DNA from: Candidatus Micrarchaeota archaeon | GTDB taxonomy: Archaea; B1Sed10-29; JAJSAI01 | DNA length: 64,000 bases | Direction of reading: 5' to 3' | Assembly: GCA_964625085.1 (NCBI GenBank) | Contig: CAZVAJ010000001.1 | Location: forward strand, 37,708-101,707 | Part shown: piece by piece, positions 1 through 64,000 of the stretch | Layout: the number at the start of each line of letters is the position of its first letter | Position numbering within the stretch: the stretch's first letter is position 1 | Program-made: the position numbers and the translations under genes | Notes under the pieces: model-generated | Told to the model about the DNA's origin: nothing | The model's input: only the letters and a program-made list of their open reading frames with translations | Databases searched by the model: none

Positions 1-492
1 TATAAACACGAAAAAATGAAAAGAGAAAGAGAAGAACAAATAGACTTCATTAAGCGAATTACAAAAGACTACAACCTCAAGTACGTTGAAGACCCGCTTG
101 AAGAAGAAGACTTTGAAGGACACAAAGAACTAACAAAAAGCATTGGAAAACGAACCTTCATATGTGGGGATGACCTGTACACCACAAACCCAAAAAGAAT
201 AGAAAAAGGACATGACGCGTGCAACACCGTACTAATAAAACCAAACCAAGCAGGCACCCTAACAAGAATGTTCAACGCAATAACAAAAGCCCAAAACAAC
301 GGACAAAATCTTGTGGTATCCCACAGGTCTGCTGAAACGAACGACACTAGCATAGCGCACTACGCCGTGGCGTTCGACGCCAAGATGATAAAAATAGGCA
401 TAGTCGGCGGAGAAAGAACCGCAAAAATAAACGAGCTCATTAAAATAGAAGAAACTATGGAAAAACCAAGAATGATAAAGCTAAAAAAATAA
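1..492 (+). CDS. eno: enolase, C-terminal part (5' end upstream of window)
   Basis: Frame is open from base 1. Translation carries enolase C-terminal signatures (GDDLxxTNPKRI, KPNQxGTLT, SHRSxETxDTxIA). Confidence 0.85.
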   Translation, partial: YKHEKMKREREEQIDFIKRITKDYNLKYVEDPLEEEDFEGHKELTKSIGKRTFICGDDLYTTNPKRIEKGHDACNTVLIKPNQAGTLTRMFNAITKAQNNGQNLVVSHRSAETNDTSIAHYAVAFDAKMIKIGIVGGERTAKINELIKIEETMEKPRMIKLKK

Positions 493-539
493 TTGATTGC
501 CTGCATTATTTTATTGCAGGGATTGGAGGTGCATAAAAT

Positions 540-1151
540 ATGACTGAAACACAACAACTTGCTCCCCTTGAAAAGCTTCTTGAAGCAGGAATACACATAG
601 GAAGCAAGTTCAAAACAGGCGACATGAAAAAATTTGTATACAAACATAGGAACGATGGACTCTGCGTACTGGACGTAAACCAGACCCAAGAGAGGATAGG
701 AATAGCCGCCAAGTTTCTGGCGATGTATGAACCTTCTGACATACTAATAGTGGCAGGAAGGTCATACGCCCAAAAACCAGCCAAGATAATGGCAGAAACC
801 ATACAAGCTAACTACAGGATAGGCAGGTTCATTCCAGGGACCTTGACAAACCCCGCTAACGAGAACTTTATAGAACCAAAAATAGTGCTAATAGCAGACC
901 CTCCTATAGACAGACAAGCAATCCAAGAAGCAAAAAAAGCAAAGATTCCTGTAATAGGAATATGCGACAGCAGTAACCTAACAAAGAATATAGACTTAGT
1001 AATACCCGCGAACAACAAAGGCAAAAAAAGCCTTGCACTAGTGTTCTGGTTGCTCACAAAAGAGTACCTGAAAAACAGAGGGCTGATAAAATCAGATTCA
1101 GAGTTCAAGAAAAGGCCTGAGGACTATGAATCAGGAAGAGAAAGAAGATAG
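540..1151 (+). CDS. rps2: 30S ribosomal protein S2 (uS2)
   Basis: The 203-aa product resembles archaeal S2 (GIHIGSK..., C-terminal acidic tail). It holds the conserved eno-rps2 neighbourhood seen in archaea. Confidence 0.85.
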   Translation: MTETQQLAPLEKLLEAGIHIGSKFKTGDMKKFVYKHRNDGLCVLDVNQTQERIGIAAKFLAMYEPSDILIVAGRSYAQKPAKIMAETIQANYRIGRFIPGTLTNPANENFIEPKIVLIADPPIDRQAIQEAKKAKIPVIGICDSSNLTKNIDLVIPANNKGKKSLALVFWLLTKEYLKNRGLIKSDSEFKKRPEDYESGRERR

Positions 1152-1944
1152 TATCAGGCGCCCTGCTGCAAGTGGAACATTCTACCCAAACGACAAAAAG
1201 AAGCTTGAAAATCTCCTTCAAGCTTTCTTGGAAGGACAAAAAAAAGAAGGAATTGCGGGCCTCATAAGCCCCCACGCAGGGTACGCGTACTCTGGAAGAA
1301 TAGCTGGAAAAGCGTACTCACTTCTTAGAGGAACTCAAAAAAGAACAGTAGTGATAATCGGACCAAACCACACCGGGCTCGGAGCCCCTGTTTCAGTATA
1401 CCCTGGCGGATTCTGGGAAACCCCCCTTGGAAAAGTGAAAGTTGATGAAGAAAAAGCAAGAGAGATAGGAAACGAATTCTGGCTTGAGAAGGAAGCGCAC
1501 GAACTGGAACATTCTATTGAAGTACAAATTCCTTTCATGCAATACACCCTAAAAGATTTCAAGATCGTGCCTGTGTGCATGATGGACCAAAGCATGGAAA
1601 CCGCAAAAGAACTTGGTAAAATACTATCAAAAGCCTTAGACTCGGAAAAAGACCTTGTGATTGCTTCAACTGACTTCTCACACTATGTTCCAGAAGAAAT
1701 TGCAGAAGAGTATGACAAAAAAGCCATCAGGAGCATAACAAACCTTGATCAAGAGGGGTTATATTCTCTGGTATTTTCAGGGTTTAGTATGTGCGGCTAC
1801 GGCCCAGTATGCGCGCTAATCGAGTACACAAAACAGAACAATGGCCGCATCCATGAGGTGGAGTACGGAACAAGCGGGGAAACAACAGGAGACACCTCGC
1901 AAGTAGTTGGGTACGCTTCTCTTTATTCAGAGGTGAAAAAATGA
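1126..1944 (+). CDS. amrB: MEMO1-family protein (AmmeMemoRadiSam system protein B)
   Basis: 272 aa with MEMO1-like ISPHAGYxYSG and His-rich motifs. Sits in the archaeal rps2-memo-mvk-ipk-fni arrangement. Confidence 0.75.
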   Translation: MNQEEKEDSIRRPAASGTFYPNDKKKLENLLQAFLEGQKKEGIAGLISPHAGYAYSGRIAGKAYSLLRGTQKRTVVIIGPNHTGLGAPVSVYPGGFWETPLGKVKVDEEKAREIGNEFWLEKEAHELEHSIEVQIPFMQYTLKDFKIVPVCMMDQSMETAKELGKILSKALDSEKDLVIASTDFSHYVPEEIAEEYDKKAIRSITNLDQEGLYSLVFSGFSMCGYGPVCALIEYTKQNNGRIHEVEYGTSGETTGDTSQVVGYASLYSEVKK

Positions 1945-2948
1945 ATAGGACAGTATCCACTCCTGGAAAGATAACAATACTCGGCGAATACGCTGTAATG
2001 TACGGTAAAACAGGCGTGTCAGCCGCGCTGCAAGAAAGAGTAAAAGTAACTGCAAAAGATCATCAAGGGATAAGAATATCTCTCAATGGAAAGACAGAGG
2101 AGTACTCCAGGGATAAAGCTAAAGAACTCTTCCTGCAAGCAAACAGTATGATAAGAAGAAAAGACGTTGAAGGACTTGACATGTTCCTTGAAAAAAGGTT
2201 CCCTCCCTTAGCAGCCCTTGCATGGAAGTGCATGGAACTAAAAGGGGCAAACGAAGGAGTGGAACTAGACATACTGTATTCCCTACCTGACGCAGCAGGA
2301 TTGGGTGCTTCTTCAGCCATCTCATCAGCAGTATCCGCCGCGATAATAGGGTATAAAACAGAGGTTGAAAAACGAAAAGTGTTTGATGCGAGCATGTTCG
2401 GAGACAGTATAGCACACCTCACTCCCAGTGGCCTGGACTGTGAAACAACAATAAAAGGAGGATTCTTGTCTTACAGAAAAGGGTTCAACCCAAACAGGAT
2501 AGACGTGGACTACGAACTTCCGATAGTAGTAGGAGATACAGGGAAAAGAAGCAAAGCAGTGGACATGGTCAAAAAAGTAGAAGACCTAAGAACAGGAGAC
2601 CCAAGAGCAAACGAGTGGCTGAACGAACTTGATGAGGCTGCCAGAGAGGGGCTGGAAGCAATAAAAAAACAGGACATTCAGGAACTAGCTTTCAACATAA
2701 ACAAATCCCAGGAGCTTTTAAGACACCTGAAGGTCTCAACACCTGAAATAGAAAACCTGATAATAACAAGCTTAAGGGCGGGGGCGATCGCCGCAGAAAT
2801 CACAGGACAAGGAGGCGGTGGAGCGATGTTTGCATTATGCGAAAAACCTGAGGATGTTGAAAAAGTGGCTGAAGCCATAAGAAAAGAAGGGGGCAGCGTA
2901 ATAAAAACAGTAATAGGCGGTCCTGGACTAAAAGTGGATGAGAGATAA
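1941..2948 (+). CDS. mvk: mevalonate kinase (GHMP kinase family)
   Basis: GHMP kinase motifs PGKITILGEY and GLGASSA are present. Its stop overlaps the next gene start by 4 nt. Confidence 0.85.
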   Translation: MNRTVSTPGKITILGEYAVMYGKTGVSAALQERVKVTAKDHQGIRISLNGKTEEYSRDKAKELFLQANSMIRRKDVEGLDMFLEKRFPPLAALAWKCMELKGANEGVELDILYSLPDAAGLGASSAISSAVSAAIIGYKTEVEKRKVFDASMFGDSIAHLTPSGLDCETTIKGGFLSYRKGFNPNRIDVDYELPIVVGDTGKRSKAVDMVKKVEDLRTGDPRANEWLNELDEAAREGLEAIKKQDIQELAFNINKSQELLRHLKVSTPEIENLIITSLRAGAIAAEITGQGGGGAMFALCEKPEDVEKVAEAIRKEGGSVIKTVIGGPGLKVDER

Positions 2949-2971
2949 GAAAAGTTAAGGAGGAAAACAGA

Positions 2972-3766
2972 ATGCAAGAGCTTATGATCGTGAAATTAGG
3001 CGGGTCAGCAATAACCAGAAAAAGCTCTGAAAAGCCAGAAGTCAACCATGATACACTAAATCGCCTGGCGAAAGAAATGGGAAAGTGGTATTCCCCTGAA
3101 AAAAAGGTAATAATAATCCACGGTGCAGGAAGCTACGGGCACGTGATAGTAAAAAAAACAGGGATACACAAAGGCGTGGAGAACCCGGAGCAGAGAAAAG
3201 CGTTTGCGGAAACGCAGAGACTGCAGAACGAGCTTGACACAATAGTGTGCAAAGCTCTAATAAACGAAGGGGTGCCTGCCTTTCCACTGCAAGCAAGCTC
3301 AACAGCAGTTATGGAAAGAGGACGCTTAAAGAAAATGGACTGTGAAGTGATAAAAGGACTCGTGAATAATGGAATCGTGCCCGTGTTATACGGTGTGCCG
3401 GCATATGACACTGTCCAGGTGTGTTCTATTCTCTCAGGAGATGTTATTGCCCCATATCTTGCACTAGAACTAGGGGCAAAGATGGTGATCCACGGCACTA
3501 ATGTCAACGGGGTTTACACAGGAGACCCAAAAAAAGACCCGGATGCAAAACAGATACCTGAAATAAATCAAGAAAACTGGGGCCAGGTTAAAAACGCTCT
3601 CGGCCTTTCCGCAGACACCGACGTAACAGGAGGCATGAAAGGAAAAGTAGAAGAAGCGTATGAACTGGCTAGAAAAGGAGTAAAAAGCAGGATCATTGAT
3701 ATTACTACGCCTGATAACCTTTTCAGAGCACTTAACGGCGAAAGCATCGGCACTTTAATAAGGTGA
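2972..3766 (+). CDS. ipk: isopentenyl phosphate kinase
   Basis: Amino-acid-kinase fold signature KLGGSAIT...IIHGAGSYGH. Lies between mvk and fni as in the archaeal mevalonate pathway. Confidence 0.85.
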   Translation: MQELMIVKLGGSAITRKSSEKPEVNHDTLNRLAKEMGKWYSPEKKVIIIHGAGSYGHVIVKKTGIHKGVENPEQRKAFAETQRLQNELDTIVCKALINEGVPAFPLQASSTAVMERGRLKKMDCEVIKGLVNNGIVPVLYGVPAYDTVQVCSILSGDVIAPYLALELGAKMVIHGTNVNGVYTGDPKKDPDAKQIPEINQENWGQVKNALGLSADTDVTGGMKGKVEEAYELARKGVKSRIIDITTPDNLFRALNGESIGTLIR

Positions 3767-4791
3767 ACAAAATGACCCAAACAGAACAAAGAAAAAATGA
3801 TCATATCGTCATGTGCCTGTCTAAAAAAGTAGAATCAGGAAGCACTTGGCTAGAGCACGTGAAACTCGTGCACTACAGTCTGCCTGAAATAGACTTTAAC
3901 AAAGTGAATCCAGGCACAGAGTTCCTCGGTAAAAAGTTTAAAATGCCAGTCATGATAACTGCAATAACCGGAGGAACAAAGCGTGCGCAGGAGATTAACA
4001 GAAAAATCGCGCGCGTTGCGCAAGAAAAAGGAATCGGAATGGGGGTAGGAAGCCAACGGATTATGATAGAAAAACCTGAAACCAGCGAAACCTTCCAGGT
4101 CAGGGACATAGCCCCAGACGTATTCCTGGCAGGAAACATAGGCGCTTATCAAATAAAACAGTACTCGGCTGAGCAGGTGCTAGAAGCAGCTGACAGAATA
4201 GAAGCTGATGCTCTGTGCGTCCACCTGAACGCTGCCCAAGAAGTATTCCAGCCAGAAGGGGATACTGATTTCTCAGGATGCTTGAACGCATTATCTGACC
4301 TGTGCAAAGCTGCAAAAATCCCAATAATAGCAAAAGAAGTGGGGAATGGAATAAACAAACAGGTGGCAGAAGAGCTCAAACAGGCAGGGGTAAGCGCGAT
4401 AGACACAGAGGGAGTAGGCGGAACGAGCTGGATCCTTGTTGATTCTCTCAGGGGAGGACCTGACCCAACAGAGTTCCTAGACTGGGGACTTCCAACAGCC
4501 ACATCTGTTCTTGAATGCTCAAGAACAGGACTGCCTGTAATCGCTTCAGGAGGCATACGCTCCGGCTTAGACATCGCCAAAGCAATATCCCTTGGAGCAA
4601 GCTTGACTGGATTCGCACTGCCAGCGCTGAAAGCAACAGAAAAAAATGAACTGAACAAACTACTAGACAAAATAGAGTTTGAGCTTAAAACAACCATGTT
4701 CCTAACCCGGTCCAGCGATCTCGAAAGTCTCAAAAAAGCAGACAAGGTTATCTCAGGACCGCTTAAAGAGTGGATAACACAAAGAAAATAA
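3763..4791 (+). CDS. fni: isopentenyl-diphosphate delta-isomerase, type 2 (FMN-dependent)
   Basis: N-terminal RKNDHI signature and TIM-barrel glycine-rich motifs typical of IDI-2. Confidence 0.85.
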   Translation: MNKMTQTEQRKNDHIVMCLSKKVESGSTWLEHVKLVHYSLPEIDFNKVNPGTEFLGKKFKMPVMITAITGGTKRAQEINRKIARVAQEKGIGMGVGSQRIMIEKPETSETFQVRDIAPDVFLAGNIGAYQIKQYSAEQVLEAADRIEADALCVHLNAAQEVFQPEGDTDFSGCLNALSDLCKAAKIPIIAKEVGNGINKQVAEELKQAGVSAIDTEGVGGTSWILVDSLRGGPDPTEFLDWGLPTATSVLECSRTGLPVIASGGIRSGLDIAKAISLGASLTGFALPALKATEKNELNKLLDKIEFELKTTMFLTRSSDLESLKKADKVISGPLKEWITQRK

Positions 4792-4839
4792 ACAAGAACA
4801 CCGTGTGTGTACGCAAAGGAGTAGAAAGAGGAGACGCAG

Positions 4840-6084
4840 GTGACAGACGAGAGAATAAACAGTATAGCAATCAAACATGCTCTCAAAAATGCTGTAGAAC
4901 ACGGTGGAAAAGCAGCAGCAGGGCCCGTAATAAACAAGGTTCTCGGAGACCTTCCTGAAGCAAGGTCTGACATGAAAACGCTGGGCAAGACAGTAACAAA
5001 AACAGTAGCTGAAGTTAATTCACTGAGCGTGGAAGAACAGAAAAAAAGGCTTCTTGAAATATGGCCAGATGCCCTTGAGAAAAAGCCTGAAAAACCCAAA
5101 GAGTTCCCTGAACTGCCGGGGAACACAAGCGGGGTGGTCCTACGGTTTGCCCCAAACCCTAACGGCCCGCCCACAATAGGATCTGCTAGGGGCGCATACG
5201 TCAACTGGTACTACGCAAGAAGGTACGGTGGGAAGTTTGTACTGCGTTTTGATGATACTGATCCAAAAACCAAGCCCCCTATGCCTGAAGCATATGACTG
5301 GTACCTTGAAGACTTCAGATGGTTGTTCGGAGAAGAGCCTGATGAAGTATACTACCTTTCTGACATGCTGCCAGAAGCATATGAGTACTGTGAAAAGCTC
5401 ATAAGAACAGGAAAGGCTTATTCCTGCAAGTGTTCCCAAGAAGAAGGCAGGAAGTACAGAACACAAGGAAAAGCATGCCCACACAGAAACCAGACCCCTG
5501 AAGAGAATATGAAAGAATGGAAGAGAATGCTTTCCGGAGAATACAAGGAAGGAGAGATCACCATCAGGATAAAAACAGACCTTAAAGCAAAGGATCCTGC
5601 GCACAGAGATTTTGTCGCCTTTAAGATAACCTACGCGCCCCACCCGCGCACAGGAACAAAGTATCATGTCTGGCCCGCGCTGGATTTCATAGGCGCAATA
5701 GCGGACAAAATAATAGGCGTAACACACATAATCCGCGGTAAGGACCTGCGTGATTCAACAACTCGGCAAGAGTATGTTTACAAGTATCTTGGGTGGAAAT
5801 ACCCGGTAACGCTTTACTGGGGCAGGCTAAAAGTCCATGGGTTCGGCAAGCTGAGCACAAGCCAGATACGCAAAGGCATAGAAGAGGGCAAGTACTCTGG
5901 ATGGGACGATCCAAAGCTCCCCACCCTCAAAGCACTTAAGAAAAGAGGAATCACGCCTGAAGCACTACGCGAATGGTTCAAGAGCATGGGTTTCACTGAA
6001 AGAGACGTGGCTGCAGACCTGCAGATACTGGAAGCGATAAACAGGAAGCAAAAACATTTAAAAACCCGGAAAGCAGAAGAGTAA
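4840..6084 (+). CDS. gltX: glutamyl-tRNA synthetase-like protein: catalytic core only, HIGH motif degenerate (TIGS), no anticodon-binding domain
   Basis: GTG start. The N-terminal archaeal GluRS-specific domain is followed by the class I core (VLRFAPNPNGPPTIGSARGAY, DDTDPKT, KLSTS). The ORF stops after the catalytic domain and the next gene follows 62 nt later. Confidence 0.7.
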   Translation: MTDERINSIAIKHALKNAVEHGGKAAAGPVINKVLGDLPEARSDMKTLGKTVTKTVAEVNSLSVEEQKKRLLEIWPDALEKKPEKPKEFPELPGNTSGVVLRFAPNPNGPPTIGSARGAYVNWYYARRYGGKFVLRFDDTDPKTKPPMPEAYDWYLEDFRWLFGEEPDEVYYLSDMLPEAYEYCEKLIRTGKAYSCKCSQEEGRKYRTQGKACPHRNQTPEENMKEWKRMLSGEYKEGEITIRIKTDLKAKDPAHRDFVAFKITYAPHPRTGTKYHVWPALDFIGAIADKIIGVTHIIRGKDLRDSTTRQEYVYKYLGWKYPVTLYWGRLKVHGFGKLSTSQIRKGIEEGKYSGWDDPKLPTLKALKKRGITPEALREWFKSMGFTERDVAADLQILEAINRKQKHLKTRKAEE

Positions 6085-6146
6085 CAGTACCAGTGAGAGT
6101 ACAAGGCTTTGTCAAAAAAGCCGATGAGTAAAGGAGGTAAATTATT

Positions 6147-6515
6147 ATGGCAGCACCACATGTCAAGTTTGAAACACCTAAAGAAGTTTCTGACCAAGCG
6201 TATAAGGCAGTACAGATGGCCAGGGACACTGGCAAACTAAGAAAAGGAGTGAACGAGACAACCAAAGCCCTGGAAAGAGGGCAGGCAAAACTGGTTGTCA
6301 TAGCAGAAGACATCACTCCTCCTGAAATAGCAGCCCATTTGCCCATACTGGCAGAAGAGAAGGGAGTGCCATACGTTTACGTTCCGACCAAAAAAGATCT
6401 TGGAACAGCAGCAGGGCTCCCTGTAGGATCAAGCAGCATAGCAATAACAGAAGAGGGAGACGCCAAATCAATAATAGAATCAATAGAAAAAACCGTGAAA
6501 GAACTAAAGAAGTGA
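6147..6515 (+). CDS. rpl7ae: 50S ribosomal protein L7Ae (kink-turn binding)
   Basis: 122 aa with the L7Ae/L30e fold signature ([17 protein letters not shown]). An AGGAGGT Shine-Dalgarno lies upstream. Confidence 0.9.
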
Positions 6516-6516
6516 T

Positions 6517-6726
6517 TTGATGGAAGAAGGATTCCCTGCACAAGTTGTAGAAATAGTAGGAAACACCGGAGTGTACGGTGAGATCACACAAGTAATGGTA
6601 AAAGTACTTGAAGGAAGAGATAAGGGAAGGATACTCAGAAGAAACGTCAAGGGCCCTGTAAAACAGGGAGACATTCTCATACTGCTTGACACAGAAACAG
6701 AAGCAAGAGAGATTAGAGTAAGGTGA
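6517..6726 (+). CDS. rps28e: 30S ribosomal protein S28e
   Basis: 69 aa; [19 protein letters not shown]... matches the S28e consensus. Confidence 0.9.
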
Positions 6727-6905
6727 GCCAAGTGAAATGTTCCTTCTGTAAGCAAACAATACCAAAAGGCAAGGGAAAGATGATCGTGGGAGCTAAAGGA
6801 GACGTCAAGTACTACTGTTCAAGCAAGTGCGAGAAAAACGCTCTGAAGCTCAAGCGCAGGCCGGAAAAAGTCAAGTGGGTTAAGAAAAAGAAAAAACAGG
6901 AATAA
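6723..6905 (+). CDS. rpl24e: 50S ribosomal protein L24e
   Basis: 60 aa with CxFC...C zinc-ribbon pattern. Completes the conserved L7Ae-S28e-L24e order. Confidence 0.85.
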
Positions 6906-7007
6906 TTTTACCCCTTTAATCAAAAAAATCCTCGGGGGCTCTGCCCTTTTAAAACTGAGGAAGGGAACATGCCCTTATTTTCCTCAGTGAAAACGGAGAC
7001 GGATAAA

Positions 7008-8747
7008 ATGGCTCTAAGAAGCCCTATAATATCAGTACTAGGACACGTGGACCACGGCAAAACAACCATCCTAGACAAGATCAGGGGTAGTGGTATTGCC
7101 GCAAAAGAAGCAGGGCTTATCACCCAGCATGTTGGAGCAAGCTTTGTGCCGCTTGAAGCCATAAAAAGAACTTCCGGCCCCTTGCTGGAAAAGTATGGTT
7201 TCAATCTCACGATACCGGGACTATTGTTCGTAGACACCCCTGGACACGAAGCGTTCACAACACTCAGGCAAAGAGGAGGAAGCGCTTCAGACCTCGCAGT
7301 CCTAGTCATAGACATAATGCAGGGAGTACAACCGCAGACAAAAGAATCCATAGAAATACTAAAAGCAAACAAAGTGCCATTCATCGTGGCCGCTAACAAA
7401 ATAGACCTGCTTAACGGCTGGATCCCGCATCCTGGAAAACCATTCTTGGAAACGCTGAAAGAACAGCCTGAACGCACGGTCCAGGAACTTGACACAAAAC
7501 TGTACGAGATCGTGGGACAGCTCGGAGAACTTGGGTTTAACTCAGAAAGGTTTGACAGGGTAGAAGACCTTACCAAAAACGTGCTTATAATCCCGGTATC
7601 CGGAAAAACAGGAGAAGGATTTCCTGAACTCCTGCTCTTCTTAGCAGGCCTCAGCCAAAAGTACATGATGCAGAAACTGAACATAGACACAGAAAAACCA
7701 GGGGTTGGAAGTATTCTGGAAGTCAAAGAAGCGACAGGCCTCGGAATGACCATAGACGTAATACTCCTGGAAGGAAAAATAAAACAATCTGACATGATCG
7801 CAGTGGCAAGCAAAACCGGGCCGAAAATAGTGAAGATAAAGGCCCTTCTACAACCCGCGCCGTTAGAAGAAATAAGAGACGCTAAAAGAAAGTTCAAAAC
7901 AGTAAAAGAAGTTCACGCTGCAGCAGGAGTCAAAATAGCAGCCCCCGGACTGGAAGACGTTATCCCAGGGTCCCCCTTGTTCGTAGTAGAGCCAGGGAAA
8001 GACAAAGAAGCAATGGAAAAAGTGGAAAAAGAAATGTCAAACGTGAACATAAAAACAGAACCTCTCGGGATCATAGTAAAAGCAGACACGCTGGGCTCGC
8101 TTGAAGCAATATGCAAGCTCATAAGCAGGCATGGGATAAAGGTTAGAAAAGCAGAAGTAGGCCCTGTGAACAAAGTTGACCTAACAGAAGCAGACAGCAT
8201 GAGAGGAGAAGACTGGGAATACCGAGCCATATTCTCGTTCAACCAACCTGTACCCTCCGCCATAAAAGAAGAAGCAAAAACAAGAGGGATACAAATATTC
8301 GAATCAAACGTGATATACCGGCTTGAAGAAGAATACCTCGAATGGCACGAGAAAAAGAAGAAAGAAAGAGAACTTGAAAGGCTCAAAAAGTATGTTTACC
8401 CTGCTAAGCTGAAAATACTCGAGGGGTATGTTTTCAGGAAAAGCAAACCCGCGGTCGTCGGTGTGGAAGTGCTTGAAGGAATGCTCAAATCAGACGTGCC
8501 AGTGATGCGATCTGATGGAAAAACAGTGGGGAGAATAAAAGGAATACAAGAAGAAGGAAAATCCAAAGAATTTGCTTCAAAAGGAGAAAAAGTTGCGGTG
8601 TCAATAGAAGACTGCACAGTAGGCAGGCAGGTAAACGAAGGGGATATACTCTATACTGCGGTGCCAAGAGAACAAGCTTACGAAATGATTGACAAAGTGC
8701 CCGAGAAAGGGCTTCTTAAAGAAATAATGCGTATAAAGGGTGACTAA
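7008..8747 (+). CDS. infB: translation initiation factor aIF5B (IF-2 homolog)
   Basis: GTPase motifs GHVDHGKTT, DTPGH and NKID. Product is about 580 aa. The upstream ATG at 6969 is probably not the true start. Confidence 0.85.
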   Translation: MALRSPIISVLGHVDHGKTTILDKIRGSGIAAKEAGLITQHVGASFVPLEAIKRTSGPLLEKYGFNLTIPGLLFVDTPGHEAFTTLRQRGGSASDLAVLVIDIMQGVQPQTKESIEILKANKVPFIVAANKIDLLNGWIPHPGKPFLETLKEQPERTVQELDTKLYEIVGQLGELGFNSERFDRVEDLTKNVLIIPVSGKTGEGFPELLLFLAGLSQKYMMQKLNIDTEKPGVGSILEVKEATGLGMTIDVILLEGKIKQSDMIAVASKTGPKIVKIKALLQPAPLEEIRDAKRKFKTVKEVHAAAGVKIAAPGLEDVIPGSPLFVVEPGKDKEAMEKVEKEMSNVNIKTEPLGIIVKADTLGSLEAICKLISRHGIKVRKAEVGPVNKVDLTEADSMRGEDWEYRAIFSFNQPVPSAIKEEAKTRGIQIFESNVIYRLEEEYLEWHEKKKKERELERLKKYVYPAKLKILEGYVFRKSKPAVVGVEVLEGMLKSDVPVMRSDGKTVGRIKGIQEEGKSKEFASKGEKVAVSIEDCTVGRQVNEGDILYTAVPREQAYEMIDKVPEKGLLKEIMRIKGD

Positions 8748-8748
8748 A

Positions 8749-9150
8749 ATGAAAGTAGTTATAGGAGACCCAAAAACAGGGAAAAGCTACCAAAAGGAGA
8801 TCGAACAAGGCAATCTCCTCTACGGCAAAAAAATAGGGGAACAAGTCGACGGAAGCATCCTGGAATTAACAGGCTACAAGCTGAGGATAACAGGCGGAAC
8901 CGACAAAGACGGTTTCCCGATGAGGCCGGACATCAATGGCACAGACAGGAGGCAGGTGCTGGCAGGAAAATCAATAGGTATAAAAAAGATACCTGAAAAA
9001 GGATACAAAAGAAGAAAAACAGTACGCGGGAACACAATAGCCGAGGACATTGCCCAGGTAAACCTGAAAATAATCAAGTTCGGGGAAAAGAACATAGAAG
9101 AAATTATGGGGAAGAAAGAAAATGCCGAAAAAGAAGGTAATTCAAGCTGA
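8749..9150 (+). CDS. rps6e: 30S ribosomal protein S6e
   Basis: MKVVIGDPKTGKSYQ..., RITGGTDKDGFPM and KRRKTVRGN match S6e. Confidence 0.85.
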   Translation: MKVVIGDPKTGKSYQKEIEQGNLLYGKKIGEQVDGSILELTGYKLRITGGTDKDGFPMRPDINGTDRRQVLAGKSIGIKKIPEKGYKRRKTVRGNTIAEDIAQVNLKIIKFGEKNIEEIMGKKENAEKEGNSS

Positions 9151-10312
9151 AGTGAACATTGGAACAGCCGGACACGTGGACCATGGCAAAACAACCATAG
9201 TCAAAGCCCTTACAGGACAATGGGTGGACAGGCACAGTGAAGAGATCAAAAGAGGCATCACCATCCGACTGGGATACGCTGACGCAGATTTCTACAAGTG
9301 CGGCGAACAATATACAGTAAACCCCGCGGACTGCAAAAAACCAGAATTCCTCAGAAAAGTTTCTTTTGTGGACTCGCCCGGACACGAAGCCCTGATGACC
9401 GTGATGATAAGTGGATCAAGTCTTGTGGACGGAGCGATACTGGTTATTGCAGCAAATGAACCATGCCCTCAGCCGCAAACACAAGAACACCTGGCCGCGC
9501 TGGAAATAAACGGAGTTAAGAACATAGTGATAGTCCAGAACAAAATAGACCTTGTAAGCCCGGAAAAAGCAAAAGAACACCACAATCAGATAATTGAATT
9601 CGTAAAGGGCACAAACGCAGAGGGTGCTCCTATAATCCCCATGGCCGCAAACCACTGCGTAAACCTGGACAAGCTCATAGAAGCCATTGAAGAGAAGATA
9701 CCAACACCAAAAAGGGACACGAAAAAACCGCTTAGGATGGTCGTAGCAAGATCATTTGATGTTAACAAACCAGGAGAAAAAATCAAGAATCTGAAAGGAG
9801 GAGTGCTCGGAGGCTCAATACTCCAAGGAAAAATAAGAGAGGGAGATGAAATAGAAATAGCCCCGGGCTTGGAAATCAAAGGAAAATACGAAACAATCAT
9901 CACAACAGCAAGATCTGTATCAGTAACTGATGGAGTAATAAAAGAAGCAGGCCCAGGAGGCCTTGTGGCAGTGCAGACCGGAATAGATCCTGCCCTAGCA
10001 AAAGGAGACCGCATGTCCGGAAACATAATCTCCAAACCCGGCGAAACTCCTCCTGTAAGAGACAGGATAGGGCTGGAACACACACTGCTTGAAAGAGCAG
10101 TATCCGGAAAACCAGAAAACTTAAAGCAAGGGGAAATGCTGGTGTTAAACGCCCTTACCATGACAACAATCGGTCAAGTGACTAAAGCAGGCCCGGAATA
10201 CTGCGAACTAACGCTAAGAAGACCTCTGTGCATCAGTGAAGGGGACAGAGTAACTATCTCAAGAAAGGTCAGAGGACGATGGAGCCTGATTGGGTACGGC
10301 ATAGTAAAGTGA
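9122..10312 (+). CDS. eif2g: translation initiation factor 2 subunit gamma (aIF2-gamma)
   Basis: GTPase motifs GHVDHGKTT, DSPGH and NKID, the zinc-knuckle Cys pair and a beta-barrel C-terminus. Confidence 0.9.
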   Translation: MPKKKVIQAEVNIGTAGHVDHGKTTIVKALTGQWVDRHSEEIKRGITIRLGYADADFYKCGEQYTVNPADCKKPEFLRKVSFVDSPGHEALMTVMISGSSLVDGAILVIAANEPCPQPQTQEHLAALEINGVKNIVIVQNKIDLVSPEKAKEHHNQIIEFVKGTNAEGAPIIPMAANHCVNLDKLIEAIEEKIPTPKRDTKKPLRMVVARSFDVNKPGEKIKNLKGGVLGGSILQGKIREGDEIEIAPGLEIKGKYETIITTARSVSVTDGVIKEAGPGGLVAVQTGIDPALAKGDRMSGNIISKPGETPPVRDRIGLEHTLLERAVSGKPENLKQGEMLVLNALTMTTIGQVTKAGPEYCELTLRRPLCISEGDRVTISRKVRGRWSLIGYGIVK

Positions 10313-10659
10313 TACTGCTGGACACAAACTTTGTAATGGTGCCAGCACAACTCAAAATAGACGTGTTTGAGGAACTCAGAAAAACCTTTCCGAACAAAGA
10401 ACTGGCAACCATACGCCCTGTAGTAAACGAACTTAAGAAAATACCCAACGGCAGAATAGGGCTTGCGCTAATAAAAGCCCAAGGAATAAGGATAATAGAA
10501 GCAACAGGATATGCTGACAATGCCCTGCTGAAAAAAGCAGAAGAACTGCACGGCATTGTCGCCACAAACGACACCAAACTGAAAATAGAATGTCTTAAAA
10601 AAAACATTCCCGTGATAATAATTAAAGGAATGAAAAGAGTTGAACTGGTGGTGGAATGA
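10306..10659 (+). CDS. PIN-domain protein (conserved aIF2-gamma neighbour)
   Basis: ILLDTNF near the N-terminus and TNDxxL later give the PIN acidic residues. A GTG start overlaps the aIF2g stop. The longer ORF from 10279 is an alternative. Confidence 0.55.
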   Translation, partial: KVILLDTNFVMVPAQLKIDVFEELRKTFPNKELATIRPVVNELKKIPNGRIGLALIKAQGIRIIEATGYADNALLKKAEELHGIVATNDTKLKIECLKKNIPVIIIKGMKRVELVVE

Positions 10660-11189
10660 ACCTTTACAAAGACATAGAAGCAGGAAAAAGACCTCCAAAG
10701 AGCATAAACGTTGTGGTAGAAATACCACAAGGAAGCAGAAACAAGTACGAATACGACCCCAGCGGGTTCTTCAGGCTTGACAGGACTCTCCACTCCCCTG
10801 TGGTGTACGACTTTGAATACGGGTTCATACCAAGAACAAAATCCAGAGACGGAGACTCCCTAGACGTTATACTGCTGATAACAAAACCTACATTCCCAGG
10901 ATGTGTAGTTGAAGCCCGGCCAATAGGTCTTCTGGAAATGCAGGACGAAAAAGGAGTAGATGAAAAAATCCTTGCAGTGCCCAAAAAAGAAGTCGAACCG
11001 AGGTACGTTGAAGTAAAAAACTACTCTGACCTGCCTAAACACGAGCTTGAAGAAATAAAATTGTTCATGGAAGACTATAAAAAACTTGAAACAGGAAAAT
11101 GGGTGAAAACAAAAGGCTGGAGAAACAGAGAAAAAGCCGAAAAGATCATAGTCGATGCGATAAAAAGATACAATAGAGAGGTGAACTGA
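10656..11189 (+). CDS. ppa: inorganic pyrophosphatase (family I)
   Basis: VVEIPxGSxNKYE and DGDxLDV metal-binding signatures. Confidence 0.85.
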   Translation: MNLYKDIEAGKRPPKSINVVVEIPQGSRNKYEYDPSGFFRLDRTLHSPVVYDFEYGFIPRTKSRDGDSLDVILLITKPTFPGCVVEARPIGLLEMQDEKGVDEKILAVPKKEVEPRYVEVKNYSDLPKHELEEIKLFMEDYKKLETGKWVKTKGWRNREKAEKIIVDAIKRYNREVN

Positions 11190-11747
11190 TTGTACAAACT
11201 TGTCACAATACAGGATGTTGTGAGGATCCCTCCCCAAATGTTCTCGGAAGATCTTGAAAAGTCCGTTGCAAAAGTCCTGAGAGAAACGTACGAAGGAAAA
11301 ATAGATCCGGACACGGGAGTGATCATAAGCACGATAAACCCGAGAGACGTGAGTGATGGAAAAATAATCCCCGGGGACAGTGCAACATATCACACAGTCG
11401 TGTTCGATGCGCTGGTGTACAAACCTGAAGTGCAAGAAGTGGTAAGAGGGATAGTGGTTGACATAGCTGAATTCGGTGCTTTCGTGAGGTCCGGGCCTTT
11501 TGATGGTCTTGTGCACGCGAGCCAGGTTACTGACGACTTCATGTCCGTAAACGAAAAAACAGGCGTGTTAACCGGAAAACAGACAAAGCGAACGCTGAAA
11601 AAAGATGACATAGTCTACGCAAGAATCACCTCAATATCCTACAAGGACAATGTCACTGAAACAAAAATAAACATGACCATGAGACAACCCGGGCTCGGGA
11701 AAACAGAATGGTGGAAAAAGAAAAAAACTAGCAAAAAGAAGGGATGA
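11190..11747 (+). CDS. rpoE: DNA-directed RNA polymerase subunit E' (Rpo7, S1 domain)
   Basis: TTG start directly after the ppa stop. DVVRIPP is followed by an S1-like OB domain. Confidence 0.8.
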   Translation: MYKLVTIQDVVRIPPQMFSEDLEKSVAKVLRETYEGKIDPDTGVIISTINPRDVSDGKIIPGDSATYHTVVFDALVYKPEVQEVVRGIVVDIAEFGAFVRSGPFDGLVHASQVTDDFMSVNEKTGVLTGKQTKRTLKKDDIVYARITSISYKDNVTETKINMTMRQPGLGKTEWWKKKKTSKKKG

Positions 11748-11944
11748 AAATGGCTGAAAAGCTAAAAGCATGCAAGACCTGCAGGCGTATTGTGGAAGGA
11801 GACGTATGCCCAGTCTGCAAGGATTCAGAACTGACCCCAAACTGGAAGGGGTTCATAATAGTCATAAACCCAGAAAAATCAAGTATTGCTAAGGCATTAG
11901 AGATAACCATGCCTGGCAAGTACGCTATAAGACTAGGCAAGTAG
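11744..11944 (+). CDS. spt4: transcription elongation factor Spt4 (RpoE'')
   Basis: 66 aa with a CxxC..CPxC zinc ribbon. Conserved rpoE-spt4 gene pair. Confidence 0.8.
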   Translation: MKMAEKLKACKTCRRIVEGDVCPVCKDSELTPNWKGFIIVINPEKSSIAKALEITMPGKYAIRLGK

Positions 11945-11953
11945 GTGATCTAA

Positions 11954-12229
11954 ATGGAACTAAAAAAGATCAAGGAAGAGGAGAATCCTCTTTTGAACAG
12001 AAAAAGAATAGTATACGAATCCTCTGGAAAAACCCCAAAAAGAGAGGACGTGCTTGAAAAGATTTCTGCGCTGACAGGAAAAGAGAAAGACGCAATAAGC
12101 ATTAAAAGCATAACACAAGCCTACGGATCAAGCACATCCGTAATAGAAGCAAACGTGTACGAAAGTGTTGAGGACAGAAAGAAGTACGAGCCTATAAAGG
12201 AGGGAAAGACTGATGAAACTAAAAAATGA
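11954..12229 (+). CDS. rps24e: 30S ribosomal protein S24e
   Basis: 91 aa; NPLLxRKE and an N-terminal S24e-like fold sequence. Confidence 0.8.
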
Positions 12230-12365
12230 AGCGTACAAAGTAGAAGGAGCCAAGCTCGAAAGGGTTAAGACCGCATGCCCAAAGTGCGGGGAAGGCGTTT
12301 TTTTAGCAGACCATAAGGACAGGCAGCACTGCGGAAAATGCGGGTACACCAGGTGGAAGAAGTAG
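12213..12365 (+). CDS. rps27ae: 30S ribosomal protein S27ae (C4 zinc ribbon); missed by the ORF track because under 60 aa
   Basis: My own translation gives [50 protein letters not shown], 50 aa. Conserved S24e-S27ae gene pair, overlapping the S24e stop. Confidence 0.8.
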
Positions 12366-12366
12366 C

Positions 12367-12888
12367 ATGTGGTTTAGCTTTTCTGTTTATACCCTGTTAT
12401 TGCTACTCACGTACTACAGTGTCGGCTCAAAGAATTTTTTGAAAAAAGTAGGATTCAAGAAAATCCGCTTCGTGCAGGACTCTGCACACGCGTTATGCCT
12501 CGCGTTTGCCATGGTGCTCGTGAGCATAGCTATCTCTATTTCTTTTGTTTACATTGGCATGGGAGAAGATACTGCCAAAGTAACACAGACCATAATGTCA
12601 GCCCAGTTATGGCAGGTGCTCATCATCCTGATAATCGGGCCGATTATTGAAGAAATATTCTTCAGAGGATACCTGCAGAAAAAGACAAACCTGATCACGG
12701 CCTCTGCTGCATTCTCCTACTTTCACGTACTGTACGGATCAGTTTCTGAGCTTGCTGGAGCATTTATACTTGGATTAATGCTTGGAAAAGCGTTTGAAAA
12801 CACTAAGAACTTGTACATACCTGTACTATCCCACTACCTGTACAATTTCACTGTACTTGCAATAGCCCTTGCTGCACAGGCCTCATGA
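12367..12888 (+). CDS. CPBP-family intramembrane metalloprotease (CAAX protease / Abi)
   Basis: Polytopic membrane protein with the EExxFRG and FxxxH motifs of CPBP proteases. Confidence 0.65.
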   Translation: MWFSFSVYTLLLLLTYYSVGSKNFLKKVGFKKIRFVQDSAHALCLAFAMVLVSIAISISFVYIGMGEDTAKVTQTIMSAQLWQVLIILIIGPIIEEIFFRGYLQKKTNLITASAAFSYFHVLYGSVSELAGAFILGLMLGKAFENTKNLYIPVLSHYLYNFTVLAIALAAQAS

Positions 12889-13847
12889 TGATCTATCTTG
12901 GCATTGAGTCCACAGCACACACCTTCGGAATAGGGGTCGTGGACGGAGAAAGGATAATTGCCAACGAGAAGGACTCTTACAAACCAGAAAAGGGAGGAAT
13001 AGTCCCAGCAGAAGCGGCAGAGCACCACAGAAAGCATGCTCTGCCAATACTAGAGAGGGCCCTTGAAAAGGCAGGTATTACTGCTAGAGAAATCGATGTT
13101 GTAAGCTATGCTGCTGGACCAGGCCTTCCACCCTGTCTGATTGAAGGCAAAAAACTTGCAGAAAAAGTGGCGGAAAACAAGCCAGTGATAGGAGTAAACC
13201 ACTGCATTGCACACATAGAGATAGGGAAAAAAGACTCAGGATTCAAAGACCCCTTAACCTTGTACGTGTCCGGAGGAAACACTCAGGTCATAGCATTGAA
13301 TGAAGGAAGGTACAGGATATTCGGAGAAACACTGGACATAGGCATAGGCAACGCGTTGGACAAACTCGCTAGAGAGATGGGGCTCAAGATGCCGGGAGGC
13401 CCAAAGATTGAAAAACTGGCAGAAAAGAGCGAAAAGTATATACCCTTACCGTACACTGTCAAAGGAATGGACTTTGCTTTTTCAGGACTTCTCACCGCGG
13501 CCAAGAATAGCCTGAACAATTCCAGAAAGGAAGACATCGCCTTTTCTTTCCAGGAAACTGCTTTTGCAATGCTGGCTGAAGTCAGCGAACGCGCACTGGC
13601 CCATACTCAAAAAAAAGAGGTTATTCTAACAGGAGGAGTTGCGGCCAATAAAAGACTTGCTGAAATAATAAAAGGGATGGCAGAAGAGCATAACGCAGAA
13701 TTCACAGTACCCAGACAAGAATACTGCGGAGATAATGGGGCAATGATCGCATGGCTTGGCAAGATAGTGTATGAATCAAAAACAGAAGCAGCTACTGACG
13801 TAAAACCCAAGTGGAGAACAGACCAGGTTAAGGTTACTTGGGAATGA
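12885..13847 (+). CDS. kae1: tRNA N6-adenosine threonylcarbamoyltransferase Kae1 (stand-alone, not fused to Bud32)
   Basis: Kae1/TsaD signatures GIEsTAHTFGIGVV and HxxxH-type metal site. 320 aa. Confidence 0.85.
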   Translation: MMIYLGIESTAHTFGIGVVDGERIIANEKDSYKPEKGGIVPAEAAEHHRKHALPILERALEKAGITAREIDVVSYAAGPGLPPCLIEGKKLAEKVAENKPVIGVNHCIAHIEIGKKDSGFKDPLTLYVSGGNTQVIALNEGRYRIFGETLDIGIGNALDKLAREMGLKMPGGPKIEKLAEKSEKYIPLPYTVKGMDFAFSGLLTAAKNSLNNSRKEDIAFSFQETAFAMLAEVSERALAHTQKKEVILTGGVAANKRLAEIIKGMAEEHNAEFTVPRQEYCGDNGAMIAWLGKIVYESKTEAATDVKPKWRTDQVKVTWE

Positions 13848-14853
13848 TTTTTGTTGACTGTCCTCTAAATCCTTTGCCTGTTCGTTCTGTCTTGAGAAGG
13901 CCTTTTTCTTCAAGGGCTTTTATCTTCCGTTCAAAAGTCCTCTGACTTTTTTTGCCCCCTAAGGACAAGTACTTCTCGTAAACGCTTCCTGCAAGACCCC
14001 CTTCTTCTGGCACTGCTTTTAGTATGAGTTTCTCGTCCTCGTCCAATGCAGGCGTGCTCGGGCTCAGCAGTCTGGAAGCCGCGTTCTCAACATGCTTTTT
14101 CAGGACCTTAATACTAGCGTCTTTCTCTGCTTCAAGCCCTGCTTCCCTAAGCAGGATAATGCCTGTCCGGACATCCCTATCTTCATACGCTTTCTTGACC
14201 ACAAGCATGAAAGCATCTTCTGACCATGTGCCGTCATAGAACGCGTAGTCTCGTCTCAGTTTCAGAACATCCTGCATCTCCTCAAGAGAGTAAGGTTTAA
14301 ACAGTATTGTTTCGGGAATGATTCTTGACCTTATCCTCGGGTCTACCTGAACAAACCAATCAGGATCATTGGTTATCATCACAAGAACAAGGTTCTTTAC
14401 TTCCTCTGCAAGATAGTACAAGTAATCAGCATCCTGGGACTTGTCCACCTCATCAAGGGCAAGCACAAGGCCCCTGTCGCCAACAATCCTGGATATCTTG
14501 GAAAGCACCTCATCAGTGCCAAGATTGTGTGTGAACTGGTAGCCGAGCTGATGACAAGCTTCTGAAAGGATCTTAAAACTAGAGTTCTTCTTCCAACAGT
14601 TAACGAAAACAACCAGAACATCATGCTCTTCTTTAAGGTCAGCGAGCATTCTTTTCACTGTAGCAGTTTTTCCGATTCCTGCTTTTCCAGTAACAAGAGC
14701 ATGCCTCCCCCGGTAGCCTTCCAGCATTGGTTTTATGCAGGCTGCTATCGCCTCTTGCTGAGCTTCCCTGTGTGGAAGCATTTTGGGAACGAATTCAGGG
14801 TCAAGGGAGTCTATGAAAGAGAAGAGGGACTCCCCCTCCATCAGCAAACGCAT
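13834..14853 (-). CDS. orc1: Orc1/Cdc6 replication initiator, short 339-aa paralog
   Basis: AAA+ Walker A GKAGIGKT, Walker B LALDEVD and a C-terminal winged helix. 3' ends overlap kae1 by 14 nt in convergent orientation. Confidence 0.8.
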   Translation of the reverse strand: MRLLMEGESLFSFIDSLDPEFVPKMLPHREAQQEAIAACIKPMLEGYRGRHALVTGKAGIGKTATVKRMLADLKEEHDVLVVFVNCWKKNSSFKILSEACHQLGYQFTHNLGTDEVLSKISRIVGDRGLVLALDEVDKSQDADYLYYLAEEVKNLVLVMITNDPDWFVQVDPRIRSRIIPETILFKPYSLEEMQDVLKLRRDYAFYDGTWSEDAFMLVVKKAYEDRDVRTGIILLREAGLEAEKDASIKVLKKHVENAASRLLSPSTPALDEDEKLILKAVPEEGGLAGSVYEKYLSLGGKKSQRTFERKIKALEEKGLLKTERTGKGFRGQSTKIIPK

Positions 14854-14904
14854 ACAGTTTATTCCTCAAACAAAGTATTTATTAATGAACTTCCTTATGA
14901 GATC

Positions 14905-15105
14905 ATGACAAAAAAGAAAACCATAATAAAAAAACCCGGCTCTCCTGTGGTAAGCGAGCTTGCGTTGGAAGACAAGCTTCTCCTGAAGAGCACTCTAGAC
15001 ACGAACGAAGACGAAATAGAGGGCATGTTGGAAAAACTGGAAAACGACCTGACCACAAAAAAGCTGAATGAAGAATTGAAAGAAGCTAAAAAGAAACGCG
15101 GCTAG
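14905..15105 (+). CDS. hypothetical small acidic coiled-coil protein (67 aa)
   Basis: ATG-initiated internal portion of ORF 14623..15105. The upstream part of that ORF overlaps orc1 on the other strand. Codon-like composition; no recognisable domain. Confidence 0.3.
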   Translation: MTKKKTIIKKPGSPVVSELALEDKLLLKSTLDTNEDEIEGMLEKLENDLTTKKLNEELKEAKKKRG

Positions 15106-15544
15106 CTGCAGACCATAACACAAAAACAAGGAAAGCGCTTGCCATCCATAGTACAAAGTGTGCTGGAAACCAAGAAGGGCTGATCAAGGTCACGGCCACT
15201 CTGAAAAAGTTCGCTGCGAATAGCACAGGAATCCCGATAGCCATCAGGCTTATTCTTCTTTTTCTGTTAAGATAAGGGTCTGCTACTGCAAGTGCAGAAA
15301 GCAAGCTTATTGAGTCAATGCCAGTGCATGCTGGAATTATTACAGCCTCTGGAAATCCGTTAACGTAAACCACTGCACCCGAACTGCCTGCGTCCACCCC
15401 AAGCAATCCAAGTACTGATGCTGAACCTGACGCAGTAAGTTCCAGAAGCCCTGGAAGTGGAATTGAATGCAGGAGAATAAAAAGAACAACGAAAACTGAA
15501 AAAAAGACTGCTAGCATCTTACCATGGTACACTTTTAAGCCCAA
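15086..15544 (-). CDS. mini exosortase/archaeosortase-family protein (catalytic core only)
   Basis: Membrane protein with PACTGIDS (matches the exosortase/archaeosortase active-site Cys motif xACSGxxS) and ANFFRV (matches the NxxR motif). 152 aa. Confidence 0.45.
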   Translation of the reverse strand: MGLKVYHGKMLAVFFSVFVVLFILLHSIPLPGLLELTASGSASVLGLLGVDAGSSGAVVYVNGFPEAVIIPACTGIDSISLLSALAVADPYLNRKRRISLMAIGIPVLFAANFFRVAVTLISPSWFPAHFVLWMASAFLVFVLWSAASRVSF

Positions 15545-16040
15545 GTAACCACCCTATTAGATTAAGCGAAAGATGTGCTGCGATCGTCAGGAACGTGATG
15601 AACAAGATTTCTGCCAGCCCAGGCAGATAGAACGGAGACAAAAACAAAAGCGCTCCTATAACAAAATCAAGCTGGTCTGCCGGGAACCACATTTCCCCTC
15701 TTTTAAATCCTCTTCTCCTTTTCACAAAACTTTCAACAGCATCCCCTGCCAACGCACCGGTTGCCGCGAGAAATGCCAGGAATAACGGGTATCCTGAGAT
15801 AAACTGTTGTATCCCAAGCCCTGTCAAAACACCTAACAAAACGCCTACTAGAATACCTTCAAATGTTTTACCGTCTCCCAGCACTCTTTCGCCATCGCCA
15901 AGTTTTTTACCCCTGTCAAGAGGATGCCACTTCCACCTGAGAATACCTGAAAAGAATGCGGGAGAGAAGTTAGCAGAGTACGCTGGGAAGATTACCACAA
16001 GTATTATTATCAGGGGGTGTAAGCTCATAAGATCGAGCAT
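15519..16040 (-). CDS. carS: CDP-archaeol synthase (CarS, DUF46)
   Basis: 173-aa polytopic protein with the GDAVESFVKRRRGFKRG signature of CTP:DGGGP cytidylyltransferase. Confidence 0.7.
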   Translation of the reverse strand: MLDLMSLHPLIIILVVIFPAYSANFSPAFFSGILRWKWHPLDRGKKLGDGERVLGDGKTFEGILVGVLLGVLTGLGIQQFISGYPLFLAFLAATGALAGDAVESFVKRRRGFKRGEMWFPADQLDFVIGALLFLSPFYLPGLAEILFITFLTIAAHLSLNLIGWLLGLKSVPW

Positions 16041-16696
16041 AGCATCATCCCCACTACAGCTCCTGAGGTGGTTGCAACAAGGTTTGTTGAACTGTTTCCA
16101 ACAATCCCCCTGTTTTCAACAAGCGCGCCAAAAACGGAGTCTGCAAAGCATCCTGCAAGACCTGCTAACACAATAGGAACCATGCTCACCCCAAAAAACA
16201 TCCAACTCACTCCTGAAAAAACAATAGCAGCAACAGCACCCGAAATAGTTCCAAGCAGGCTTATTCCGCCATTAGTGCCTGGCGGAACCGTTTTAAGGCT
16301 GGTTATCATCACAGGCTCCTTCTTGGACAAAACACCGATTTCTGAAGAAATTGTGTCTGTCACTGCTGCTGAAAGCGCACCCAAAAACCCGTACAATCCT
16401 GCCGGGCCTCCGAGTAAAGCCATGAGGGCTGCAACTCCTCCATTGGCAATAACGTGCTTAGACTTTCTTCTTTTTTGATGTAACTTCTTCAGTGCTTTTA
16501 ACCTGTGCTTGTACTTGGTGGCTGACTCCCCTATTAAAAAGAATAGTAAGAGCATGTAAAACCATTCTATTCCCTGGCTTAGTACCAGAATGTATCCTAA
16601 CAGAACCCCTGAAACAACTCCCTCCGCGCTTAAGGAGCCTCCGGCCATGGCAAGCAGGCCTATGGCAAGAGGGAGTAGGATCGCGGACAATTCCAT
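16025..16696 (-). CDS. DUF92/TMEM19-like integral membrane protein (tentative)
   Basis: 223-aa multi-TM protein with a glycine-rich ANGGVAALMALLGG segment. Overlaps the carS start, so is probably co-transcribed. Confidence 0.4.
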   Translation of the reverse strand: MELSAILLPLAIGLLAMAGGSLSAEGVVSGVLLGYILVLSQGIEWFYMLLLFFLIGESATKYKHRLKALKKLHQKRRKSKHVIANGGVAALMALLGGPAGLYGFLGALSAAVTDTISSEIGVLSKKEPVMITSLKTVPPGTNGGISLLGTISGAVAAIVFSGVSWMFFGVSMVPIVLAGLAGCFADSVFGALVENRGIVGNSSTNLVATTSGAVVGMMLCSIL

Positions 16697-16706
16697 GATA
16701 AACTCC

Positions 16707-17333
16707 TTAAACTTCTACCTTGCTCACTATCGCCATCTTAACAGGGCAGAATACCTTTGCCTTTTTCTTCATTTCCGCGCCCAGTTCTCCGAAAGCTGCT
16801 TTCTTTACGAGGTCAGAGAGGGACACTCCCTTCGCGGTTTCCTCCAGCGTTTCTTCCATCACCTTGCGGATCACGTCTTTTCGCTCGGTGTTTATACGCC
16901 CTAGAGTAAAGAGGTGTGCAGTAACTTGGGCCTTCTTCTTGTCCTTTGTCTTGACATAGTGTATTGCAGTCACCATGCTGCGACCTCTGCGGACATTCCT
17001 TCTAAAGTGTTCTCTGACCATCTCGAACCCGTTGGTTTCTGTGTAAGCGGTGGTGCCTTTTACCTCGTTTACTTTGAAGTGCATTGTTATTGACTGGTGA
17101 GAAATGTTTCCAGTTATCTCCCTAAGAGGTACTTTTATAACACGCCCAATAACAAGCTCTGGCTTTATTGCAGGGGTGTTCCCTACTTCCTTTGACTCAA
17201 AGTCTTTTGGGGAAACAACGGTATACCATGACTTCTTTTTCCAGGTATCAGTAGTCTTTCTCTTCTTTTTCTTTGAAGTTTTCTTAACCGCTGTTTTCTT
17301 AACCTTCTTCTTGCTATCTGCCATGATCATCAC
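16707..17333 (-). CDS. rps3ae: 30S ribosomal protein S3Ae (eS1)
   Basis: Lys-rich N-terminus, WYTVVSPKDF and a GRVIKVPLRE-type sequence. Confidence 0.85.
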   Translation of the reverse strand: MMIMADSKKKVKKTAVKKTSKKKKRKTTDTWKKKSWYTVVSPKDFESKEVGNTPAIKPELVIGRVIKVPLREITGNISHQSITMHFKVNEVKGTTAYTETNGFEMVREHFRRNVRRGRSMVTAIHYVKTKDKKKAQVTAHLFTLGRINTERKDVIRKVMEETLEETAKGVSLSDLVKKAAFGELGAEMKKKAKVFCPVKMAIVSKVEV

Positions 17334-17791
17334 CTTTCCTTAACAATAAGCGCGGCCTTCTCAGGCGTGTACCTCCATCCCTCCGGAAGTACCCCTGTAC
17401 CCCGGTAGTACTTAACGAGCCTTTTTATTTTAGACTCTGTGAGGGTTAATGCGCGCGTGTTATGAATATCCTTCTTATGGACAGTGAGGTGCTTTCTAAG
17501 CCGTACTGCCCTTCTCATTAGGTTCATTAGGTCTTCAGGATACTCTGGCAGGAGCTTGTTCTCGGCAAGAACTTCTTTCACTGATTTCCCGAGAACTGCT
17601 TTTACGCTTGGAACACCGTACTGATCTCTCAGCACTATTCCTATTTCGCTCTGTGTCTTGTCCTGCCGGGCAAGATCGCATATCTTTTTTTCAACATCCT
17701 TTTTAGAGAGCTCTACCCATTTTGGGCTTATTCTAACAGGAGGGTGAACAGATCCACTGCGCCCCTTTTTCCTAGCATGCATCCTAGACAT
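17330..17791 (-). CDS. rps15: 30S ribosomal protein S15 (uS15/S13e)
   Basis: MSRMHARKKGRSGS N-terminus and a C-terminal S15 helical domain. ATGA overlap with rps3ae. Confidence 0.85.
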   Translation of the reverse strand: MSRMHARKKGRSGSVHPPVRISPKWVELSKKDVEKKICDLARQDKTQSEIGIVLRDQYGVPSVKAVLGKSVKEVLAENKLLPEYPEDLMNLMRRAVRLRKHLTVHKKDIHNTRALTLTESKIKRLVKYYRGTGVLPEGWRYTPEKAALIVKER

Positions 17792-17917
17792 ATTCTATCA
17801 CCTTGTCCTGCGTCAGGCTCTCGGGTGTTTGGGCCGAGACCTCAATGCAGGTGTTAATGCTAAAAGAGCATCAAACACTCCACTTATTTTCAAGCAGGTT
17901 GGTTTAAAAATGTTTTG

Positions 17918-18508
17918 TTACACGTACCTGGCCCTTGATTCCACATCTTTAATCTTCTCACTAACTTTTTTGTCCGCGTACCCTCTCAGAACATCCTGCC
18001 AAACTTTCTTGAAAACAGGAGGATGAGTGGAGGAGAGTGTTTTCTTAAAAACAAGAAGGTCAGTGGCCTTGTCCTCATCTTTCTGGCTCTTGAAAGCAAG
18101 TCCAAAGTCAATAAAGTAGATCTTTCTTTTCATAAGGATCATGTTAGAAGTGGTTAAGTCCCCGTGTATTATTCCCAAATCATGCAAGCGCCTTATACTT
18201 CTTCCAATATCCTCCGAAAGTTCAAGGCCCTTATTCTCGTGGAAAAGATCTCTTACCTTCTGCCCCTGAACAAACTCCATCAAAAAAGAACATGAAACGG
18301 GGTCAACTGAAAGAACATGAGGGGTGTGTACCGCCCTTCTTGCTTCCGAAAGCATTAAACATTCTCTTCGCATGCGCGAGTACCTTATTCTTGCGTCAAG
18401 TTCAGGGTGAATGAACCGTTTCGGAAACCGTCTTTTCTTCACAGCACTTATTCCAAGGTACTCTGTTCTTTCTAGTTCTGCTTCAGCGCCCTTGTATAAA
18501 ATGCTCAT
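17918..18508 (-). CDS. bud32: Bud32/PRPK atypical kinase (KEOPS subunit)
   Basis: Small RIO-like kinase. Catalytic loop IIHGDLTTSNMIL and metal-binding IDFGLA. Confidence 0.8.
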   Translation of the reverse strand: MSILYKGAEAELERTEYLGISAVKKRRFPKRFIHPELDARIRYSRMRRECLMLSEARRAVHTPHVLSVDPVSCSFLMEFVQGQKVRDLFHENKGLELSEDIGRSIRRLHDLGIIHGDLTTSNMILMKRKIYFIDFGLAFKSQKDEDKATDLLVFKKTLSSTHPPVFKKVWQDVLRGYADKKVSEKIKDVESRARYV

Positions 18509-18558
18509 AAGAGGATTCGGGCGGAGGAATTATAAAATAGTTTTGAGGAAATAATAAC

Positions 18559-19221
18559 ATGAAGTATAAAGAGTATGTTAGAATATACCGAACAGTGTCA
18601 GAAGAGAATGTTGGAAATGACCCTCTGCTGGCCAACATTCTTGAAAAGAAGGTAGTGCGTGATGTTAAAAGAAGGTATCATGTGCTCTTGAAGAACGGCC
18701 TTGCTAAGGAATGGGTGGAAGGGAGTACTGTTCGAGAACTTGCGGAGAAATACGAGTTCCCACCATTTCTACTTTCAAAAATGATCAAAAAACAGGTCGG
18801 AATAAACAAAAGGCTGCTGCGCGAAATGACCGAAGCAGAAAAACAGGACAGGTTCTATTCAAAGCGTGCAGCGGAACAGGCTGCTGAAAATGGGAAGGAA
18901 GTGGAAAAGGAGGTTGCAAGATGGCTTTCGGAAAGGGGCGCACAGTTTCTCAGAGGAGACTTCATAGAAGGGCCCCTACATCCTGACATACTTTTCCAGC
19001 CACCATTTGAGATAAACGGAAAAAAGATTAACTGGATAGAATGCAAGTACTACTTTGGCTCAAAACAGGATATGGAAAAGCACTGGAAAGGTCAACTAAA
19101 AAAGTACAAGAAGGCATTTGGCCCAGGGGCGATAGTGTACTGGCTTGGTTTTGTCGAAGACAAGGTACCGGACGATGAGCATCTCGTCCTTTCAGCGGAC
19201 CTTTTTACACAGAATAATTGA
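18559..19221 (+). CDS. conserved hypothetical protein; N-terminal HTH-like region plus C-terminal putative PD-(D/E)xK nuclease fold (CDIN1/C15orf41 'TPD'-like, tentative)
   Basis: The C-terminal block HPDILF...INWIECKYYF fits a D...ExK nuclease motif. No other recognisable domain. Divergent from bud32. Confidence 0.35.
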   Translation: MKYKEYVRIYRTVSEENVGNDPLLANILEKKVVRDVKRRYHVLLKNGLAKEWVEGSTVRELAEKYEFPPFLLSKMIKKQVGINKRLLREMTEAEKQDRFYSKRAAEQAAENGKEVEKEVARWLSERGAQFLRGDFIEGPLHPDILFQPPFEINGKKINWIECKYYFGSKQDMEKHWKGQLKKYKKAFGPGAIVYWLGFVEDKVPDDEHLVLSADLFTQNN

Positions 19222-19618
19222 GCACGTTCACCGCAACGTTATACAACACATTCTTTCCAGGTTCTGGGCATATCCCTGTAATGTTTGTGAGTCTGCTGTT
19301 CTGCTGGCCTTTTTCGATCGTCCCAATAACCTCTGTCTTTTTGTTGATAACCTGGCCAGTCGCAGAATCTGCCACAATGAGGGCAACATAGACATCATGA
19401 GCTGTGTCGCCATCATTTGCAATTGTCCACTGGACTCTTAAAGTGCATGCGTCAGGATCATACGCAGGAGGAGGGTTCTGGTCAACCCACGCAGTAATTT
19501 TAGGAGAGGGTTTTGGAGTGATAGATTCCATGATCTGCCCACTGTAGGGGATAATAAGAAAAGCTGCCACGAACAGTACAACAATCAAAGAGATGATGAC
19601 CACAAACCGCATAAGCAT
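19205..19618 (-). CDS. hypothetical secreted or membrane-anchored protein (N-terminal TM/signal anchor)
   Basis: 137 aa with an N-terminal hydrophobic helix followed by a Pro/Asp-rich domain. Lies directly downstream of the KaiC-like ATPase on the same strand. Confidence 0.4.
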   Translation of the reverse strand: MLMRFVVIISLIVVLFVAAFLIIPYSGQIMESITPKPSPKITAWVDQNPPPAYDPDACTLRVQWTIANDGDTAHDVYVALIVADSATGQVINKKTEVIGTIEKGQQNSRLTNITGICPEPGKNVLYNVAVNVLNYSV

Positions 19619-19646
19619 ACTAACTGATTGGGGGTATAAAAATATT

Positions 19647-20360
19647 TCAGAAAGGAGGAATGACCATCATACCATTGCCTGTGATATCAACAGGGAAAGG
19701 TTGCTTGGGAACGTCTGTTGCCACCATCTTTTCAAAATACAGCTGAGTTATCCTTTGTCCTTTTTCTTCTGCTCTTGATAATCTAAGCACTCCGTCAAAT
19801 ACAAAGTCTTCTTCTTCAAAAAAGGAAATCCCATCAGGCCTTGTTTCTGAAATAAAGAGGGTAGTGCAGCCTTTTTCTTTAAGTGATTTTGATAAGGAGT
19901 GTAGCATGTTTCGATACTCTCCTTTTTCGTTGAAGTAGAATCCCAAAGGGGTCACTGAATCAAACGCGATCCTCTTCACGTTCATCTCGTCTATTATCTT
20001 GTACAACTGGAGCACCACTTCTGAATGAAGGTTACGGGCCTCAAACTTGGAAAAGTCCTGAGAAGAGAAAACAGTGAAAATAAGCCTGTTCTGTGCAGAT
20101 ATTGTTGAAAAATCCCAGTTGAATGCCGCTTGGTACCATTCTATGTCACTTGGGTAACCGTGAACCTGCACAAGAAGACCGTTTTCATCATATTCTTCAA
20201 CACCCTTGTACAAATACTGTAGTGCAGCGATCGTTTTCCCAGTACCGCTAGGGCCTTTTAGGAGGATTGAACTGCCTTTTATTATTCCTCCTTCAGTTAT
20301 CTCATCAAACCCAGGTATCCCACTCTTGATCCGATCCAATTTACACAAGCCTCCTGACAA
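19647..20360 (-). CDS. KaiC/RecA-superfamily ATPase (single-domain; RadB/FlaH-like)
   Basis: Walker A GPSGTGKT in a KaiC-like context (GIPGFDEI...GG). 237 aa. Confidence 0.7.
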   Translation of the reverse strand: MSGGLCKLDRIKSGIPGFDEITEGGIIKGSSILLKGPSGTGKTIAALQYLYKGVEEYDENGLLVQVHGYPSDIEWYQAAFNWDFSTISAQNRLIFTVFSSQDFSKFEARNLHSEVVLQLYKIIDEMNVKRIAFDSVTPLGFYFNEKGEYRNMLHSLSKSLKEKGCTTLFISETRPDGISFFEEEDFVFDGVLRLSRAEEKGQRITQLYFEKMVATDVPKQPFPVDITGNGMMVIPPF

Positions 20361-21879
20361 ACTCCGCGTATGCAGGTCTTGCTATGAACACTCCAATAAG
20401 TGACCCGAGTATGGTGGTTAGTGCAAAACCTTTTAACACGCCAAGACCAAGCGTGAACAGCGGGAACATTGCGATTATCGTGGTGAAAGCAGCCATCATT
20501 ATGATGTTCACCGCTTTCTTTATCCTAGAAGCGATTCCTGCTCTCTTTTCTTTTGACGCACCTTTGACTGCTTCGTCTGTTATGATTATCAGGTGGTCCA
20601 CTCCTGTTCCTACTGCTGCTATAATACCGGCCACTGCTGGAAGGTCAAGCTGCCAGCCTATCCAAGCAGCCATTCCAAGAATCATCACAGCCTCTGAAAC
20701 GCTTATCATGAGCATTGGCCCCACTATTTTTGGTTTCTTGTACCTGAAGAATATCACCATGCCCACGGCAAGTATTGCAGCCAGTCCTGCAACTCCTGAG
20801 TAGTACAGGAATTCCTTGCCAAGAGATGCTGAAACTGAGGAAACACCTGAAACCTGCACTGACACAGGAAGCTTTCCTGAATCAAGGATTATTCTCGTCC
20901 GGTCTCTTTCTGCAATTGCCTCCTCTTCATTTGAGGCCCCACCGGTTATCCTGAGATCGTACTGAACTTCTCCTGAGGTTACTGCACTTGTTAGGCGCAC
21001 AATACTCTGCAGGTTTATAGCCCCCGGAATAAAGTAGTTACCTGTTTGCGGTTTTACCTGCACTTCAGATGCGCTTGAGTTGAGAAGTGAGATGTATTCT
21101 TCTAGAGGACTTCCTTCTTTGAGGATGACCGTCTTGTTCTTAACCTGATCTAAGACCTGCTGGTCCACCGTGCCAGTGACTATAAGACCAATATCAGAAT
21201 CCTGCAAGAGCTCTTCAAGAGGAATCTTGCTGTTTGAAGGCGATTCCTGATTAAATTGTTCAGGGATCTCTTTTTCAGCTTCATACTCTGTGGGGGTTAG
21301 TAGGATTACCGCGTTCTGCGGTCTGTCAATGAACATGTATGTTCTTTCCATGCACTGGGAACCGCTAGGATCGGAGGGGTCTAAGGTGCACTTGCCTGCA
21401 ACCATGTTCGCGAACTGTTTGGCTGCTGAAGTGCTCATGGTGAACGGAACGCTCCACATATATCCTGTGCCTGCTCTGCTGACTGTGTATCCCCTAGTAG
21501 GATCAGACACGACACCAATAATTCCATCAGAACCTAGCAGGACCTTGCCCTCAAACATTGCCTCGAACCTGCCCTGTTCCCCGATTATTTTTTGTATAGC
21601 TGCCACTACTTTCGGGTCTGTTTCAGCCACCTCAACCATGATAAAGTCCGGGCCTCCTGGCCGTACTTTCATGTCCTTTAGCCCGAAACTGTTAAGCCTG
21701 TCCTGTAGAACTCTTACAAGAACCTCTTTTTCAGGACCCTCGACTGGTTCGGAGAGTTGTATGTTTATTATTGTTCCACCTGTAAAGTCCATTCCAAACT
21801 GAAGGGGCTTTATCGCGAATGGCAGAAGCCCTATGACTATAAAAGATATCACGTACAACTTTGTTCTGATGTTTTTCAC
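20341..21879 (-). CDS. secD: protein-export membrane protein SecD
   Basis: 512 aa with an N-terminal TM, a large periplasmic-type domain and six C-terminal TM helices. Follows secF as in archaeal secFD operons. Confidence 0.8.
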   Translation of the reverse strand: MKNIRTKLYVISFIVIGLLPFAIKPLQFGMDFTGGTIINIQLSEPVEGPEKEVLVRVLQDRLNSFGLKDMKVRPGGPDFIMVEVAETDPKVVAAIQKIIGEQGRFEAMFEGKVLLGSDGIIGVVSDPTRGYTVSRAGTGYMWSVPFTMSTSAAKQFANMVAGKCTLDPSDPSGSQCMERTYMFIDRPQNAVILLTPTEYEAEKEIPEQFNQESPSNSKIPLEELLQDSDIGLIVTGTVDQQVLDQVKNKTVILKEGSPLEEYISLLNSSASEVQVKPQTGNYFIPGAINLQSIVRLTSAVTSGEVQYDLRITGGASNEEEAIAERDRTRIILDSGKLPVSVQVSGVSSVSASLGKEFLYYSGVAGLAAILAVGMVIFFRYKKPKIVGPMLMISVSEAVMILGMAAWIGWQLDLPAVAGIIAAVGTGVDHLIIITDEAVKGASKEKRAGIASRIKKAVNIIMMAAFTTIIAMFPLFTLGLGVLKGFALTTILGSLIGVFIARPAYAEFVRRLV

Positions 21880-22892
21880 TTCTTACGCCTCCTTGATATC
21901 CAAAGTAGTATTGATGCATTAGTGCACCAGGTTGAAACAAGATCTCCTAGAAGTCCGACGAACAGGATCATTGCAATCATTGCAAGAGTTTCAACACCCC
22001 CAAAAGACGCGGCAGCATAAAGGGCCACCAAAGCAGCGAGTGTTGTTCCAGTCATCGTGAACCCGGTTCTCATCGCAGACTTTATTCTGTTTTCAGGAGA
22101 ACCTTCTTTTCTTGAAAGCACGCGCTCACTCAACATGATGTCCGTGTCAACAGAGTACCCTATAAGCATTAACAAGGGCGCAACAGCAGCCAGACTGAGT
22201 GGTATTTTCATCATGCCGATAAAGCCCAGGCCAACGATCACGTCAAAAACTGCTGCCTGGATAACCGCAAATGACACCAACACTTTCCTGAAAAACACGA
22301 ACACTAAAATGCTCATGAGGATGAACGAGAATATTAGGGCGTTCTGCATCTGAGACAGAAAAACAGCCCCCAAAGACGGTCCAACTTCACGAGAGGAAAT
22401 GTCCTTTGAAGAAACATGATACGTTTCGGTGATGAAAGAAGAAAGCGAGGACTTGAACTCAGTTTTTTTCTCGTTATATACCTTAAACGCAAGTTCTGAT
22501 AGGTTGCCTTCTGCAGGAACAGGCTCGCCCAGCGTGGAAAAAACTGCCTGATAGTCTCCTGACTTATACGCTTCTTCTGCGGCCACAAGGGTTCTCTCGC
22601 CCTTAAATTCTATTATGATTCCTGAAATAGCTCCTGAAGAAGACCTGGCTTTCAGCTCTTCAAGATCAAACCTACTGGAGAGGTCTTCTTTTACCTGCAC
22701 AGGACTAACGTTGGTGGGAAAAGAAATTACAGTTCCTCCTGTAAATTCTATTCCTGGCTCTATCTGGGTAGCAAAAAACAGGAAAATGACAGCAATAATC
22801 ACCGGAGGTATAAACAACATTTTGTAATTCTTCTCAGAGTACATGCTCAAGAACAATCCCCTCTTTTTCCAGCATAGTGTATAAAACAACAC
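21876..22892 (-). CDS. secF: protein-export membrane protein SecF
   Basis: 338 aa with SecDF-type TM topology. ATGA overlap with secD. Confidence 0.8.
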   Translation of the reverse strand: MLFYTLCWKKRGLFLSMYSEKNYKMLFIPPVIIAVIFLFFATQIEPGIEFTGGTVISFPTNVSPVQVKEDLSSRFDLEELKARSSSGAISGIIIEFKGERTLVAAEEAYKSGDYQAVFSTLGEPVPAEGNLSELAFKVYNEKKTEFKSSLSSFITETYHVSSKDISSREVGPSLGAVFLSQMQNALIFSFILMSILVFVFFRKVLVSFAVIQAAVFDVIVGLGFIGMMKIPLSLAAVAPLLMLIGYSVDTDIMLSERVLSRKEGSPENRIKSAMRTGFTMTGTTLAALVALYAAASFGGVETLAMIAMILFVGLLGDLVSTWCTNASILLWISRRRKK

Positions 22893-22923
22893 GGTTAATA
22901 AAGCTTGTGTAGAAAAAAGGGTT

Positions 22924-23649
22924 ATGAGATTCGTGTTGTACGATCAAACAGGACGCAAATACCCTGTCAAAAAAGACGCTGTGAGAACCAAGTTCGGGAA
23001 TGTGAAAGTTGACAAAGAGGGAGTAATAGAACAGGATGGCAAGGTGTTCTTTGCAGCAAGAGCAAACCTGCTGGAAGAAGTTGAAGGGTTCAAGATGGGT
23101 GGAAGGCCCATATACCCCTATGATTCTGGGGTGATACTCGCCCTGCTGGGCGTGAGAAAAGGGACAAAGCTTCTTGAAGCAGGAACCGGGTCAGGTGGCC
23201 TGGCTTACACCGCATGGTGCTGGGGCGCCAATGTTATCTCTTACGAGCGTGAAGAAACTTTTTACCAAAAAGCAAAAGAGAACCTCAGTAACACGGACGT
23301 TGAAATTATCTTAGGGGACGTTAAAGACTGCGTAAAAAAAGGGTACTTTGACGTGGTAATGCTAGACTTATCAGACCCTGAGGAGGTAATTCCAAAGGTT
23401 TCAGAATGTCTTAAGAACGGAGGAATGCTGGGTTATTTTTCTCCGGTGATAACAGAAAACGTGAAAAATGTGATGGAAGATTCTGGTTTTATTGACATCA
23501 GGGGAATAGTGTTAGACCACCGGGTCCTCCGGTTGAAGAAGCACATTGGAATAGAAAAAGAGAGCTTGGGTTATCCTGGCTTCTTCGTGTTCGGGAGAAA
23601 GGCAGAATGCTTCAAGGTCCTAAGAAAACATAAAAAGTTGTTTAGCTAA
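22924..23649 (+). CDS. trmI: tRNA (adenine57/58-N1)-methyltransferase TrmI
   Basis: SAM-binding LEAGTGSGGL and a Gcd14/TrmI-like N-terminal domain. Confidence 0.75.
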   Translation: MRFVLYDQTGRKYPVKKDAVRTKFGNVKVDKEGVIEQDGKVFFAARANLLEEVEGFKMGGRPIYPYDSGVILALLGVRKGTKLLEAGTGSGGLAYTAWCWGANVISYEREETFYQKAKENLSNTDVEIILGDVKDCVKKGYFDVVMLDLSDPEEVIPKVSECLKNGGMLGYFSPVITENVKNVMEDSGFIDIRGIVLDHRVLRLKKHIGIEKESLGYPGFFVFGRKAECFKVLRKHKKLFS

Positions 23650-25342
23650 TATGCCATTTTAGGTCTACAGCAGGCCCCCTACTAAACGAAAGCATTTCTT
23701 TGGCATTCAACAGCGCGGTTCCAGATGCAAGCAGAGCATTTTCAGGGTCCGTGACCAAAACCTGTTGACCAGGCAGGATATTCTTGTCAGCAGAAGAAAC
23801 AAACTTTGCAAAAACAGTACCCCCTTCTCTTGCTGCTTCAATTGCGTTAGGGTCTGCCAGTACAACCCTGTTTTCAGGGGGATTGGTAATTTTGTGAAGC
23901 GCACGCGCCCCTTCATGTAGTATAATGTAAAAGTCACTTGCCCTGAAAGTGGCCAAAAGCCTGCCAGGCTTTGAATACACTGCTCTGATTCGGTTTGTCT
24001 TACGAGAAACATCTACTCGTATCTTGTCAGGAAATATGTCTACCCCCAGCCAGTAAACGCTTGCAGCCCTCACCTTATTCTCCTTCTTAACCTTTTCAGG
24101 ACAGGAAACCTCAAAATCCTTTTGGAACACTGTCTGAGAAAAAGGATAGCAGTCAAGCACTTCAAACGGAACTTTGCCGTACAAGGGGATGTCCATAGTG
24201 CGAGAAGCAAGTTCTTTTTGCACTACCCTGGCGTGTTTTCTCGCCCGCCGGATGTCAGGTCTGAGCTTGGTGAACTCGCTGAGCTCAAGGACTCTTCTTT
24301 TCGGGAACCAGTCAACAGAATCAAGATACTTCTTTTCCTTAAGCAGTTCGGAAAATGCAGGAACCAGCTTTGGGTGCGCCCGAACCCTCTCTTCTATGAG
24401 CTCGAACAATGAGTTGTCCCTTATCGCCTGCCGGACTGTTCTTATTTCCTTGAAGGTAGCGTGCAGGTTGTGTCTTGCAAGCAGCCCTTTGTCTTCTGAA
24501 AGGTCTTTGGGTGCAGAAGCAGAACAAACTGGACAAGAGCACGGAAGTTCAGTTAGCTTGCTCACTTCAAAAGTACCGTGTTCTGTAAGGTACCTTCCGT
24601 CCCTCGCGTACAAGGCATATGCTGCAGAATCAAACAGATCAGCCCCTGCAGCAGCAAGCAGTGCAAAGAACATCGGATGACCTGCGCCAAAAGCATGGAT
24701 CAGGCGGTCAGGCGGCGTGTTTTTCCTAACATTGACAACAGATTGAACAACGGTCCTGAAATCATACTCTATCATTCTCGGGACAATAGACCCAACAGGA
24801 TGTACTGCAAAGTTATACCCTGCCATTGCTTTAGCGCATTTTTTCTGCAGTTCAGGGAAACCCGTACCTTGAACAGGGCCCGCCCACAACACGCCTTCTG
24901 GCAGTACAGCTTCTTCAGCAGCTTGTATTGTTTCAGCAACAGCTGTTTTGACATCCTCCAAGTCCCTGCTGGCAGTGGGATGATCTAGTATAACTCCTAT
25001 GTCAACGCCTATATCGTGCTGGAAATCTATTATGTCCTGGTTGGATACTGATATGTTCCCGTACTCCATGAACTGGTAAGCGCCAGAATCAGTCATTATA
25101 GGACCATGAAAGTCTAGCAGGTTATGAACCCCTTTGGACACAGCCTCCTCAGGAAAGCTCTTCCATATTATGTACGAGTTTGTTATAATCGCCTGCCCGC
25201 CCATACCCTTTATCTCTTCAATTGGAACAGTTACCTTGTTAGGGTTTATCACTGGAAGAACAGCAGGAGTAGTGATAGTGCCATGTTTTGTGCTAAACTT
25301 TCCGACCCTCGCTAGGAGATCCCTTGCTTTTATCTCAAACAT
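23642..25342 (-). CDS. tgtA: archaeosine tRNA-guanine transglycosylase (TgtA) with C-terminal PUA domain
   Basis: 566 aa. N-terminal TGT TIM-barrel (TPAVLPV, zinc-site Cys cluster CSCPVC) plus C-terminal extensions typical of archaeal TgtA. Confidence 0.85.
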   Translation of the reverse strand: MFEIKARDLLARVGKFSTKHGTITTPAVLPVINPNKVTVPIEEIKGMGGQAIITNSYIIWKSFPEEAVSKGVHNLLDFHGPIMTDSGAYQFMEYGNISVSNQDIIDFQHDIGVDIGVILDHPTASRDLEDVKTAVAETIQAAEEAVLPEGVLWAGPVQGTGFPELQKKCAKAMAGYNFAVHPVGSIVPRMIEYDFRTVVQSVVNVRKNTPPDRLIHAFGAGHPMFFALLAAAGADLFDSAAYALYARDGRYLTEHGTFEVSKLTELPCSCPVCSASAPKDLSEDKGLLARHNLHATFKEIRTVRQAIRDNSLFELIEERVRAHPKLVPAFSELLKEKKYLDSVDWFPKRRVLELSEFTKLRPDIRRARKHARVVQKELASRTMDIPLYGKVPFEVLDCYPFSQTVFQKDFEVSCPEKVKKENKVRAASVYWLGVDIFPDKIRVDVSRKTNRIRAVYSKPGRLLATFRASDFYIILHEGARALHKITNPPENRVVLADPNAIEAAREGGTVFAKFVSSADKNILPGQQVLVTDPENALLASGTALLNAKEMLSFSRGPAVDLKWHIS

Positions 25343-25375
25343 GAATTAGAATAAGCTCAAGTCCTAATAAAGGAT

Positions 25376-26113
25376 TCACTTTGAAGCAGCATACTTCTTC
25401 CGCAATTTCTCTTTTGCCCTTTCTTTAGCAGTCTTAGCAGGTTTCTTTTCCTTAACCTTCTTAACCGGCTCTTGAACTTTAGGTTTGCTGACAACAGGAT
25501 GCTTGACTTTAACTGTCTCAGGAGGCGTTCTAGGCATTCTCTTGAACGCAAGAAGCAAGAATAACGCAATAATGGAAATGCTTGCAGCCCCAACAAAGTA
25601 ATATGAAAGATCCGTGTTTTCTGCTTCAGGGCGCACGATATCCTCCCCGCTTAGTTCTTGCTGGGGTGAATTGCCCAAGTTTAGAATAAGCTGTTTTACC
25701 CTGTCAGCATTAGAGTACTCTTTAGCCTGCATGTATTCTATGATAGACAGGTTATAGTATTCCCTGGCAGCCTCAATATTCCCCTGCCCAAGGTACACCT
25801 CTGCTATCTTTTCGTATGCCCTTGCCTTTGTAGGATAATCTCCTTTTTCAGAAAGTTTTGGGAGAGAATTCTTAAAATAGTATAACGCCTTTTCATAGTA
25901 CTGGGAAGGGTCAGCATCGCTTGCCTTAACACAAACTGCAGTAGTAAGATAACTTTCCCCAGCTTCAAAACAGTGGTACACGTTGGGCTTGCCAAGGTCC
26001 AGTTGGTTAAAGTCGCAGACTCCTGCTTTCTCTTGTGCTTCAGCGTAGTAATCTGAGCACTGGCTGAATACGGCTGGTGCTAGTACCAGTAGCATTAGCA
26101 GGGCCTTTTTCAT
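25376..26113 (-). CDS. hypothetical secreted TPR-like protein with C-terminal TM anchor and Lys-rich cytoplasmic tail
   Basis: Signal peptide MKKALLMLLVLAPAVFS, TPR-like helical repeats, one TM near residue 180, then a KPKVQEPVKKVKEKKPAK tail. Confidence 0.45.
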   Translation of the reverse strand: MKKALLMLLVLAPAVFSQCSDYYAEAQEKAGVCDFNQLDLGKPNVYHCFEAGESYLTTAVCVKASDADPSQYYEKALYYFKNSLPKLSEKGDYPTKARAYEKIAEVYLGQGNIEAAREYYNLSIIEYMQAKEYSNADRVKQLILNLGNSPQQELSGEDIVRPEAENTDLSYYFVGAASISIIALFLLLAFKRMPRTPPETVKVKHPVVSKPKVQEPVKKVKEKKPAKTAKERAKEKLRKKYAASK

Positions 26114-26172
26114 ACTCTAAGAAAGGAAAAAGGAGTATTTATTACTTGCCTGATGAATAAGTAGGAAGAAAA

Positions 26173-27081
26173 ATGGACCACAAAGAACTGCTTGAAAAAG
26201 CGATGAAAAAGGCAAGGCAAGAAGCGGGAAGAAAGAAAGATAAAAAGGACGCAGACGTGGCTAGGATCGACACGTTTACTGCAGTGGTGCTTAGCAAGCT
26301 GGAGCTCCTGTTGAAAAAAAGCAGGAAACCCCTGAACGCGTTCGAGAAAGAAATCATGTCCACAATGGTTGACCTGCCAAAGCTAAAGCAGGACAGGGCC
26401 AGGACAAAAGAATCAATAAAAATAATTCGAAGACTACACGACGAGTATAAGATGAAAGTAAAGTATTCCAGAAACTTCAGAGAATCAGGAGAATACAGAA
26501 AAGAATACTACGGAAGGATCAAAAGCATTTTGAAAAAAATTGACTTTAACGAAATGGAAAAGTTCAACGCCCTGCTCAAAAAGATACCTCGCGTAAAAGA
26601 CAGGCCCACAATAATAATCTGCGGCCCCCCTAACGTTGGCAAATCAGAATTCTTGAAAAGTCTTTCGGGAAAAGAGGTTGAAGTACAACCATACCCTTTC
26701 ACAACAAAAAACCTGCTAATCGCCAACTATGAAAAAGACCACATAAAGTACCAGTGGATAGATACCCCTGGCCTGCTTGACAGGCCTGCAAAAAAACGTA
26801 ACAAGATAGAAAAAAGAGCAGTTGCCGCGATAGCTCACCTGTCTAAAAAACTATTGTTCTTATTGGATCCAAGCGAATACTGTGGAACCAAGCTCGAAAA
26901 CCAGCTTCAGCTGGCTGAGAGTATAAGGGAAGAACTAAAGCCAGAAAAAATGATCCTGGTTGCCACTCACGCGGACGTGACAAAGAAAAAAGTGAAAGGC
27001 GTGATCGCCCACGTGAACGCAAAAAAACCAGAACAAGTGCGGGAAGTAGCAGACAAGGTAATCAAAGAACTGTTCAAGTAA
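26173..27081 (+). CDS. nog1: Nog1-family GTPase
   Basis: NOG1 N-terminal helical region followed by G-domain motifs GPPNVGKS, DTPG and THAD. Confidence 0.75.
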   Translation: MDHKELLEKAMKKARQEAGRKKDKKDADVARIDTFTAVVLSKLELLLKKSRKPLNAFEKEIMSTMVDLPKLKQDRARTKESIKIIRRLHDEYKMKVKYSRNFRESGEYRKEYYGRIKSILKKIDFNEMEKFNALLKKIPRVKDRPTIIICGPPNVGKSEFLKSLSGKEVEVQPYPFTTKNLLIANYEKDHIKYQWIDTPGLLDRPAKKRNKIEKRAVAAIAHLSKKLLFLLDPSEYCGTKLENQLQLAESIREELKPEKMILVATHADVTKKKVKGVIAHVNAKKPEQVREVADKVIKELFK

Positions 27082-27148
27082 GGCTTTTAAACGTGACCAT
27101 CCTAAGGTAAAAAGCCGGGCAGCTTATTCTTGCCGGAGGTGAAAGACC

Positions 27149-27430
27149 ATGACAGACCTGAAAGAAAAAATAAACCAAATAATCCTCCTGATGGACCCGA
27201 TAATAGAGGATAATGGAGTTCCAAGAAACATCAAAAGAATCATTAGCGAGAGTAAAGAAAACCTGCTGTCAGCATCTGACAAAGGAACCGAAGAGATGGA
27301 AATGAAAATCGCAGGAGCAGTTTACTCCCTTGAAGAAATCTCTAACGACATAAACATGCCATTTCACATAAGAACAGAAATCTGGAACCTGATCTCAGAA
27401 CTTGAAAAACTGAAAGAAGAACTGAAATAA
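27149..27430 (+). CDS. UPF0147-family small archaeal protein (tentative)
   Basis: 93-aa helical protein carrying VPRNIKRII, a motif I associate with the UPF0147 family. Confidence 0.4.
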   Translation: MTDLKEKINQIILLMDPIIEDNGVPRNIKRIISESKENLLSASDKGTEEMEMKIAGAVYSLEEISNDINMPFHIRTEIWNLISELEKLKEELK

Positions 27431-27540
27431 CAACCTTTTTTTACGGGGAAACGTCTAGATTACCTTGGTGTAAAAAAAATGAGTGGGCGCCGTTATATGC
27501 AAACCGGACACGCGCGTAATACTCAGAAACATTTTCGAGC

Positions 27541-28683
27541 GTGATGAAGATGGACACTGAACATAAAATTGAACTGATAACAAGGAACACTGAAGAAGTG
27601 CTCACTGAAAATGACCTGCAATCCTTGATAGAAACTGGAACGCCTCTAAAGCACTACATTGGGTTTGAGATCTCTGGAATGATCCATCTCGGAACAGGGA
27701 TAATGAGCATGAACAAGGTAAGAGACTTTCAAGAAGCAGGGGTAGAATGTTCTGTGTTTCTTGCTGACTGGCATAGTTGGATCAACCATAAACTGGGGGG
27801 AGACCTTGAAGTCATACAAAAAGTTGCAGGAGGATACTTCAAAGAGGGCATGAAAGCATGCCTGAAAGCAGTAGGCGGAGACCCTGACAAGGTGAAATTC
27901 GTACTCGGAAGCGAATTATACCATAACAATGATGACTACTGGAAGACGGTCATAGACGTAAGCAAGAATACTACTCTTGGCAGAATGCAGAGAAGCATAA
28001 CAATCCTCGGAAGAAAAGAAGGAGAAGCCGTTGACTTTGCAAAATTAATCTACCCTGCAATGCAGGTCGCTGACATATTCATACAAGGAATAAACCTGGC
28101 GCATTCAGGGGCCGATCAGCGGAAAGCACACGTAGTAGCAAGAGAAGTTGGACTAAAACTGGAGTTCAACCCCTTGAAGAACGCGAAGGGCGAGAAAATA
28201 AAACCAGTAGCAGTACACCATCCGCTCATACTAGGGCTTGGGAAACCTCCAACATGGCCCGTTAACCCCGAAAACCTGAAAGAGGTATTATCAGCAATGA
28301 AAATGAGCAAAAGCAAGCCCGACACAGCAGTGTTCGTGCATGACACTCCTGAAGACATAAAAAGAAAGATCAACAAGGCGTTCTGTCTTGCAGGAGAGAC
28401 AACATTCAATCCTGTGTTGAACTGGACAGAAAAAATTCTGTTCCAGCAAGAAAACTTCACCCTGGAAGTAGAGCGGCCTGAAAAATTCGGGGGAAACATT
28501 TCATTCAGTTCTTTCCAAGAACTTGAAAACTCGTTTGCAAAGAAAGAACTTCACCCCATGGACCTGAAAAACGCGGTCGCAAGAGAAATAACAAAAATCT
28601 TAGAACCTGTTAGAGAACACTTCGAAAAGCCGGGGCCCAGAAGGATGCTGGAAGAACTTAGAGAAATCAAGACCACAAGATAG
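27541..28683 (+). CDS. tyrS: tyrosyl-tRNA synthetase (archaeal type; variant HIGH motif HLGT)
   Basis: Strong resemblance to Methanocaldococcus-type TyrRS (IGFEISGMIHLG, KMSKS, C-terminal RPEKFGG...ELHPMDLKNAVA). About 70 residues longer than the archaeal minimum. Confidence 0.85.
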   Translation: MMKMDTEHKIELITRNTEEVLTENDLQSLIETGTPLKHYIGFEISGMIHLGTGIMSMNKVRDFQEAGVECSVFLADWHSWINHKLGGDLEVIQKVAGGYFKEGMKACLKAVGGDPDKVKFVLGSELYHNNDDYWKTVIDVSKNTTLGRMQRSITILGRKEGEAVDFAKLIYPAMQVADIFIQGINLAHSGADQRKAHVVAREVGLKLEFNPLKNAKGEKIKPVAVHHPLILGLGKPPTWPVNPENLKEVLSAMKMSKSKPDTAVFVHDTPEDIKRKINKAFCLAGETTFNPVLNWTEKILFQQENFTLEVERPEKFGGNISFSSFQELENSFAKKELHPMDLKNAVAREITKILEPVREHFEKPGPRRMLEELREIKTTR

Positions 28684-28735
28684 ACCTAACGCGACATTTT
28701 TCCAGACACATGGGAAAGGTTTAATAAAGCCTTGG

Positions 28736-28804
28736 GTGTAATCTCTTCTGAGGTTACACTCAGTTCAGCTTCTTTTGGGCTTTGGGGGCTCCTCTCCCCC
28801 CAAA
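28736..28804 (+). terminator. two tandem stable hairpins with a T-tract between tyrS and the PolD operon (putative terminator or attenuator)
   Basis: GTGTAATCTC-ttct-GAGGTTACAC at 28736..28759, and TTTGGGGG-ctcctct-CCCCCAAA at 28781..28804. CTTCTTTT lies between them. Confidence 0.3.
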
Positions 28805-28836
28805 GTCCTGCCAAAAACAGTGGACAGTGTATAGTA

Positions 28837-30311
28837 TGAATGGAAGTGAGGCAGTAAACATCCTTCAGGAAAAAGGGTTTCTCCTCGCTCCAAAAACTAT
28901 CGAACTCGTTCTGTCAGCCGAGAACCCTGAAGAGATAGTAAACTTAGTTCTGGAAAAGTGTTCTGGAAAAACATTCATCCTTCCAGAAGACCTAGAAGAA
29001 AAAACAAAAACCAAGATCTCTCCTGAGAAAAAAGAGCAGCCAGTTATCGTAGAAAAAGCAAAAACATTCAAACCACTTGCAGAGGAGATAGAAGCAAGAG
29101 TAGAAAAAATGTGTGACTCCGAAATCCTAAGCAGGGGCAATGTCAAAGAATTCGTGGAATACTTCCAAGACCGTTACAATAAACTTGTCTCAGTCCTCAG
29201 GAGAAGAGGCAGCATAACAAAAGTCAAGGACATCCGGAAAAAAACCGAAAGAGAACTTAGAATTGCAGGTCTGGTCTACGAAAAGCGAAGAACAAAAAAC
29301 GGGCATCTGATGATCACAATAGAGGATGACACAGGCATGATAAACCTGCTGGTCCCGAAAAGCGATGCACAACTCATGGCCACCGCAGAAAACACTCTGC
29401 TCGACAGCGTGATTGCAGTGGACATAAGAAAAACGAACGGAAGCCTGCTAATCGCTAAAAAGATAATAGAGCCGGGAGTTATGAGGCAAGACACACCCTC
29501 TGCAGGAGAAGAAGTCATGGCGGCGGTGCTTTCTGACCCTCACGTAGGAAGCAAGCTGTTCATGAAAGAAAACTTTGAGAAGATGATCGCCTGGCTTCAA
29601 GGAAAAACAAGTCACGAGAAATATCTGAGGATAGCTGAAAAAGTAAAGTACATTGTTGTAACAGGAGACCTGGTTGACGGTATTGGAGTTTACCCAGGGC
29701 AAGAAAACGAACTGGAGTACACAGACATTTTTGAACAGTATCAAAAATTCTCAGAATACCTGCTCGAGATACCTGAATACATCCACATCGTGATAATCCC
29801 AGGCAACCACGATGCTGTACGAACCGCTGACCCGCAGCCAGCAATACCCTTAGAACTATTACCTGAACTAAAGAATACCGGCAACATCCATCTTGGAACA
29901 AGCCCCAGCACATGGAACATTCACGGTATAAAAACACTCGTGTACCATGGGACAAGCTTTGATGACATTGTTGCCAACATAAACAGTGCAACATACAATG
30001 AGCCTGAAACCATACTAGAAAAAGTGCTCATGACAAGACACCTACATCCATACTACGGCGGAAAACCAATAATCCCAACAGAACACGATTCGCTTGCAAT
30101 AAACGAACTTCCAAACCTCATGTTAACAGGACACATTCACAAGAATGCGTATCTGCAGAAAAACGGGTTGCTGGCAGTAAACGGAGGGACATGGCAACAG
30201 ATAACACCATATCAACAAAAGCAGGGGCACAAACCAACACCCTGCCAACTGCCCGTTATAGACCTTAACAGGATGAACATAAAAGTAGTTCACTTTGACA
30301 GGGGAGCATGA
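28837..30311 (+). CDS. polB: DNA polymerase D small subunit DP1 (Mre11-like 3'-5' exonuclease)
   Basis: Calcineurin-like phosphoesterase motifs GDLVDGIG and GNHD with a DP1-type N-terminal domain. The TTG at 28782 inside the hairpin is unlikely to be the start. Confidence 0.8.
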
Positions 30312-33300
30312 TGAACACATTGCTTGAAAGAACAGAGTGGTACTGGCAACACATGCAAGATAAAACAGAAGAAGCCTACAAGATAGCGGGAGCAGCAAGA
30401 GCAACTGGAAAAGACGTATCAACCAAAGTAGAGATCCCTCCTGCAGCAGATCTTGCAGCAAGAGTAGAAGGACTAGTCGGACCCAAAGGAGTAGCAGAAA
30501 AGATCAGAGAACTGCTGAAAGAAAACGATAGAGACACAATGACCCTAAGGATCATAGACCTGATAGTAAAAGGGACATTTGGGAAGTATGAAACAGAGGA
30601 GCAACTGGCAGAACAGTGCATTCGAACAGGGCTCGCAATAATAACAGAAGCAGTACCTGCCGCAGCCACAGAAGGAATCTCCCACACCAAAATCCTAGAC
30701 AACCCTGACGGCACAAGATGCCTTTCCGTGTACTACGCCGGACCAATAAGGTCAGCAGGAGGAACTGCTGCCGCTCTTTCAGTGGCTCTCGCAGACTACA
30801 CCAGAAGAAAAATGGGCCTGCAGGAATACAGACCCTCAAAAGAGGAAGTTGAAAGGTATGTTGAAGAAATAGGATTATACCATAACCTTGTTTCTAGGCT
30901 CCAGTACAATCCCCCTGAAGATGACATCAGACACATTGTCTCAAACTGCCCTGTTTGTGTAAGTGGAACACCCACCTCCGAACTTGAAGTAAGCGTTTAC
31001 AAGAACCTTCAGAGAATGGAAACAAACAGAATAAGGGGGGGAATGGCCTTAGTAATAGCAGAAGGAATAGCCCAAAAAGCAGCTAAGCTGCTGAAGTACT
31101 CCAAAAAATTTGAGCTCGGGTGGGACTGGATAGAAGCGATAGTCAAGGTAACAAAAAAAACAGGGGAAAAGAGAGAGATAAAACCAGTAACAAAATATCT
31201 CTCAGACATTGTGGGAGGCAGGCCCATATTCGCGTACCCCAGTCAAACAGGAGGACTCAGAATAAGGTACGGGAGAAGCAGGAACACAGGCCTTAACGCA
31301 AAAGGAGTGAACCCTGCCACGATGTACCTGACGAACGAGTTCATGGCCATAGGAACCCAACTGAAGCTCGAGCGGCCGGGCAAAGGGTGTGTCACGGTCC
31401 CTGTGAGTACTGTAGAAGGGCCCACGATCCTTCTCGACAATGGAGATGTAGTAAAAGTAAACACAGCCTCTAAAGCAATGGAAGTAAAAGACCGCGTTGC
31501 AGAGATTCTCTTCCTAGGAGACATCCTAATAAGCCACGGAGACTTTCTCAAATCCAACCACCCTCTTGTAAAACCAGGCATATGCGAAGAATGGTGGCAG
31601 CAGATATGTAAAGAGAGGGGTATAGGCGTTAATGACGCGTGGAACGTCAGTTCTGAAAAAGCAGTGGAACTGGCAAGGCAAGGTGCCCCAATGCACCCGA
31701 AGTACACATATTTTTACAATGCAGTGTCTTCAGACGATTTGCTTGAAATGGCAAGATGGCTCTCGAATGGCAGGATAACAAAAATGCACGGGATTGCAGG
31801 AGAACAAAGCAGGGTACTGGAAGTAGAAGTGTCAGAAGAAAAAAGGACTCTTGAAAGAATAGGTGTACCCCACAAGCTCAGAGGAGGAAAAGTGATAATA
31901 GAAGAAGCAGGCCCTCTGATAGAAACACTCTGCCTCACGCACATCAATGATCTATCTCTTCAAGAAGAAAACGTCCTTGAGTCTTTATCAAAAGCGAGCG
32001 GCATGGAGATAATGGAAAAAGAAGGCACATTCATCGGAGCCAGGATGGGCAGGCCTGAAAAAGCAAAACCAAGAAAAATGAACCCGCCCCCGAACCTGCT
32101 ATTCCCAATAGGAAAAAACGGTGGGAAGACAAGAACACTGCTAAAAGCAGCTGAGAAAGGAGTGATCTCAGTAGAAGCGGTCAGGTTGAAATGCCCTAAG
32201 TGCGGCAGGGAAACCATGAGCTATTACTGTCATGATTGCGGAGTGAGGACCGAAAGAGTATTCACCTGCACAAAGTGCGGCAAAAAAGGAAAATCAGAAA
32301 AATGCCCTTACTGCGGAGAACACGCAATACCCTACGCCTTCTTGCCATATGACCTGAAAAAAGCTGTGAAAGACGCTGAAAACAGGTTAGGAGAAAGGAC
32401 TCCTGAAAAAACAAAAGCAGTAGAAGGCTTGATAAACGGAGAAAAGATATTCGAGCCCATAGAAAAGGGAATACTGCGCGCAAAACACAATGTAGTAGTA
32501 TTCAGGGATGGAACAATAAGATTTGACGCAACAAACCTTCCCCTCACGCACTTCAAACCAAGGGAGATAGGAATAAGCGTAGAAAAGGCCAGAGAAATTG
32601 GGTACACGCATGACAAAGACGGTAAGCCCCTTGAAGACCCTGACCAAGTATGCGAGATGTTCGTGCAGGACATGATAATACCTGCAGAATCTGCTGAATA
32701 CATCCTCTCAGCAGCACAGTTCGTTGACGACCTGCTTGAAAAGTTCTATGGACTCCCAAGATACTATAACGCAGAGAAACCCTCTGACTTGGTAGGCCAT
32801 CTTGTGATAGCTCTAGCGCCCCACATCTCGGTCGGCGTTCTTGGAAGAATAATCGGGTTCAGCAGGGCCAGAGGAACCTACGCTCATCCGTACATGCACG
32901 CCGCATGCAGAAGAGACTGCTTTTCTCCGGAGGAAACCCTCCCGGTCTACGACGGGAAAGAGTGGAAAATAGTACAGATAGGCCCGTTCGTCGAGTCCCT
33001 GCTCTGCAGAAGAGAACCTAGAAAGACAGAGTTCGGAGACTGGGTGCTCCCGGTCGAAGGATACTATACTCTCGCCCTGAACCCCAAAACAAGAGAGTAC
33101 GAGCTCAAAAGGATCACTGCTTTCTCGAAACACGTTCCCCAGGACCACATGGTGGAAATAGTCCTCTCTGACAACAGGAAAATAAGGACCACAGGAACCC
33201 ACAAGTTCCCTGACCCTTCCTTTGGCAGGGTAAGAGCGCACGAGCTCGAGGAAGCATTGGTTCCGATGAAATTCAACATTCCTGAAAAAGATCCTGAAAG

Positions 33301-35107
33301 CATAGACTTGATGAACGCAAGAATAGAAGGGCTCATGGTCAGAGGAGCTGCGGGAATCCTTAGAAAATGGGTTCAGGAAAACGGAGGGTTCACCAAAGCC
33401 TCTGAAAAAATAGGCATCCCAAGATCCACTCTCTCAGATTACTGTTACAGGGACTCAGTCCCAGCAGAACTTCTGAAAACGCTTGGCTTGAAGGCGCCTG
33501 AAAACACAAGGGTTGGAGTGAAAAAAGATCATGTCACGCTTCCCAGGATCATCAGAGTAGACGAGCACTTGGCCAGGCTTCTCGGCTTCTACGCTGCAGA
33601 GGGCTACGCGCGGCACAGGGACAGAGAATACCAGACCGTCTTCTGCAACAAGAAACTAAAAGAAGGGGTCAAAAAAGAGCTGGAAAAGGCGCTTGGGATC
33701 CAGAAAACGTGGGAGAACGAATACGAGCTCGTGGTATCAAGCAGGATAATGTACGAGCTGTTCACGCGGGTCCTGGGCGCTGGAAAAAACGCCTACGAGA
33801 AGAGGGTTCCAAGCGTGCTTCTTGGGGCTAGAAAAGAGCTTGTCAAAGAGTTCCTCAGGGCCTACTTTGCTGGAGACGGGTGCATCTCCCGCGCAGGCAA
33901 CAGATCGCCTGAAGTATCCTGCACCAGCGTCTCCAAGATGTTGCTGAGGGATATCGAATTTCTACTAGCGCGCTTCAGCATAGCCACAAGCTGGTACGGG
34001 GCAGAACGGACTTCAAAAGGAAACGGGGTTGTGGCGTCCTGGTACTCAGAAAGGGGAAGGATCCTAACGACAAAAGAGTACAAGCTGAGGATGTACTCTG
34101 AAAACGCCAAGAAGTTCGTGGAAGAAGTAGGATTCTGGGATCCTGACAAGAACGCTAAAGCGAGAAAAATCCTGAGCGAGGCCAGGATCAAGGGCTCGAA
34201 AGCGAGGGTGGTGGGAGAGTCTAAAATCGTGCGGGCGAAGGAGATTAGAATAACCGAGAACAAAGAACTTGCACCCTCGTACAACCTTACTGTTGAAGAC
34301 CATCATAATGTAATAACTTCAGGAATCACAACCTTCCAATGTGACGGTGACGAAGACGCGTTCATGCTGTTACTTGACGCTCTCCTGAACTTCAGCAGAA
34401 GATACCTGCCAAGCTCAAGAGGCGGCACGATGGACGCGGCCATCGTGCTGACAACAAAAATAGACCCTGGAGAGGTGGACGATCAGGTTCACGAAATGGA
34501 CATAGTTTCAGAGTATCCTCTTGACTACTACCAAGCAGCGTGCAACAACCTAAACCCTTCTGACGTGAACGTGGAGCTAGTCAAAGACAGGCTGGGAACA
34601 AAAGAACAGTACTATGGAATGAAGTACACCCATGATACTGATAGGGTTGATGAGGGTCCTGTAGAATCAGCGTACACGACCCTAAAAACAATGGCTGAAA
34701 AAGTTGAGAAGCAGCTTGAGCTAGGGGAAAAGATCTTGGCAGTTGATGAAAGGGACCTTGCCAGCAGGGTGATTAACTTTCACTTCATGCGTGACATGAT
34801 GGGAAACCTAAGAGCATTTGGCCAGCAGGCCGTTAGGTGTGTTGATTGTAACAAAGTGTACAGGAGAACACCTCTTGCAGGAAAGTGCGTAAAATGCGGA
34901 GGGAGACTGGTACTGACAGTGAGCAAGGGAGGCATAGTAAAGTATCTTGAAGTCTCCAAAAACATTGCCAAAAAATACCACCTGTCCGACTACCTGAAAC
35001 AAAGGCTCATACTAATAGAAAATGATGTGAAAAGTTTCTTCGAGCTTGAAGAAATGGAAAAACGCGCAGAAGCAAAGAAACAGAAAAGCCTGGCTGAATT
35101 CGTGTAA
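30308..35107 (+). CDS. polC: DNA polymerase D large subunit DP2, interrupted in-frame by an intein
   Basis: 1599 aa. DP2 conserved blocks including HPYMHAA-RRD | CDGDEDAFMLLLDALLNFSRRYL and C-terminal zinc fingers CVDCNKVYRR...CVKCGG. A 474-aa insertion sits at the RRN/CDGDEDA site. Confidence 0.85.
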   Translation: MMNTLLERTEWYWQHMQDKTEEAYKIAGAARATGKDVSTKVEIPPAADLAARVEGLVGPKGVAEKIRELLKENDRDTMTLRIIDLIVKGTFGKYETEEQLAEQCIRTGLAIITEAVPAAATEGISHTKILDNPDGTRCLSVYYAGPIRSAGGTAAALSVALADYTRRKMGLQEYRPSKEEVERYVEEIGLYHNLVSRLQYNPPEDDIRHIVSNCPVCVSGTPTSELEVSVYKNLQRMETNRIRGGMALVIAEGIAQKAAKLLKYSKKFELGWDWIEAIVKVTKKTGEKREIKPVTKYLSDIVGGRPIFAYPSQTGGLRIRYGRSRNTGLNAKGVNPATMYLTNEFMAIGTQLKLERPGKGCVTVPVSTVEGPTILLDNGDVVKVNTASKAMEVKDRVAEILFLGDILISHGDFLKSNHPLVKPGICEEWWQQICKERGIGVNDAWNVSSEKAVELARQGAPMHPKYTYFYNAVSSDDLLEMARWLSNGRITKMHGIAGEQSRVLEVEVSEEKRTLERIGVPHKLRGGKVIIEEAGPLIETLCLTHINDLSLQEENVLESLSKASGMEIMEKEGTFIGARMGRPEKAKPRKMNPPPNLLFPIGKNGGKTRTLLKAAEKGVISVEAVRLKCPKCGRETMSYYCHDCGVRTERVFTCTKCGKKGKSEKCPYCGEHAIPYAFLPYDLKKAVKDAENRLGERTPEKTKAVEGLINGEKIFEPIEKGILRAKHNVVVFRDGTIRFDATNLPLTHFKPREIGISVEKAREIGYTHDKDGKPLEDPDQVCEMFVQDMIIPAESAEYILSAAQFVDDLLEKFYGLPRYYNAEKPSDLVGHLVIALAPHISVGVLGRIIGFSRARGTYAHPYMHAACRRDCFSPEETLPVYDGKEWKIVQIGPFVESLLCRREPRKTEFGDWVLPVEGYYTLALNPKTREYELKRITAFSKHVPQDHMVEIVLSDNRKIRTTGTHKFPDPSFGRVRAHELEEALVPMKFNIPEKDPESIDLMNARIEGLMVRGAAGILRKWVQENGGFTKASEKIGIPRSTLSDYCYRDSVPAELLKTLGLKAPENTRVGVKKDHVTLPRIIRVDEHLARLLGFYAAEGYARHRDREYQTVFCNKKLKEGVKKELEKALGIQKTWENEYELVVSSRIMYELFTRVLGAGKNAYEKRVPSVLLGARKELVKEFLRAYFAGDGCISRAGNRSPEVSCTSVSKMLLRDIEFLLARFSIATSWYGAERTSKGNGVVASWYSERGRILTTKEYKLRMYSENAKKFVEEVGFWDPDKNAKARKILSEARIKGSKARVVGESKIVRAKEIRITENKELAPSYNLTVEDHHNVITSGITTFQCDGDEDAFMLLLDALLNFSRRYLPSSRGGTMDAAIVLTTKIDPGEVDDQVHEMDIVSEYPLDYYQAACNNLNPSDVNVELVKDRLGTKEQYYGMKYTHDTDRVDEGPVESAYTTLKTMAEKVEKQLELGEKILAVDERDLASRVINFHFMRDMMGNLRAFGQQAVRCVDCNKVYRRTPLAGKCVKCGGRLVLTVSKGGIVKYLEVSKNIAKKYHLSDYLKQRLILIENDVKSFFELEEMEKRAEAKKQKSLAEFV
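32918..34339 (+). mobile_element. intein in DP2 with LAGLIDADG homing endonuclease; Cys1, TxxH block B, C-terminal ...TTFQ (Gln, no penultimate His), +1 Cys
   Basis: Begins CFSPEE directly after extein RRD. Block B is TGTHKF. The two LAGLIDADG motifs are LLGFYAAEGYA and FLRAYFAGDGCIS. Block G is YNLTVEDHHNVITSGITTFQ, followed by extein CDGDEDA. Confidence 0.75.
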
Positions 35108-35118
35108 CAGCTAATAAA

Positions 35119-35877
35119 CTAGAATCCTCCGCCGAGAAGCAGGTATATCAAAACAGCGAGCATTAAAAATATCATGGCCCACCTGAACCATGGCTTTGAA
35201 AGAATGCCTTTACCTTCTCCTTTTTTGGAGGCGGTCTTGCCAAGCACGCTGAACGTTTTCTTCAAAAGAACTGCCCAGCCCTTGGGGCTCTTCATCAGGT
35301 CAACGGTCTCTTTTAGCATGTCCTTCCATGTCTTCTCCTTGATGGGAATCTCTGACTCGTTCAGGATAACCCCGCTGAACCCGTCAACGTCAAGCTTGTA
35401 GAATCCTGCAGGCATGGAAACGAAAACTCTCCAAACTGGCCAGTAGATTATCCTGAACCCGCTTGTCTTAACGCTTTCTTCACCAACTCCGAACTTGCCT
35501 GCAAGCCTTCTTGCAGCAGTCTCCTTTGCTTCGTCTGCTTTTATGGCTGGAGGAACTGCAATAAACTTTAAATCATGTGAAACTTTCTTCTCAAAAGAAA
35601 CAGGCTGCCGGTCAAGAAGTTCTGTTATCATAGGCTGTAGTTTTCCTGAAGACGCATCCATAGCCATGGTTCCCGAAAACCCTTGGGAAAACGTTTGGCC
35701 TTGAAGCTCTTGCTCTACAAGAACATCATAATTGAAAACATAAAAAGGAAGATAATACAGCTTAAGGCTGCTTATCTCAAAGTCTGTCCACCTCTTGCTC
35801 CTCAGGCTCTTGTCAACGGTTTCCACAACATCGTCAACAAGGTACCTGAGGACAAGGGCTGGCTTGTCAAGGATCAA
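35119..35877 (-). CDS. hypothetical protein with C-terminal tail-anchor TM helix, co-oriented directly downstream of sepF
   Basis: 252 aa, soluble-looking apart from the final WAMIFLMLAVLIYLLLGGGF helix. Starts 7 nt after the sepF stop. Confidence 0.4.
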   Translation of the reverse strand: MILDKPALVLRYLVDDVVETVDKSLRSKRWTDFEISSLKLYYLPFYVFNYDVLVEQELQGQTFSQGFSGTMAMDASSGKLQPMITELLDRQPVSFEKKVSHDLKFIAVPPAIKADEAKETAARRLAGKFGVGEESVKTSGFRIIYWPVWRVFVSMPAGFYKLDVDGFSGVILNESEIPIKEKTWKDMLKETVDLMKSPKGWAVLLKKTFSVLGKTASKKGEGKGILSKPWFRWAMIFLMLAVLIYLLLGGGF

Positions 35878-35883
35878 GCCCTA

Positions 35884-36234
35884 TCACTTTTTGGATATTT
35901 TTATCCTGCTCGGGGTCAAAAGGACCTTCTCTTCAGTTATCCTTGCTATATCCCCGTCCATTTCTAAAACTGCTCCTTTAAGCTCTGAGATCGCTTGCTT
36001 TAGCTTTACTGTGTTCTTTTTGTACAATGGGCTGATGTTAAGAAGGATTATATTTCCTCTCCTGAGCTCGGATGTAATATCCTCAACATCACCTACAGAT
36101 TCCAGAGTCAGGGGCTTTACCCACATATCAGCATGCTCTTCAAGAAGATCCTCTTCTTCAAGCGCAAGATTGTCCAAATAGTCTTCTATGTCAACACTTT
36201 TGTTTGATTTTAGCTTACCCAACAGTGCAGGCAT
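35884..36234 (-). CDS. sepF: cell division protein SepF (DUF552)
   Basis: 116 aa with LRRGNIILLNISPL and GAVLEMDGDIARITEEKVLLTP, matching SepF core motifs. Confidence 0.7.
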   Translation of the reverse strand: MPALLGKLKSNKSVDIEDYLDNLALEEEDLLEEHADMWVKPLTLESVGDVEDITSELRRGNIILLNISPLYKKNTVKLKQAISELKGAVLEMDGDIARITEEKVLLTPSRIKISKK

Positions 36235-36357
36235 TGCATTACCTCCAGCTATTTTATTAGTTATTTTTTAGTCACAGTAGTTTAAAACACTTACCATAAA
36301 AAACGTTTTTATACTAGTAGTCTTATAATTCCTGTAACCTTTTTTTGGTGGGGGAAA

Positions 36358-37569
36358 ATGGATATAGAGGACCTGTTTGAAAAAGAAATGCAGAAAGACA
36401 CCGTCTTTCTGGACCGGAACGTTCTAAGCCCCCATTTTGTTCCAGAAACGCTTCCCCACAGAGACAAACAAATACAAGAGCTCATGCAAAAGCTGGCTCC
36501 CTCGCTTTCGGGAAAAACAATAAGCAACATTTTCTTGTACGGAAAAACAGGCACTGGAAAAACAGTGTCCACAAAGCATGTTATCGACAAGCTAATGGCC
36601 GTGAAAAAAAAGTACGGTGCCAGCGTAGAATGCGTTTACACCAACTGCAGAATCCTTAACACAAAATACCAGGTGATGCTTAAGGTAGCAGAATACTGCC
36701 ATCCTGATGAATCGTTTCTCGGGTTCCCTTTCTCGCACCTGTTCCAAAAAATAGTGGACTACGTGCAGTCTAACTCTTTGGGCCTTATACTGGTGCTTGA
36801 TGAAGTTGACAAAGTAAAAAACCTGGATGACTTGGTTTACACAATAACCCGGGCCAATGACGAGCTTGCGGCCGGCGGGATAAGCATGATAGGCATTTCT
36901 AACAACATAGCGTTCAAGGAATCGCTTGACCCGCGGAGTAAAAGCGCTCTTTCAGAAGACGAGATAGTCTTCCCGCCGTACAACGCAGAAGAGCTAAAAG
37001 ATATTTTGGAACAGAGGGTAAAACTTGGTTTCAAGCAGGGAACGATTGACGAGTCAAGCATAAACTATGCCAGCGCGCTCGCGGCCAATGAATCAGGAGA
37101 CGCCAGGTATGCCCTCAGGCTATTGTTCAAAGCCGGTGAAATAGCAGACCTGGAAGGAGCAAAAAAAGTGACTGACAAACACGTTGAACTCGCAAGAAAA
37201 GGGGTTGAGAACGAGATAGTGTACAGTGTTGTGAAAACACTTCCAGAACACCAAAAAATCCTTCTTCATGCAATAGCCCAACTTTCTAAAGAAGGAGGAC
37301 ACTACGCGAGGCTTGATGGCACAACAGCAGAAAACGTGCTGTTCACAGGAGAAGTATACGACAGGTACAACAAGATCTGCAGGGTTCTTGGAAAAGAGCC
37401 CAGGACCGCGAGATGGTGCAAAGAGTACATGAACGAGCTTGAAATGCTTGGGCTCATTACCACCACCATTTCAGGAAAGGGAGTTAGAGGCAACACAACC
37501 TTGATACGGTTAGCTTATCCTGCACAGAACATCATAGACCTAATGAAAAAACAGTTTGGAGGAGAATAG
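36358..37569 (+). CDS. orc1: Orc1/Cdc6 replication initiator (403 aa, canonical length)
   Basis: Walker A GKTGTGKT, Walker B LVLDEVD, sensor motifs and a C-terminal winged helix. An AT-rich TATA-like upstream region lies at 36235..36357. Confidence 0.85.
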   Translation: MDIEDLFEKEMQKDTVFLDRNVLSPHFVPETLPHRDKQIQELMQKLAPSLSGKTISNIFLYGKTGTGKTVSTKHVIDKLMAVKKKYGASVECVYTNCRILNTKYQVMLKVAEYCHPDESFLGFPFSHLFQKIVDYVQSNSLGLILVLDEVDKVKNLDDLVYTITRANDELAAGGISMIGISNNIAFKESLDPRSKSALSEDEIVFPPYNAEELKDILEQRVKLGFKQGTIDESSINYASALAANESGDARYALRLLFKAGEIADLEGAKKVTDKHVELARKGVENEIVYSVVKTLPEHQKILLHAIAQLSKEGGHYARLDGTTAENVLFTGEVYDRYNKICRVLGKEPRTARWCKEYMNELEMLGLITTTISGKGVRGNTTLIRLAYPAQNIIDLMKKQFGGE

Positions 37570-37570
37570 A

Positions 37571-38578
37571 ATGAACATACGGGACGAAGTGTACGGGGAA
37601 CAAACTATACAAGACAAGACATTGATAAGGCTTATAACTTCGCCCCCAATACAGCGCCTCAAGGGAATAAACCAGCACGGGATTCCTGAACAATACTTTT
37701 CGTGCAGAAGAGTTACACGGTACGATCACTCTGTGGGCGTAATGCTCTTGTTAAGAAAGCTTGGGGCAAGCAATGAAGCGCAGATTGCAGGTTTGCTACA
37801 CGATGTGTCGCACACAGCGTTCTCTCATATCACAGACTACGTGTTCGGGAGGAACAGAAAAGAAGACTTTCACGAAAAAATCAAGGAACACATGTTTGAG
37901 CAGCTTGGCCTGAACGAAATAATTGAACAAGAAGGCATAACAAAAAAAGTGCTTGAACCAGAACAGTATCCTCTCCTAGACAGTCCTGCGCCAAAACTCT
38001 GTGCAGACAGGGTTGACTATGCGCTGCGGGATCACGGAAAATTCAGGAATGACGGGAGCCCGCAGAGGCTGGTTAGAGAGCTCTTTGCAGAAGACGGAGA
38101 GATCGTTTTCAAAAGCGCTTCATCAGCAATGGAGTTTGCAATGAACTACCACGAATGTCAGGTTGGCTTATGGGCGCACCATGATACAGCGTACAAGTAC
38201 TACCTGTTCTCGCGGGCCATCAAGCTCATGCTTCTCGAAGGCGAGCTTGAAAAAGAAGAGCTACTGCTCGGAAAAGATGAAAACGTGCTCGCGAAAATGG
38301 AGAAAACAGAGAACTCGGACGTGAAAATAATAATGTCCGCGCTTAACACGCTAGAGTACACTCGCAACACCGACAGCCCGCACGTAGTATTCAAGAAAAA
38401 GTTCAGATGGGTAGACCCCGCATACAAAGACCGCGGCAGACTCAGGAGGGTGACTGAAGAATTCCCAGAATACGCAGAAATGCTGGACCAAGCGAGAAAA
38501 GATAACCAAACAAAGATAGAGCTCACGAACACAAACGTTGTAAGAATTCTTGAAGAGAACGGCATACTGCCCCTGTGA
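37571..38578 (+). CDS. HD-domain dNTP triphosphohydrolase-like protein (dGTPase/SAMHD1 family, short form)
   Basis: Three motifs match dNTPase signatures: RYDHSVGV (RxxHSxxV), LLHDVSHTAFSH (HDxGHxPFSH) and CADRVDYALRDH (DADRLDYLLRD). Confidence 0.6.
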   Translation: MNIRDEVYGEQTIQDKTLIRLITSPPIQRLKGINQHGIPEQYFSCRRVTRYDHSVGVMLLLRKLGASNEAQIAGLLHDVSHTAFSHITDYVFGRNRKEDFHEKIKEHMFEQLGLNEIIEQEGITKKVLEPEQYPLLDSPAPKLCADRVDYALRDHGKFRNDGSPQRLVRELFAEDGEIVFKSASSAMEFAMNYHECQVGLWAHHDTAYKYYLFSRAIKLMLLEGELEKEELLLGKDENVLAKMEKTENSDVKIIMSALNTLEYTRNTDSPHVVFKKKFRWVDPAYKDRGRLRRVTEEFPEYAEMLDQARKDNQTKIELTNTNVVRILEENGILPL

Positions 38579-38581
38579 AGA

Positions 38582-40642
38582 TCATTTAACCTGTTCAATG
38601 ACTTTTTCAGCAGTCTTTTTCCCGAGCAGTCTTTCCAGTTCTGGTGCTGGAATCTTTTTCAGGTCAGAAAGTTTTCTGGCTCCCGCATTCCACAGGATTC
38701 TTGCCCTAACCCTTCCAACGTGCTTGAGCATTACCAGTGGCACCAGTTCTTTTCTTATTCCGTGCTTTACTCTTTTTCTAAGGATTGATATCTCTTTGTT
38801 CCGGTCCGTCCTGTCTATTATTCGGGCCAGTTCTGCTGCAGAGTACAGAATCCAGTCCGCGTTAGACAGGAAAGAGTACAGCACTCCTGGAGGAATATTG
38901 TAGTCGTTCATTATGGTCTGCTCTGACTTTTCTTCAATCCAGTCACGCAGCATGCTCGCGAGCTTAAACTTGTTCAGGTAAAAGTAATCGAAATGGAACC
39001 CGTCCACGGTCTTGAAAAGCCCTTGTTCTGATGCCGCGCGCTCGAAGAGAGCGATCTCATCTTTTCTGGAAACAGACAGCCAAGGACGCATTTCTGTCGT
39101 GTCAGCAGCCATTAACAAGTAGCCCAGATCGCTTGCACGTTTTTCAGAGGATATGCAGTCCAGCATGTTCTTTGCAGACTTAGGATCAAGATAAAGCTCA
39201 TTGACCCTCATGCCCAGCCTTGTCGGGACGTATCTGCCTGATTCATTTTTCACAAAACCGTCTGACTCCAGCTCGCCTAAAACACTCTGAATAACAGGGT
39301 CCAAGGACTCTGCTCCTGCAAGATACGCGTAAAAGGTTTTGGAAAAGTACTCTTTTATCTCGCGAACACTGGTTATCAGGCTGCACGTGCACGCGAGCAC
39401 GTGCGTTCGGAGCACTGCAAGGTCACCCATCCTGGAATCCACTCTTTCAGGCACGCCCTGAACATACCTCTCGATTATCATGTTTTTTTCCGCGCTTGAC
39501 CTTGCTATTGTCACTGCTTCCCCAAGGGTGTCATATTTTATTCGGCCTGCCCGGCCAACTTTTTGCTTGTATTCTCTGACTGTCATCAGGCTAGGGCCGT
39601 CGCGGTATACGTGCACAGAAGGGATTATAACATAGTGGGCTGGAAGGTTCACTCCTGCTGCAACAGTGGGAGTAGAACACATTACCCTTATGAGCCCGCG
39701 CCTGAACGCCTCTTCCACAAGCTTCCTCTGTTTCTGAACAAGCCCTGCATGATGAAAAGCCACCCCCCTCCTGACCGCTTCTGCAAGTTTCCTGCACTGT
39801 TCTGTAGGAGATTCAAGAACATTCCCCACTTTTTCAGAAACCTCTGCCAGTTCAGGAGAATCTGCCTGAACCAGTAACGAAATCTTTTTGGCCAATGATT
39901 CCGCGTTACGGCGTGTGTTCGCGAAAACAAGGGCCTGCTGACCCTTGCTGAGAGAATGCTTCACAAGCGATAGGACAGAGTCAGGCGCTTTTTCGCGAAC
40001 TTCTTCCTTTTCTGTTATATAGTCTATCACAGAATCGTGGTACACTCCTTCCTTGAGCGGGACAGCCCGGTAATCTGAAAGCACTAGAGGGGCTGATAGC
40101 CAGTCCGCGAGCTCGAACGCGTTAGGTATCGTAGCACTCAATGCTATCACCCTTGCCCCTGGCAAGGAATGCAAAAAACGTGTAATCACTGCTTCAAGCG
40201 TGGGCCCGCGGTCAGAGTCTATTTCGTGAACCTCGTCCACAATAAGCAGTCCTATGTCAGGCACCCATGGGCTTCTGTGCCTGAGAAGAGAATCAAACTT
40301 TTCATAAGAACAGCTGATTACATCATAATTTTTCAGGTAAGTGTCCTGGCTATCGTAATCACCTATGCTAAGCGCGGTATTCTCGTGCACCTTTCTAAAG
40401 GTCTCGTAGTGCTCGGTTGCAAGGGCTTTTAAGGGTGAGATTATCACAACCTTTTTTCCTGCAGAAACAGTATGCAAAGCAGCCATCTCAGCACACAATG
40501 TCTTGCCAGAACCAGTGGGCGCGGATATCACAAGATTCGTTTGCCTGAAAAGCCCTTTTGTTATCGCTTCTTCCTGAACAGGGTTCAGCCGGCTTATTGA
40601 ATGCGTTTGCAGGACCCTGCGCACTATACCTTCATTGTCCAT
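38582..40642 (-). CDS. hel308: Ski2-like helicase Hel308/Hjm
   Basis: Superfamily-2 motifs APTGSGKT and DEVH, plus Hel308 winged-helix and ratchet C-terminal domains. Start set at MDNEG; the ORF extends upstream to 40783. Confidence 0.8.
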   Translation of the reverse strand: MDNEGIVRRVLQTHSISRLNPVQEEAITKGLFRQTNLVISAPTGSGKTLCAEMAALHTVSAGKKVVIISPLKALATEHYETFRKVHENTALSIGDYDSQDTYLKNYDVISCSYEKFDSLLRHRSPWVPDIGLLIVDEVHEIDSDRGPTLEAVITRFLHSLPGARVIALSATIPNAFELADWLSAPLVLSDYRAVPLKEGVYHDSVIDYITEKEEVREKAPDSVLSLVKHSLSKGQQALVFANTRRNAESLAKKISLLVQADSPELAEVSEKVGNVLESPTEQCRKLAEAVRRGVAFHHAGLVQKQRKLVEEAFRRGLIRVMCSTPTVAAGVNLPAHYVIIPSVHVYRDGPSLMTVREYKQKVGRAGRIKYDTLGEAVTIARSSAEKNMIIERYVQGVPERVDSRMGDLAVLRTHVLACTCSLITSVREIKEYFSKTFYAYLAGAESLDPVIQSVLGELESDGFVKNESGRYVPTRLGMRVNELYLDPKSAKNMLDCISSEKRASDLGYLLMAADTTEMRPWLSVSRKDEIALFERAASEQGLFKTVDGFHFDYFYLNKFKLASMLRDWIEEKSEQTIMNDYNIPPGVLYSFLSNADWILYSAAELARIIDRTDRNKEISILRKRVKHGIRKELVPLVMLKHVGRVRARILWNAGARKLSDLKKIPAPELERLLGKKTAEKVIEQVK

Positions 40643-40697
40643 CCCTTGTTTTTCAGACCTGGAAACTAATAAAAACAACTGATTTGTTTTAGTTAAC

Positions 40698-40886
40698 ATG
40701 ATACTCTGGATCGTGAGCTGGCTTATCAGCATGGTACTCCTTACAGTGCTCGTGGGAATAGCAGATGAACTGCATGAAGACATGATAGAAAAAAGTCAAG
40801 CTAGAGGGGCCTTCGTGGTATTTGTCTTGCCAACACTGCTTGAAATAACAGCATACCTTGCAAAAGGATCACCCCTCTGGTTCTAG
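40698..40886 (+). CDS. putative small two-TM membrane protein (62 aa)
   Basis: Stands alone in the intergenic space if hel308 starts at 40642. Two hydrophobic helices; no homology recognised. Confidence 0.2.
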   Translation: MILWIVSWLISMVLLTVLVGIADELHEDMIEKSQARGAFVVFVLPTLLEITAYLAKGSPLWF

Positions 40887-40895
40887 GCTCACTTT

Positions 40896-41522
40896 TCACA
40901 CAATCCTGCTGGAAAAATGCAGTAGTCTGCTCAGGACTTTTTCCTGTTGTTCTGCCTGAGCCCTCTCTTTTTTGAGTTTTGAGATCCGGGTTACTATGAC
41001 ATCATTCCTAAACCTGCTGTTCTTTTCAACTGTCTCACGTATTGATCCTCTGGACCTGCCGATCAGGGATGTTCTTGCTTCAACAAGCCTCTCCCGATAC
41101 TCTGGATTGTTAACAAACATTTCAACCATGCGGCGGTGCTTTGCGTCAGAAGCAGCTTCTATGGGCATTTCAACGGTCTCGTAAGCCTTGCGGTATTCTG
41201 AGTCTGAAACAAGTTTTATCCTGTGCTTCCAGTACACTGGGTCCAACAGCACCTTTACCTTCTTCGCTGCATTACCCTCTTTTTTCCTGCTAAGGCTGCG
41301 GATCTCCGAGTCCAGTTTCTTTTTCCTGTTCCTCGCTTCCTCAAGCTGCTGCTTGAGTCTTGCTTTACTAGGGTAAACTATCTTCAAAGGGTTAACGCTC
41401 TCAAGCTTGATCACACCCCCGTTGGAAACATACGCTTCTATAGCATCAAGAGTCTCCTGGTCAAGCGAAGCATTCTTGAACACTCTTTCGTACTCCCTTT
41501 TACTGCCGATTACTATCATCAC
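40896..41522 (-). CDS. hypothetical basic coiled-coil protein (208 aa)
   Basis: Lys/Arg-rich helical sequence with no recognisable motif. Consistent coding composition. Confidence 0.4.
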   Translation of the reverse strand: MMIVIGSKREYERVFKNASLDQETLDAIEAYVSNGGVIKLESVNPLKIVYPSKARLKQQLEEARNRKKKLDSEIRSLSRKKEGNAAKKVKVLLDPVYWKHRIKLVSDSEYRKAYETVEMPIEAASDAKHRRMVEMFVNNPEYRERLVEARTSLIGRSRGSIRETVEKNSRFRNDVIVTRISKLKKERAQAEQQEKVLSRLLHFSSRIV

Positions 41523-41592
41523 TTTTGAAAGGCAATAGCAGGTTAAAAACCTAACGACACTGTTTTAAAAGAATGGCGCGTGAAAATGAATC

Positions 41593-41922
41593 ATGATGGG
41601 AATGAACCCTAAGATGATGGAACGGATGATGCGGCAGATGGGAATAAAACAGACTGCCGTGCCCGCTGAAGAGGTCATAATACGGGCTGGAGAAAAACAG
41701 ATCAGGATACTGGACCCGCAGGTCATTCTTGTAGAAGCACAGGGACAAAAAACCTGGCAGGTATCAGGAAAAGCAGTAGAGGAGACAGTAAAAGAACAGA
41801 CTTTTTCAGAAGAAGACGTGAAGATGGTCATGGAAAAAACAGGCAAATCAATGGAAGAAGCTGAAAAAGCTCTGGAAGAGTCTGGCGGAGACATCGCAGA
41901 CGCAATACTCAAGCTCAGCTGA
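41593..41922 (+). CDS. nac: nascent polypeptide-associated complex protein (NAC alpha homolog)
   Basis: NAC domain with a C-terminal UBA-like segment EEDVKMVMEKTGKSMEEAEKALEESGGDIADAIL. Confidence 0.8.
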   Translation: MMGMNPKMMERMMRQMGIKQTAVPAEEVIIRAGEKQIRILDPQVILVEAQGQKTWQVSGKAVEETVKEQTFSEEDVKMVMEKTGKSMEEAEKALEESGGDIADAILKLS

Positions 41923-41942
41923 GGATGGGACAAAAACCCTGT

Positions 41943-43043
41943 CTACTGAGCAAGCTTTATTTGAATTATCTCGTTGTACAGTGTGCTAAAAGCAATGTTC
42001 CGGGTGACATTGCTTCCTACTGGAAGTAGTTCAGGGACCCAGTCCTCGAAAAACCTGTTCATCACCCTGTACTCTTTTCCATCCAAAACAATCTTTTCTC
42101 CGGGTAGCATGAAACGGGTCTTCCAGTCAAGGCGCACTAGGCTTGCTGGAATGGCCTGAAGCGAACTGTTCAAGCGGTCCAGCTGGTCATCAGACAATGG
42201 TGCGAGAACTGCTGAGAAAGAAGTGTTATGCACATCAAGGGACTTTATTGTTGTCCAGTTAAGCGCGCTCCTTACCTGTTCTTCAGTAACATTTGACGAC
42301 AAAGAGGCCAACATGCCTGTCTCCACGTGCACTGCAGGGAGGATTGTCTCGTTCTTGTAGTGCACCTGAGCCTGGAACAGGTCAGATGCTGGCAGGCCAA
42401 GGAAAGGATCATCGTTTCTTATTTCAGCGTCAACACAGGACTGGAATGACCTTATCTTACCTGCGGCCATAACAACCTTGCACGAAAGGCGCACAGTGTC
42501 ATTCTTTTGCCGTGAATACAATACTGCCACTCCAGGAATAATCCTCTCAGAAACAGTGCCATTATCAGAGGAATTAAACACCACTGTAACCCTCGCAAGA
42601 GAGAGGGGAGTGTACGCTGGTTCGGAGAAAAGCGAACTCATCCGGTAGAACGTCCTAAACCCTATTTCTTTCATCTGGCTAAGATTAAACCCTGAAAACG
42701 CAACATGGTACTCGTAGCCGTTTCCGTAAGGGTTTAACGTGACATCAACAGAGTAAGAATCATCAGACAGATTGTAGTCCTGTGCCACCTCAGAAAGAAG
42801 AATCTTGGCAGCATCAAGGTCCTCTGCCTTTGAAACACCCTTAAAAGAAAATGCGGGAGTCAAGTCATCTATTCTTGCCGTGACATTAACCTGTTCCACT
42901 GAAAGCAGGCCCTGCTGCTGTTCTTCTGCCACAGGCGGCTGGGGCAGTTCTTTCACAACAGGAGAACTGAAAAACCACACGATGGGACCTGCGGAAAACA
43001 GCAGGATTACTGCGATTATTAGAACCTTGATCTCTTTGTTCAT
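41943..43043 (-). CDS. hypothetical extracellular protein with N-terminal signal anchor (366 aa)
   Basis: N-terminal TM MNKEIKVLIIAVILLFSAGPIVWFF followed by a beta-rich domain with several N-x-S/T sequons. Confidence 0.4.
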   Translation of the reverse strand: MNKEIKVLIIAVILLFSAGPIVWFFSSPVVKELPQPPVAEEQQQGLLSVEQVNVTARIDDLTPAFSFKGVSKAEDLDAAKILLSEVAQDYNLSDDSYSVDVTLNPYGNGYEYHVAFSGFNLSQMKEIGFRTFYRMSSLFSEPAYTPLSLARVTVVFNSSDNGTVSERIIPGVAVLYSRQKNDTVRLSCKVVMAAGKIRSFQSCVDAEIRNDDPFLGLPASDLFQAQVHYKNETILPAVHVETGMLASLSSNVTEEQVRSALNWTTIKSLDVHNTSFSAVLAPLSDDQLDRLNSSLQAIPASLVRLDWKTRFMLPGEKIVLDGKEYRVMNRFFEDWVPELLPVGSNVTRNIAFSTLYNEIIQIKLAQ

Positions 43044-43102
43044 TCAACAACACCTTTTTTAAACGACAGAATAAGAAGATAATACCGCTGTTTAGTATTA
43101 AT

Positions 43103-43771
43103 TTGTTTCGGAGGATGAAAAAGATGGCTGAATTTGTTAAGATAGACTTCACTGCAAAAGCAGATGGAAAGGTATTTGACACCACCCTAAAGGATGTTGC
43201 ACAGAAAGAGAACATTTACTCGGACAAGGTAAAGTACTCCCCTCTTCCTGTAATCGTGGGCGATGGCCAGGTTATACCCGGGCTTGAAGACGCACTGCGT
43301 AGCATGAAAAAAGGAGAGGAAAAGACTGTCAAGATCCCTCCTGAAAAGGCTTTTGGCAAAAGGGATCCAAAGCTTGTCAGCGTCATCCCTGAAAGCGTGT
43401 TCAAAAACAACAAGATAACCCCTGTTCCGGGAATGCCCATACAGGTTGAAGGCAAAACAGCAAGAGTGCTGAGCGTTTCAAGCGGAAGGGTGCAGATAGA
43501 CTTCAATCACGAGCTTGCTGGAAAAGAGGTTGAGTACTGGGTAAAGGTCGTGAGCAAGGCTGAAACAGAGGAAGAAAAACTTGAGATATTATCTTCGCTC
43601 GCGTTCCCTGACATAAAAACACAGATCAAAACAAAAGAGAAAACAGTAGAGTTAATCCTGCCTACAGAAGCAAGAAAACTTAACAGCCTCGAGCTCAGAA
43701 AAACAATGTTCGCAGAGCTTGTTAAAAAACACTTGGGCAAGGAAAAGGTCAGGATAACTGAAGAATACTGA
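43103..43771 (+). CDS. fkbB: FKBP-type peptidyl-prolyl cis-trans isomerase (long archaeal SlyD-like type)
   Basis: FKBP fold (VKIDFTAKADGKVFDTT...GDGQVIPGLEDAL) with an IF insert and a C-terminal domain. Confidence 0.75.
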   Translation: MFRRMKKMAEFVKIDFTAKADGKVFDTTLKDVAQKENIYSDKVKYSPLPVIVGDGQVIPGLEDALRSMKKGEEKTVKIPPEKAFGKRDPKLVSVIPESVFKNNKITPVPGMPIQVEGKTARVLSVSSGRVQIDFNHELAGKEVEYWVKVVSKAETEEEKLEILSSLAFPDIKTQIKTKEKTVELILPTEARKLNSLELRKTMFAELVKKHLGKEKVRITEEY

Positions 43772-43875
43772 AATCCGGAAAACATAAACCTTTAAATACC
43801 TCTCCAAAAGAGAAAGAGTAGGCGCTCACCCAAGAGCCTACTAACTAGAACCTTTACAAGTTCTGAGGTGATTTT

Positions 43876-44496
43876 ATGGAAGAAACTATAAAGACTGGTA
43901 CTACTACAGTCGGCATACTCTGCAAGGATGGTGTTGTTCTTGCAGCAGACATGAGAGCAACAATGGGAACATTGATTGCTAACAAGAGCACTGAAAAGAT
44001 ACTGCCAGTGCAACCGCATATCGCGATCACAACAGCAGGAATGGTTGGAGACAACCAAGCTCTTGCCAGGATGATGAAAGTCAACTGTTCCTTATATGAA
44101 AAACAAAGGAAAAAGAGAATATCCGTGGAAGCAGCATCAACCCTGCTCGCAAACATACTGCAGGAAACAAAGTACTTCCCGTACTGGGTTGAAATAATCA
44201 TGGGAGGGTATGATGACAAAGGCCCTGCACTGTATGAAATAGATGCGGGCGGAGGAAAACTAAAAGAGAATTTCATAAGCACAGGCTCAGGATCTCCAGT
44301 GGCCTACGGTGTTCTAGAAGAGGCCCTAAGAAACAAAAAAGAGATACTCCTAAAAGATGCGCTGCCAGTGGCAGCCAAGGCGGTTTGGGCTGCAATGCAA
44401 AGGGATTCTGCTTCAGGAGAAAGAGTCAACATCGCGGTAATAGACAAAGACGGATTTAGGAAACTCAGCAAACATGAAGTAGAAAAGCTTTTTTGA
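43876..44496 (+). CDS. psmB: proteasome subunit beta
   Basis: Short propeptide then the catalytic Thr in TTTVGI, followed by LAADMRAT. Confidence 0.85.
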   Translation: MEETIKTGTTTVGILCKDGVVLAADMRATMGTLIANKSTEKILPVQPHIAITTAGMVGDNQALARMMKVNCSLYEKQRKKRISVEAASTLLANILQETKYFPYWVEIIMGGYDDKGPALYEIDAGGGKLKENFISTGSGSPVAYGVLEEALRNKKEILLKDALPVAAKAVWAAMQRDSASGERVNIAVIDKDGFRKLSKHEVEKLF

Positions 44497-44505
44497 GGAG
44501 ATTAA

Positions 44506-46398
44506 GTGACCTTCGCGAAAGAAATTGAGAAACAGGTAAAAGAAATTCTGCCAGAAAGAGGGCTTGTTGACAAAGTGGAAGTAGAAGGCCCTGAAATAGT
44601 GTTGTACACGAGCCAGATAGACCGGTTCATGGAAGATGACAGCATCATCAGAGGGCTGGCCAGCAAGCTCAGGAAACACTTCATACTCAGAGCAACATCA
44701 GAAAAACTAATGGACCCAGAACAAGCTGAAAAAGAGATAAAAGAGATAATCCCCCCTGAAGCAGAAGTAGAGAAAATAAGGTTCAGACCAGATTTCCATG
44801 AGGTCATGATAGAAGCAAAGAAGCTTGGCCTGGTCATAGGACCAAGAGGAAGCACGCTCAAAGAAATAACAAAAAGAACTGGCTGGAGCCCGCGGCTTTG
44901 GAGAATTCCCACAACAAAATCAGAAATGATGGAAGGGATAAGAGGAACTCTCGTAAAAGACAGCAGGGATGTAAAGAAGTTCTTGAAACAAGTCGGAAAA
45001 AACATATACCGTGAAGGAAAGAAAACCGATTGGATCAGGCTCACTGCTCTAGGAGCAGCCAGAGAAGTTGGAAGAAGCTGTTTTCTTCTGGAAACTCCTG
45101 AAAGCAAGGTGCTCCTAGACTGCGGGGTCAACGTGGCGACAAACGATCCTAAAAAAGCATTCCCCTACATGAGCTCGGTGGACTTTTCCTTAGACGAGCT
45201 TGATGCAGTCATCATCTCCCACGGGCACCTTGACCACTCCGGATTCCTGCCGTACCTGTTCCAGTACGGGTACAAAGGCCCTGTGTATTGCACTCCGGCA
45301 ACCAGAGACGTGATGGCACTACTGCAGCGCGATTATGTTAACATAGCGCACAGGAACGCTGAAGATGCTCCCTACTCCCAGAAGAACATAAAACAGGAAA
45401 TAAAACACTGCATACCGAGAGAGTACGGGGAAGTAACAGACATCGCTCCAGACATAAGACTAACCCTACATAACGCTGGCCACATACTAGGTTCAAGCAT
45501 AACCCATCTGCACATAGGAGAAGGAGCGCATAACCTGGTTTACACAGGGGACATGAAATTCGGGTACACTGAACTGCTTGATCCAGCAGACACCAACTAC
45601 CCAAGGATAGAAACGCTGATAATAGAGTCAACGTACGGCGGAGGAAACAGGGACGTTCACCCACCCAGGTACGTGGCAGAAAAGAAGATGCTTGACCTGA
45701 TAAAAGAAACCATAGAAAAGAACGGTATCGTGCTCGTGCCAAGCTTTGCCGTAGAAAGAGCACAAGAAATCATGCTCATAATAGAAAAAGCCTCACGGGA
45801 AAATGACTGGGACATTCCAGTGTACCTTGACGGCATGATAAAAGAAGCTAGCGCAATACACTCCGCATACCCTGAATACCTCAAAAAGAACATTAAAAGA
45901 AGAATACTCCACGATGACTCTCCATTCGATTCACCCGTGTTCCAGAACGTTGACCCAAGAAAAAGAGACGACATAATCAACGAAGGCAGGTCAATCATCC
46001 TGTCTCCTGCAGGAATGATGTCAGGCGGGCCTGTTCTCGAGTACTTTAAACACCTCTCGGAAGATGAGAGGAATACTCTGCTTTTCGTGGGATACCAGGC
46101 TGAAGGAAGTCTTGGAAGAAAAATCCAGAGAGGCGCAAAAGAAGTCGCGCTAGAAGAAAACGGGAAATTAAAACAGTACAAGGTAAACCTAAAGACAGAA
46201 ACGATAGACGGCCTCTCAGGTCACGCGGACTACAACCAGCTGCTGGGATTCTACAAGAAGCTCACGCCAAAACCTGAGAGGGTTCTGACAGTCCACGGCG
46301 AAGAATCAAAGTGCTTGAACCTTGCGAGAAGCATTGGTTACAAGTTCAGGGTAGAAACCATGAGCCCAAGAAACCTTGACAGCATCAGGTTAAAGTGA
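44506..46398 (+). CDS. aCPSF1/FttA: KH-domain plus metallo-beta-lactamase beta-CASP ribonuclease
   Basis: 630 aa. Two N-terminal KH domains, the HGHLDHSG motif, and beta-CASP motifs. GTG start. Confidence 0.85.
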   Translation: MTFAKEIEKQVKEILPERGLVDKVEVEGPEIVLYTSQIDRFMEDDSIIRGLASKLRKHFILRATSEKLMDPEQAEKEIKEIIPPEAEVEKIRFRPDFHEVMIEAKKLGLVIGPRGSTLKEITKRTGWSPRLWRIPTTKSEMMEGIRGTLVKDSRDVKKFLKQVGKNIYREGKKTDWIRLTALGAAREVGRSCFLLETPESKVLLDCGVNVATNDPKKAFPYMSSVDFSLDELDAVIISHGHLDHSGFLPYLFQYGYKGPVYCTPATRDVMALLQRDYVNIAHRNAEDAPYSQKNIKQEIKHCIPREYGEVTDIAPDIRLTLHNAGHILGSSITHLHIGEGAHNLVYTGDMKFGYTELLDPADTNYPRIETLIIESTYGGGNRDVHPPRYVAEKKMLDLIKETIEKNGIVLVPSFAVERAQEIMLIIEKASRENDWDIPVYLDGMIKEASAIHSAYPEYLKKNIKRRILHDDSPFDSPVFQNVDPRKRDDIINEGRSIILSPAGMMSGGPVLEYFKHLSEDERNTLLFVGYQAEGSLGRKIQRGAKEVALEENGKLKQYKVNLKTETIDGLSGHADYNQLLGFYKKLTPKPERVLTVHGEESKCLNLARSIGYKFRVETMSPRNLDSIRLK

Positions 46399-46488
46399 AA
46401 GAACATCATGGAAACCGGGCGTATCCTGCCACTGTTAACGTGGAACTGAGCATGGTGAATCATTTTTTAATAGAGAACGGGTGTATAA

Positions 46489-47775
46489 ATGAGCATGGAA
46501 TTTTCCAGTGTTCAAGAGGCGCTTGAAAAAAAAGAAGGCAAGTTCAGACTAAGAGGATGGGTTTACAGACACAGGGTTACCAAAAATGCTGTTTTCATGC
46601 TCCTGCGTGATGCTACAGGAGTGATACAATGCGTTTTCAAGCCAGACAACCCTGATTTTGAAAAAGCGTCAGAACTGTACATAGAATCTAGCGTGATAAT
46701 AGAAGGAGAAGTCAAGCCTGATGAAAGGGCCCCGGGAGGGGCAGAAATGAAAGCAGGCTCGCTTCAGGTCATAAGCAGGGGAGAACCGTTTCCCATAACA
46801 AAGGATCAATCAACAGAATTTCTCATGGACATAAGACACCTGAGCATTAGGTCGCAGCGTATAACAAAAGCCATGCTCGCAAGAGAAAAGATGATGAAGT
46901 ACTTCCGCGAGTTCTTTGAACAAGAAGGAGTGCACGAGGTTTTTCCCCCTGTGTTCACGGTCGCGGGCGCTGAGGGAGGTGCAGAGCTTTTCGAAGTCCC
47001 TTACTTCGGGAAAAAGGTATACCTCTCGCAAAGCGCGCAGTTGTACCTGGAAGCGCTCATATTCTCGCTAGAAAAAGTGTACTCCCTAACCCCAAGCTTC
47101 AGGGCTGAAAAAAGCCATACTTCAAAGCACCTGACAGAATACTGGCATCTTGAAGCAGAGATGGCGTTCTGGGACCAGGAAAAGAACATGGAATTCCAGG
47201 AGTGTATGGTGTCCTACGTGTGCCAGAAGATGGCTGAGAATGACAAAGCACTGTTAGAGTACTTTGGAAGGAAACCCTCTGACCTGAAGAAAGTAGAGCC
47301 CCCGTTCCACAGGATGTCATATGATGAAGCAGTAGCAGAACTGCAGAAAAAAGGGCTGGAAATAGAGTACGGTGAAGATCCTGGAGCGCCTCATGAAGAA
47401 GCGTTAACTAAAGGGCTTGATAAACCCTTGTTCTTGCACTCGTTCCCAGAGGACATGAAAGCGTTTTACATGCAGCCAGATGAAAACAATCCAGGCAAAG
47501 TAAAAGCAGCAGACATGCTTGCTCCAGAAGGCCACGGGGAAATAATAGGTGGAAGCGAAAGAATCTGGAAGAAGGACCTGCTTGAAGAAAAGATCAGGAA
47601 ATTCGGGCTCAACCCAAATGACTATAAGTGGTACGTGGACCTGCGGGAGTACGGGTCCGTGCCACACTCAGGATTTGGCTTGGGAACAGAAAGAATGCTG
47701 AAATGGGTCCTGAACTTGCCCCACATAAGAGACGTGGTCCCGTTCCCAAGAACAGTCAACAGGTACTACCCCTAA
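46489..47775 (+). CDS. asnS: class IIb aminoacyl-tRNA synthetase, probably asparaginyl- (possibly aspartyl-) tRNA synthetase
   Basis: N-terminal OB anticodon-binding domain and class II motifs 1 to 3 (...FRAE..., GFGLGTERM). The C-terminal FPRTVNRYYP resembles AsnRS more than archaeal AspRS. Confidence 0.6.
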   Translation: MSMEFSSVQEALEKKEGKFRLRGWVYRHRVTKNAVFMLLRDATGVIQCVFKPDNPDFEKASELYIESSVIIEGEVKPDERAPGGAEMKAGSLQVISRGEPFPITKDQSTEFLMDIRHLSIRSQRITKAMLAREKMMKYFREFFEQEGVHEVFPPVFTVAGAEGGAELFEVPYFGKKVYLSQSAQLYLEALIFSLEKVYSLTPSFRAEKSHTSKHLTEYWHLEAEMAFWDQEKNMEFQECMVSYVCQKMAENDKALLEYFGRKPSDLKKVEPPFHRMSYDEAVAELQKKGLEIEYGEDPGAPHEEALTKGLDKPLFLHSFPEDMKAFYMQPDENNPGKVKAADMLAPEGHGEIIGGSERIWKKDLLEEKIRKFGLNPNDYKWYVDLREYGSVPHSGFGLGTERMLKWVLNLPHIRDVVPFPRTVNRYYP

Positions 47776-47812
47776 ACCAACTTTTATTAACCTGGTTCTT
47801 GTTTTACTATTC

Positions 47813-48679
47813 ATGTTCTGGGCACTGCTTACCGGGATAGTAACCGCGGCCAACCTCATGCTCGTGGAAAAGAAGGAAGATGCATTGATCTTGGTGCTTT
47901 CAGCAGCAGCGGCATTAATTCTGATGAACTCTCCTCTTGGAGTGCTTGGGATCGGTGTAGCGGTCCTGTCCCCAAGAATAAAGAAGTACGCGTTATTCTC
48001 TCAGGCGAACCTTCTTTCTGCTGTGCTGGTTTCAAGTTCCCTGTTGTGGTACTACGAGCACGGGCTGCTTCCTGGAACAAGACAGACCGCGGTCATATTT
48101 GCACTAGCAGTAGCAGCAGTTGCCATCTACGGGATCCTGGAACCTAAGCTGTACCGGTTCCTTGCGCTGAGTAACCTGGCGCAACTGGGTTTTGTTGCAC
48201 TGGACCTGAGCGTGGCTTTCGCGCTAGGAAATCCCGGCATACTCAAGACAGTGCAGGTGTTCAACTATGCGATTGCAGGCTCTTTGCTGTTCCTGGGAAT
48301 AGGGATGGTGGCAAGAAAAAAGGAGTATGTCAGCGACCTGACAGGAAGCTGGTTCGTGAGCAAGTGGGCTGACCTGTTCGCGGTGATCGCCTGCCTTTCT
48401 CTGGCAGGGCTGCCTGGGTTTAACATGTTTGTATCAGAGTGGGCTCTTTTCACAAAAGGATTTGAACTAAGCCCTTCAATAACTCTTCTTGGCATCTTCC
48501 TTGCAATGATCCTGTTCATAATGTACTACAAGATAGCGTACTACCTGCTGGTGGGCCCGGGAAGAAAGAAAAAAAGCGACCGGCTTAGGCTTGCTTTTGC
48601 AGGAACGCTCGCCGTGATAGTGATCTTGCTGGGAATTGTCCCAGGAATCCAAGAGACTGTGTTGGGGTGGCTGGTGTGA
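47813..48679 (+). CDS. group-4 hydrogenase membrane subunit, truncated NuoL/M/N (MnhD)-like antiporter module
   Basis: 288-aa polytopic protein with LALSNLAQLGF and GLPGFNMFVSEW, matching antiporter-subunit motifs. First gene of the hydrogenase cluster. Confidence 0.6.
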   Translation: MFWALLTGIVTAANLMLVEKKEDALILVLSAAAALILMNSPLGVLGIGVAVLSPRIKKYALFSQANLLSAVLVSSSLLWYYEHGLLPGTRQTAVIFALAVAAVAIYGILEPKLYRFLALSNLAQLGFVALDLSVAFALGNPGILKTVQVFNYAIAGSLLFLGIGMVARKKEYVSDLTGSWFVSKWADLFAVIACLSLAGLPGFNMFVSEWALFTKGFELSPSITLLGIFLAMILFIMYYKIAYYLLVGPGRKKKSDRLRLAFAGTLAVIVILLGIVPGIQETVLGWLV

Positions 48680-48831
48680 GCAGAAGAGAAAGTGTAGCAG
48701 TATACCTGGGCGGAGAAAAGAGCGTGGGAAAAACACTTCCGGACAAGTACGAAGCGTTCTTTGAATCATGGGAACTTGCAGCCGTACTTGCTTCCCTTGC
48801 CCTACTATCATTACTGGTGATGGTAATATGA
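48676..48831 (+). CDS. putative small hydrogenase-associated membrane protein (51 aa, unannotated)
   Basis: GTG start overlaps the upstream stop; ATGA overlap with the downstream small subunit. One C-terminal TM (AAVLASLALLSLLVMVI). Confidence 0.3.
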   Translation: MSRRESVAVYLGGEKSVGKTLPDKYEAFFESWELAAVLASLALLSLLVMVI

Positions 48832-49253
48832 TATTCAAAAGATCCCCGTGGGTGTTCGTTTTTCATGGAGCTGGCTGTAACGGATGCAATCTGGAGGTGT
48901 TTGCAACAGTCACCCCTCGGTATGATGTTGAAAGGCTTGGGATACTGATCAAACACAGCCCGCGTAACGCAGACATTCTTCTTGTGGAGGGAATGGTAAA
49001 CAAAAAGAACGCCAGCAGAATAAAAACAGTGTACGAGCAGATGGCAAGCCCGAAAGCGGTTGTGGCAGTAGGATCATGCGCGATATCCGGAGGAGTATTC
49101 GCTGACTCGTACAATCACGCAGGACCCCTTGACAAGATAGTTCCTGTTGACGTTTACGTGCCAGGATGCCCGCCAAGGCCAGAAGCAATCATAGACGGAA
49201 TACTAAAAGGAGTTGAGATACTTGAAAATAGAAGAAAAGGTAAAAAAGGATAG
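48828..49253 (+). CDS. [NiFe] hydrogenase small subunit (NuoB/HycG/EchC-like)
   Basis: Four-Cys proximal cluster pattern GCNGC...GSCA...GCPP. Confidence 0.8.
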   Translation: MIFKRSPWVFVFHGAGCNGCNLEVFATVTPRYDVERLGILIKHSPRNADILLVEGMVNKKNASRIKTVYEQMASPKAVVAVGSCAISGGVFADSYNHAGPLDKIVPVDVYVPGCPPRPEAIIDGILKGVEILENRRKGKKG

Positions 49254-49536
49254 GCTTATCGCGATAGTGTGCGATGATCTTGGGAAAAGATTCCGCCTTA
49301 GATACTTTTTTGATGAGCGTGGAAAAGGAGTGACGTTCACGGACGTGAACGTTGAAAAAAACAATCCTGTCGTGAAAAGCGTGTCAGAACTATTTCCTCC
49401 AGCAGACTTTTATGAGCGTGAGATACATGACTTTTACGGTGTGGAGTTTCAGGGAAACAAGAACCTTCATCTTAAGCTCTTCCTGCCTGAAGACTGGGAT
49501 CAAAAACCACCCATGAGGAGGGAAAAGAATGCATGA
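49213..49536 (+). CDS. hydrogenase NuoC/EchD-like subunit
   Basis: Contains FPPADFYEREIHDFYGVEF, a NuoC-family motif. TTG start overlaps the small-subunit 3' end; exact start uncertain. Confidence 0.6.
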   Translation: MRYLKIEEKVKKDRLIAIVCDDLGKRFRLRYFFDERGKGVTFTDVNVEKNNPVVKSVSELFPPADFYEREIHDFYGVEFQGNKNLHLKLFLPEDWDQKPPMRREKNA

Positions 49537-50680
49537 TTTTGTTATGCCCATCGGACCACAAAGCCCTGCAGTAAAAGAGCCTATCCTGTTAAAGCTTGCG
49601 CTTGAAGGGGAAGAAGTGCGCAAAGTACGAATGGTAACAGGATACACTCACAGAGGAGTAGAGTACCTTCTTGAAGGAAAAAACCCTGACCAGGCCTTGT
49701 ACGTTGCCTCAAGAATCTGCGGGATATGCAGCATAAGCCACGAGAGAGCATACGTGAGGACTGTGGAAAACATTCTTGGCTACGACGCGCCTGAAAGGGT
49801 AAAGGCCCTGAGAACAGTTCTCTTCGAGCTTGAGAGAATGCAGAGTCACCTGCTGTGGGCAGGGATGATGATGCACGAGATCGGGCTCGAGACTCTTTTC
49901 GACTACTTTTGGAGGGAAAGGGAAAAGGTCCTTGACTGCTTCGAAAAAATAACAGGAGGAAGAGTGCATCATAACATAAACAAGATACGCACGCTCCGGT
50001 ATGATATGGAAAAAGAAGATCCTGACTTCATACTACAAAGAATAAAGGAAGTAAAGAAAAAAGCAAGGGAGTACTATGATGACTGTGTGAAAGAAGAGGT
50101 TGTGATCTCAAGACTCAAGAATGTTGGAATAATACCTAAAAACATGGCTGAATCATGGGGGCTTACCGGGCCCATAGCAAGAGCATCAGGCATTGACGTG
50201 GACACCCGGAAGAATGACCCGTACGACTGGTACAACAAGGTGAAGTTTAAGACTGTTGTCGGAAAAGAAGGAGACTCTTTTGAAAGGTTCAAGGTTAGGA
50301 TGAAGGAAGTGCTTGAGTCAGCAAGCATAGTAGAACAAGTCTTGTCAAACCTTCCTGAAGAAAAGATACCAGTAGCATCCTTGTCACGGGTGGATGGTGA
50401 AGGATACGGGAGGGTTGAAGCTCCAAGAGGAGAACTTTTCTACTACCTTCGTTTTAAGAATAATCTGATAGAAAGAGCAAAAGTTAGGACGCCCAGTTTT
50501 TCATACATGAAGCTCGCGGAAGAACTGTTGCAGGGAGTGGTTGTTGGAGACGTTCCAGTTATACTTGCTTCACTCGATCCCTGCTTCTCCTGCTTGGAAA
50601 GGATCCTTGTTGAAAAAAACGGGAAAGTGTCTGAACTGAAGGAAAACGAATTCAGGAGGAGATATGCTTGCAGTCAGTAA
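49529..50680 (+). CDS. [NiFe] hydrogenase large subunit, group 4 (EchE/MbhL/HycE-like)
   Basis: N-terminal Ni-Fe ligands RICGICSISHE and C-terminal DPCFSCLER. 383 aa. Confidence 0.85.
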   Translation: MHDFVMPIGPQSPAVKEPILLKLALEGEEVRKVRMVTGYTHRGVEYLLEGKNPDQALYVASRICGICSISHERAYVRTVENILGYDAPERVKALRTVLFELERMQSHLLWAGMMMHEIGLETLFDYFWREREKVLDCFEKITGGRVHHNINKIRTLRYDMEKEDPDFILQRIKEVKKKAREYYDDCVKEEVVISRLKNVGIIPKNMAESWGLTGPIARASGIDVDTRKNDPYDWYNKVKFKTVVGKEGDSFERFKVRMKEVLESASIVEQVLSNLPEEKIPVASLSRVDGEGYGRVEAPRGELFYYLRFKNNLIERAKVRTPSFSYMKLAEELLQGVVVGDVPVILASLDPCFSCLERILVEKNGKVSELKENEFRRRYACSQ

Positions 50681-51525
50681 TGCTATTTCTTTGGGTATTA
50701 TCGCCGGCCGCTGCTGTTCTGTTGGAGGGTTTTTACCGAAAGACCATCGCAAGAATGCAGAGTAGGAAAGGGCCGCCGGTAGTCCAGCCTTTTTATGACC
50801 TGCGTAAACTCTGGAACAAAAGACGCGTAAAAACAAAGAATGACTGGTTCTTTCTGATCTCTCCTTTCTTTTACACCGTGACGGTACTCATCGGGCTTTT
50901 GATAGTGCCATTTCATATCCTGTCGTTCGAGTACGATTTTATTTTCCTCTTGTACATCACAGTTCTCTCGAGCGCGTTCTACGTGCTTGCAGGAATAAGC
51001 TCGGACTCTCCTTACGGCATGCTTGCCAGCATGAGAGAGATGAGGTTGATGGTGATATACGAGACTGCTCTGGCAGCTGCTTTGTTGTCTTTTGTAGTGT
51101 ATTCAGGGACACTAACTATTTCTGGAGTAAAGCCCTTGAGCGTGATCTACCTTTTGCCGTCCGCGGTTGCATTAATAGCAGTCATCTTTGTTGAGAACAA
51201 GGTAACACAGTTTGACACAGGGGCTGCTGAAAGCGAGATACTTCCAGGAGTAAGCACAGAGTACTCTGGGAAAGCACTGTTTTTCCTTGATCTTGGGGAG
51301 ATGATGAAAAGGTTTCTTTTCCTGAGCCTGGTTTCAGCACTTTTCGCAGGAGACAACATGCTCTTTTTTGCAGTAAGCTTTGTGATACTGTTCATGGCGA
51401 TGGCGTATTCTGATGCCACTACCCCGCGTTTCACTTTGCACGTTACCACATGGTATGTCCTTGCCGCGCTCATACTGGCGGTTATTGACCTGTTAAGAGT
51501 AATATGGGTGAGCGGATGGGCTTGA
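50668..51525 (+). CDS. hydrogenase membrane subunit NuoH/HycD/EchB-like
   Basis: 285-aa polytopic protein with the conserved N-terminal RKxxARMQxRxGP motif. Confidence 0.75.
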   Translation: MQSVMLFLWVLSPAAAVLLEGFYRKTIARMQSRKGPPVVQPFYDLRKLWNKRRVKTKNDWFFLISPFFYTVTVLIGLLIVPFHILSFEYDFIFLLYITVLSSAFYVLAGISSDSPYGMLASMREMRLMVIYETALAAALLSFVVYSGTLTISGVKPLSVIYLLPSAVALIAVIFVENKVTQFDTGAAESEILPGVSTEYSGKALFFLDLGEMMKRFLFLSLVSALFAGDNMLFFAVSFVILFMAMAYSDATTPRFTLHVTTWYVLAALILAVIDLLRVIWVSGWA

Positions 51526-51848
51526 AAATAGAAGCACTAAGATGGCTTTTCAGAAGGCCGGTCACTGAAAACTACCCGAAGCAGAAAAAAGAACCATATC
51601 CTTTGTTCAGAGGCAGGATAGTGTACCATCCTAAGACGTGCATAGGGTGCAGGCTCTGCGAAAGAAACTGTCCCACAAAAGCGATCACTTTCCACGAGAA
51701 GGGAAAGATAGAATTTGACATGGGAAAATGCATCCTGTGCGGCCTATGCAGGGACGTCTGTCCAACAAAACCCAAGTCCATCTCTTTTTCCAGAGAGTTT
51801 GAATACGCCAGCACAAGAAAAGAGAACCTCAAAAACAGGATTTCATAA
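51504..51848 (+). CDS. hydrogenase 2x[4Fe-4S] ferredoxin subunit (NuoI/EchF-like)
   Basis: Two CxxCxxCxxxCP motifs: CIGCRLCERNCP and CILCGLCRDVCP. Confidence 0.8.
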   Translation: MGERMGLKIEALRWLFRRPVTENYPKQKKEPYPLFRGRIVYHPKTCIGCRLCERNCPTKAITFHEKGKIEFDMGKCILCGLCRDVCPTKPKSISFSREFEYASTRKENLKNRIS

Positions 51849-52275
51849 CCTCTTTTACGTTCAACAGTATCATAGGATACTTGTCGCGCAAACTGTCTGA
51901 AAGAGAATCCCTGTACCCTCTGTTCTTCACGACTATTCCTATAATGTAAACCTGTATCCCTGCAAGCGCTTTTTTCACGAAGGGCACTGAAACAGAATGC
52001 GTTGAAAGCCCGGCTGCTGACACGTCCCCTGGGCTGAAGACTTTAACAGTGCCCTCGGGGCTGGGAGAAAGAACAGAGTCCAGTATAAAAACCAAGTCAT
52101 AGGACATCAGCTTTCCCAGATAGTTCAACGGCTCTCCATAGTAGTAGTCTGCGTTAAGAAACCTTTCTTTTTCAAGATCCCTAGCAATCTTTTCAGGCAC
52201 ACCGTCATCTTCTCTGAGAGGATTGCCAAAGGACACAATCGCTACTTTAGCCTCTTCCGAGTTATTCAAGAACAT
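51829..52275 (-). CDS. hycI: hydrogenase maturation endopeptidase (HycI/HyaD family)
   Basis: VAIVSFGNPLREDDGVPEKIARDL matches the GNxxxxDDGxG protease signature. Convergent on the hydrogenase operon. Confidence 0.7.
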   Translation of the reverse strand: MFLNNSEEAKVAIVSFGNPLREDDGVPEKIARDLEKERFLNADYYYGEPLNYLGKLMSYDLVFILDSVLSPSPEGTVKVFSPGDVSAAGLSTHSVSVPFVKKALAGIQVYIIGIVVKNRGYRDSLSDSLRDKYPMILLNVKEVMKSCF

Positions 52276-52732
52276 GACACACTACCTTATTGTGGACTAG
52301 TACACGGTCATTAAGGTTTATCCGTGTAGTCATCCCAGGAGCAATTCTCGTTACAGCGTACACTGTCTTACCTGAATCAAGCACGACTCTCGCGGTCAGA
52401 CTGTTCTCTTTTCCTTTCCTCTCTGCCCTGAATCCTACTACTTTTCCTGCTTCTACTTTGCACGGCTGCTCCTTGTTATGGTACTCTAGGAAGTATTTTA
52501 CGATAAGATCAGGCCTGGGCTTTATGGAAAACCTGCTCTTCTCCAGGATAACCGTTGACATAATCCTGTCGTAGTCTTCAGGAAATGCCTCCCTAAGCAG
52601 GTTATCAGGCGTCTTCTTCTTATTCATAGCGTAGAGTAGTCTGCCTTTAACGTCTTCTGGAAGGGAATATGCTGGCATGCATATCCTTGCGAAAAGCTCT
52701 TTCTCAGGTTCTGACATGCTCCTCTTGAACAA
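52262..52732 (-). CDS. hypothetical protein with C-terminal TOBE/Mop-like OB domain (tentative)
   Basis: C-terminal approx. 65 aa (GKVVGF...LTARVVLDSGKTVYAVTRIA...RINLNDRVLVHNKV) resembles molybdate-binding TOBE folds. N-terminus may be HTH-like. Confidence 0.3.
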   Translation of the reverse strand: MFKRSMSEPEKELFARICMPAYSLPEDVKGRLLYAMNKKKTPDNLLREAFPEDYDRIMSTVILEKSRFSIKPRPDLIVKYFLEYHNKEQPCKVEAGKVVGFRAERKGKENSLTARVVLDSGKTVYAVTRIAPGMTTRINLNDRVLVHNKVVCHVLE

Positions 52733-52817
52733 AAAAACGCCTCCAGATATGTTCTCTTGGCACTGTTTTTAAGGCTTTCGCCCGATTTTATATAAGCAGG
52801 ATTCAGAAGAATGAATC

Positions 52818-53555
52818 ATGCTTTCAGAAAAGAGGGAAATAGAGAAGAGCCTGCAAGCAAAGAAAACAATAATCATCGTGGGAAATTGCAGGGTTCTTTA
52901 TTCTGGAAGGGCTGTTTCAGAACTGGGCACGGGTGAAAGAATAGTGCTAATAAAACCGGATGGAACGTTCCTTGTTCATCAGCCATCTAAGACACCTCCT
53001 GTGAACTACCAGAAGACAGGGACCAAATTCAAAGTAGAGTACGATGGAAACGAGCTGATAATAACCGGGAAAAATGGTGAAGATACTCTTTCAGTATTCT
53101 TTAACAGGATAATCCTGCTGCGCGCCCTAAACTTGCATGATAACAGCAGGTCTGTTGTCAGGGGCATTGAAACCCACATATCAGACGCGCTTTCACAAGA
53201 CCTTGAAGTAATAGAAACGGGAATGAAGGCTGTCAAAAGAGAGGGGTTCTTGCCAAAAGGAATGGTCGACATCTGGGCTGAAGACAAGCAGGGCAACATC
53301 GTGCTAATAGAAGTGAAAAGAAGAAAAGCAGGGCTTAATGCGGTTTCACAACTAAAAAGGTACGTGGAAGAAGTGCAGAAAAGAAAGGGGCAGAACGTGC
53401 GAGGGATCTTGTGCGCTCCTGAAATAACAGAGCACGCCAGAAAGTTTCTTGAAAAAGAAGGGCTGGAGTTCAAGAGAATCAGTTACAAGATATCAGAAAC
53501 AACACAGATAGATGGCTCTAACCAAAAGCAAGCCAAGTTGGAGAAGTATGTTTAA
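52818..53555 (+). CDS. nucS: endonuclease NucS/EndoMS (mismatch-specific), with C-terminal PIP-like motif
   Basis: An N-terminal dimerisation and DNA-binding domain plus a C-terminal RecB-like nuclease (DIWAEDKQGNIVLIEVKRR, QLKRY). C-terminus is QAKLEKYV. Confidence 0.8.
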   Translation: MLSEKREIEKSLQAKKTIIIVGNCRVLYSGRAVSELGTGERIVLIKPDGTFLVHQPSKTPPVNYQKTGTKFKVEYDGNELIITGKNGEDTLSVFFNRIILLRALNLHDNSRSVVRGIETHISDALSQDLEVIETGMKAVKREGFLPKGMVDIWAEDKQGNIVLIEVKRRKAGLNAVSQLKRYVEEVQKRKGQNVRGILCAPEITEHARKFLEKEGLEFKRISYKISETTQIDGSNQKQAKLEKYV

Positions 53556-53770
53556 AAAAACATGTGATTTTTGGACAAATGTCAAATAATATGCTTGATT
53601 GGTTTATAAACCACCAGGGATTTGGATGTTTAATAGTAATATTTTTATATTACCTGCGCATAATGATAAATGCTAAAGAGGATGGCTCACCTAAACCGAG
53701 GGGATCATAAAGATCCTCTCAAACCCTTTTCCTGATGACTTATTTATAGGATTAGGGAGTATGTTTTCTG

Positions 53771-54301
53771 ATGGTTCTGAGGCTTGTTATAACCGGCGTT
53801 CCTGGAACAGGAAAGACAACTGTTGCCAGGGCACTTGGGAAAAAGCTGGGAATGCCTGTAATCAGCCTGACAGATTACATGAAAAAGAAAAAACTCTACT
53901 CAGGAGAGATTGAAGGAGAACTGGTCGCAGACCTAAACAAGCTGAAAAAAGCGCTGTCAAAAGAAGAGAACGTGATAATAGAAGGGCATCTTGCGTGCGA
54001 GGTAAAGGTGCCTGACTCCCTTGTTATAGTGCTTAGAACAAGGCCAGATGTTATAAAAGAAAGGCTCTCAGACAGAGGTTATTCTGACAAAAAACTAAGG
54101 GATAACATGGAAGCAGAAGCCCTTGACTACTGCACAATCCGGGCAGAAGAAGAATACGGGCAAAAAAGAGTGTACGAGGTGGACACCACAGGAAAGACGG
54201 TCGAACAGGTAGTAGAAGAATGCTTGAGAATAGCAAAAGGGCGTGCAGGAAAACAGAAGAGAATAGACTTTTCAGACTATTTTCTCAGCAGGGGAAACTG
54301 A
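53771..54301 (+). CDS. Fap7/AK6-type adenylate kinase-like NTPase
   Basis: Walker A GVPGTGKTT and an overall 176-aa layout like archaeal putative adenylate kinases (hCINAP family). Confidence 0.6.
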   Translation: MVLRLVITGVPGTGKTTVARALGKKLGMPVISLTDYMKKKKLYSGEIEGELVADLNKLKKALSKEENVIIEGHLACEVKVPDSLVIVLRTRPDVIKERLSDRGYSDKKLRDNMEAEALDYCTIRAEEEYGQKRVYEVDTTGKTVEQVVEECLRIAKGRAGKQKRIDFSDYFLSRGN

Positions 54302-54653
54302 CCGACTGATACCCTGTTTGGCTTATTGTGTACTCTCTGCTGCCAGGAAGTGACGCGTTCATGTCAAAGTATGATGTCTCGCCCACATCAAGTTCAGACA
54401 CGTAGAACCAAGCCACTTCCCCTCCAGTAGAATTGTACACCGTGAAGTTAGTGTTCCGGATAACAAGCGCGCCCCCGTTCTTAACCTGTATAACGTTCCC
54501 TTCACATGACTGGACTATCAGAGACCGGTAGACCGTGTCAGGAAGAACAGGTTTTTCAGCGTACGGAAGCACCCAGTAGTACACTGAAATGCCTGCAATC
54601 ACGGTTATTGCAATAAACAGTACCATCGCTATGATTGGAGAAAGTCCTTTCAT
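54285..54653 (-). CDS. archaeal type IV pilin-like protein with class III signal peptide (DUF361-like)
   Basis: N-terminus MKGLSPIIAMVLFIAITVIAG matches the KG-SP-IA prepilin peptidase (PibD/FlaK) motif plus a hydrophobic stretch. Confidence 0.65.
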   Translation of the reverse strand: MKGLSPIIAMVLFIAITVIAGISVYYWVLPYAEKPVLPDTVYRSLIVQSCEGNVIQVKNGGALVIRNTNFTVYNSTGGEVAWFYVSELDVGETSYFDMNASLPGSREYTISQTGYQSVSFPC

Positions 54654-54713
54654 GTTTTCTTGAACTCAGTCAAGTAATTTAATTGTTTCACAATCCTTAC
54701 TCTCACAGGAGGA

Positions 54714-54932
54714 TCAAGACACCTGATCCTGCTGTTGCTGATCATGTCTATCACAAGATAAAACTTCACTAACAAGCCCCCACGGAATTGTGTCTCTCAC
54801 CTTCATCTTAAGTTCTTTTATGCTCTTGCACGTGATTTCTTTCCTGTTTAACGTGATCCTGTACTCCCCGCTGGCGTTCTCGTGCTCTATTATCAGCCGG
54901 CAGTCTCCTTGGAATATTATTAAGGTATTCAT
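54714..54932 (-). CDS. hypothetical small protein (72 aa) between the large surface protein and the pilin
   Basis: ATGA-coupled to the upstream 819-aa ORF. No recognisable motif. Confidence 0.3.
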   Translation of the reverse strand: MNTLIIFQGDCRLIIEHENASGEYRITLNRKEITCKSIKELKMKVRDTIPWGLVSEVLSCDRHDQQQQDQVS

Positions 54933-57388
54933 AGTGTTCTCCTTACAAGCTTTTTCTTGTTCTGTTTCTTCAGCATGAAAAACGAGAACGCTGCAAAGCC
55001 CAATGGAACCGCGTAGTAGGAGTAGTTATTGGATTCTGTTTTTTCCTGAGAAGTTTTATCCTCTTCTTTTTCAGAGCCCTCAGAGAGCTTTAGGGCAGAC
55101 TCTTCTGCTTGCTGTTCTTCAATTACTGGTTCTTCTATTATTGGTTTTACTTCAGGCCGGGTGATAGGAGCTGGTGTGTCAGGAGCGGGCTTAAGAAGAG
55201 ACTGCACGGCAAAATCAGTGTACTCAGGCTGGCTGGTAAACGAATACTCTGGTTTATCGGCAGGTGGCTGGTCCCCGTTGATTATTGTGGGCGTGTATTC
55301 TGTTGTGGTGGTTTCAGCAGGAGCTGAAAGAACCGCTGCCAGTGTTTTGACCTCTCCCTGATTCAAAGAAGATATTAGGAACAGGATTCTGCCATCGTGT
55401 TGTATGCATGAATTGCATGACTCAACATCTGCTTCTACTGGATACGATAACAAGATGTTCTTCAGACTGGCTCCTGGGTTGATTACCCTTATCCTGAACA
55501 CCTGATCTGTTCTTGAAGACTGTGAAATAAGCCAGCATGGCTTGGTGTACAAAACCGTTGCCTTGCTAACAGCAGTTTCTCCTTCAGGAAGTATCACGGG
55601 CAGAGGAGACGTTATCTGGTACTCTTTCTCGTAGTACACTTTTTCGTTGTCTGCCTTTACTTGCTCGTTCCTGATCACCTTGCATTCTGGGCGCGCGAGT
55701 AGGCTGATGTTAACCGCTTTCTCTGCACTTGAGAAATGTTTTTCCTGAGAGTTGTCAGGAAAGAACAGACCTGGAGGAAGCTTGATGTTTGCTTGGTACG
55801 CTGTGGTTTTTGGGCCTGTGAACATGATTGTTGCGTTGATGTATGTTTCGGCACTGCAGGGGAGGGGATTTGTCGGAAGCAGCAGTGAATACCCTGAACT
55901 GATAGTGGCCAGCTGTTTATCCAGGTCCAGCAGGATGTCCTGGTATTCTTTGATGATGTTTCCTATATTATCATCAAGGTCGGACTGGTCTGCTTTCAAA
56001 AGCCGGTAGTGTATTCTGTCAAGGAACTCTTCGCTTGCACCTGCTGTTTTAAGTGTGTAGTACTTTTCCCATGCCTTGGCTGAAAGTTGTCTTGCTATCT
56101 CCTTGTATTCTTCCAGTTTTTCTTGCATCCCTCTCAAGCGGTTTTTGAGTATTCCCCTGGAGTCAGGGCTTGAGTCATCAGGCCAATCTGGCTTGCATTC
56201 GATGCCCACAGACCTGAGGGAAGCGCATAGTTTCTCAGCAAGCTTTTTCTCCTGGTCTGGTGTGGAGTGTGTTTTTTCTGAAAAGGTTATGCATTTTTTC
56301 AGCAGGTTTATTCGCTCTCCCAGCTTTCTGCTCGTACTTGAGCAAACCTGTTTTGCAAGTGGGTATAATGCGCTTTCCGGGTTTGCTTGAGAAAACTTTT
56401 GCCTGGCTTGCGCGCGCAGGACCGGCTCTGTTTCAACCGCTTGCTGCAGCGCGCCCTCCAAAGAAAGCAGGATGCTGGAAGCATTAGTGTTGTAACCATG
56501 CAGAAGGATTATTGCCTTTGCTTTCCTCCCGTTCGCGTACATCACTGAGAATTTTTTCATTCTTCCGTCATGCGCTGCTAACCAGGATGTTGCAATGTAG
56601 TATGCTTGTTTAACGCTCATGTTTCCTGATGATGATATCTCACGCTGTTCTAAGGGCAGCGAGTCCCACACCACCATGTCAAGGGCATTACTCTCGTACT
56701 CTTTTACCCTGTAACTGAGTCTTGTGCTGAGTTCTTCTGAAGTCTGCTTTTCTTGCTTGTACTCTGCTTCTATTTCTTGCAAGGCATGGAGAAACCTTTT
56801 ATGCTGCGAGAACATCAGTGTGAACAAAGAATCAGGGTATCCTACAAGAGTATTGTACACGTTGCCTCCTGCCGAAGCGAGGTTAAGGTCCTTCCTAACT
56901 TTTTCAGCGTTTTCTCCGAGCATCATCTTGTTGGAGCCTGCTTCTTTCACTGCTTTTACTGTTTCCTTTAGATCAAGGTAAACTGGTTTGGCCTTGCCCG
57001 AATACTCTTGGTCTGCTACCCCCATTTCTTCAAGCACTTCAGCATCTTTTTCGATCAACACGGCCATGCCGCTGAACGCCTGGGAAGCATCATAATACAC
57101 TTGTTCTAACTTTGCTTTGCAGTAGCTTGACAAGAACAGGCTGCTTTCAGCTTCTTTCAGGTACAAGGCCAGCATGTCCCTGGTCTCGTTCTTCGCGTTT
57201 TCTGCATCATACCATGCTTTTGACAGGCTTTGCAGGTAGTACTCTTTTCCAGGAGCGTCGTACGCCTGCAGGCTTGCGGGAATGTTGGGCGGTGTGTTGA
57301 GTTCTGTTATTCTTGACTGATAGTCTGAAACTGAAAGAAGGCCATTCAACGCCAAGCCGATTAGTATGGCCTGTATTACAGGAGCCAT
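54929..57388 (-). CDS. large secreted surface protein (819 aa) with Thr/Pro/Glu-rich linker and C-terminal PGF-CTERM-like sorting signal
   Basis: Sec signal peptide and a helical ectodomain. The C-terminus is a TTTEYTPT...PAPDTPAPITRPEVKP linker followed by VPLGFAAFSFFMLKKQNKKKLVRRTL (motif, TM, basic cluster). Confidence 0.6.
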   Translation of the reverse strand: MAPVIQAILIGLALNGLLSVSDYQSRITELNTPPNIPASLQAYDAPGKEYYLQSLSKAWYDAENAKNETRDMLALYLKEAESSLFLSSYCKAKLEQVYYDASQAFSGMAVLIEKDAEVLEEMGVADQEYSGKAKPVYLDLKETVKAVKEAGSNKMMLGENAEKVRKDLNLASAGGNVYNTLVGYPDSLFTLMFSQHKRFLHALQEIEAEYKQEKQTSEELSTRLSYRVKEYESNALDMVVWDSLPLEQREISSSGNMSVKQAYYIATSWLAAHDGRMKKFSVMYANGRKAKAIILLHGYNTNASSILLSLEGALQQAVETEPVLRAQARQKFSQANPESALYPLAKQVCSSTSRKLGERINLLKKCITFSEKTHSTPDQEKKLAEKLCASLRSVGIECKPDWPDDSSPDSRGILKNRLRGMQEKLEEYKEIARQLSAKAWEKYYTLKTAGASEEFLDRIHYRLLKADQSDLDDNIGNIIKEYQDILLDLDKQLATISSGYSLLLPTNPLPCSAETYINATIMFTGPKTTAYQANIKLPPGLFFPDNSQEKHFSSAEKAVNISLLARPECKVIRNEQVKADNEKVYYEKEYQITSPLPVILPEGETAVSKATVLYTKPCWLISQSSRTDQVFRIRVINPGASLKNILLSYPVEADVESCNSCIQHDGRILFLISSLNQGEVKTLAAVLSAPAETTTTEYTPTIINGDQPPADKPEYSFTSQPEYTDFAVQSLLKPAPDTPAPITRPEVKPIIEEPVIEEQQAEESALKLSEGSEKEEDKTSQEKTESNNYSYYAVPLGFAAFSFFMLKKQNKKKLVRRTL

Positions 57389-57484
57389 GGAAAAGAGTGA
57401 GGGTCAAAACATGATTAAACGCCTGCAAAAACCCTGCAGTTTACTCCAGTTAAACCTTAAAAACGAGCGTAAAGTATCATTAAC

Positions 57485-58054
57485 ATGCTTTCGCTGGAAC
57501 AGGGAACAGAACTTGTTAAAATAGCCAGAGAGGCAATAATGTCTGAAGAAAAAGAGCATCCTAGAAACTGGCTTAACGAAAAAAGAGGGATATTTGTCAC
57601 AGTAAACACTTATCCAGATCATGTTCTAAGAGGGTGTATAGGATTTCCTTACCCTGAAAGGCCCTTGATAGAAACGGTAAAAGAAGCTGCCAGAGCAGCT
57701 GCTTTCGGTGACCCGAGGTTCTTACCTGTTGACCTGGAGAAAGAGGAGATAGTCATAGAAGTAAGCGTGCTCTCAGAACCAGAGCGGCTTGACTGCAAGC
57801 CAGAAGAAAGGCCAGAGCACATTGTTGTGGGAAAGCATGGCATTATAGTGAAAAAGGGGATGAATTCGGGGCTGCTGCTTCCTCAGGTTGCAGTAGAGTA
57901 CGGCATGACTCCTGAAGAGTTCTTGTCAGAAACTTGTCTGAAAGCAGGTTTGGAAGCGAACGCGTGGATAGAACATGATACACGGGTATACGTTTTTAGC
58001 GCGCAGGTTTTTGCAGAGAAAACGCCAGAAGGAAAAGTGGAGGAGATAATGTGA
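57485..58054 (+). CDS. amrA: AMMECR1-domain protein (AmmeMemoRadiSam system protein A)
   Basis: LRGCIGFPYPERPL with the conserved Cys, and overall AMMECR1 length of 189 aa. Confidence 0.8.
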   Translation: MLSLEQGTELVKIAREAIMSEEKEHPRNWLNEKRGIFVTVNTYPDHVLRGCIGFPYPERPLIETVKEAARAAAFGDPRFLPVDLEKEEIVIEVSVLSEPERLDCKPEERPEHIVVGKHGIIVKKGMNSGLLLPQVAVEYGMTPEEFLSETCLKAGLEANAWIEHDTRVYVFSAQVFAEKTPEGKVEEIM

Positions 58055-59283
58055 GCATACTAATAAAGGACGTTATGCTACCTTGGGGACGGAAAGCAAG
58101 CGTCAGCATTTTAGGAAACAGAATCGTGGAAGTGGGAAAGAACATTAAAGGAGAGCATGAACACGTGCTGGACGGGAAAGGATGCCTTCTTGTTCCAGGG
58201 CTAGTGAATGCCCATACCCATATTGCCATGACCGGATTCAGAGGAATTGCGGATGATCTTCCCTTGCAGGAGTGGTTAGAAGAACACATCTGGCCTGCGG
58301 AGAAAGAGAAAGTGAACCCTGATTTCGTGTACTGGAATTCCCTGCTGGGGATTATTGAAATGCTCAAAAGCGGAACCACTGGTTTTGTGGACATGTACTT
58401 CCATGAGAACAAGACAGCTGAGGCTGTAGAAAAAGCAGGGATAAGAGCCTGGCTAGGAGAGGGTGTTGCAGACACATTCGAACCTGTTGAAAAAACGCTT
58501 GCCAAAGTAGAACAGTTGATGAAAACAAGAACGGACTACGTGAACGTGATTGTTTCTCCTCATGCAGTCTACACGTGTTCTGAAGAAACTCTTGCAAAGA
58601 CTGCTGAATTCGCTGAAGAGCATGACCTGTTGTTGCAGGTTCACGCAGCAGAGAACAAGAAAGAGGTCAAGGATTCTCTTGAGCAGACTGGCATGCGGCC
58701 TGTTGAATATCTTAATGAAGTAGGCGTTCTCAGCCCAAGAACATTAATCGCTCACGGGGTCTGGGTTACTGACCAGGAAATTCAGATGATTTCAGAGTCA
58801 GGAACAAGTGTTGCGTATAATCCTGAGAGTAACGCAAAACTGGGCAGCGGGGTCGCGCCAGTACGCGAGTACATCGGCAAAGGCGTGAACGTGGTCCTGG
58901 GAACAGATGGGTGCGCGAGCAACAATAATCTTGACATGGTGCAGGAGATGAGAACAGGGCTTTTCATGCAGAAGGTTGTACACCATGACCCTACTGCACT
59001 GCGGGCAGAAGAAGCATTGGCCCTAGCAACGCATAATGCGTATAACTTTCTTTCTCTTGACGTGGGCTTAGAAGAGGGGAAACTATCTGACCTTGCGCTT
59101 ATTAGTATGAAAAAGCCACACATGCAGCCAGTGCATGATGCTGTTTCAAACCTTGTGTACTCCGGTTCCGGGCCTGACGTTATTGCAACAATTGTTAACG
59201 GTAGGCTTGTGTATGATGGGAAAGAAGTGCTTGGCGTGGACGAGCAGGAAGTAATAGAAAAGGTTAATGGTTTTTGGAAGTGA
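58051..59283 (+). CDS. mtaD: amidohydrolase of the MTA/SAH (5'-deoxyadenosine) deaminase family (MtaD/DadD)
   Basis: Metal-binding NAHTHIAM, HAAE and a TDG...N pattern. 410 aa. Confidence 0.75.
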   Translation: MSILIKDVMLPWGRKASVSILGNRIVEVGKNIKGEHEHVLDGKGCLLVPGLVNAHTHIAMTGFRGIADDLPLQEWLEEHIWPAEKEKVNPDFVYWNSLLGIIEMLKSGTTGFVDMYFHENKTAEAVEKAGIRAWLGEGVADTFEPVEKTLAKVEQLMKTRTDYVNVIVSPHAVYTCSEETLAKTAEFAEEHDLLLQVHAAENKKEVKDSLEQTGMRPVEYLNEVGVLSPRTLIAHGVWVTDQEIQMISESGTSVAYNPESNAKLGSGVAPVREYIGKGVNVVLGTDGCASNNNLDMVQEMRTGLFMQKVVHHDPTALRAEEALALATHNAYNFLSLDVGLEEGKLSDLALISMKKPHMQPVHDAVSNLVYSGSGPDVIATIVNGRLVYDGKEVLGVDEQEVIEKVNGFWK

Positions 59284-59296
59284 GCAGCTGTCAGGA

Positions 59297-59452
59297 TTAG
59301 TTCAGTCTGCCTGCTGCTCTCGCTTTCTCAAGACAGTCTGAGTGCCAATAACTTCCAAGGTACTCTTTGTCTGCTCCGCTTCTTCCGCAGAACTTGCACA
59401 CTCTGTTATTCTGCTGTTCATATCTTTTTTGGACATCTTCAACTATTCCCAT
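59297..59452 (-). CDS. putative small zinc-ribbon protein (51 aa, unannotated) downstream of glyA
   Basis: My own translation gives MGIVEDVQKRYEQQNNRVCKFCGRSGADKEYLGSYWHSDCLEKARAAGRLN, with a CxxC...HxxC pattern. Starts 18 nt after the glyA stop. Confidence 0.35.
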   Translation of the reverse strand: MGIVEDVQKRYEQQNNRVCKFCGRSGADKEYLGSYWHSDCLEKARAAGRLN

Positions 59453-59469
59453 TCTTTTTACCTCCTTTG

Positions 59470-60711
59470 CTAGTATGATAAACCAGGATAAAGGGGATAC
59501 CTTGAAAGCAGTTCTTTGACCTCTGAAGCCACCTTTTTTATCACTTCCATGTTGTCAATGTTCTCCAGTACTCTTATCATAAGTTCTGCAACATGACGCG
59601 CATTTTCTTCTTTCATACCCCTTGTGGTTATGGCAGGAGTTCCTATCCTAATACCGCTGGGGTCAACCGGCTTTCTTTTGTCAAACGGGATCATGTTCTT
59701 GTTGACTGTTATTCCTGCTTGTTCAAGAGCGTCCTGCGCTTGTTTTCCGCTCAATCCTTTTTCTGCAACATCGATTAGGAACAGGTGATTGTCAGTACCC
59801 CCTGTCACCAGCCTGTAACCATAATCAAGAAAAACATCTGCCATTGCCTTTGCGTTTTTAACGACCTGTGCTTGGTACATCTTGAAATCCGGCTGCATAG
59901 CAAGCTTGAAGCACAAGGCTTTTGCTGCTATCGTGTGCTCATGAGGCCCTCCTTGCAGAACTGGGAAAACAGCCTTGTCTATTTTCTTGGCGTGCTCCTG
60001 CTTGCACAGGATAAGTCCGCTTCGCGGGCCTCTTAGTGTTTTGTGAGTGGTTGTTGTGACAGCGTCACAGTATGGGACCGGGCTTGGGTGCAGTCCTGCA
60101 GCAACCAGTCCTGCAATATGCGCGATGTCTGCCACGCAGTATGCCCCTACCTCGTCTGCTATCTCCTTGAATGCTTTGAAGTTTATTATCCTCGGGTAGG
60201 CGCTTGCTCCGCACACGATCATTTCAGGCTTTTCCTGTCTGGCCTGCCCCAGTATCTTATCATAGTCGAGCATTTCTGTTTCAGGATCAACATCATAGGA
60301 GAGCCCTTGGTAGTATTTTCCTGAAACGCTCATTTTGTAGCCGTGACTCAGGTGACCACCTGAGGCCAGACTCATGCCAAGTATCTTGTCCCCTGGCTTG
60401 AGCAGGGCAAGGTAAACCGCGAGATTGGCAGGACAGCCTGACAATGGCTGCACGTTAGCGTGCTCTGCTCCAAATAACTGCTTGGCCCGGTTTATAGCCA
60501 GCTGTTCTATCCTGTCAATATGCTGATTGCCGCCATAGTACCGTTTTCCAGGGTACCCTTCTGCGTACTTGTTTGTGGGAACAGAGCCCATCGCCTCAAG
60601 CACTTCCCCTGGAACAAAGTTTTCTGATGCTATCAGTTCTATCGTGTTCCTCTGTCTCTCAAGCTCTTTTTCCAGAATTCCCGCAAGCTCAGGGTCAGTA
60701 TCACGGATCAT
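59470..60711 (-). CDS. glyA: serine hydroxymethyltransferase
   Basis: PLP-lysine motif [11 protein letters not shown] and overall SHMT conservation. 413 aa. Confidence 0.9.
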
Positions 60712-61298
60712 TTTTCCACCTTTGAGAGTATCTCTTTGTGTATGTCTTCAGGTGACCTGAGCGCGTTATTCTTAACGCAGTCAATCACTTTCCACCCTTG
60801 TTTTTCCGCGATCTCCAGGTACTTGAGCCGGACAGTTTTTTGGTAGGGCATGTCAAGCTCGTGCAGATCTTTTTCTTTTTCTCTCATCAGCATTTCAGAA
60901 ACCTCTGCAGGCATGTTCATCAAAAAAACAGCGTCAGGGTTAGGAAGCCTGCTGGCACAGCTGGTTATCCAGTCTTCTAAAAGTTCTCCTCCTGGCCTTG
61001 CTGTTTGGTACGCGAGGTTTGAGTACCAGTACCTGTCGCACACGAGCACCCCTTCTTGCGAGATTTTTTCCACGCTCTTTTTTTTCGCGTACATGTCAAG
61101 CAGGTAAAGCAGGATCGCTTCTTCTGGAGGATGTTTTCCTGTTGTCAGGTAATTTTTTATGAATGCGCCGTACTCGGAACCGTAGTCAGGAAACGTTAGG
61201 TACTCTGCTTTAAGCCCTTGTTTCTTGAAAGCTGAAACAAGCATTTTCGCTTGAGTTTCTTTACCAGTCGCGTCTGCTCCTTCAATTACTATGAACAT
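60708..61298 (-). CDS. tmk: thymidylate kinase
   Basis: P-loop [13 protein letters not shown] and DRY motif. ATGA overlap with glyA. Confidence 0.85.
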
Positions 61299-62653
61299 TA
61301 TACCACCTTAGGATCTTTTTCCAACGGCCCATGCCATCTGTCCAGTTCATTCCGTTCTCTCAAGGTTCTTTCGCAGTAGCCGCAAGGGTTGCGTTCAGGG
61401 CAGTATCCGTACACTACTCCTTGCGGTTCTGCCCATTTTCCCAGCGCAGGATTACGTTCCTTTATTTTGCAGGCGATCTGTTTTGCTATTTCTCTTATTT
61501 CCCACTGTGCTTCAAAACAGGTTCTTTTTCCTATAGAGTGTATTGCATTCCAGCCGTTCACGTGAATCAAGTCATACAGTTTAAGGGCGTGGGGAACCAA
61601 CCCTATTGCATTGTTCCTGCCAATATTTTCTTTTTCTTCCTTGTAGGCTGATAAAAGCTGGCCTGCTAGATCCTTAAACTCTTTCCCAAAACCTCTTGAC
61701 TCGACCGTGACAGGCAGGACCAGTTCCTCTCTTTCTGCTGCTGAAAAGATTGATTCTACGGCATGGTCCCAAGTTCTTTGCCTGATAGCCTGGTGGAATG
61801 CTGCAAGAGACATTCCTGCAAGAAACCCTTGCAGGTGGCAGCCGTTGTGAGAATGTTTCAGAAGAGACAGCAGTGCTTCATCGCGTTCAGCTACTGCTTT
61901 TTGTATAATCCCTTCAGGTATAGGGTGTTCCACGAGCTTCACTTCATTACTTTTGTTAGCCTGAACTATTTCATCCATTAGCGGATTGTCAGAGTACAAC
62001 TGTGATGATGGATACCACGCGAGCACTTCATAGTTGTATCCCCAGTTCCTGAAAAGGCCTGGTGCGGTTTCTTCCGCCTTCTCGCGCATGCTTTTCACAA
62101 CTTCTTTTACTTCTGAAGGGGCGTCAGAGTGTTCTGTCATCCAGAACAGGTGGGAGAGTTCCCTTGCGTTTCCCGCGGTCTGGATGTTTGTTTTAGTGTA
62201 CAATGGCAGGATGTACCTGGCGTCTTCTCCTGGAACTCCTGCTTTTTTCATTTCCTCGTACAGTTTGAAAGCGTCTGACATGAGTTCTGCTGATTCCTTT
62301 CCCATTCCTTCTGGAACGTGAAATCCTCTGTCAGCACTGGCCCTCCGAAGGGACTGCTGCAAGTGCATCAGATATTGGGGCAGGCATAACTGCAGGGTCG
62401 CTGCCCTTGAAAGATCCCTGATGCTGAAGATGAATATGTTCTGATCCTGCACTGATCCGTGGCCTCTTCCTGCAGAATTTTTTAACACACCTCTTACCTT
62501 TTTCTTGTCCTGCTTGTAGTCCTCGTACAAGGACAAAGAATCAAGCTGTTCAAAACAACCTAAAGCTCCGAAGGCAGAGGTTTCTTCTGGGCTGGGGCCT
62601 TCCCGCCCGTTTACAGAAAACAAACTAACCGTTGGCATGGAAGTAATAAGCAC
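61298..62653 (-). CDS. thyX: tandem-domain ThyX-like flavin-dependent thymidylate synthase (N-domain degenerate; C-domain RQR-x7-S instead of RHR-x7-S; extra C-terminal Cys cluster)
   Basis: The C-terminal half has AAFHQAIRQRTWDHAVES, aligning with the ThyX FVARQWFRHRIASYNELS motif. The N-terminal half keeps a ThyX-like HGSVQDQNIFIFSIRDLSRAA block but has no RHR. Ends CPERNPCGYCER. Co-oriented with tmk and glyA. Confidence 0.5.
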   Translation of the reverse strand: MLITSMPTVSLFSVNGREGPSPEETSAFGALGCFEQLDSLSLYEDYKQDKKKVRGVLKNSAGRGHGSVQDQNIFIFSIRDLSRAATLQLCLPQYLMHLQQSLRRASADRGFHVPEGMGKESAELMSDAFKLYEEMKKAGVPGEDARYILPLYTKTNIQTAGNARELSHLFWMTEHSDAPSEVKEVVKSMREKAEETAPGLFRNWGYNYEVLAWYPSSQLYSDNPLMDEIVQANKSNEVKLVEHPIPEGIIQKAVAERDEALLSLLKHSHNGCHLQGFLAGMSLAAFHQAIRQRTWDHAVESIFSAAEREELVLPVTVESRGFGKEFKDLAGQLLSAYKEEKENIGRNNAIGLVPHALKLYDLIHVNGWNAIHSIGKRTCFEAQWEIREIAKQIACKIKERNPALGKWAEPQGVVYGYCPERNPCGYCERTLRERNELDRWHGPLEKDPKVV

Positions 62654-62707
62654 AAAAAGTATATAATGATTAGTCCATGTAAAAACAGGTTCTGCGGATG
62701 CTGCTTT

Positions 62708-63199
62708 TTACTCTGATTTTTTAAGCCTTTCGTTCAGCACTTTGTGCATGTGTTCTCTCAGTTCTCCTTTTCCTCTGCGCACCAGTGAACGTGAGGTGAA
62801 CAGTTCATGGTACTCTTTTGGCCCAAGCTTATTCTTCAGACTTTTTGTCACCTTATAAAAATCAGTCTTACTGCCTAACATCTCTGATAAAACAGCGGGA
62901 TCTACTTTTTGTCCTGTTCCTTTTTTGTACTCCTGAGCAAACATTAGCGCAGCGTATTCGTTTGCTGAAAGGTCAACTGTCTTCCTTGTTTTCACATTAC
63001 CTATTACCGCGGGAATTTTTCCTTCTTTAACAAGCTTTCTGAACTTTTGGACTGCTGTGGGTTTAGACAAGCCTGTTAACTTGAGAATCTGCTCAAGCGA
63101 AGGAGGATGCCTGTATTTGTTAAAGTAGTCAAAGTATGCTTCTTCAAAATTTTTCTTTTTAGGCCTTCTTCTTGCTGTTGGCATAGTAGAATAAGGCAC
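62708..63199 (-). CDS. hypothetical basic protein with HTH-like segment (163 aa)
   Basis: LEQILKLTGLSKPTAVQKF resembles a helix-turn-helix. No confident family assignment. Confidence 0.3.
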   Translation of the reverse strand: MPYSTMPTARRRPKKKNFEEAYFDYFNKYRHPPSLEQILKLTGLSKPTAVQKFRKLVKEGKIPAVIGNVKTRKTVDLSANEYAALMFAQEYKKGTGQKVDPAVLSEMLGSKTDFYKVTKSLKNKLGPKEYHELFTSRSLVRRGKGELREHMHKVLNERLKKSE

Positions 63200-63217
63200 G
63201 AAGGAAGTATTAAAAGG

Positions 63218-64000
63218 TTAGTGTATTTTTAGACTTTTGCTTCCCCTGGAGTAAACAACCACCCTGCTTGGGGGCTGTTCTCCGCCGTACTCCCAACCAA
63301 GATTCTTGTTTATCTCTTCTGCAAATTTTTTAACATATTCATGAGAGGGCATGTTCTCTAGCGAGAGCCTTTGCCTGCTTCCTCCTACAAACATGTATGC
63401 TTTCACCTCAAGAAAGTCGGCTCCTGACTTTTCCACAAGCTTGGCGTAACCTGCTGGATCTTTATCATTCCAGCCTTTGACCACTGTTATTCTGATTACT
63501 CTTCTAACGTCTGGCATGCCGCTCATTAGCTCAAGGCTTCTGTTAAGCCTTTTCCAGGAATCTGCAAGCATGGGCACGTTTACTTTTTTGTGGGTTTTCT
63601 CGTCTGGAGCATCAAGAGAAAAGTACAATTGGGTGGGTTTTTCAGTCATGTCCTCAAGTCTTTCTGGAAGCATTGCATTGGATACCAAGAAAGTAGTGAA
63701 ATCTCTCCTCTTGTACTCGTGCACTAAGTCCCAGATCATAGGGTATAAGGTGGGTTCTCCGGCAAGAGAGATTGCGACTTGGTTTGGGTTAAGCGCTTCT
63801 TCATACTTTTTTCTGTCCAGGTTCTTTAGTCCGCCGTAACCTGACAGCAGCGTTCTCTGTGCTCTGATAGATTCTTCAACTATCTCTTTTGGATCGTCCC
63901 ATTTCTTGGGCTGGAAGGCTGCTGGCGCGTACTCCCAAGACCTCCAGCAGAACACACACCTCTGGTTGCAGTAGAGATTAGGGGTCATCTGCAAGCACCT
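63218..64000 (-). CDS. taw1: tRNA 4-demethylwyosine synthase Taw1/TYW1 (radical SAM), 5'-truncated by window end
   Basis: CNQRCVFCWR radical-SAM cluster motif. VAISLAGEPTLYP, FTTFLVSN, PTQLYFSLDA and FLEVKAYMFVGGS closely match Methanocaldococcus Taw1. The auxiliary-cluster N-terminus is missing. Confidence 0.75.
   Translation of the reverse strand, partial: RCLQMTPNLYCNQRCVFCWRSWEYAPAAFQPKKWDDPKEIVEESIRAQRTLLSGYGGLKNLDRKKYEEALNPNQVAISLAGEPTLYPMIWDLVHEYKRRDFTTFLVSNAMLPERLEDMTEKPTQLYFSLDAPDEKTHKKVNVPMLADSWKRLNRSLELMSGMPDVRRVIRITVVKGWNDKDPAGYAKLVEKSGADFLEVKAYMFVGGSRQRLSLENMPSHEYVKKFAEEINKNLGWEYGGEQPPSRVVVYSRGSKSLKIH

Follow-up and report, generated by a model that had tools for sequence, protein, structure and literature searches.

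Does the three-gene cluster on the minus strand of this archaeal contig encode a surface protein that is processed by an archaeosortase and co-expressed with a pilin, as proposed in a sequence-only reading, or a more ordinary set of envelope proteins? We analysed the cluster within a window of 64,000 nucleotides, which is the whole stretch of DNA under study, and concluded that it is an ordinary, lineage-specific and rapidly evolving cell-envelope locus in an uncultivated archaeon. The explanation that we favour, at somewhat better than even confidence, is a lineage-restricted envelope locus encoding a surface protein on a stalk and a transmembrane (TM) anchor, a small cytoplasmic protein and an ordinary stand-alone pilin.

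The gene cluster and its orthologous locus

All three open reading frames (ORFs) that had been claimed were found, each at the coordinates and on the strand described earlier:

54929..57388, minus strand: gene for the 819-aa protein
54714..54932, minus strand: gene for the 72-aa protein, its start overlapping the stop of the 819-aa gene
54285..54653, minus strand: gene for the 122-aa pilin-like protein

The proposed ATGA coupling of the 72-aa ORF could be read directly from the sequence, in which ...ACA CTA TGA overlaps ATG AAT ACC. An exhaustive HMMER search yielded just two relatives of the 819-aa protein. One of them is a 761-aa protein with 40% identity in another archaeal MAG (GCA_024274695.1, contig JAJSAI010000019.1). 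The check for orthologous operons that had been suggested thus revealed a cluster in the same layout, with the 761-aa gene followed by a 67-aa ORF (4-nt overlap) and then by a 125-aa pilin gene, and part of the trio was present on a third metagenome contig. Because the same trio occurs in GCA_024274695.1 and a partial one on the third contig, the sequences indicate that the trio is beyond chance and that all three ORFs are real genes.

Between the two complete loci the identity was 40% for the 819-aa protein, 20% for the 72-aa protein and 41% for the pilin, and most flanking genes were 68-83% identical (HycI 46%). As judged from the sequences, the low identity of the three genes is typical of exposed proteins. 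The whole 20-kb region, flanking housekeeping genes included, is collinear in both genomes, and therefore the kept adjacency neither proves nor disproves that the three genes are functionally linked. Word-indexed homology searches with the 819-aa protein and with the pilin each returned the query alone, and a genome scan and a metagenome scan with the 819-aa protein gave no matches. When the neighbouring AMMECR1 protein was used for a genome scan, 28 loci at 40-53% identity were obtained, and at the two best of these no comparable cluster adjoined AMMECR1. No Rfam families were detected in the 52-60 kb part of the window and no meaningful tandem repeats in the cluster region. A viral origin of the cluster was rejected, as PHROG gave no meaningful matches and the flanking genes are housekeeping genes.

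The 819-aa protein and its C-terminal tail

Along the 819-aa protein the following parts were distinguished, from the N terminus to the C terminus:

57326..57388, minus strand: N-terminal hydrophobic export signal, aa 1-21; signal-peptidase site predicted at S19-V-S21↓D22
55898..57325, minus strand: all-helical ectodomain, aa 22-497 (AF2 model and alignment)
55319..55897, minus strand: beta-rich region, aa 498-690 (AF2 strands 499-687, low to moderate confidence)
55025..55318, minus strand: acidic Thr/Pro/Glu/Ser-rich stalk, aa 691-788 (composition and AF2)
54932..55024, minus strand: C-terminal anchor YSYYAVPLGFAAFSFFML, aa 789-806, and basic tail KKQNKKKLVRRTL, aa 807-819 (sequence)

The N terminus is hydrophobic (Kyte-Doolittle mean of 1.9 over the 19-residue window aa 2-20) and the S/T-x-S↓DY site is conserved in an alignment of all three homologues, which points to a Sec-type export signal that is cleaved, although the N terminus may alternatively be an uncleaved signal anchor. 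The helical ectodomain is the best conserved part, with 46-52% identity over aa 1-150, and includes the conserved Cys90, Cys349 and Cys366. In the AF2 model, which was built on a three-sequence alignment, helices extend over aa 2-496, with block pLDDT values of 70-88 over aa 111-140, 191-230 and most of 261-370 and 431-490, and several stretches of the helical ectodomain below 50. Alignments of the beta region showed conserved Cys511 and Cys569, a C658-x-x-C661 pair and an N518-A-T sequon. The Thr/Pro/Glu-rich linker described earlier was recovered as the stalk, of which T, P, E and S make up 50% and which carries a net charge of -14. The stalk lacks conservation in the ortholog (18-28% identity) and was modelled without secondary structure at a pLDDT of about 30, indicating disorder; after it, the AF2 model ends in a helix. 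Searches with the 819-aa protein against Pfam, NCBIfam and PDB (sequence profile) and by fold gave no match. Taken together, it looks like a membrane-anchored surface protein with a head of about 475 helical residues, a beta region of about 190 residues, a stalk, a TM helix and a basic tail.

The tail had been read as PGF-CTERM-like, and its sequence, NNYSYYAVPLGFAAFSFFMLKKQNKKKLVRRTL, was confirmed. It contains a hydrophobic 18-mer followed by seven Lys or Arg residues among the last 13, both conserved, and its core YY-x-[VI]-PLGFA-xx-SF-xx-LK is conserved in the homologue. The layout of motif, hydrophobic 14-18-mer and basic cluster is present, but it fits any type I membrane anchor too. The PGF-CTERM model (TIGR04126) did not match, and neither did the other CTERM sorting models of NCBIfam, with whole proteins or with isolated 45-47-aa tails (E up to 10). 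No Pro-Gly-Phe directly precedes the hydrophobic domain; the tail reads ...YYAVPLGFAAFSFFMLKK, with a Leu between P and GF that makes the motif PLGF, not PGF. Moreover, just eight hydrophobic residues separate PLGF from the Lys cluster, which places the motif inside the helix and not before it. Processing by ArtA is motif-specific, as changing PGF to PFG abolishes it (PMC6098224). Based on these results, the 819-aa protein was not supported as a PGF-CTERM archaeosortase substrate.

The enzyme that had been proposed to process the tail is located far from the cluster:

15086..15544, minus strand: 152-aa exosortase/archaeosortase-family protein (TIGR04178 match)

Its membership of the archaeosortase family was borne out by TIGR04178 (40.4 bits, cutoff 23), the motifs PACTGI and FFRVAV are visible in it, and it is the sole archaeosortase homolog within the window. 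However, it is not ArtA (37.9 bits against a cutoff of 75), and it also stayed below the cutoffs of ArtB, ArtE, ArtF, pacearchaeosortase and heimdallarchaeosortase. Its gene lies in an operon with lipid-synthesis genes, overlapping the CarS gene (CDP-archaeol synthase) by 26 nt, at a distance of 39 kb from the surface cluster. No other protein with a YY-x-[VI]-PLGFA-like tail was found among the ORFs of the roughly 100 kb examined (window and related loci), a degenerate-DNA scan of metagenomes with the back-translated tail motif gave no second carrier among the matches listed (at least 119), and a homology search with the aligned tails gave no candidates. With an enzyme other than ArtA, 39 kb away, and no second tail of this kind in the DNA examined, the claim of processing by this homolog was not supported.

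Some observations nevertheless count against a simple anchor. In the TM core 12 of 19 residues are conserved, as compared to 18-28% in the adjacent stalk, and a passive anchor does not need such conservation. At 14-18 residues the hydrophobic stretch is short, and Pro-Leu-Gly occurs within it; in addition, the genome encodes an archaeosortase-family enzyme without an assigned substrate. An alternative is a new sorting signal ('PLGF-CTERM'), for which the 152-aa archaeosortase cleaves near the conserved motif and moves the protein onto archaeal lipid. Archaeosortase substrates share a general tripartite architecture with a distinct motif per subfamily (PMC6098224), and the tail is tripartite after an acidic Thr/Pro linker, with a motif core that is conserved and a linker that is not. 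As the enzyme has PACTG and FFRV and fits no named subfamily, its cognate signal would be unmodelled, and the overlap of its gene with that of CDP-archaeol synthase suggests a connection to lipids. Yet we consider this alternative unlikely, given the failure of every sorting model on the tail, the position of PLGF inside the helix together with the motif specificity of ArtA, the absence of a second carrier in the DNA and among the metagenome matches described above, and the distant location of the enzyme gene.

In the explanation that we favour, the N-terminal hydrophobic signal would direct the 819-aa protein to export via the Sec pathway, after which the single C-terminal TM helix would keep it on the cytoplasmic membrane with the Lys/Arg tail inside the cell. 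The acidic stalk of about 100 residues, probably glycosylated, would hold the helical head and the beta region off the membrane. Such anchoring would be of the SlaB-like 'stalk plus C-terminal TM' mode and not by an ArtA/PGF-CTERM lipid anchor.

The small protein, the pilin and their link to the large gene

The 72-aa protein is soluble and non-secreted, and no family match was found for it in searches that included Pfam, NCBIfam and PHROG. Its 67-aa counterpart in the ortholog locus has the same MNT[LI] start besides the same 4-nt overlap, and the ORF is open in both genomes, for which the chance under shuffled sequence is P ~0.006 and ~0.015. It would be made by translational coupling and stay in the cytoplasm; a role as a partner of the basic tail, or as a helper in export or assembly, is a guess.

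The class III prepilin signal claimed for the 122-aa protein, with the N terminus MKGLSPIIAMVLFIAITVIAG, was confirmed: the protein passed NCBIfam TIGR02537 (archaellin/type IV pilin N-terminal domain) with 31.3 bits and its ortholog with 22.7 bits (cutoff 20), but remained under the threshold of Pfam Pilin_N (15.5 versus 25.2 bits). Cleavage is predicted after the leader MKG and before L4 (M-K-G↓L-S-P; MKG↓LTP in the ortholog), and the site is followed by at least 22 uncharged residues, in an identical layout in the ortholog. According to the rule for archaeal SPase III, the residue at -2 is basic, that at -1 Gly or Ala and that at +1 hydrophobic (PMC3387779), which K, G and L at these positions fit. 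Among the ORFs of about 100 kb (window contig and ortholog locus) this was the sole credible class-III-like N terminus. The remainder of the protein comprises a hydrophobic helix (aa 4-29) and a CARDB-like beta domain, the CARDB matches being weak in both pilins. Cys50, Cys122 and the sequons N69 and N99 are conserved in the alignment of the two pilins, which have three and four sequons versus about one expected. It was concluded that the 122-aa protein is genuinely a pilin-like protein of the archaeal type IV kind. The view of the locus as a cell-surface one was supported, comprising an exported protein anchored in the membrane, a small ORF coupled to it in translation and a pilin with a class III signal. 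Prepilin peptidase would cut the pilin after MKG, the product would be N-glycosylated and disulfide-bonded, and pilus machinery encoded elsewhere would assemble it. The globular domain of the pilin was also considered as a copy of the beta region of the 819-aa protein and rejected (hhalign probability 0.7%).

TATA-like boxes were seen in both genomes upstream of the large gene as well as of the pilin gene, and a promoter role is suggested for those in the window:

57412..57419, minus strand: TATA-like box TTTAATCA, with its end 23 nt before the start codon of the 819-aa gene; putative promoter element
54675..54684, minus strand: TATA-like box AATTAAATTA, about 22-31 nt upstream of the pilin ATG and ending 21 nt from it; putative promoter element

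In the ortholog locus an equivalent ATTATATC is at the same distance from the ATG of the large gene, and AATTAAT occurs 32-38 nt upstream of the pilin ATG. The pilin thus probably has its own promoter, and may therefore be transcribed alone. The proposed co-expression with the pilin is left uncertain by the box before the pilin gene. The view that such pairings are rarely described was overstated, since pilin genes in archaea usually stand alone (PMC4858521) and pilins beside S-layer-like or adhesin-like proteins are known from type IV filament loci of archaea (PMC4858521; bioRxiv 10.64898/2026.04.22.720090).

The same filament loci offer a precedent for a second alternative, in which the trio is one type IV filament unit, with the large protein as a pilus adhesin or envelope 'primer', the 122-aa protein as a dedicated pilin or pseudopilin, and their membrane helices interacting. 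The tight same-strand arrangement that is kept in the ortholog locus, the equally fast evolution of the large protein and the pilin (40% and 41% identity) and the conserved TM core speak for such a unit. However, no prepilin peptidase, assembly ATPase or platform protein was found among the window ORFs scanned with Pfam or in an extra 10 kb upstream, and the pilin gene has a TATA-like box of its own. In addition, the synteny is uninformative, as the flanking housekeeping genes are equally collinear, and the beta domain of the pilin is unrelated to the beta region of the large protein, which together make the filament unit rather improbable. A quite doubtful proposal combines the pilin with the sorting signal: the tail would belong to a new small archaeosortase subfamily, that of the CDP-archaeol synthase operon, with one or very few dedicated substrates that are anchored to lipid, and the pilin would belong to the same structure of the envelope.

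Beta structure prevails in the archaeal S-layer proteins that have been characterised. A role of the 819-aa protein as the main S-layer or envelope component of the lineage is very unlikely. In favour of it, the protein is exported, probably glycosylated and provided with a stalk and C-terminal TM as in Sulfolobales anchoring (PMC3387779), and like many S-layer proteins it is lineage-specific and evolves fast. However, its head is all-helical, no S-layer family model matched (Pfam, NCBIfam), and at least one other orphan surface protein, heavily sequon-rich, is present in the window at 41943..43043. Its codon adaptation to the ribosomal-protein set (0.574) ranks in the lower third of the 52 genes compared, which speaks against very high expression, though weakly, as the codon bias of the genome is mild.

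Relation to known systems

Should the favoured explanation hold, the envelopes of uncultivated archaea, which are poorly charted, gain from this locus a further family of orphan surface proteins and a further stand-alone pilin; this aids annotation, and the fast divergence may suit a strain marker, with no concept changed. If it were true that the unclassified archaeosortase targets the conserved tail, the two would form a new enzyme-signal pair and a genetic link between the anchoring of proteins and archaeol synthesis.

Features in common with ArtA/PGF-CTERM substrates, such as the Haloferax volcanii S-layer glycoprotein, are export, an acidic Thr-rich linker, a hydrophobic stretch and a basic cluster in the 819-aa protein, and an archaeosortase-family gene in the genome. 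Unlike in those systems, P-L-G-F lies inside the hydrophobic stretch, no CTERM model matches, the enzyme is not ArtA and multiple substrates were not seen in the DNA examined. A large exported protein beside a pilin gene is similarly found in archaeal type IV filament loci with adhesin- or S-layer-like accessory proteins, but these are multi-Ig or PilY-like and occur within loci for an ATPase and a platform protein, whereas the 819-aa protein has a helical head and no machinery genes adjoin the cluster. The pilin differs from known archaeal pilins in having no detectable sequence relatives beyond one ortholog, in its score below the Pilin_N threshold, in a globular domain that is weakly CARDB-like and in machinery that was not seen in the DNA examined. 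It shares with archaeal type IV pilins (TIGR02537/Pfam Pilin_N), such as the stand-alone major pilins of Methanococcus and Haloferax, a short basic leader ending in Gly, a hydrophobic N-terminal helix of about 25 residues, a beta-sandwich of small size, sequons for N-glycosylation and a gene that lies outside operons for pilus machinery. SlaB of the Sulfolobales has no sequence or fold similarity to the 819-aa protein, in which the head is helical, there is no SlaA-like partner gene and a lattice role is not indicated. By analogy, a SlaB-type mechanism is still the most likely one for its anchoring, as in both cases a stalk before a C-terminal TM would hold the ectodomain off the membrane.

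The gene trio and its orthologous locus

All three minus-strand open reading frames lie exactly where the sequence-only reading had placed them, and the large gene's stop codon overlaps the start codon of the small one in an ATGA, as it had claimed. The C-terminus, the Thr/Pro/Glu-rich linker and the pilin N-terminus that it quoted were also found in the sequence.

Genes of the trio, read from the sequence
54929..57388, minus strand: 819-aa ORF
54714..54932, minus strand: 72-aa ORF
54285..54653, minus strand: 122-aa ORF (pilin-like)

The window is ordinary archaeal chromosome, with a GC content of about 45% and genes for ribosomal proteins, PolD, Cdc6, SecDF, NucS, a membrane-bound hydrogenase, SHMT and ThyX, and no signs of mobile elements were seen around the trio, either among the neighbour genes or in a PHROG scan. 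The PolD large subunit (DP2; 30308..35107, plus strand) is split by an intein that carries a LAGLIDADG homing-endonuclease domain, and a 173-aa CPBP/Rce1-like intramembrane protease (12367..12888, plus strand) is encoded directly 5' of the Kae1 gene.

A word-indexed search with the 819-aa protein returned only the protein itself, and an exhaustive HMMER search of 1.84 billion representatives gave just two relatives. The first, a 761-aa protein with 39-40% identity over the full length, is encoded on contig JAJSAI010000019.1 of GCA_024274695.1 (L031) in the same setting as in the window, with a divergent AMMECR1 gene upstream and, downstream, a 67-aa ORF (4-nt overlap), a 125-aa ORF with the N-terminus MKGLTP, then a kinase gene and NucS in convergent orientation. 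An orthologous gene cluster, the existence of which the earlier reading had raised as a question, was thus found with the same layout of the trio. The second relative is a 180-aa N-terminal piece, and its gene is likewise divergent from AMMECR1. On this 1.2-kb contig (L034, ERZ23495671 scaffold_74279) the large gene (347..1228) breaks off past codon 180 and continues in a different frame; either the sequence has an error here or the gene is a pseudogene. The family of the 819-aa protein is itself the sole new element and is restricted to three known lineages.

Between the window and L031 the identities of the large protein, the small ORF and the pilin are 40%, 20% and 41%, compared to 68-83% for most flanking genes and 46% for HycI, and therefore the trio is diverging much faster than its surroundings, a pattern that would fit exposed proteins. 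The similarity of the small ORFs is limited to MNT[LI] and a loose pattern, and each stays open in its genome (chance in shuffled sequence, P = 0.006 and 0.015). As the two genomes are collinear over the entire 20-kb region, the kept adjacency of the trio alone is uninformative on functional coupling.

The large and the small gene are translationally coupled in both genomes, and a TATA-like box precedes the large gene (TTTAATCA in the window, ATTATATC in L031), ending 23 nt upstream in both. The spacer from the small ORF to the pilin gene is 60 nt long in the window (74 nt in L031), and the pilin ATG has a TATA-like box of its own that ends 21 nt upstream in the window (AATTAAATTA) and 31 nt upstream in L031 (AATTAAT), so the pilin gene may be transcribed separately. 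No terminator-like element was found between the genes on the coding strand, and co-expression of the trio is possible. Directly past the stop of the small ORF an 11-12-nt element, TCCTCCTGT[G/C]AG (window 54702..54713, minus strand; L031 12503..12514), is conserved in both genomes although the rest of the spacer has diverged.

Layout of the 819-aa protein

Sequence, alignment with the relatives and an AlphaFold2 (AF2) model suggest the following layout.

Suggested domain layout of the 819-aa protein, with its basis
aa 1-21: hydrophobic N-terminus with a conserved S/T-x-S|DY (sequence, homologue alignment)
aa 22-497: helical head of about 475 residues with conserved cysteines (alignment, AF2)
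aa 498-690: beta-rich region, in which a CxxC and one sequon are conserved (alignment, AF2)
aa 691-788: acidic, non-conserved stalk, 50% T+P+E+S, net charge -14 (composition, identity)
aa 789-806: hydrophobic 18-mer (sequence)
aa 807-819: tail with 7 K/R in 13 residues (sequence)

The AF2 model, built from a 3-sequence alignment with a mean pLDDT of 58, was consistent with this layout. Structure prediction and remote-homology search had been proposed for the ectodomain; the former agreed with the layout, and the latter gave no meaningful match in Pfam, NCBIfam, PHROG or PDB sequences and nothing specific in fold searches. The best viral-structure match of the model (m61a288456f31) was a pithovirus DUF4139-domain protein (Foldseek E = 5.5e-4 and probability 0.99, yet a TM-score of 0.09-0.13). 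DUF4139 proteins likewise unite coiled coils with a beta domain, and a Pfam scan gave no sequence evidence for this likeness.

Based on the positive-inside rule, the N-terminal signal, the conserved cysteines and the sequon, we infer that the ectodomain is extracellular and the basic tail cytoplasmic. Among 52 genes this one ranks in the lower third for codon adaptation, and thus there is no indication of S-layer-level expression. A further heavily glycosylated surface protein is probably encoded at 41943..43043 (minus strand): a 366-aa orphan that has a hydrophobic anchor at its N-terminus, about a dozen N-X-S/T sequons and no family match. Additionally, the gene for a 137-aa DUF7490-domain protein, with one TM at the N-terminus, is located directly 3' of those for a KaiC-like ATPase of 237 aa and SecD/SecF (19205..22892, minus strand); this may be another small envelope-related cluster.

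The C-terminal tail and the archaeosortase-family enzyme

Substrates of archaeosortases combine a motif with a hydrophobic domain and a charged region, the motif differing from one enzyme subfamily to the next, and ArtA is motif-specific (PMC6098224). The sequence-only reading took the 819-aa protein for a PGF-CTERM-like substrate, and this membership fails. No CTERM sorting model in NCBIfam matched the large proteins or their isolated tails. The tail motif is P-L-G-F, located inside the hydrophobic stretch with just 8 hydrophobic residues beyond it. The invoked enzyme, a 152-aa TIGR04178 family member (15086..15544, minus strand), is below all subfamily cutoffs, including that of ArtA, and its gene is 39 kb from the trio.

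The same observations make it unlikely that the tail is a new archaeosortase sorting signal, although its core, YY-x-[VI]-PLGFA-xx-SF-xx-LK, is conserved at 12 of 19 residues, compared to 18-28% in the stalk, and the 152-aa enzyme must have some substrate. In about 100 kb (the window and the DNA stretches L001, L031 and L032) such a tail was not found on any further ORF, and none of the 119 matches listed from a metagenome scan with back-translated YY-x-[VIM]-P-[LF]-GFA was the end of a real protein. The archaeosortase-family gene overlaps carS (CDP-archaeol synthase, 15519..16040) by 26 nt, and the gene of a TIGR00297/DUF92 membrane protein (16025..16696) overlaps carS on its other side (whole region 15086..16696, minus strand); the unclassified archaeosortase therefore appears to be part of a lipid-synthesis operon. 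Together with the conserved tail, this is the one lead here that deserves further attention.

The pilin-like protein and known systems

The 122-aa protein and its L031 ortholog both passed TIGR02537 (31.3 and 22.7 bits, cutoff 20), and the 122-aa protein was below threshold for Pfam Pilin_N. Its N-terminus has K at -2, G at -1 and L at +1 and then continues as an uncharged helix, and so matches the decisive features of archaeal SPase III substrates (PMC3387779). The class-III signal proposed earlier was thereby borne out, and we file the protein as archaeal type IV pilin-like. No other ORF in the window, L001, L031 or L032 had a credible class-III-like N-terminus. The globular part gave weak CARDB matches in both orthologs, Cys50 and Cys122 are conserved, and the orthologs have 3 and 4 sequons where about 1 is expected, N69 and N99 being conserved.

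Genes for a prepilin peptidase, ATPase or platform protein were not found among the window ORFs scanned or in the flanking DNA; this is normal, since in most archaea pilin genes, often the major ones, are outside the machinery loci (PMC4858521). In archaeal filament loci, pilins are known to occur together with large proteins of an adhesin-like or S-layer-like kind (PMC4858521; bioRxiv 10.64898/2026.04.22.720090), and such a pairing is therefore not unusual, contrary to the earlier statement that it is rarely described. By analogy, the locus most likely encodes an envelope protein on a stalk and TM anchor, adjoining a stand-alone pilin, similar to the stalk-plus-TM mode of SlaB-type anchoring in Sulfolobales (PMC3387779).

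What the first reader, a model, noticed from the sequence alone, without database searches (positions are those of the whole stretch)
61298..62653. Tandem ThyX-like protein with RHR changed to RQR and a C-terminal Cys cluster, next to tmk and glyA
The 451-aa ORF is about twice ThyX length.
- The C-terminal half aligns to the ThyX signature region but reads RQR-x7-S instead of the nearly invariant RHR-x7-S.
- The N-terminal half keeps a ThyX-like beta-strand block but lacks the motif altogether.
- A CPERNPCGYCER tail is appended.

Co-transcription with thymidylate kinase and SHMT argues that it is the thymidylate synthase. If so, it is a fused pseudo-dimeric ThyX with an altered active site, or it has a different methylation function.
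Basis: partly seen in the sequence, partly recalled or inferred. Interest (0 to 1): 0.5.

Follow-up and report, generated by a model that had tools for sequence, protein, structure and literature searches.

The report
Tandem two-domain ThyX thymidylate synthase
This archaeal gene encodes a flavin-dependent thymidylate synthase (ThyX) built from two fused, specialised ThyX copies; two such proteins probably form a four-domain enzyme with two working sites instead of four, each next to a conserved four-cysteine site that probably binds a metal and that I found described nowhere.

Summary
ORF 61298-62653(-) has two Thy1/ThyX domains. The C half reads RQR-x7-S, the N half has no RHR, and the gene overlaps tmk and glyA start-to-stop.

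It belongs to a family of about 450-aa proteins. At least 342 homologues were found, in about 66 clusters at 50% identity. They come from DPANN archaea and CPR/Patescibacteria and are already auto-annotated 'FAD-dependent thymidylate synthase'.

The two halves have lost complementary sets of catalytic residues:
- The C half keeps R78, R80 and R174 (T. maritima numbering).
- The N half keeps H53, S55, S88, R90, R147 and R165.

With the published three-subunit active site, a dimer of the tandem protein should give two complete and two dead sites. A second tandem family in Clostridia shows the same split but keeps RHR.

The 'Cys tail' is not an add-on. C379, C418, C424 and a fourth Cys that moves between positions form a Cys4 site. 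It is inherited from a large clade of single-domain ThyX and is absent from every solved ThyX structure.

Function as thymidylate synthase is well supported by gene context and by a Tmk-ThyX fusion protein. Absence of another thyA or thyX could only be checked in the 64-kb window.

Verdict: a new variant of a known kind, of moderate interest. The undescribed Cys4 site is the most novel element.

The parts
61298..62653 (-). Tandem ThyX ORF. It has 451 codons from the GTG. The stop codon TAA is at 61298-61300.
62636..62638 (-). Probable true start codon, ATG (Met6 of the 451-aa numbering), giving a 446-aa protein.
   Evidence: Gene callers start here (P0001). Sequence read.
62660..62666 (-). TATA-box-like TTATATA about 25 nt upstream of the ATG. 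It is the probable archaeal promoter of a leaderless thyX-tmk-glyA transcript. This is inferred, not tested.
62060..62593 (-). N-terminal ThyX domain, residues 21-198. It keeps H65, S67, R83, S101, R103, R146 and R164. These are the substrate-loop residues and the residues that contact the neighbouring subunit's FAD. It lacks RHR and the R174 equivalent.
62342..62383 (-). LPQYLMHLQQSLRR, the N-half counterpart of the ThyX motif. RHR is replaced by LPQ. S101 and R103 (Tm S88 and R90) are kept. The lid residue Tyr91 is replaced by R104.
61940..62059 (-). Conserved inter-domain linker, residues 199-238. N207, Y208, E209, L211, W213, P215, Q218 and N223 are nearly invariant.
61439..61939 (-). C-terminal ThyX domain, residues 239-405. 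It keeps R291, R293, R377 and the QWEI helix. These are the flavin-binding and dUMP-activating residues. It lacks the equivalents of H53, S55, R90, R147 and R165.
61751..61783 (-). RQRTWDHAVES, the ThyX motif with His replaced by Gln. R291, Q292 and R293 are invariant in 121 of 121 family members.
61517..61525 (-). R377-T-C379. R377 is the equivalent of Tm R174. C379 is the first ligand of the Cys4 site.
61373..61426 (-). PQGVVYGYCPERNPCGYC, the C-terminal part of the Cys4 site. C418 and C424 are invariant. C427 is the mobile fourth ligand; in other family members the fourth Cys sits at position 412 instead.
60708..61298 (-). tmk (thymidylate kinase). Its start overlaps the thyX stop (TAATG).
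59470..60711 (-). glyA (serine hydroxymethyltransferase). Its start overlaps the tmk stop (ATGA).

Best explanation
The gene encodes the cell's flavin-dependent thymidylate synthase (dUMP + CH2-H4folate + reductant -> dTMP). It is co-expressed with SHMT, which makes the one-carbon donor, and with thymidylate kinase, which consumes the product.

The protein is an ancient internal duplication of ThyX whose two halves have divided the labour:
- The C half supplies the 'subunit A' residues: RQR, which binds the FAD phosphate and ribityl groups, and R377 (Tm R174), which sits on dUMP.
- The N half supplies the 'subunit B' residues: the H65/S67 loop and R164, which contact the neighbouring FAD.
- The N half also supplies the 'subunit C' residues: R83, S101, R103 and R146, which hold dUMP.

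A canonical ThyX active site is built from three of the four subunits. A homodimer of the tandem protein would therefore reproduce the D2 tetramer with exactly two complete sites (C half + two N halves) and two empty ones.

Each live site lies next to a Cys4 centre (C379, C418, C424, C427) that most likely binds a metal.

Shown: domain identity, fold, residue pattern, family-wide conservation, Cys ligand swapping and gene context.
Inferred: dimerisation, the two-site stoichiometry, metal binding and catalytic competence with Gln for His79 and Arg for Tyr91.
For: **Domains and fold**
- Thy1 domains in both halves; TIGR02170 above its cut-off.
- AF2 model with pLDDT 91.5 and pTM 0.90. Best PDB matches are T. 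maritima ThyX chains (TM-score 0.77 on the target) and PolB.

**Active-site roles**
- Residue roles per subunit are taken from PMC6514825.
- The alignment and the conservation table show complementary retention at 99-100% in 117 family members. The same pattern appears in 21 members of a second tandem family.
- All of these residues are 100% conserved in 44 single-domain relatives.

**Context**
- thyX-tmk-glyA with overlapping codons.
- thyX-glyA in the 78%-identical relative.
- dCMP deaminase-tmk-thyX-deoC in a bacterial member.
- A natural Tmk::tandem-ThyX fusion protein.

**Cys4 site**
- In 119 of 119 complete close-family sequences the fourth Cys is either at position 412 (76) or at 427 (43), never both and never neither.
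- In 184 tandem proteins there are never fewer than four Cys from R-x-C to the C-terminus.
Against: - No biochemical data exist for any member.
- His79 of the near-invariant RHR is Gln, and the Tyr91 lid is Arg. Either change could alter flavin handling or reactivity.
- The quaternary structure is not predicted here. No multimer model could be run and no model coordinates were available.
- The assignment of Tm R147 to the 'C' role rests on my recollection of the T. maritima structure, not on a text read here.
- Absence of a second thymidylate synthase was checked only in 64 kb.
- Two family members have no nucleotide-metabolism neighbours.
Confidence: 0.72

Rival explanations
1. It is a ThyX-fold flavoenzyme with a different substrate or chemistry. 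Examples would be a UMP or dCMP C5-methylase like PolB, or a hydroxymethylase. The RQR and Tyr91-to-Arg changes would then reflect that new specificity.
For: - PolB, a UMP/dUMP methylase, is among the best structural matches.
- Two active-site positions differ from canonical ThyX in the whole family.
- ThyX-like domains with non-TS roles have been proposed elsewhere: the ThyX-MSRB fusions in PMC6211008.
Against: - Every dUMP- and FAD-contacting Arg and Ser is retained in the composite site.
- The neighbours are tmk, glyA, dCMP deaminase and deoC, and there is a Tmk fusion. That is precisely the dTMP pathway.
- The sister tandem forms with RHR and Tyr kept share the same architecture.
- No antibiotic or modification gene cluster lies nearby.
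Confidence: 0.08
2. The tandem protein works as a monomer, or the N half is only a structural scaffold. The complementary pattern would then be a by-product of decay of one copy.
For: - A single chain already contains one copy of each residue set.
- The AF2 monomer is confident on its own.
Against: - The published ThyX site needs three subunits, with the B and C roles on different chains. One N half cannot fill both roles around the same FAD.
- The N half has as many invariant residues as the C half, including all B-role and C-role residues. That is selection, not decay.
Confidence: 0.1
3. The conserved cysteines are not a metal site. They would instead form disulfides or be redox-active thiols. 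A related point, which is not truly a rival to the main model but is the key open question: if they do form a metal site, it may be a purely structural Zn that pins the C-terminal tail.
For: - No metal was measured.
- Nitrososphaerota, which are mostly aerobes, also carry the four Cys. That fits Zn better than an O2-labile cluster.
- The C-x5-C-x5-C spacing is not a classical ferredoxin motif.
Against: - The count is always at least four, with a migrating fourth ligand. That is typical of tetra-coordinate metal sites, not of disulfide pairs.
- The proteins are cytoplasmic and mostly from anaerobes.
- The Cys site is kept only in the half whose flavin site is alive and lost in the N half in both tandem families. 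This hints at a link to catalysis rather than fold stability alone.
Confidence: 0.1

Closest known systems
Canonical homotetrameric ThyX/FDTS, e.g. T. maritima TM0449 (PDB 1O26) and M. tuberculosis ThyX (2AF6/3GWC)
   Same: - Same fold and same Pfam and TIGRFAM families.
- Same FAD- and dUMP-contacting residues when the two halves are taken together.
- Same pathway context.
   Different: - Two fused and diverged domains (about 25% identity to each other) instead of one.
- Two predicted active sites per four-domain particle instead of four.
- RHR is RQR.
- The Tyr91 lid is Arg.
- A Cys4 site is present that is absent from all solved ThyX structures.
Single-domain ThyX of Bathyarchaeia, Thermoplasmata, Deltaproteobacteria, Atribacteria and Desulfurella (loci L012, L019, L014, L026, L056)
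   Same: - Closest single-domain relatives, 31-37% identity.
- Same R-x-C ... P-x-C ... C-P-E ... C cysteine pattern.
- Same 'SR' and 'THQ' variants around the motif.
   Different: One domain carries every catalytic residue (100% in 44 sequences). RHR and Tyr are kept.
Second tandem ThyX family in Clostridia/Oscillospiraceae and Desulfobotulus alkaliphilus (L011, L016, L028, L037, L049)
   Same: - Same two-domain architecture.
- Same complementary loss of residues.
- Same Cys4 site in the C half only.
- The C halves of both families group together in 81% of NJ bootstraps.
   Different: - About 25% identity to the window protein.
- Keeps RHR, and keeps Tyr after S-x-R.
- Keeps R165 in both halves.
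- Lacks the Mtb-R87 equivalent in the N half.
[quoted passage not shown] 2004, PNAS 101:7252; title and reference seen in PMC5954106; the paper itself is not held)
   Same: As I recall the paper, it showed that different subunits contribute different residues to one site, and that combining subunits with complementary defects can restore activity. That is what the two halves appear to do naturally.
   Different: That was an engineered in vitro mixture of point mutants. Here the division is fixed in one polypeptide and conserved across phyla. My description of the experiment is from memory.
Long (about 530 aa) ThyX of Chlamydia
   Same: It is possibly also a two-domain ThyX, and it has been characterised biochemically as a thymidylate synthase. 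This is from my memory only and was not verified with the tools.
   Different: I could not retrieve its sequence or any paper stating its domain structure. Its relation to this family is unknown.
PolB, the ThyX-like UMP/dUMP methylase of polyoxin biosynthesis (PDB 4P5A/4P5B)
   Same: ThyX fold. It ranks 4th among the structural matches.
   Different: It is single-domain and belongs to an antibiotic gene cluster. The window gene sits in a dTMP operon.

Membership tests
ThyX / flavin-dependent thymidylate synthase (PF02511, TIGR02170) | Thy1 domain detected above the curated cut-offs | tested here: met
   - PF02511: 142 bits against a cut-off of 24.8, with both halves hitting separately.
- TIGR02170: 105.1 bits against 87.9.
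ThyX / flavin-dependent thymidylate synthase (PF02511, TIGR02170) | ThyX fold (central alpha/beta domain with helical flanks) | tested here: met
   AF2 pLDDT 91.5. Foldseek top hits are T. maritima ThyX chains, with probability 1.00 and TM-score 0.77 on the target.
ThyX / flavin-dependent thymidylate synthase (PF02511, TIGR02170) | ThyX signature RHR-x7-S | tested here: not met
   - C half: RQR-x7-S. Both Arg and the Ser are kept, and His is Gln in 121 of 121 members.
- N half: LPQ-x7-S.
- The strict motif is absent from both halves.
- Divergent tandem relatives show RHR, RER, RNR and RAR, so the middle residue is variable in this clade.
ThyX / flavin-dependent thymidylate synthase (PF02511, TIGR02170) | dUMP-binding residues (Tm S88, R90, R147, R174; Mtb R87) | tested here: met
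   All are present, but split between the halves. S101, R103, R146 and R83 are in the N half. R377 is in the C half. Each is 100% conserved.
ThyX / flavin-dependent thymidylate synthase (PF02511, TIGR02170) | FAD-binding residues (Tm R78, R80, H53, S/T55, R165) | tested here: met
   R291 and R293 are in the C half. H65, S67 and R164 are in the N half.
ThyX / flavin-dependent thymidylate synthase (PF02511, TIGR02170) | Homotetramer with four active sites, each at the junction of three subunits | not testable with these tools
   No multimer prediction or model coordinates were available. Symmetry reasoning predicts a dimer of tandem chains with two complete sites.
ThyX / flavin-dependent thymidylate synthase (PF02511, TIGR02170) | Catalyses dUMP -> dTMP with CH2-H4folate and a reduced flavin | not testable with these tools
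   Only indirect evidence is available: the operon with tmk and glyA, dCMP deaminase-tmk-thyX in a relative, and a Tmk-ThyX fusion.
ThyX / flavin-dependent thymidylate synthase (PF02511, TIGR02170) | Serves as the sole thymidylate synthase (no thyA, no second thyX) | tested here: inconclusive
   tblastn with E. coli ThyA, T. maritima ThyX and a single-domain relative finds nothing else in the 64-kb window or in locus L001. The rest of the genome is not available.
Cys4-bearing ThyX clade (not a named family; defined here) | Cys two residues after the R174 equivalent, plus three Cys in the C-terminal segment around a C-P-E motif | tested here: met
   - C379, C418, C424 and C427 in the window protein.
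- The same pattern occurs in single-domain and Clostridial tandem relatives.
- There are never fewer than four Cys in 184 proteins.
PolB-type UMP/dUMP C5-methylase | Located in a nucleoside-antibiotic biosynthetic cluster | tested here: not met
   The neighbours are tmk, glyA, TYW1, an amidohydrolase and AMMECR1.

The most novel reading that the evidence does not exclude
The Cys4 centre may be a [4Fe-4S] cluster sitting about two residues from the dUMP-activating Arg (R377). It would pass electrons, for example from ferredoxin, to the FAD.

If so, this tandem enzyme would be an iron-sulfur flavoprotein whose reductive half-reaction does not depend on NAD(P)H. The same would apply to the large clade of single-domain ThyX from anaerobic archaea and bacteria that shares the motif.

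The tandem form would then be a natural 'half-sites' version, with the cluster kept only beside the two live flavin sites.
Probability: 0.28. Interest if true: 0.75.

Novelty: new variant of a known kind. Interest (0 to 1): 0.48.

Why it matters
ThyX is an essential enzyme with unusual flavin chemistry, and it is an antibiotic target.

- **A clean dissection of the active site.** A natural enzyme in which the roles of the three subunits that make up one active site are separated onto two different domains shows which residues act from which subunit. It predicts a two-site particle that could simplify mechanistic work: no site-site heterogeneity, and each role can be mutated independently.
- **The near-invariant His and Tyr are dispensable.** The family shows that the His of RHR and the Tyr lid can both be replaced.
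- **A possible overlooked cofactor.** The Cys4 site is shared with hundreds of single-domain ThyX from anaerobes and is absent from every solved structure. If it binds a metal, and especially an Fe-S cluster, a large part of the ThyX family has an unrecognised cofactor and possibly a different physiological reductant.
- **Practical consequence for annotation.** Pipelines that require RHR would miss these genes in DPANN and CPR genomes and wrongly infer thymidine auxotrophy.

Tried and rejected
- **Literature.** Nine full-text searches for tandem, fused or duplicated ThyX, Chlamydia ThyX, and Fe-S, zinc or cysteine in ThyX found no description of the architecture or of a metal site. A 2026 review of Fe-S proteins in nucleic-acid metabolism does not mention thymidylate synthase. 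Leduc 2004 is not held.
- **AFDB fold search.** The afdb50 library is not installed, so I could not look for named tandem ThyX such as the Chlamydia one.
- **Model coordinates.** They are not exposed. I could not measure Cys-Cys distances or see which inter-subunit interface the linker spans.
- **Genome-wide check for thyA or thyX.** This was impossible. Only the window and ±10 kb of the contig could be searched.
- **Single origin of all tandem ThyX.** The NJ tree groups all C halves (81% bootstrap), but all N halves only weakly (40%). I treat one ancient duplication as plausible, not shown. A first bootstrap run timed out.
- **Replication origin.** I looked for origin-like repeats upstream of orc1/cdc6 and found none.
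- **Rejected ideas.**
  - That the N half is a pseudo-domain: it is as conserved as the C half.
  - That the Cys tail is specific to this ORF.
  - That the PPR hits mean anything: their E-values are about 0.01 and below the cut-off.
Full report

Yes. ORF 61298-62653 on the minus strand encodes 451 codons from a GTG.

Pfam Thy1 (PF02511) matches the whole protein at 2.5e-41 in two stretches. Scanned separately, the halves give:

| Half | Residues matched | E-value | Profile positions |
|---|---|---|---|
| N | 21-198 | 4.6e-27 | 8-190 of 191 |
| C | 278-402 | 3.8e-13 | 63-190 of 191 |

NCBIfam's thyX equivalog TIGR02170 scores 105 bits against a cut-off of 87.9.

- The C half reads RQRTWDHAVES, which is RQR-x7-S.
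- The N half reads LPQYLMHLQQSLRR at the same place. RHR is gone, but the Ser and the next-but-one Arg remain.
- CPERNPCGYC is at residues 418-427.
- The stop of thyX overlaps the start of tmk (TAATG). The stop of tmk overlaps the start of glyA (ATGA).
- Gene callers begin the protein five codons later (446 aa; P0001, 100% identical). A TTATATA element lies about 25 nt upstream of that ATG. A leaderless 446-aa product is therefore the more likely form.

I keep the 451-aa numbering throughout.

**2. Organism and neighbourhood**

The window is archaeal. It encodes the following:
- PolD small and large subunits, the large one interrupted by a LAGLIDADG intein
- Orc1/Cdc6
- aIF5B
- FttA
- archaeosine TGT
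- a Hel308-type helicase
- TYW1 and AMMECR1

The same thyX-tmk-glyA block is found on a 112.6-kb ENA contig and on two Logan contigs. The species was not determined. The closest thyX relatives come from DPANN archaea and CPR bacteria.

**3. The family**

The 5.8-billion-protein search returned 342 homologues. The best 120 are all 403-664 aa and 46-78% identical. Where they carry a name it is 'FAD-dependent thymidylate synthase', from Micrarchaeia, Patescibacteria or Parcubacteria MAGs.

An exhaustive phmmer search against 1.84 billion representatives gave the following counts of 50%-identity clusters:

| E-value threshold | Clusters |
|---|---|
| 1e-30 | 66 |
| 1e-10 | 300 |
| 1e-3 | 1483 |

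A scan of GTDB species genomes added tandem members:
- Pacearchaeota, Saccharibacteria and Campbellbacteria
- more distant tandem forms in Geothermarchaeota (34% identity, RQR) and Nitrososphaerales (29%, RHR)

Woesearchaeota and Nitrososphaerota members are again named FAD-dependent thymidylate synthase.

So the gene is already recognised by annotation pipelines. What has not been described, as far as I could find, is its architecture and what that implies.

**4. Conservation (121 sequences)**

Both halves are under strong constraint.

Invariant or nearly invariant in the N half:
- G62-x-G-H65-G66, D70, Q71, R83
- H97-L-Q-Q-S101-L-R103-R104
- E143-D-A-R146
- R164-E165

Invariant or nearly invariant in the C half:
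- K266-H-x-H269, S282, H287-Q288
- R291-Q292-R293-T-W295
- H355, H364-x-N-G-W-N369
- K376-R377-x-C379
- A-Q-W-E-I-R
- P410-Q411
- C418-P-E420
- C424

RQR is found in 121 of 121, so the His-to-Gln change is a fixed family trait.

The two halves are only about 25% identical to each other over 85 residues. The duplication is old.

**5. Fold**

An AlphaFold2 model from a 50-sequence alignment has mean pLDDT 91.5 and pTM 0.90, and shows two alpha/beta modules. Foldseek against the PDB returns T. maritima ThyX chains first (probability 1.00, TM-score 0.77 normalised on the target, about 228 aligned columns, which is one half). PBCV-1 ThyX and PolB follow. No solved structure covers both halves.

**6. 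How the two halves fit the known active site**

The review PMC6514825 describes each ThyX site as built from three subunits:
- **Subunit A** gives the RHR motif to the FAD phosphate and ribityl groups and to the flavin. It also gives Arg199 (Mtb numbering; Tm R174) to dUMP.
- **Subunit B** gives Ser71 and Arg190 (Tm T55 and R165) to the same FAD.
- **Subunit C** gives Arg87, Ser105, Arg107 and the Tyr108 lid (Tm S88, R90, Y91), and the Gln103 backbone, to dUMP and the flavin.

I aligned the halves with the T. maritima sequence (checked against the PDB) and with single-domain relatives. I then tabulated each position in 117 close-family members ('D'), 21 Clostridial-type tandem proteins ('Cl') and 44 single-domain relatives. 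The single-domain proteins keep every role residue at 95-100%.

| Tm residue (role) | D family, N half | D family, C half |
|---|---|---|
| H53 (role not stated in PMC6514825; I infer B) | H, 100% | lost |
| S/T55 (B) | S, 85%; A, 15% | lost |
| Mtb R87 equivalent (C) | R, 100% | lost |
| R78 (A) | lost | R, 100% |
| H79 (A) | lost | Q, 100% |
| R80 (A) | lost | R, 100% |
| S88 (C) | S, 100% | S, 79% |
| R90 (C) | R, 100% | Y, 92% |
| Y91 (C, lid) | R, 99% | lost |
| R147 (dUMP phosphate) | R, 100% | I or V |
| R165 (B) | R, 100% | W, 99% |
| R174 (A) | lost | R, 100% |
| D176 position | no Cys | C, 100% |

The Clostridial tandem family shows the same split while retaining RHR and the Tyr.

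In a D2 tetramer the four sites are (A,B,C), (B,A,D), (C,D,A) and (D,C,B) in role order a, b, c. If A and D are C halves and B and C are N halves, sites 1 and 4 are complete and sites 2 and 3 lack every key residue. A homodimer of the tandem chain therefore gives a pseudo-tetramer with two live sites.

This step is inference from symmetry and the sequence pattern. I had no multimer model. My assignment of R147 to the dUMP-holding subunit comes from memory of the T. maritima structure.

**7. The cysteines**

Three findings change that picture.

*The motif is shared with single-domain ThyX.* Single-domain ThyX from the following groups carry the same pattern: L-R-(C)-C-x-R-A-Q-W-E-I-R ... G-P-x-C ... 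C-P-E-G ... C.
- Bathyarchaeia, Thermoplasmata, Methanomassiliicoccales and Thermococci
- Deltaproteobacteria, Coriobacteriia and Atribacteria
- Desulfurella acetivorans and others

The first ligand sits two residues after the R174 equivalent; this is C379 in the window protein.

*The fourth ligand moves but is never missing.* In the close tandem family C379, C418 and C424 are invariant. The fourth Cys is either at position 412 ('PQC', 76 sequences) or three residues after C424 ('C-G-x-C', 43 sequences, the window protein included). It is never at both positions and never at neither, in 119 of 119 complete sequences.

In more divergent members the fourth Cys sits 4 or 10 residues after the third. 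Counting from R-x-C to the C-terminus in 184 tandem-length proteins gives:

| Cys count | Proteins |
|---|---|
| 4 | 158 |
| 5 | 23 |
| 6 | 3 |
| fewer than 4 | 0 |

A ligand that migrates while the count is held at four is the signature of a tetra-coordinate metal centre.

*The site has not been seen structurally.* None of the solved ThyX proteins has these residues. Mtb reads MRASEHADVEIR and Tm reads LRADSHAQWEIQ, and their alignments stop before the Cys-rich tail.

In both tandem families the N half has lost the cysteines. The centre therefore persists only beside the live flavin sites.

Zn or Fe-S cannot be decided here:
- The mostly anaerobic hosts and the C-P motif lean towards Fe-S.
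- The presence in Nitrososphaerota and the atypical spacing lean towards Zn.

**8. Function**

The operon makes biochemical sense. SHMT produces CH2-H4folate, ThyX methylates dUMP, and Tmk phosphorylates dTMP.

Contexts seen in the family:
- The 78%-identical relative has thyX-glyA.
- A bacterial member has dCMP deaminase-tmk-thyX-deoC.
- One protein is a Tmk::tandem-ThyX fusion.
- Two other members have unrelated neighbours.

tblastn with E. coli ThyA (verified), T. maritima ThyX and a single-domain relative finds no other thymidylate synthase in the window. The rest of the genome could not be examined.

**9. Evolution**

A neighbour-joining tree of separated halves places all C halves together and all N halves together, away from the single-domain proteins.

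| Grouping | Bootstrap support |
|---|---|
| All C halves monophyletic | 81% |
| All N halves monophyletic | 40% |
| DPANN/CPR + Geothermarchaeota + Nitrososphaerales, N halves | 95% |
| DPANN/CPR + Geothermarchaeota + Nitrososphaerales, C halves | 100% |

One ancient duplication followed by subfunctionalisation is plausible but not firmly shown.

Within the tandem clade the middle residue of R-x-R varies: Q, H, E, N and A all occur. The constraint on His79 is evidently relaxed there.

**10. Comparison with what is known, and novelty**

By domain, fold and composite active site the protein is a ThyX. It fails the strict RHR-x7-S signature and presumably the 'four identical sites' property.

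Nine full-text searches and several targeted reads turned up no account of tandem ThyX, of complementary halves, or of a metal site in ThyX. The library lacks most subscription papers. I also recall, unverified, that Chlamydia ThyX is about 530 aa long, so prior mention cannot be excluded.

I rate the finding a new variant of a known kind. Interest is moderate (0.48). Function and family are ordinary and already annotated. The naturally split active site and, above all, the conserved Cys4 centre next to the catalytic Arg would interest ThyX enzymologists and are directly testable.

Noticed in passing
L012, L019, L014, L026, L056 and about 40 further loci: Single-domain ThyX from many mostly anaerobic lineages carry the same four-Cys pattern (R-x-C ... 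P-x-C ... C-P-E ... C). The lineages include Bathyarchaeia, Thermoplasmata, Thermococci, Deltaproteobacteria, Atribacteria, Coriobacteriia and the cultured Desulfurella acetivorans. No solved ThyX has it, and I found no paper mentioning it.
   Followed up: partly
L011, L016, L028, L037 (Desulfobotulus alkaliphilus, cultured), L049 and others: A second, distant tandem ThyX family occurs in Clostridia/Oscillospiraceae and a deltaproteobacterium. It has about 25% identity to the window protein and keeps RHR. It shows the same complementary loss of residues between halves.
   Followed up: partly
P0098 (664 aa): A natural fusion of thymidylate kinase (residues 13-195) to a tandem ThyX (from residue 217). 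It is a Rosetta-stone link between the two enzymes.
   Followed up: partly
window 30308-35107 (+): The PolD large subunit DP2 (1599 aa) is interrupted by an intein with a LAGLIDADG homing-endonuclease domain, around residues 916-1340. The DP1 small subunit lies just upstream at 28782-30311.
   Followed up: no
window 35878-37569: Orc1/Cdc6 (36358-37569, +) follows the PolD genes, separated from them by a minus-strand ORF (35119-35877). The 480-bp intergenic stretch upstream of it could be a replication origin. No direct or inverted repeats of at least 12 nt were found there.
   Followed up: partly
window 1-64000: There is no Rfam match at gathering threshold anywhere in the 64 kb: no tRNA, rRNA or other known RNA family.
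   Followed up: no
window 54929-57388 (-): An 819-aa ORF has no Pfam family on record. Its sequence has an N-terminal hydrophobic segment, a Pro/Glu-rich stalk and a C-terminal hydrophobic anchor followed by a KKQNKKK tail. It looks like a surface (S-layer-type) protein.
   Followed up: no
window 62708-63199 (-): A 163-aa basic protein with only weak helix-turn-helix hits (E about 0.02) lies directly upstream of thyX. A protein of 158-166 aa without Pfam hits occupies the same position in L001-L003 and L087.
   Followed up: no
window ORF residues 33 and 90 (nt 62555-62557 and 62384-62386): Two further cysteines in the N half are nearly invariant: C33 in 120 of 121 and C90 in 119 of 121. C33 aligns with a C-Y-S motif in single-domain relatives. 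C90 replaces the residue just before the lost RHR. Their role is unknown.
   Followed up: no
window 1-14000 and 26000-34000: There is a strong positive AT skew (0.3-0.42) on the + strand, where the genes are on that strand. It drops or reverses where genes switch strand. This suggests purine-rich, A-rich coding strands.
   Followed up: no
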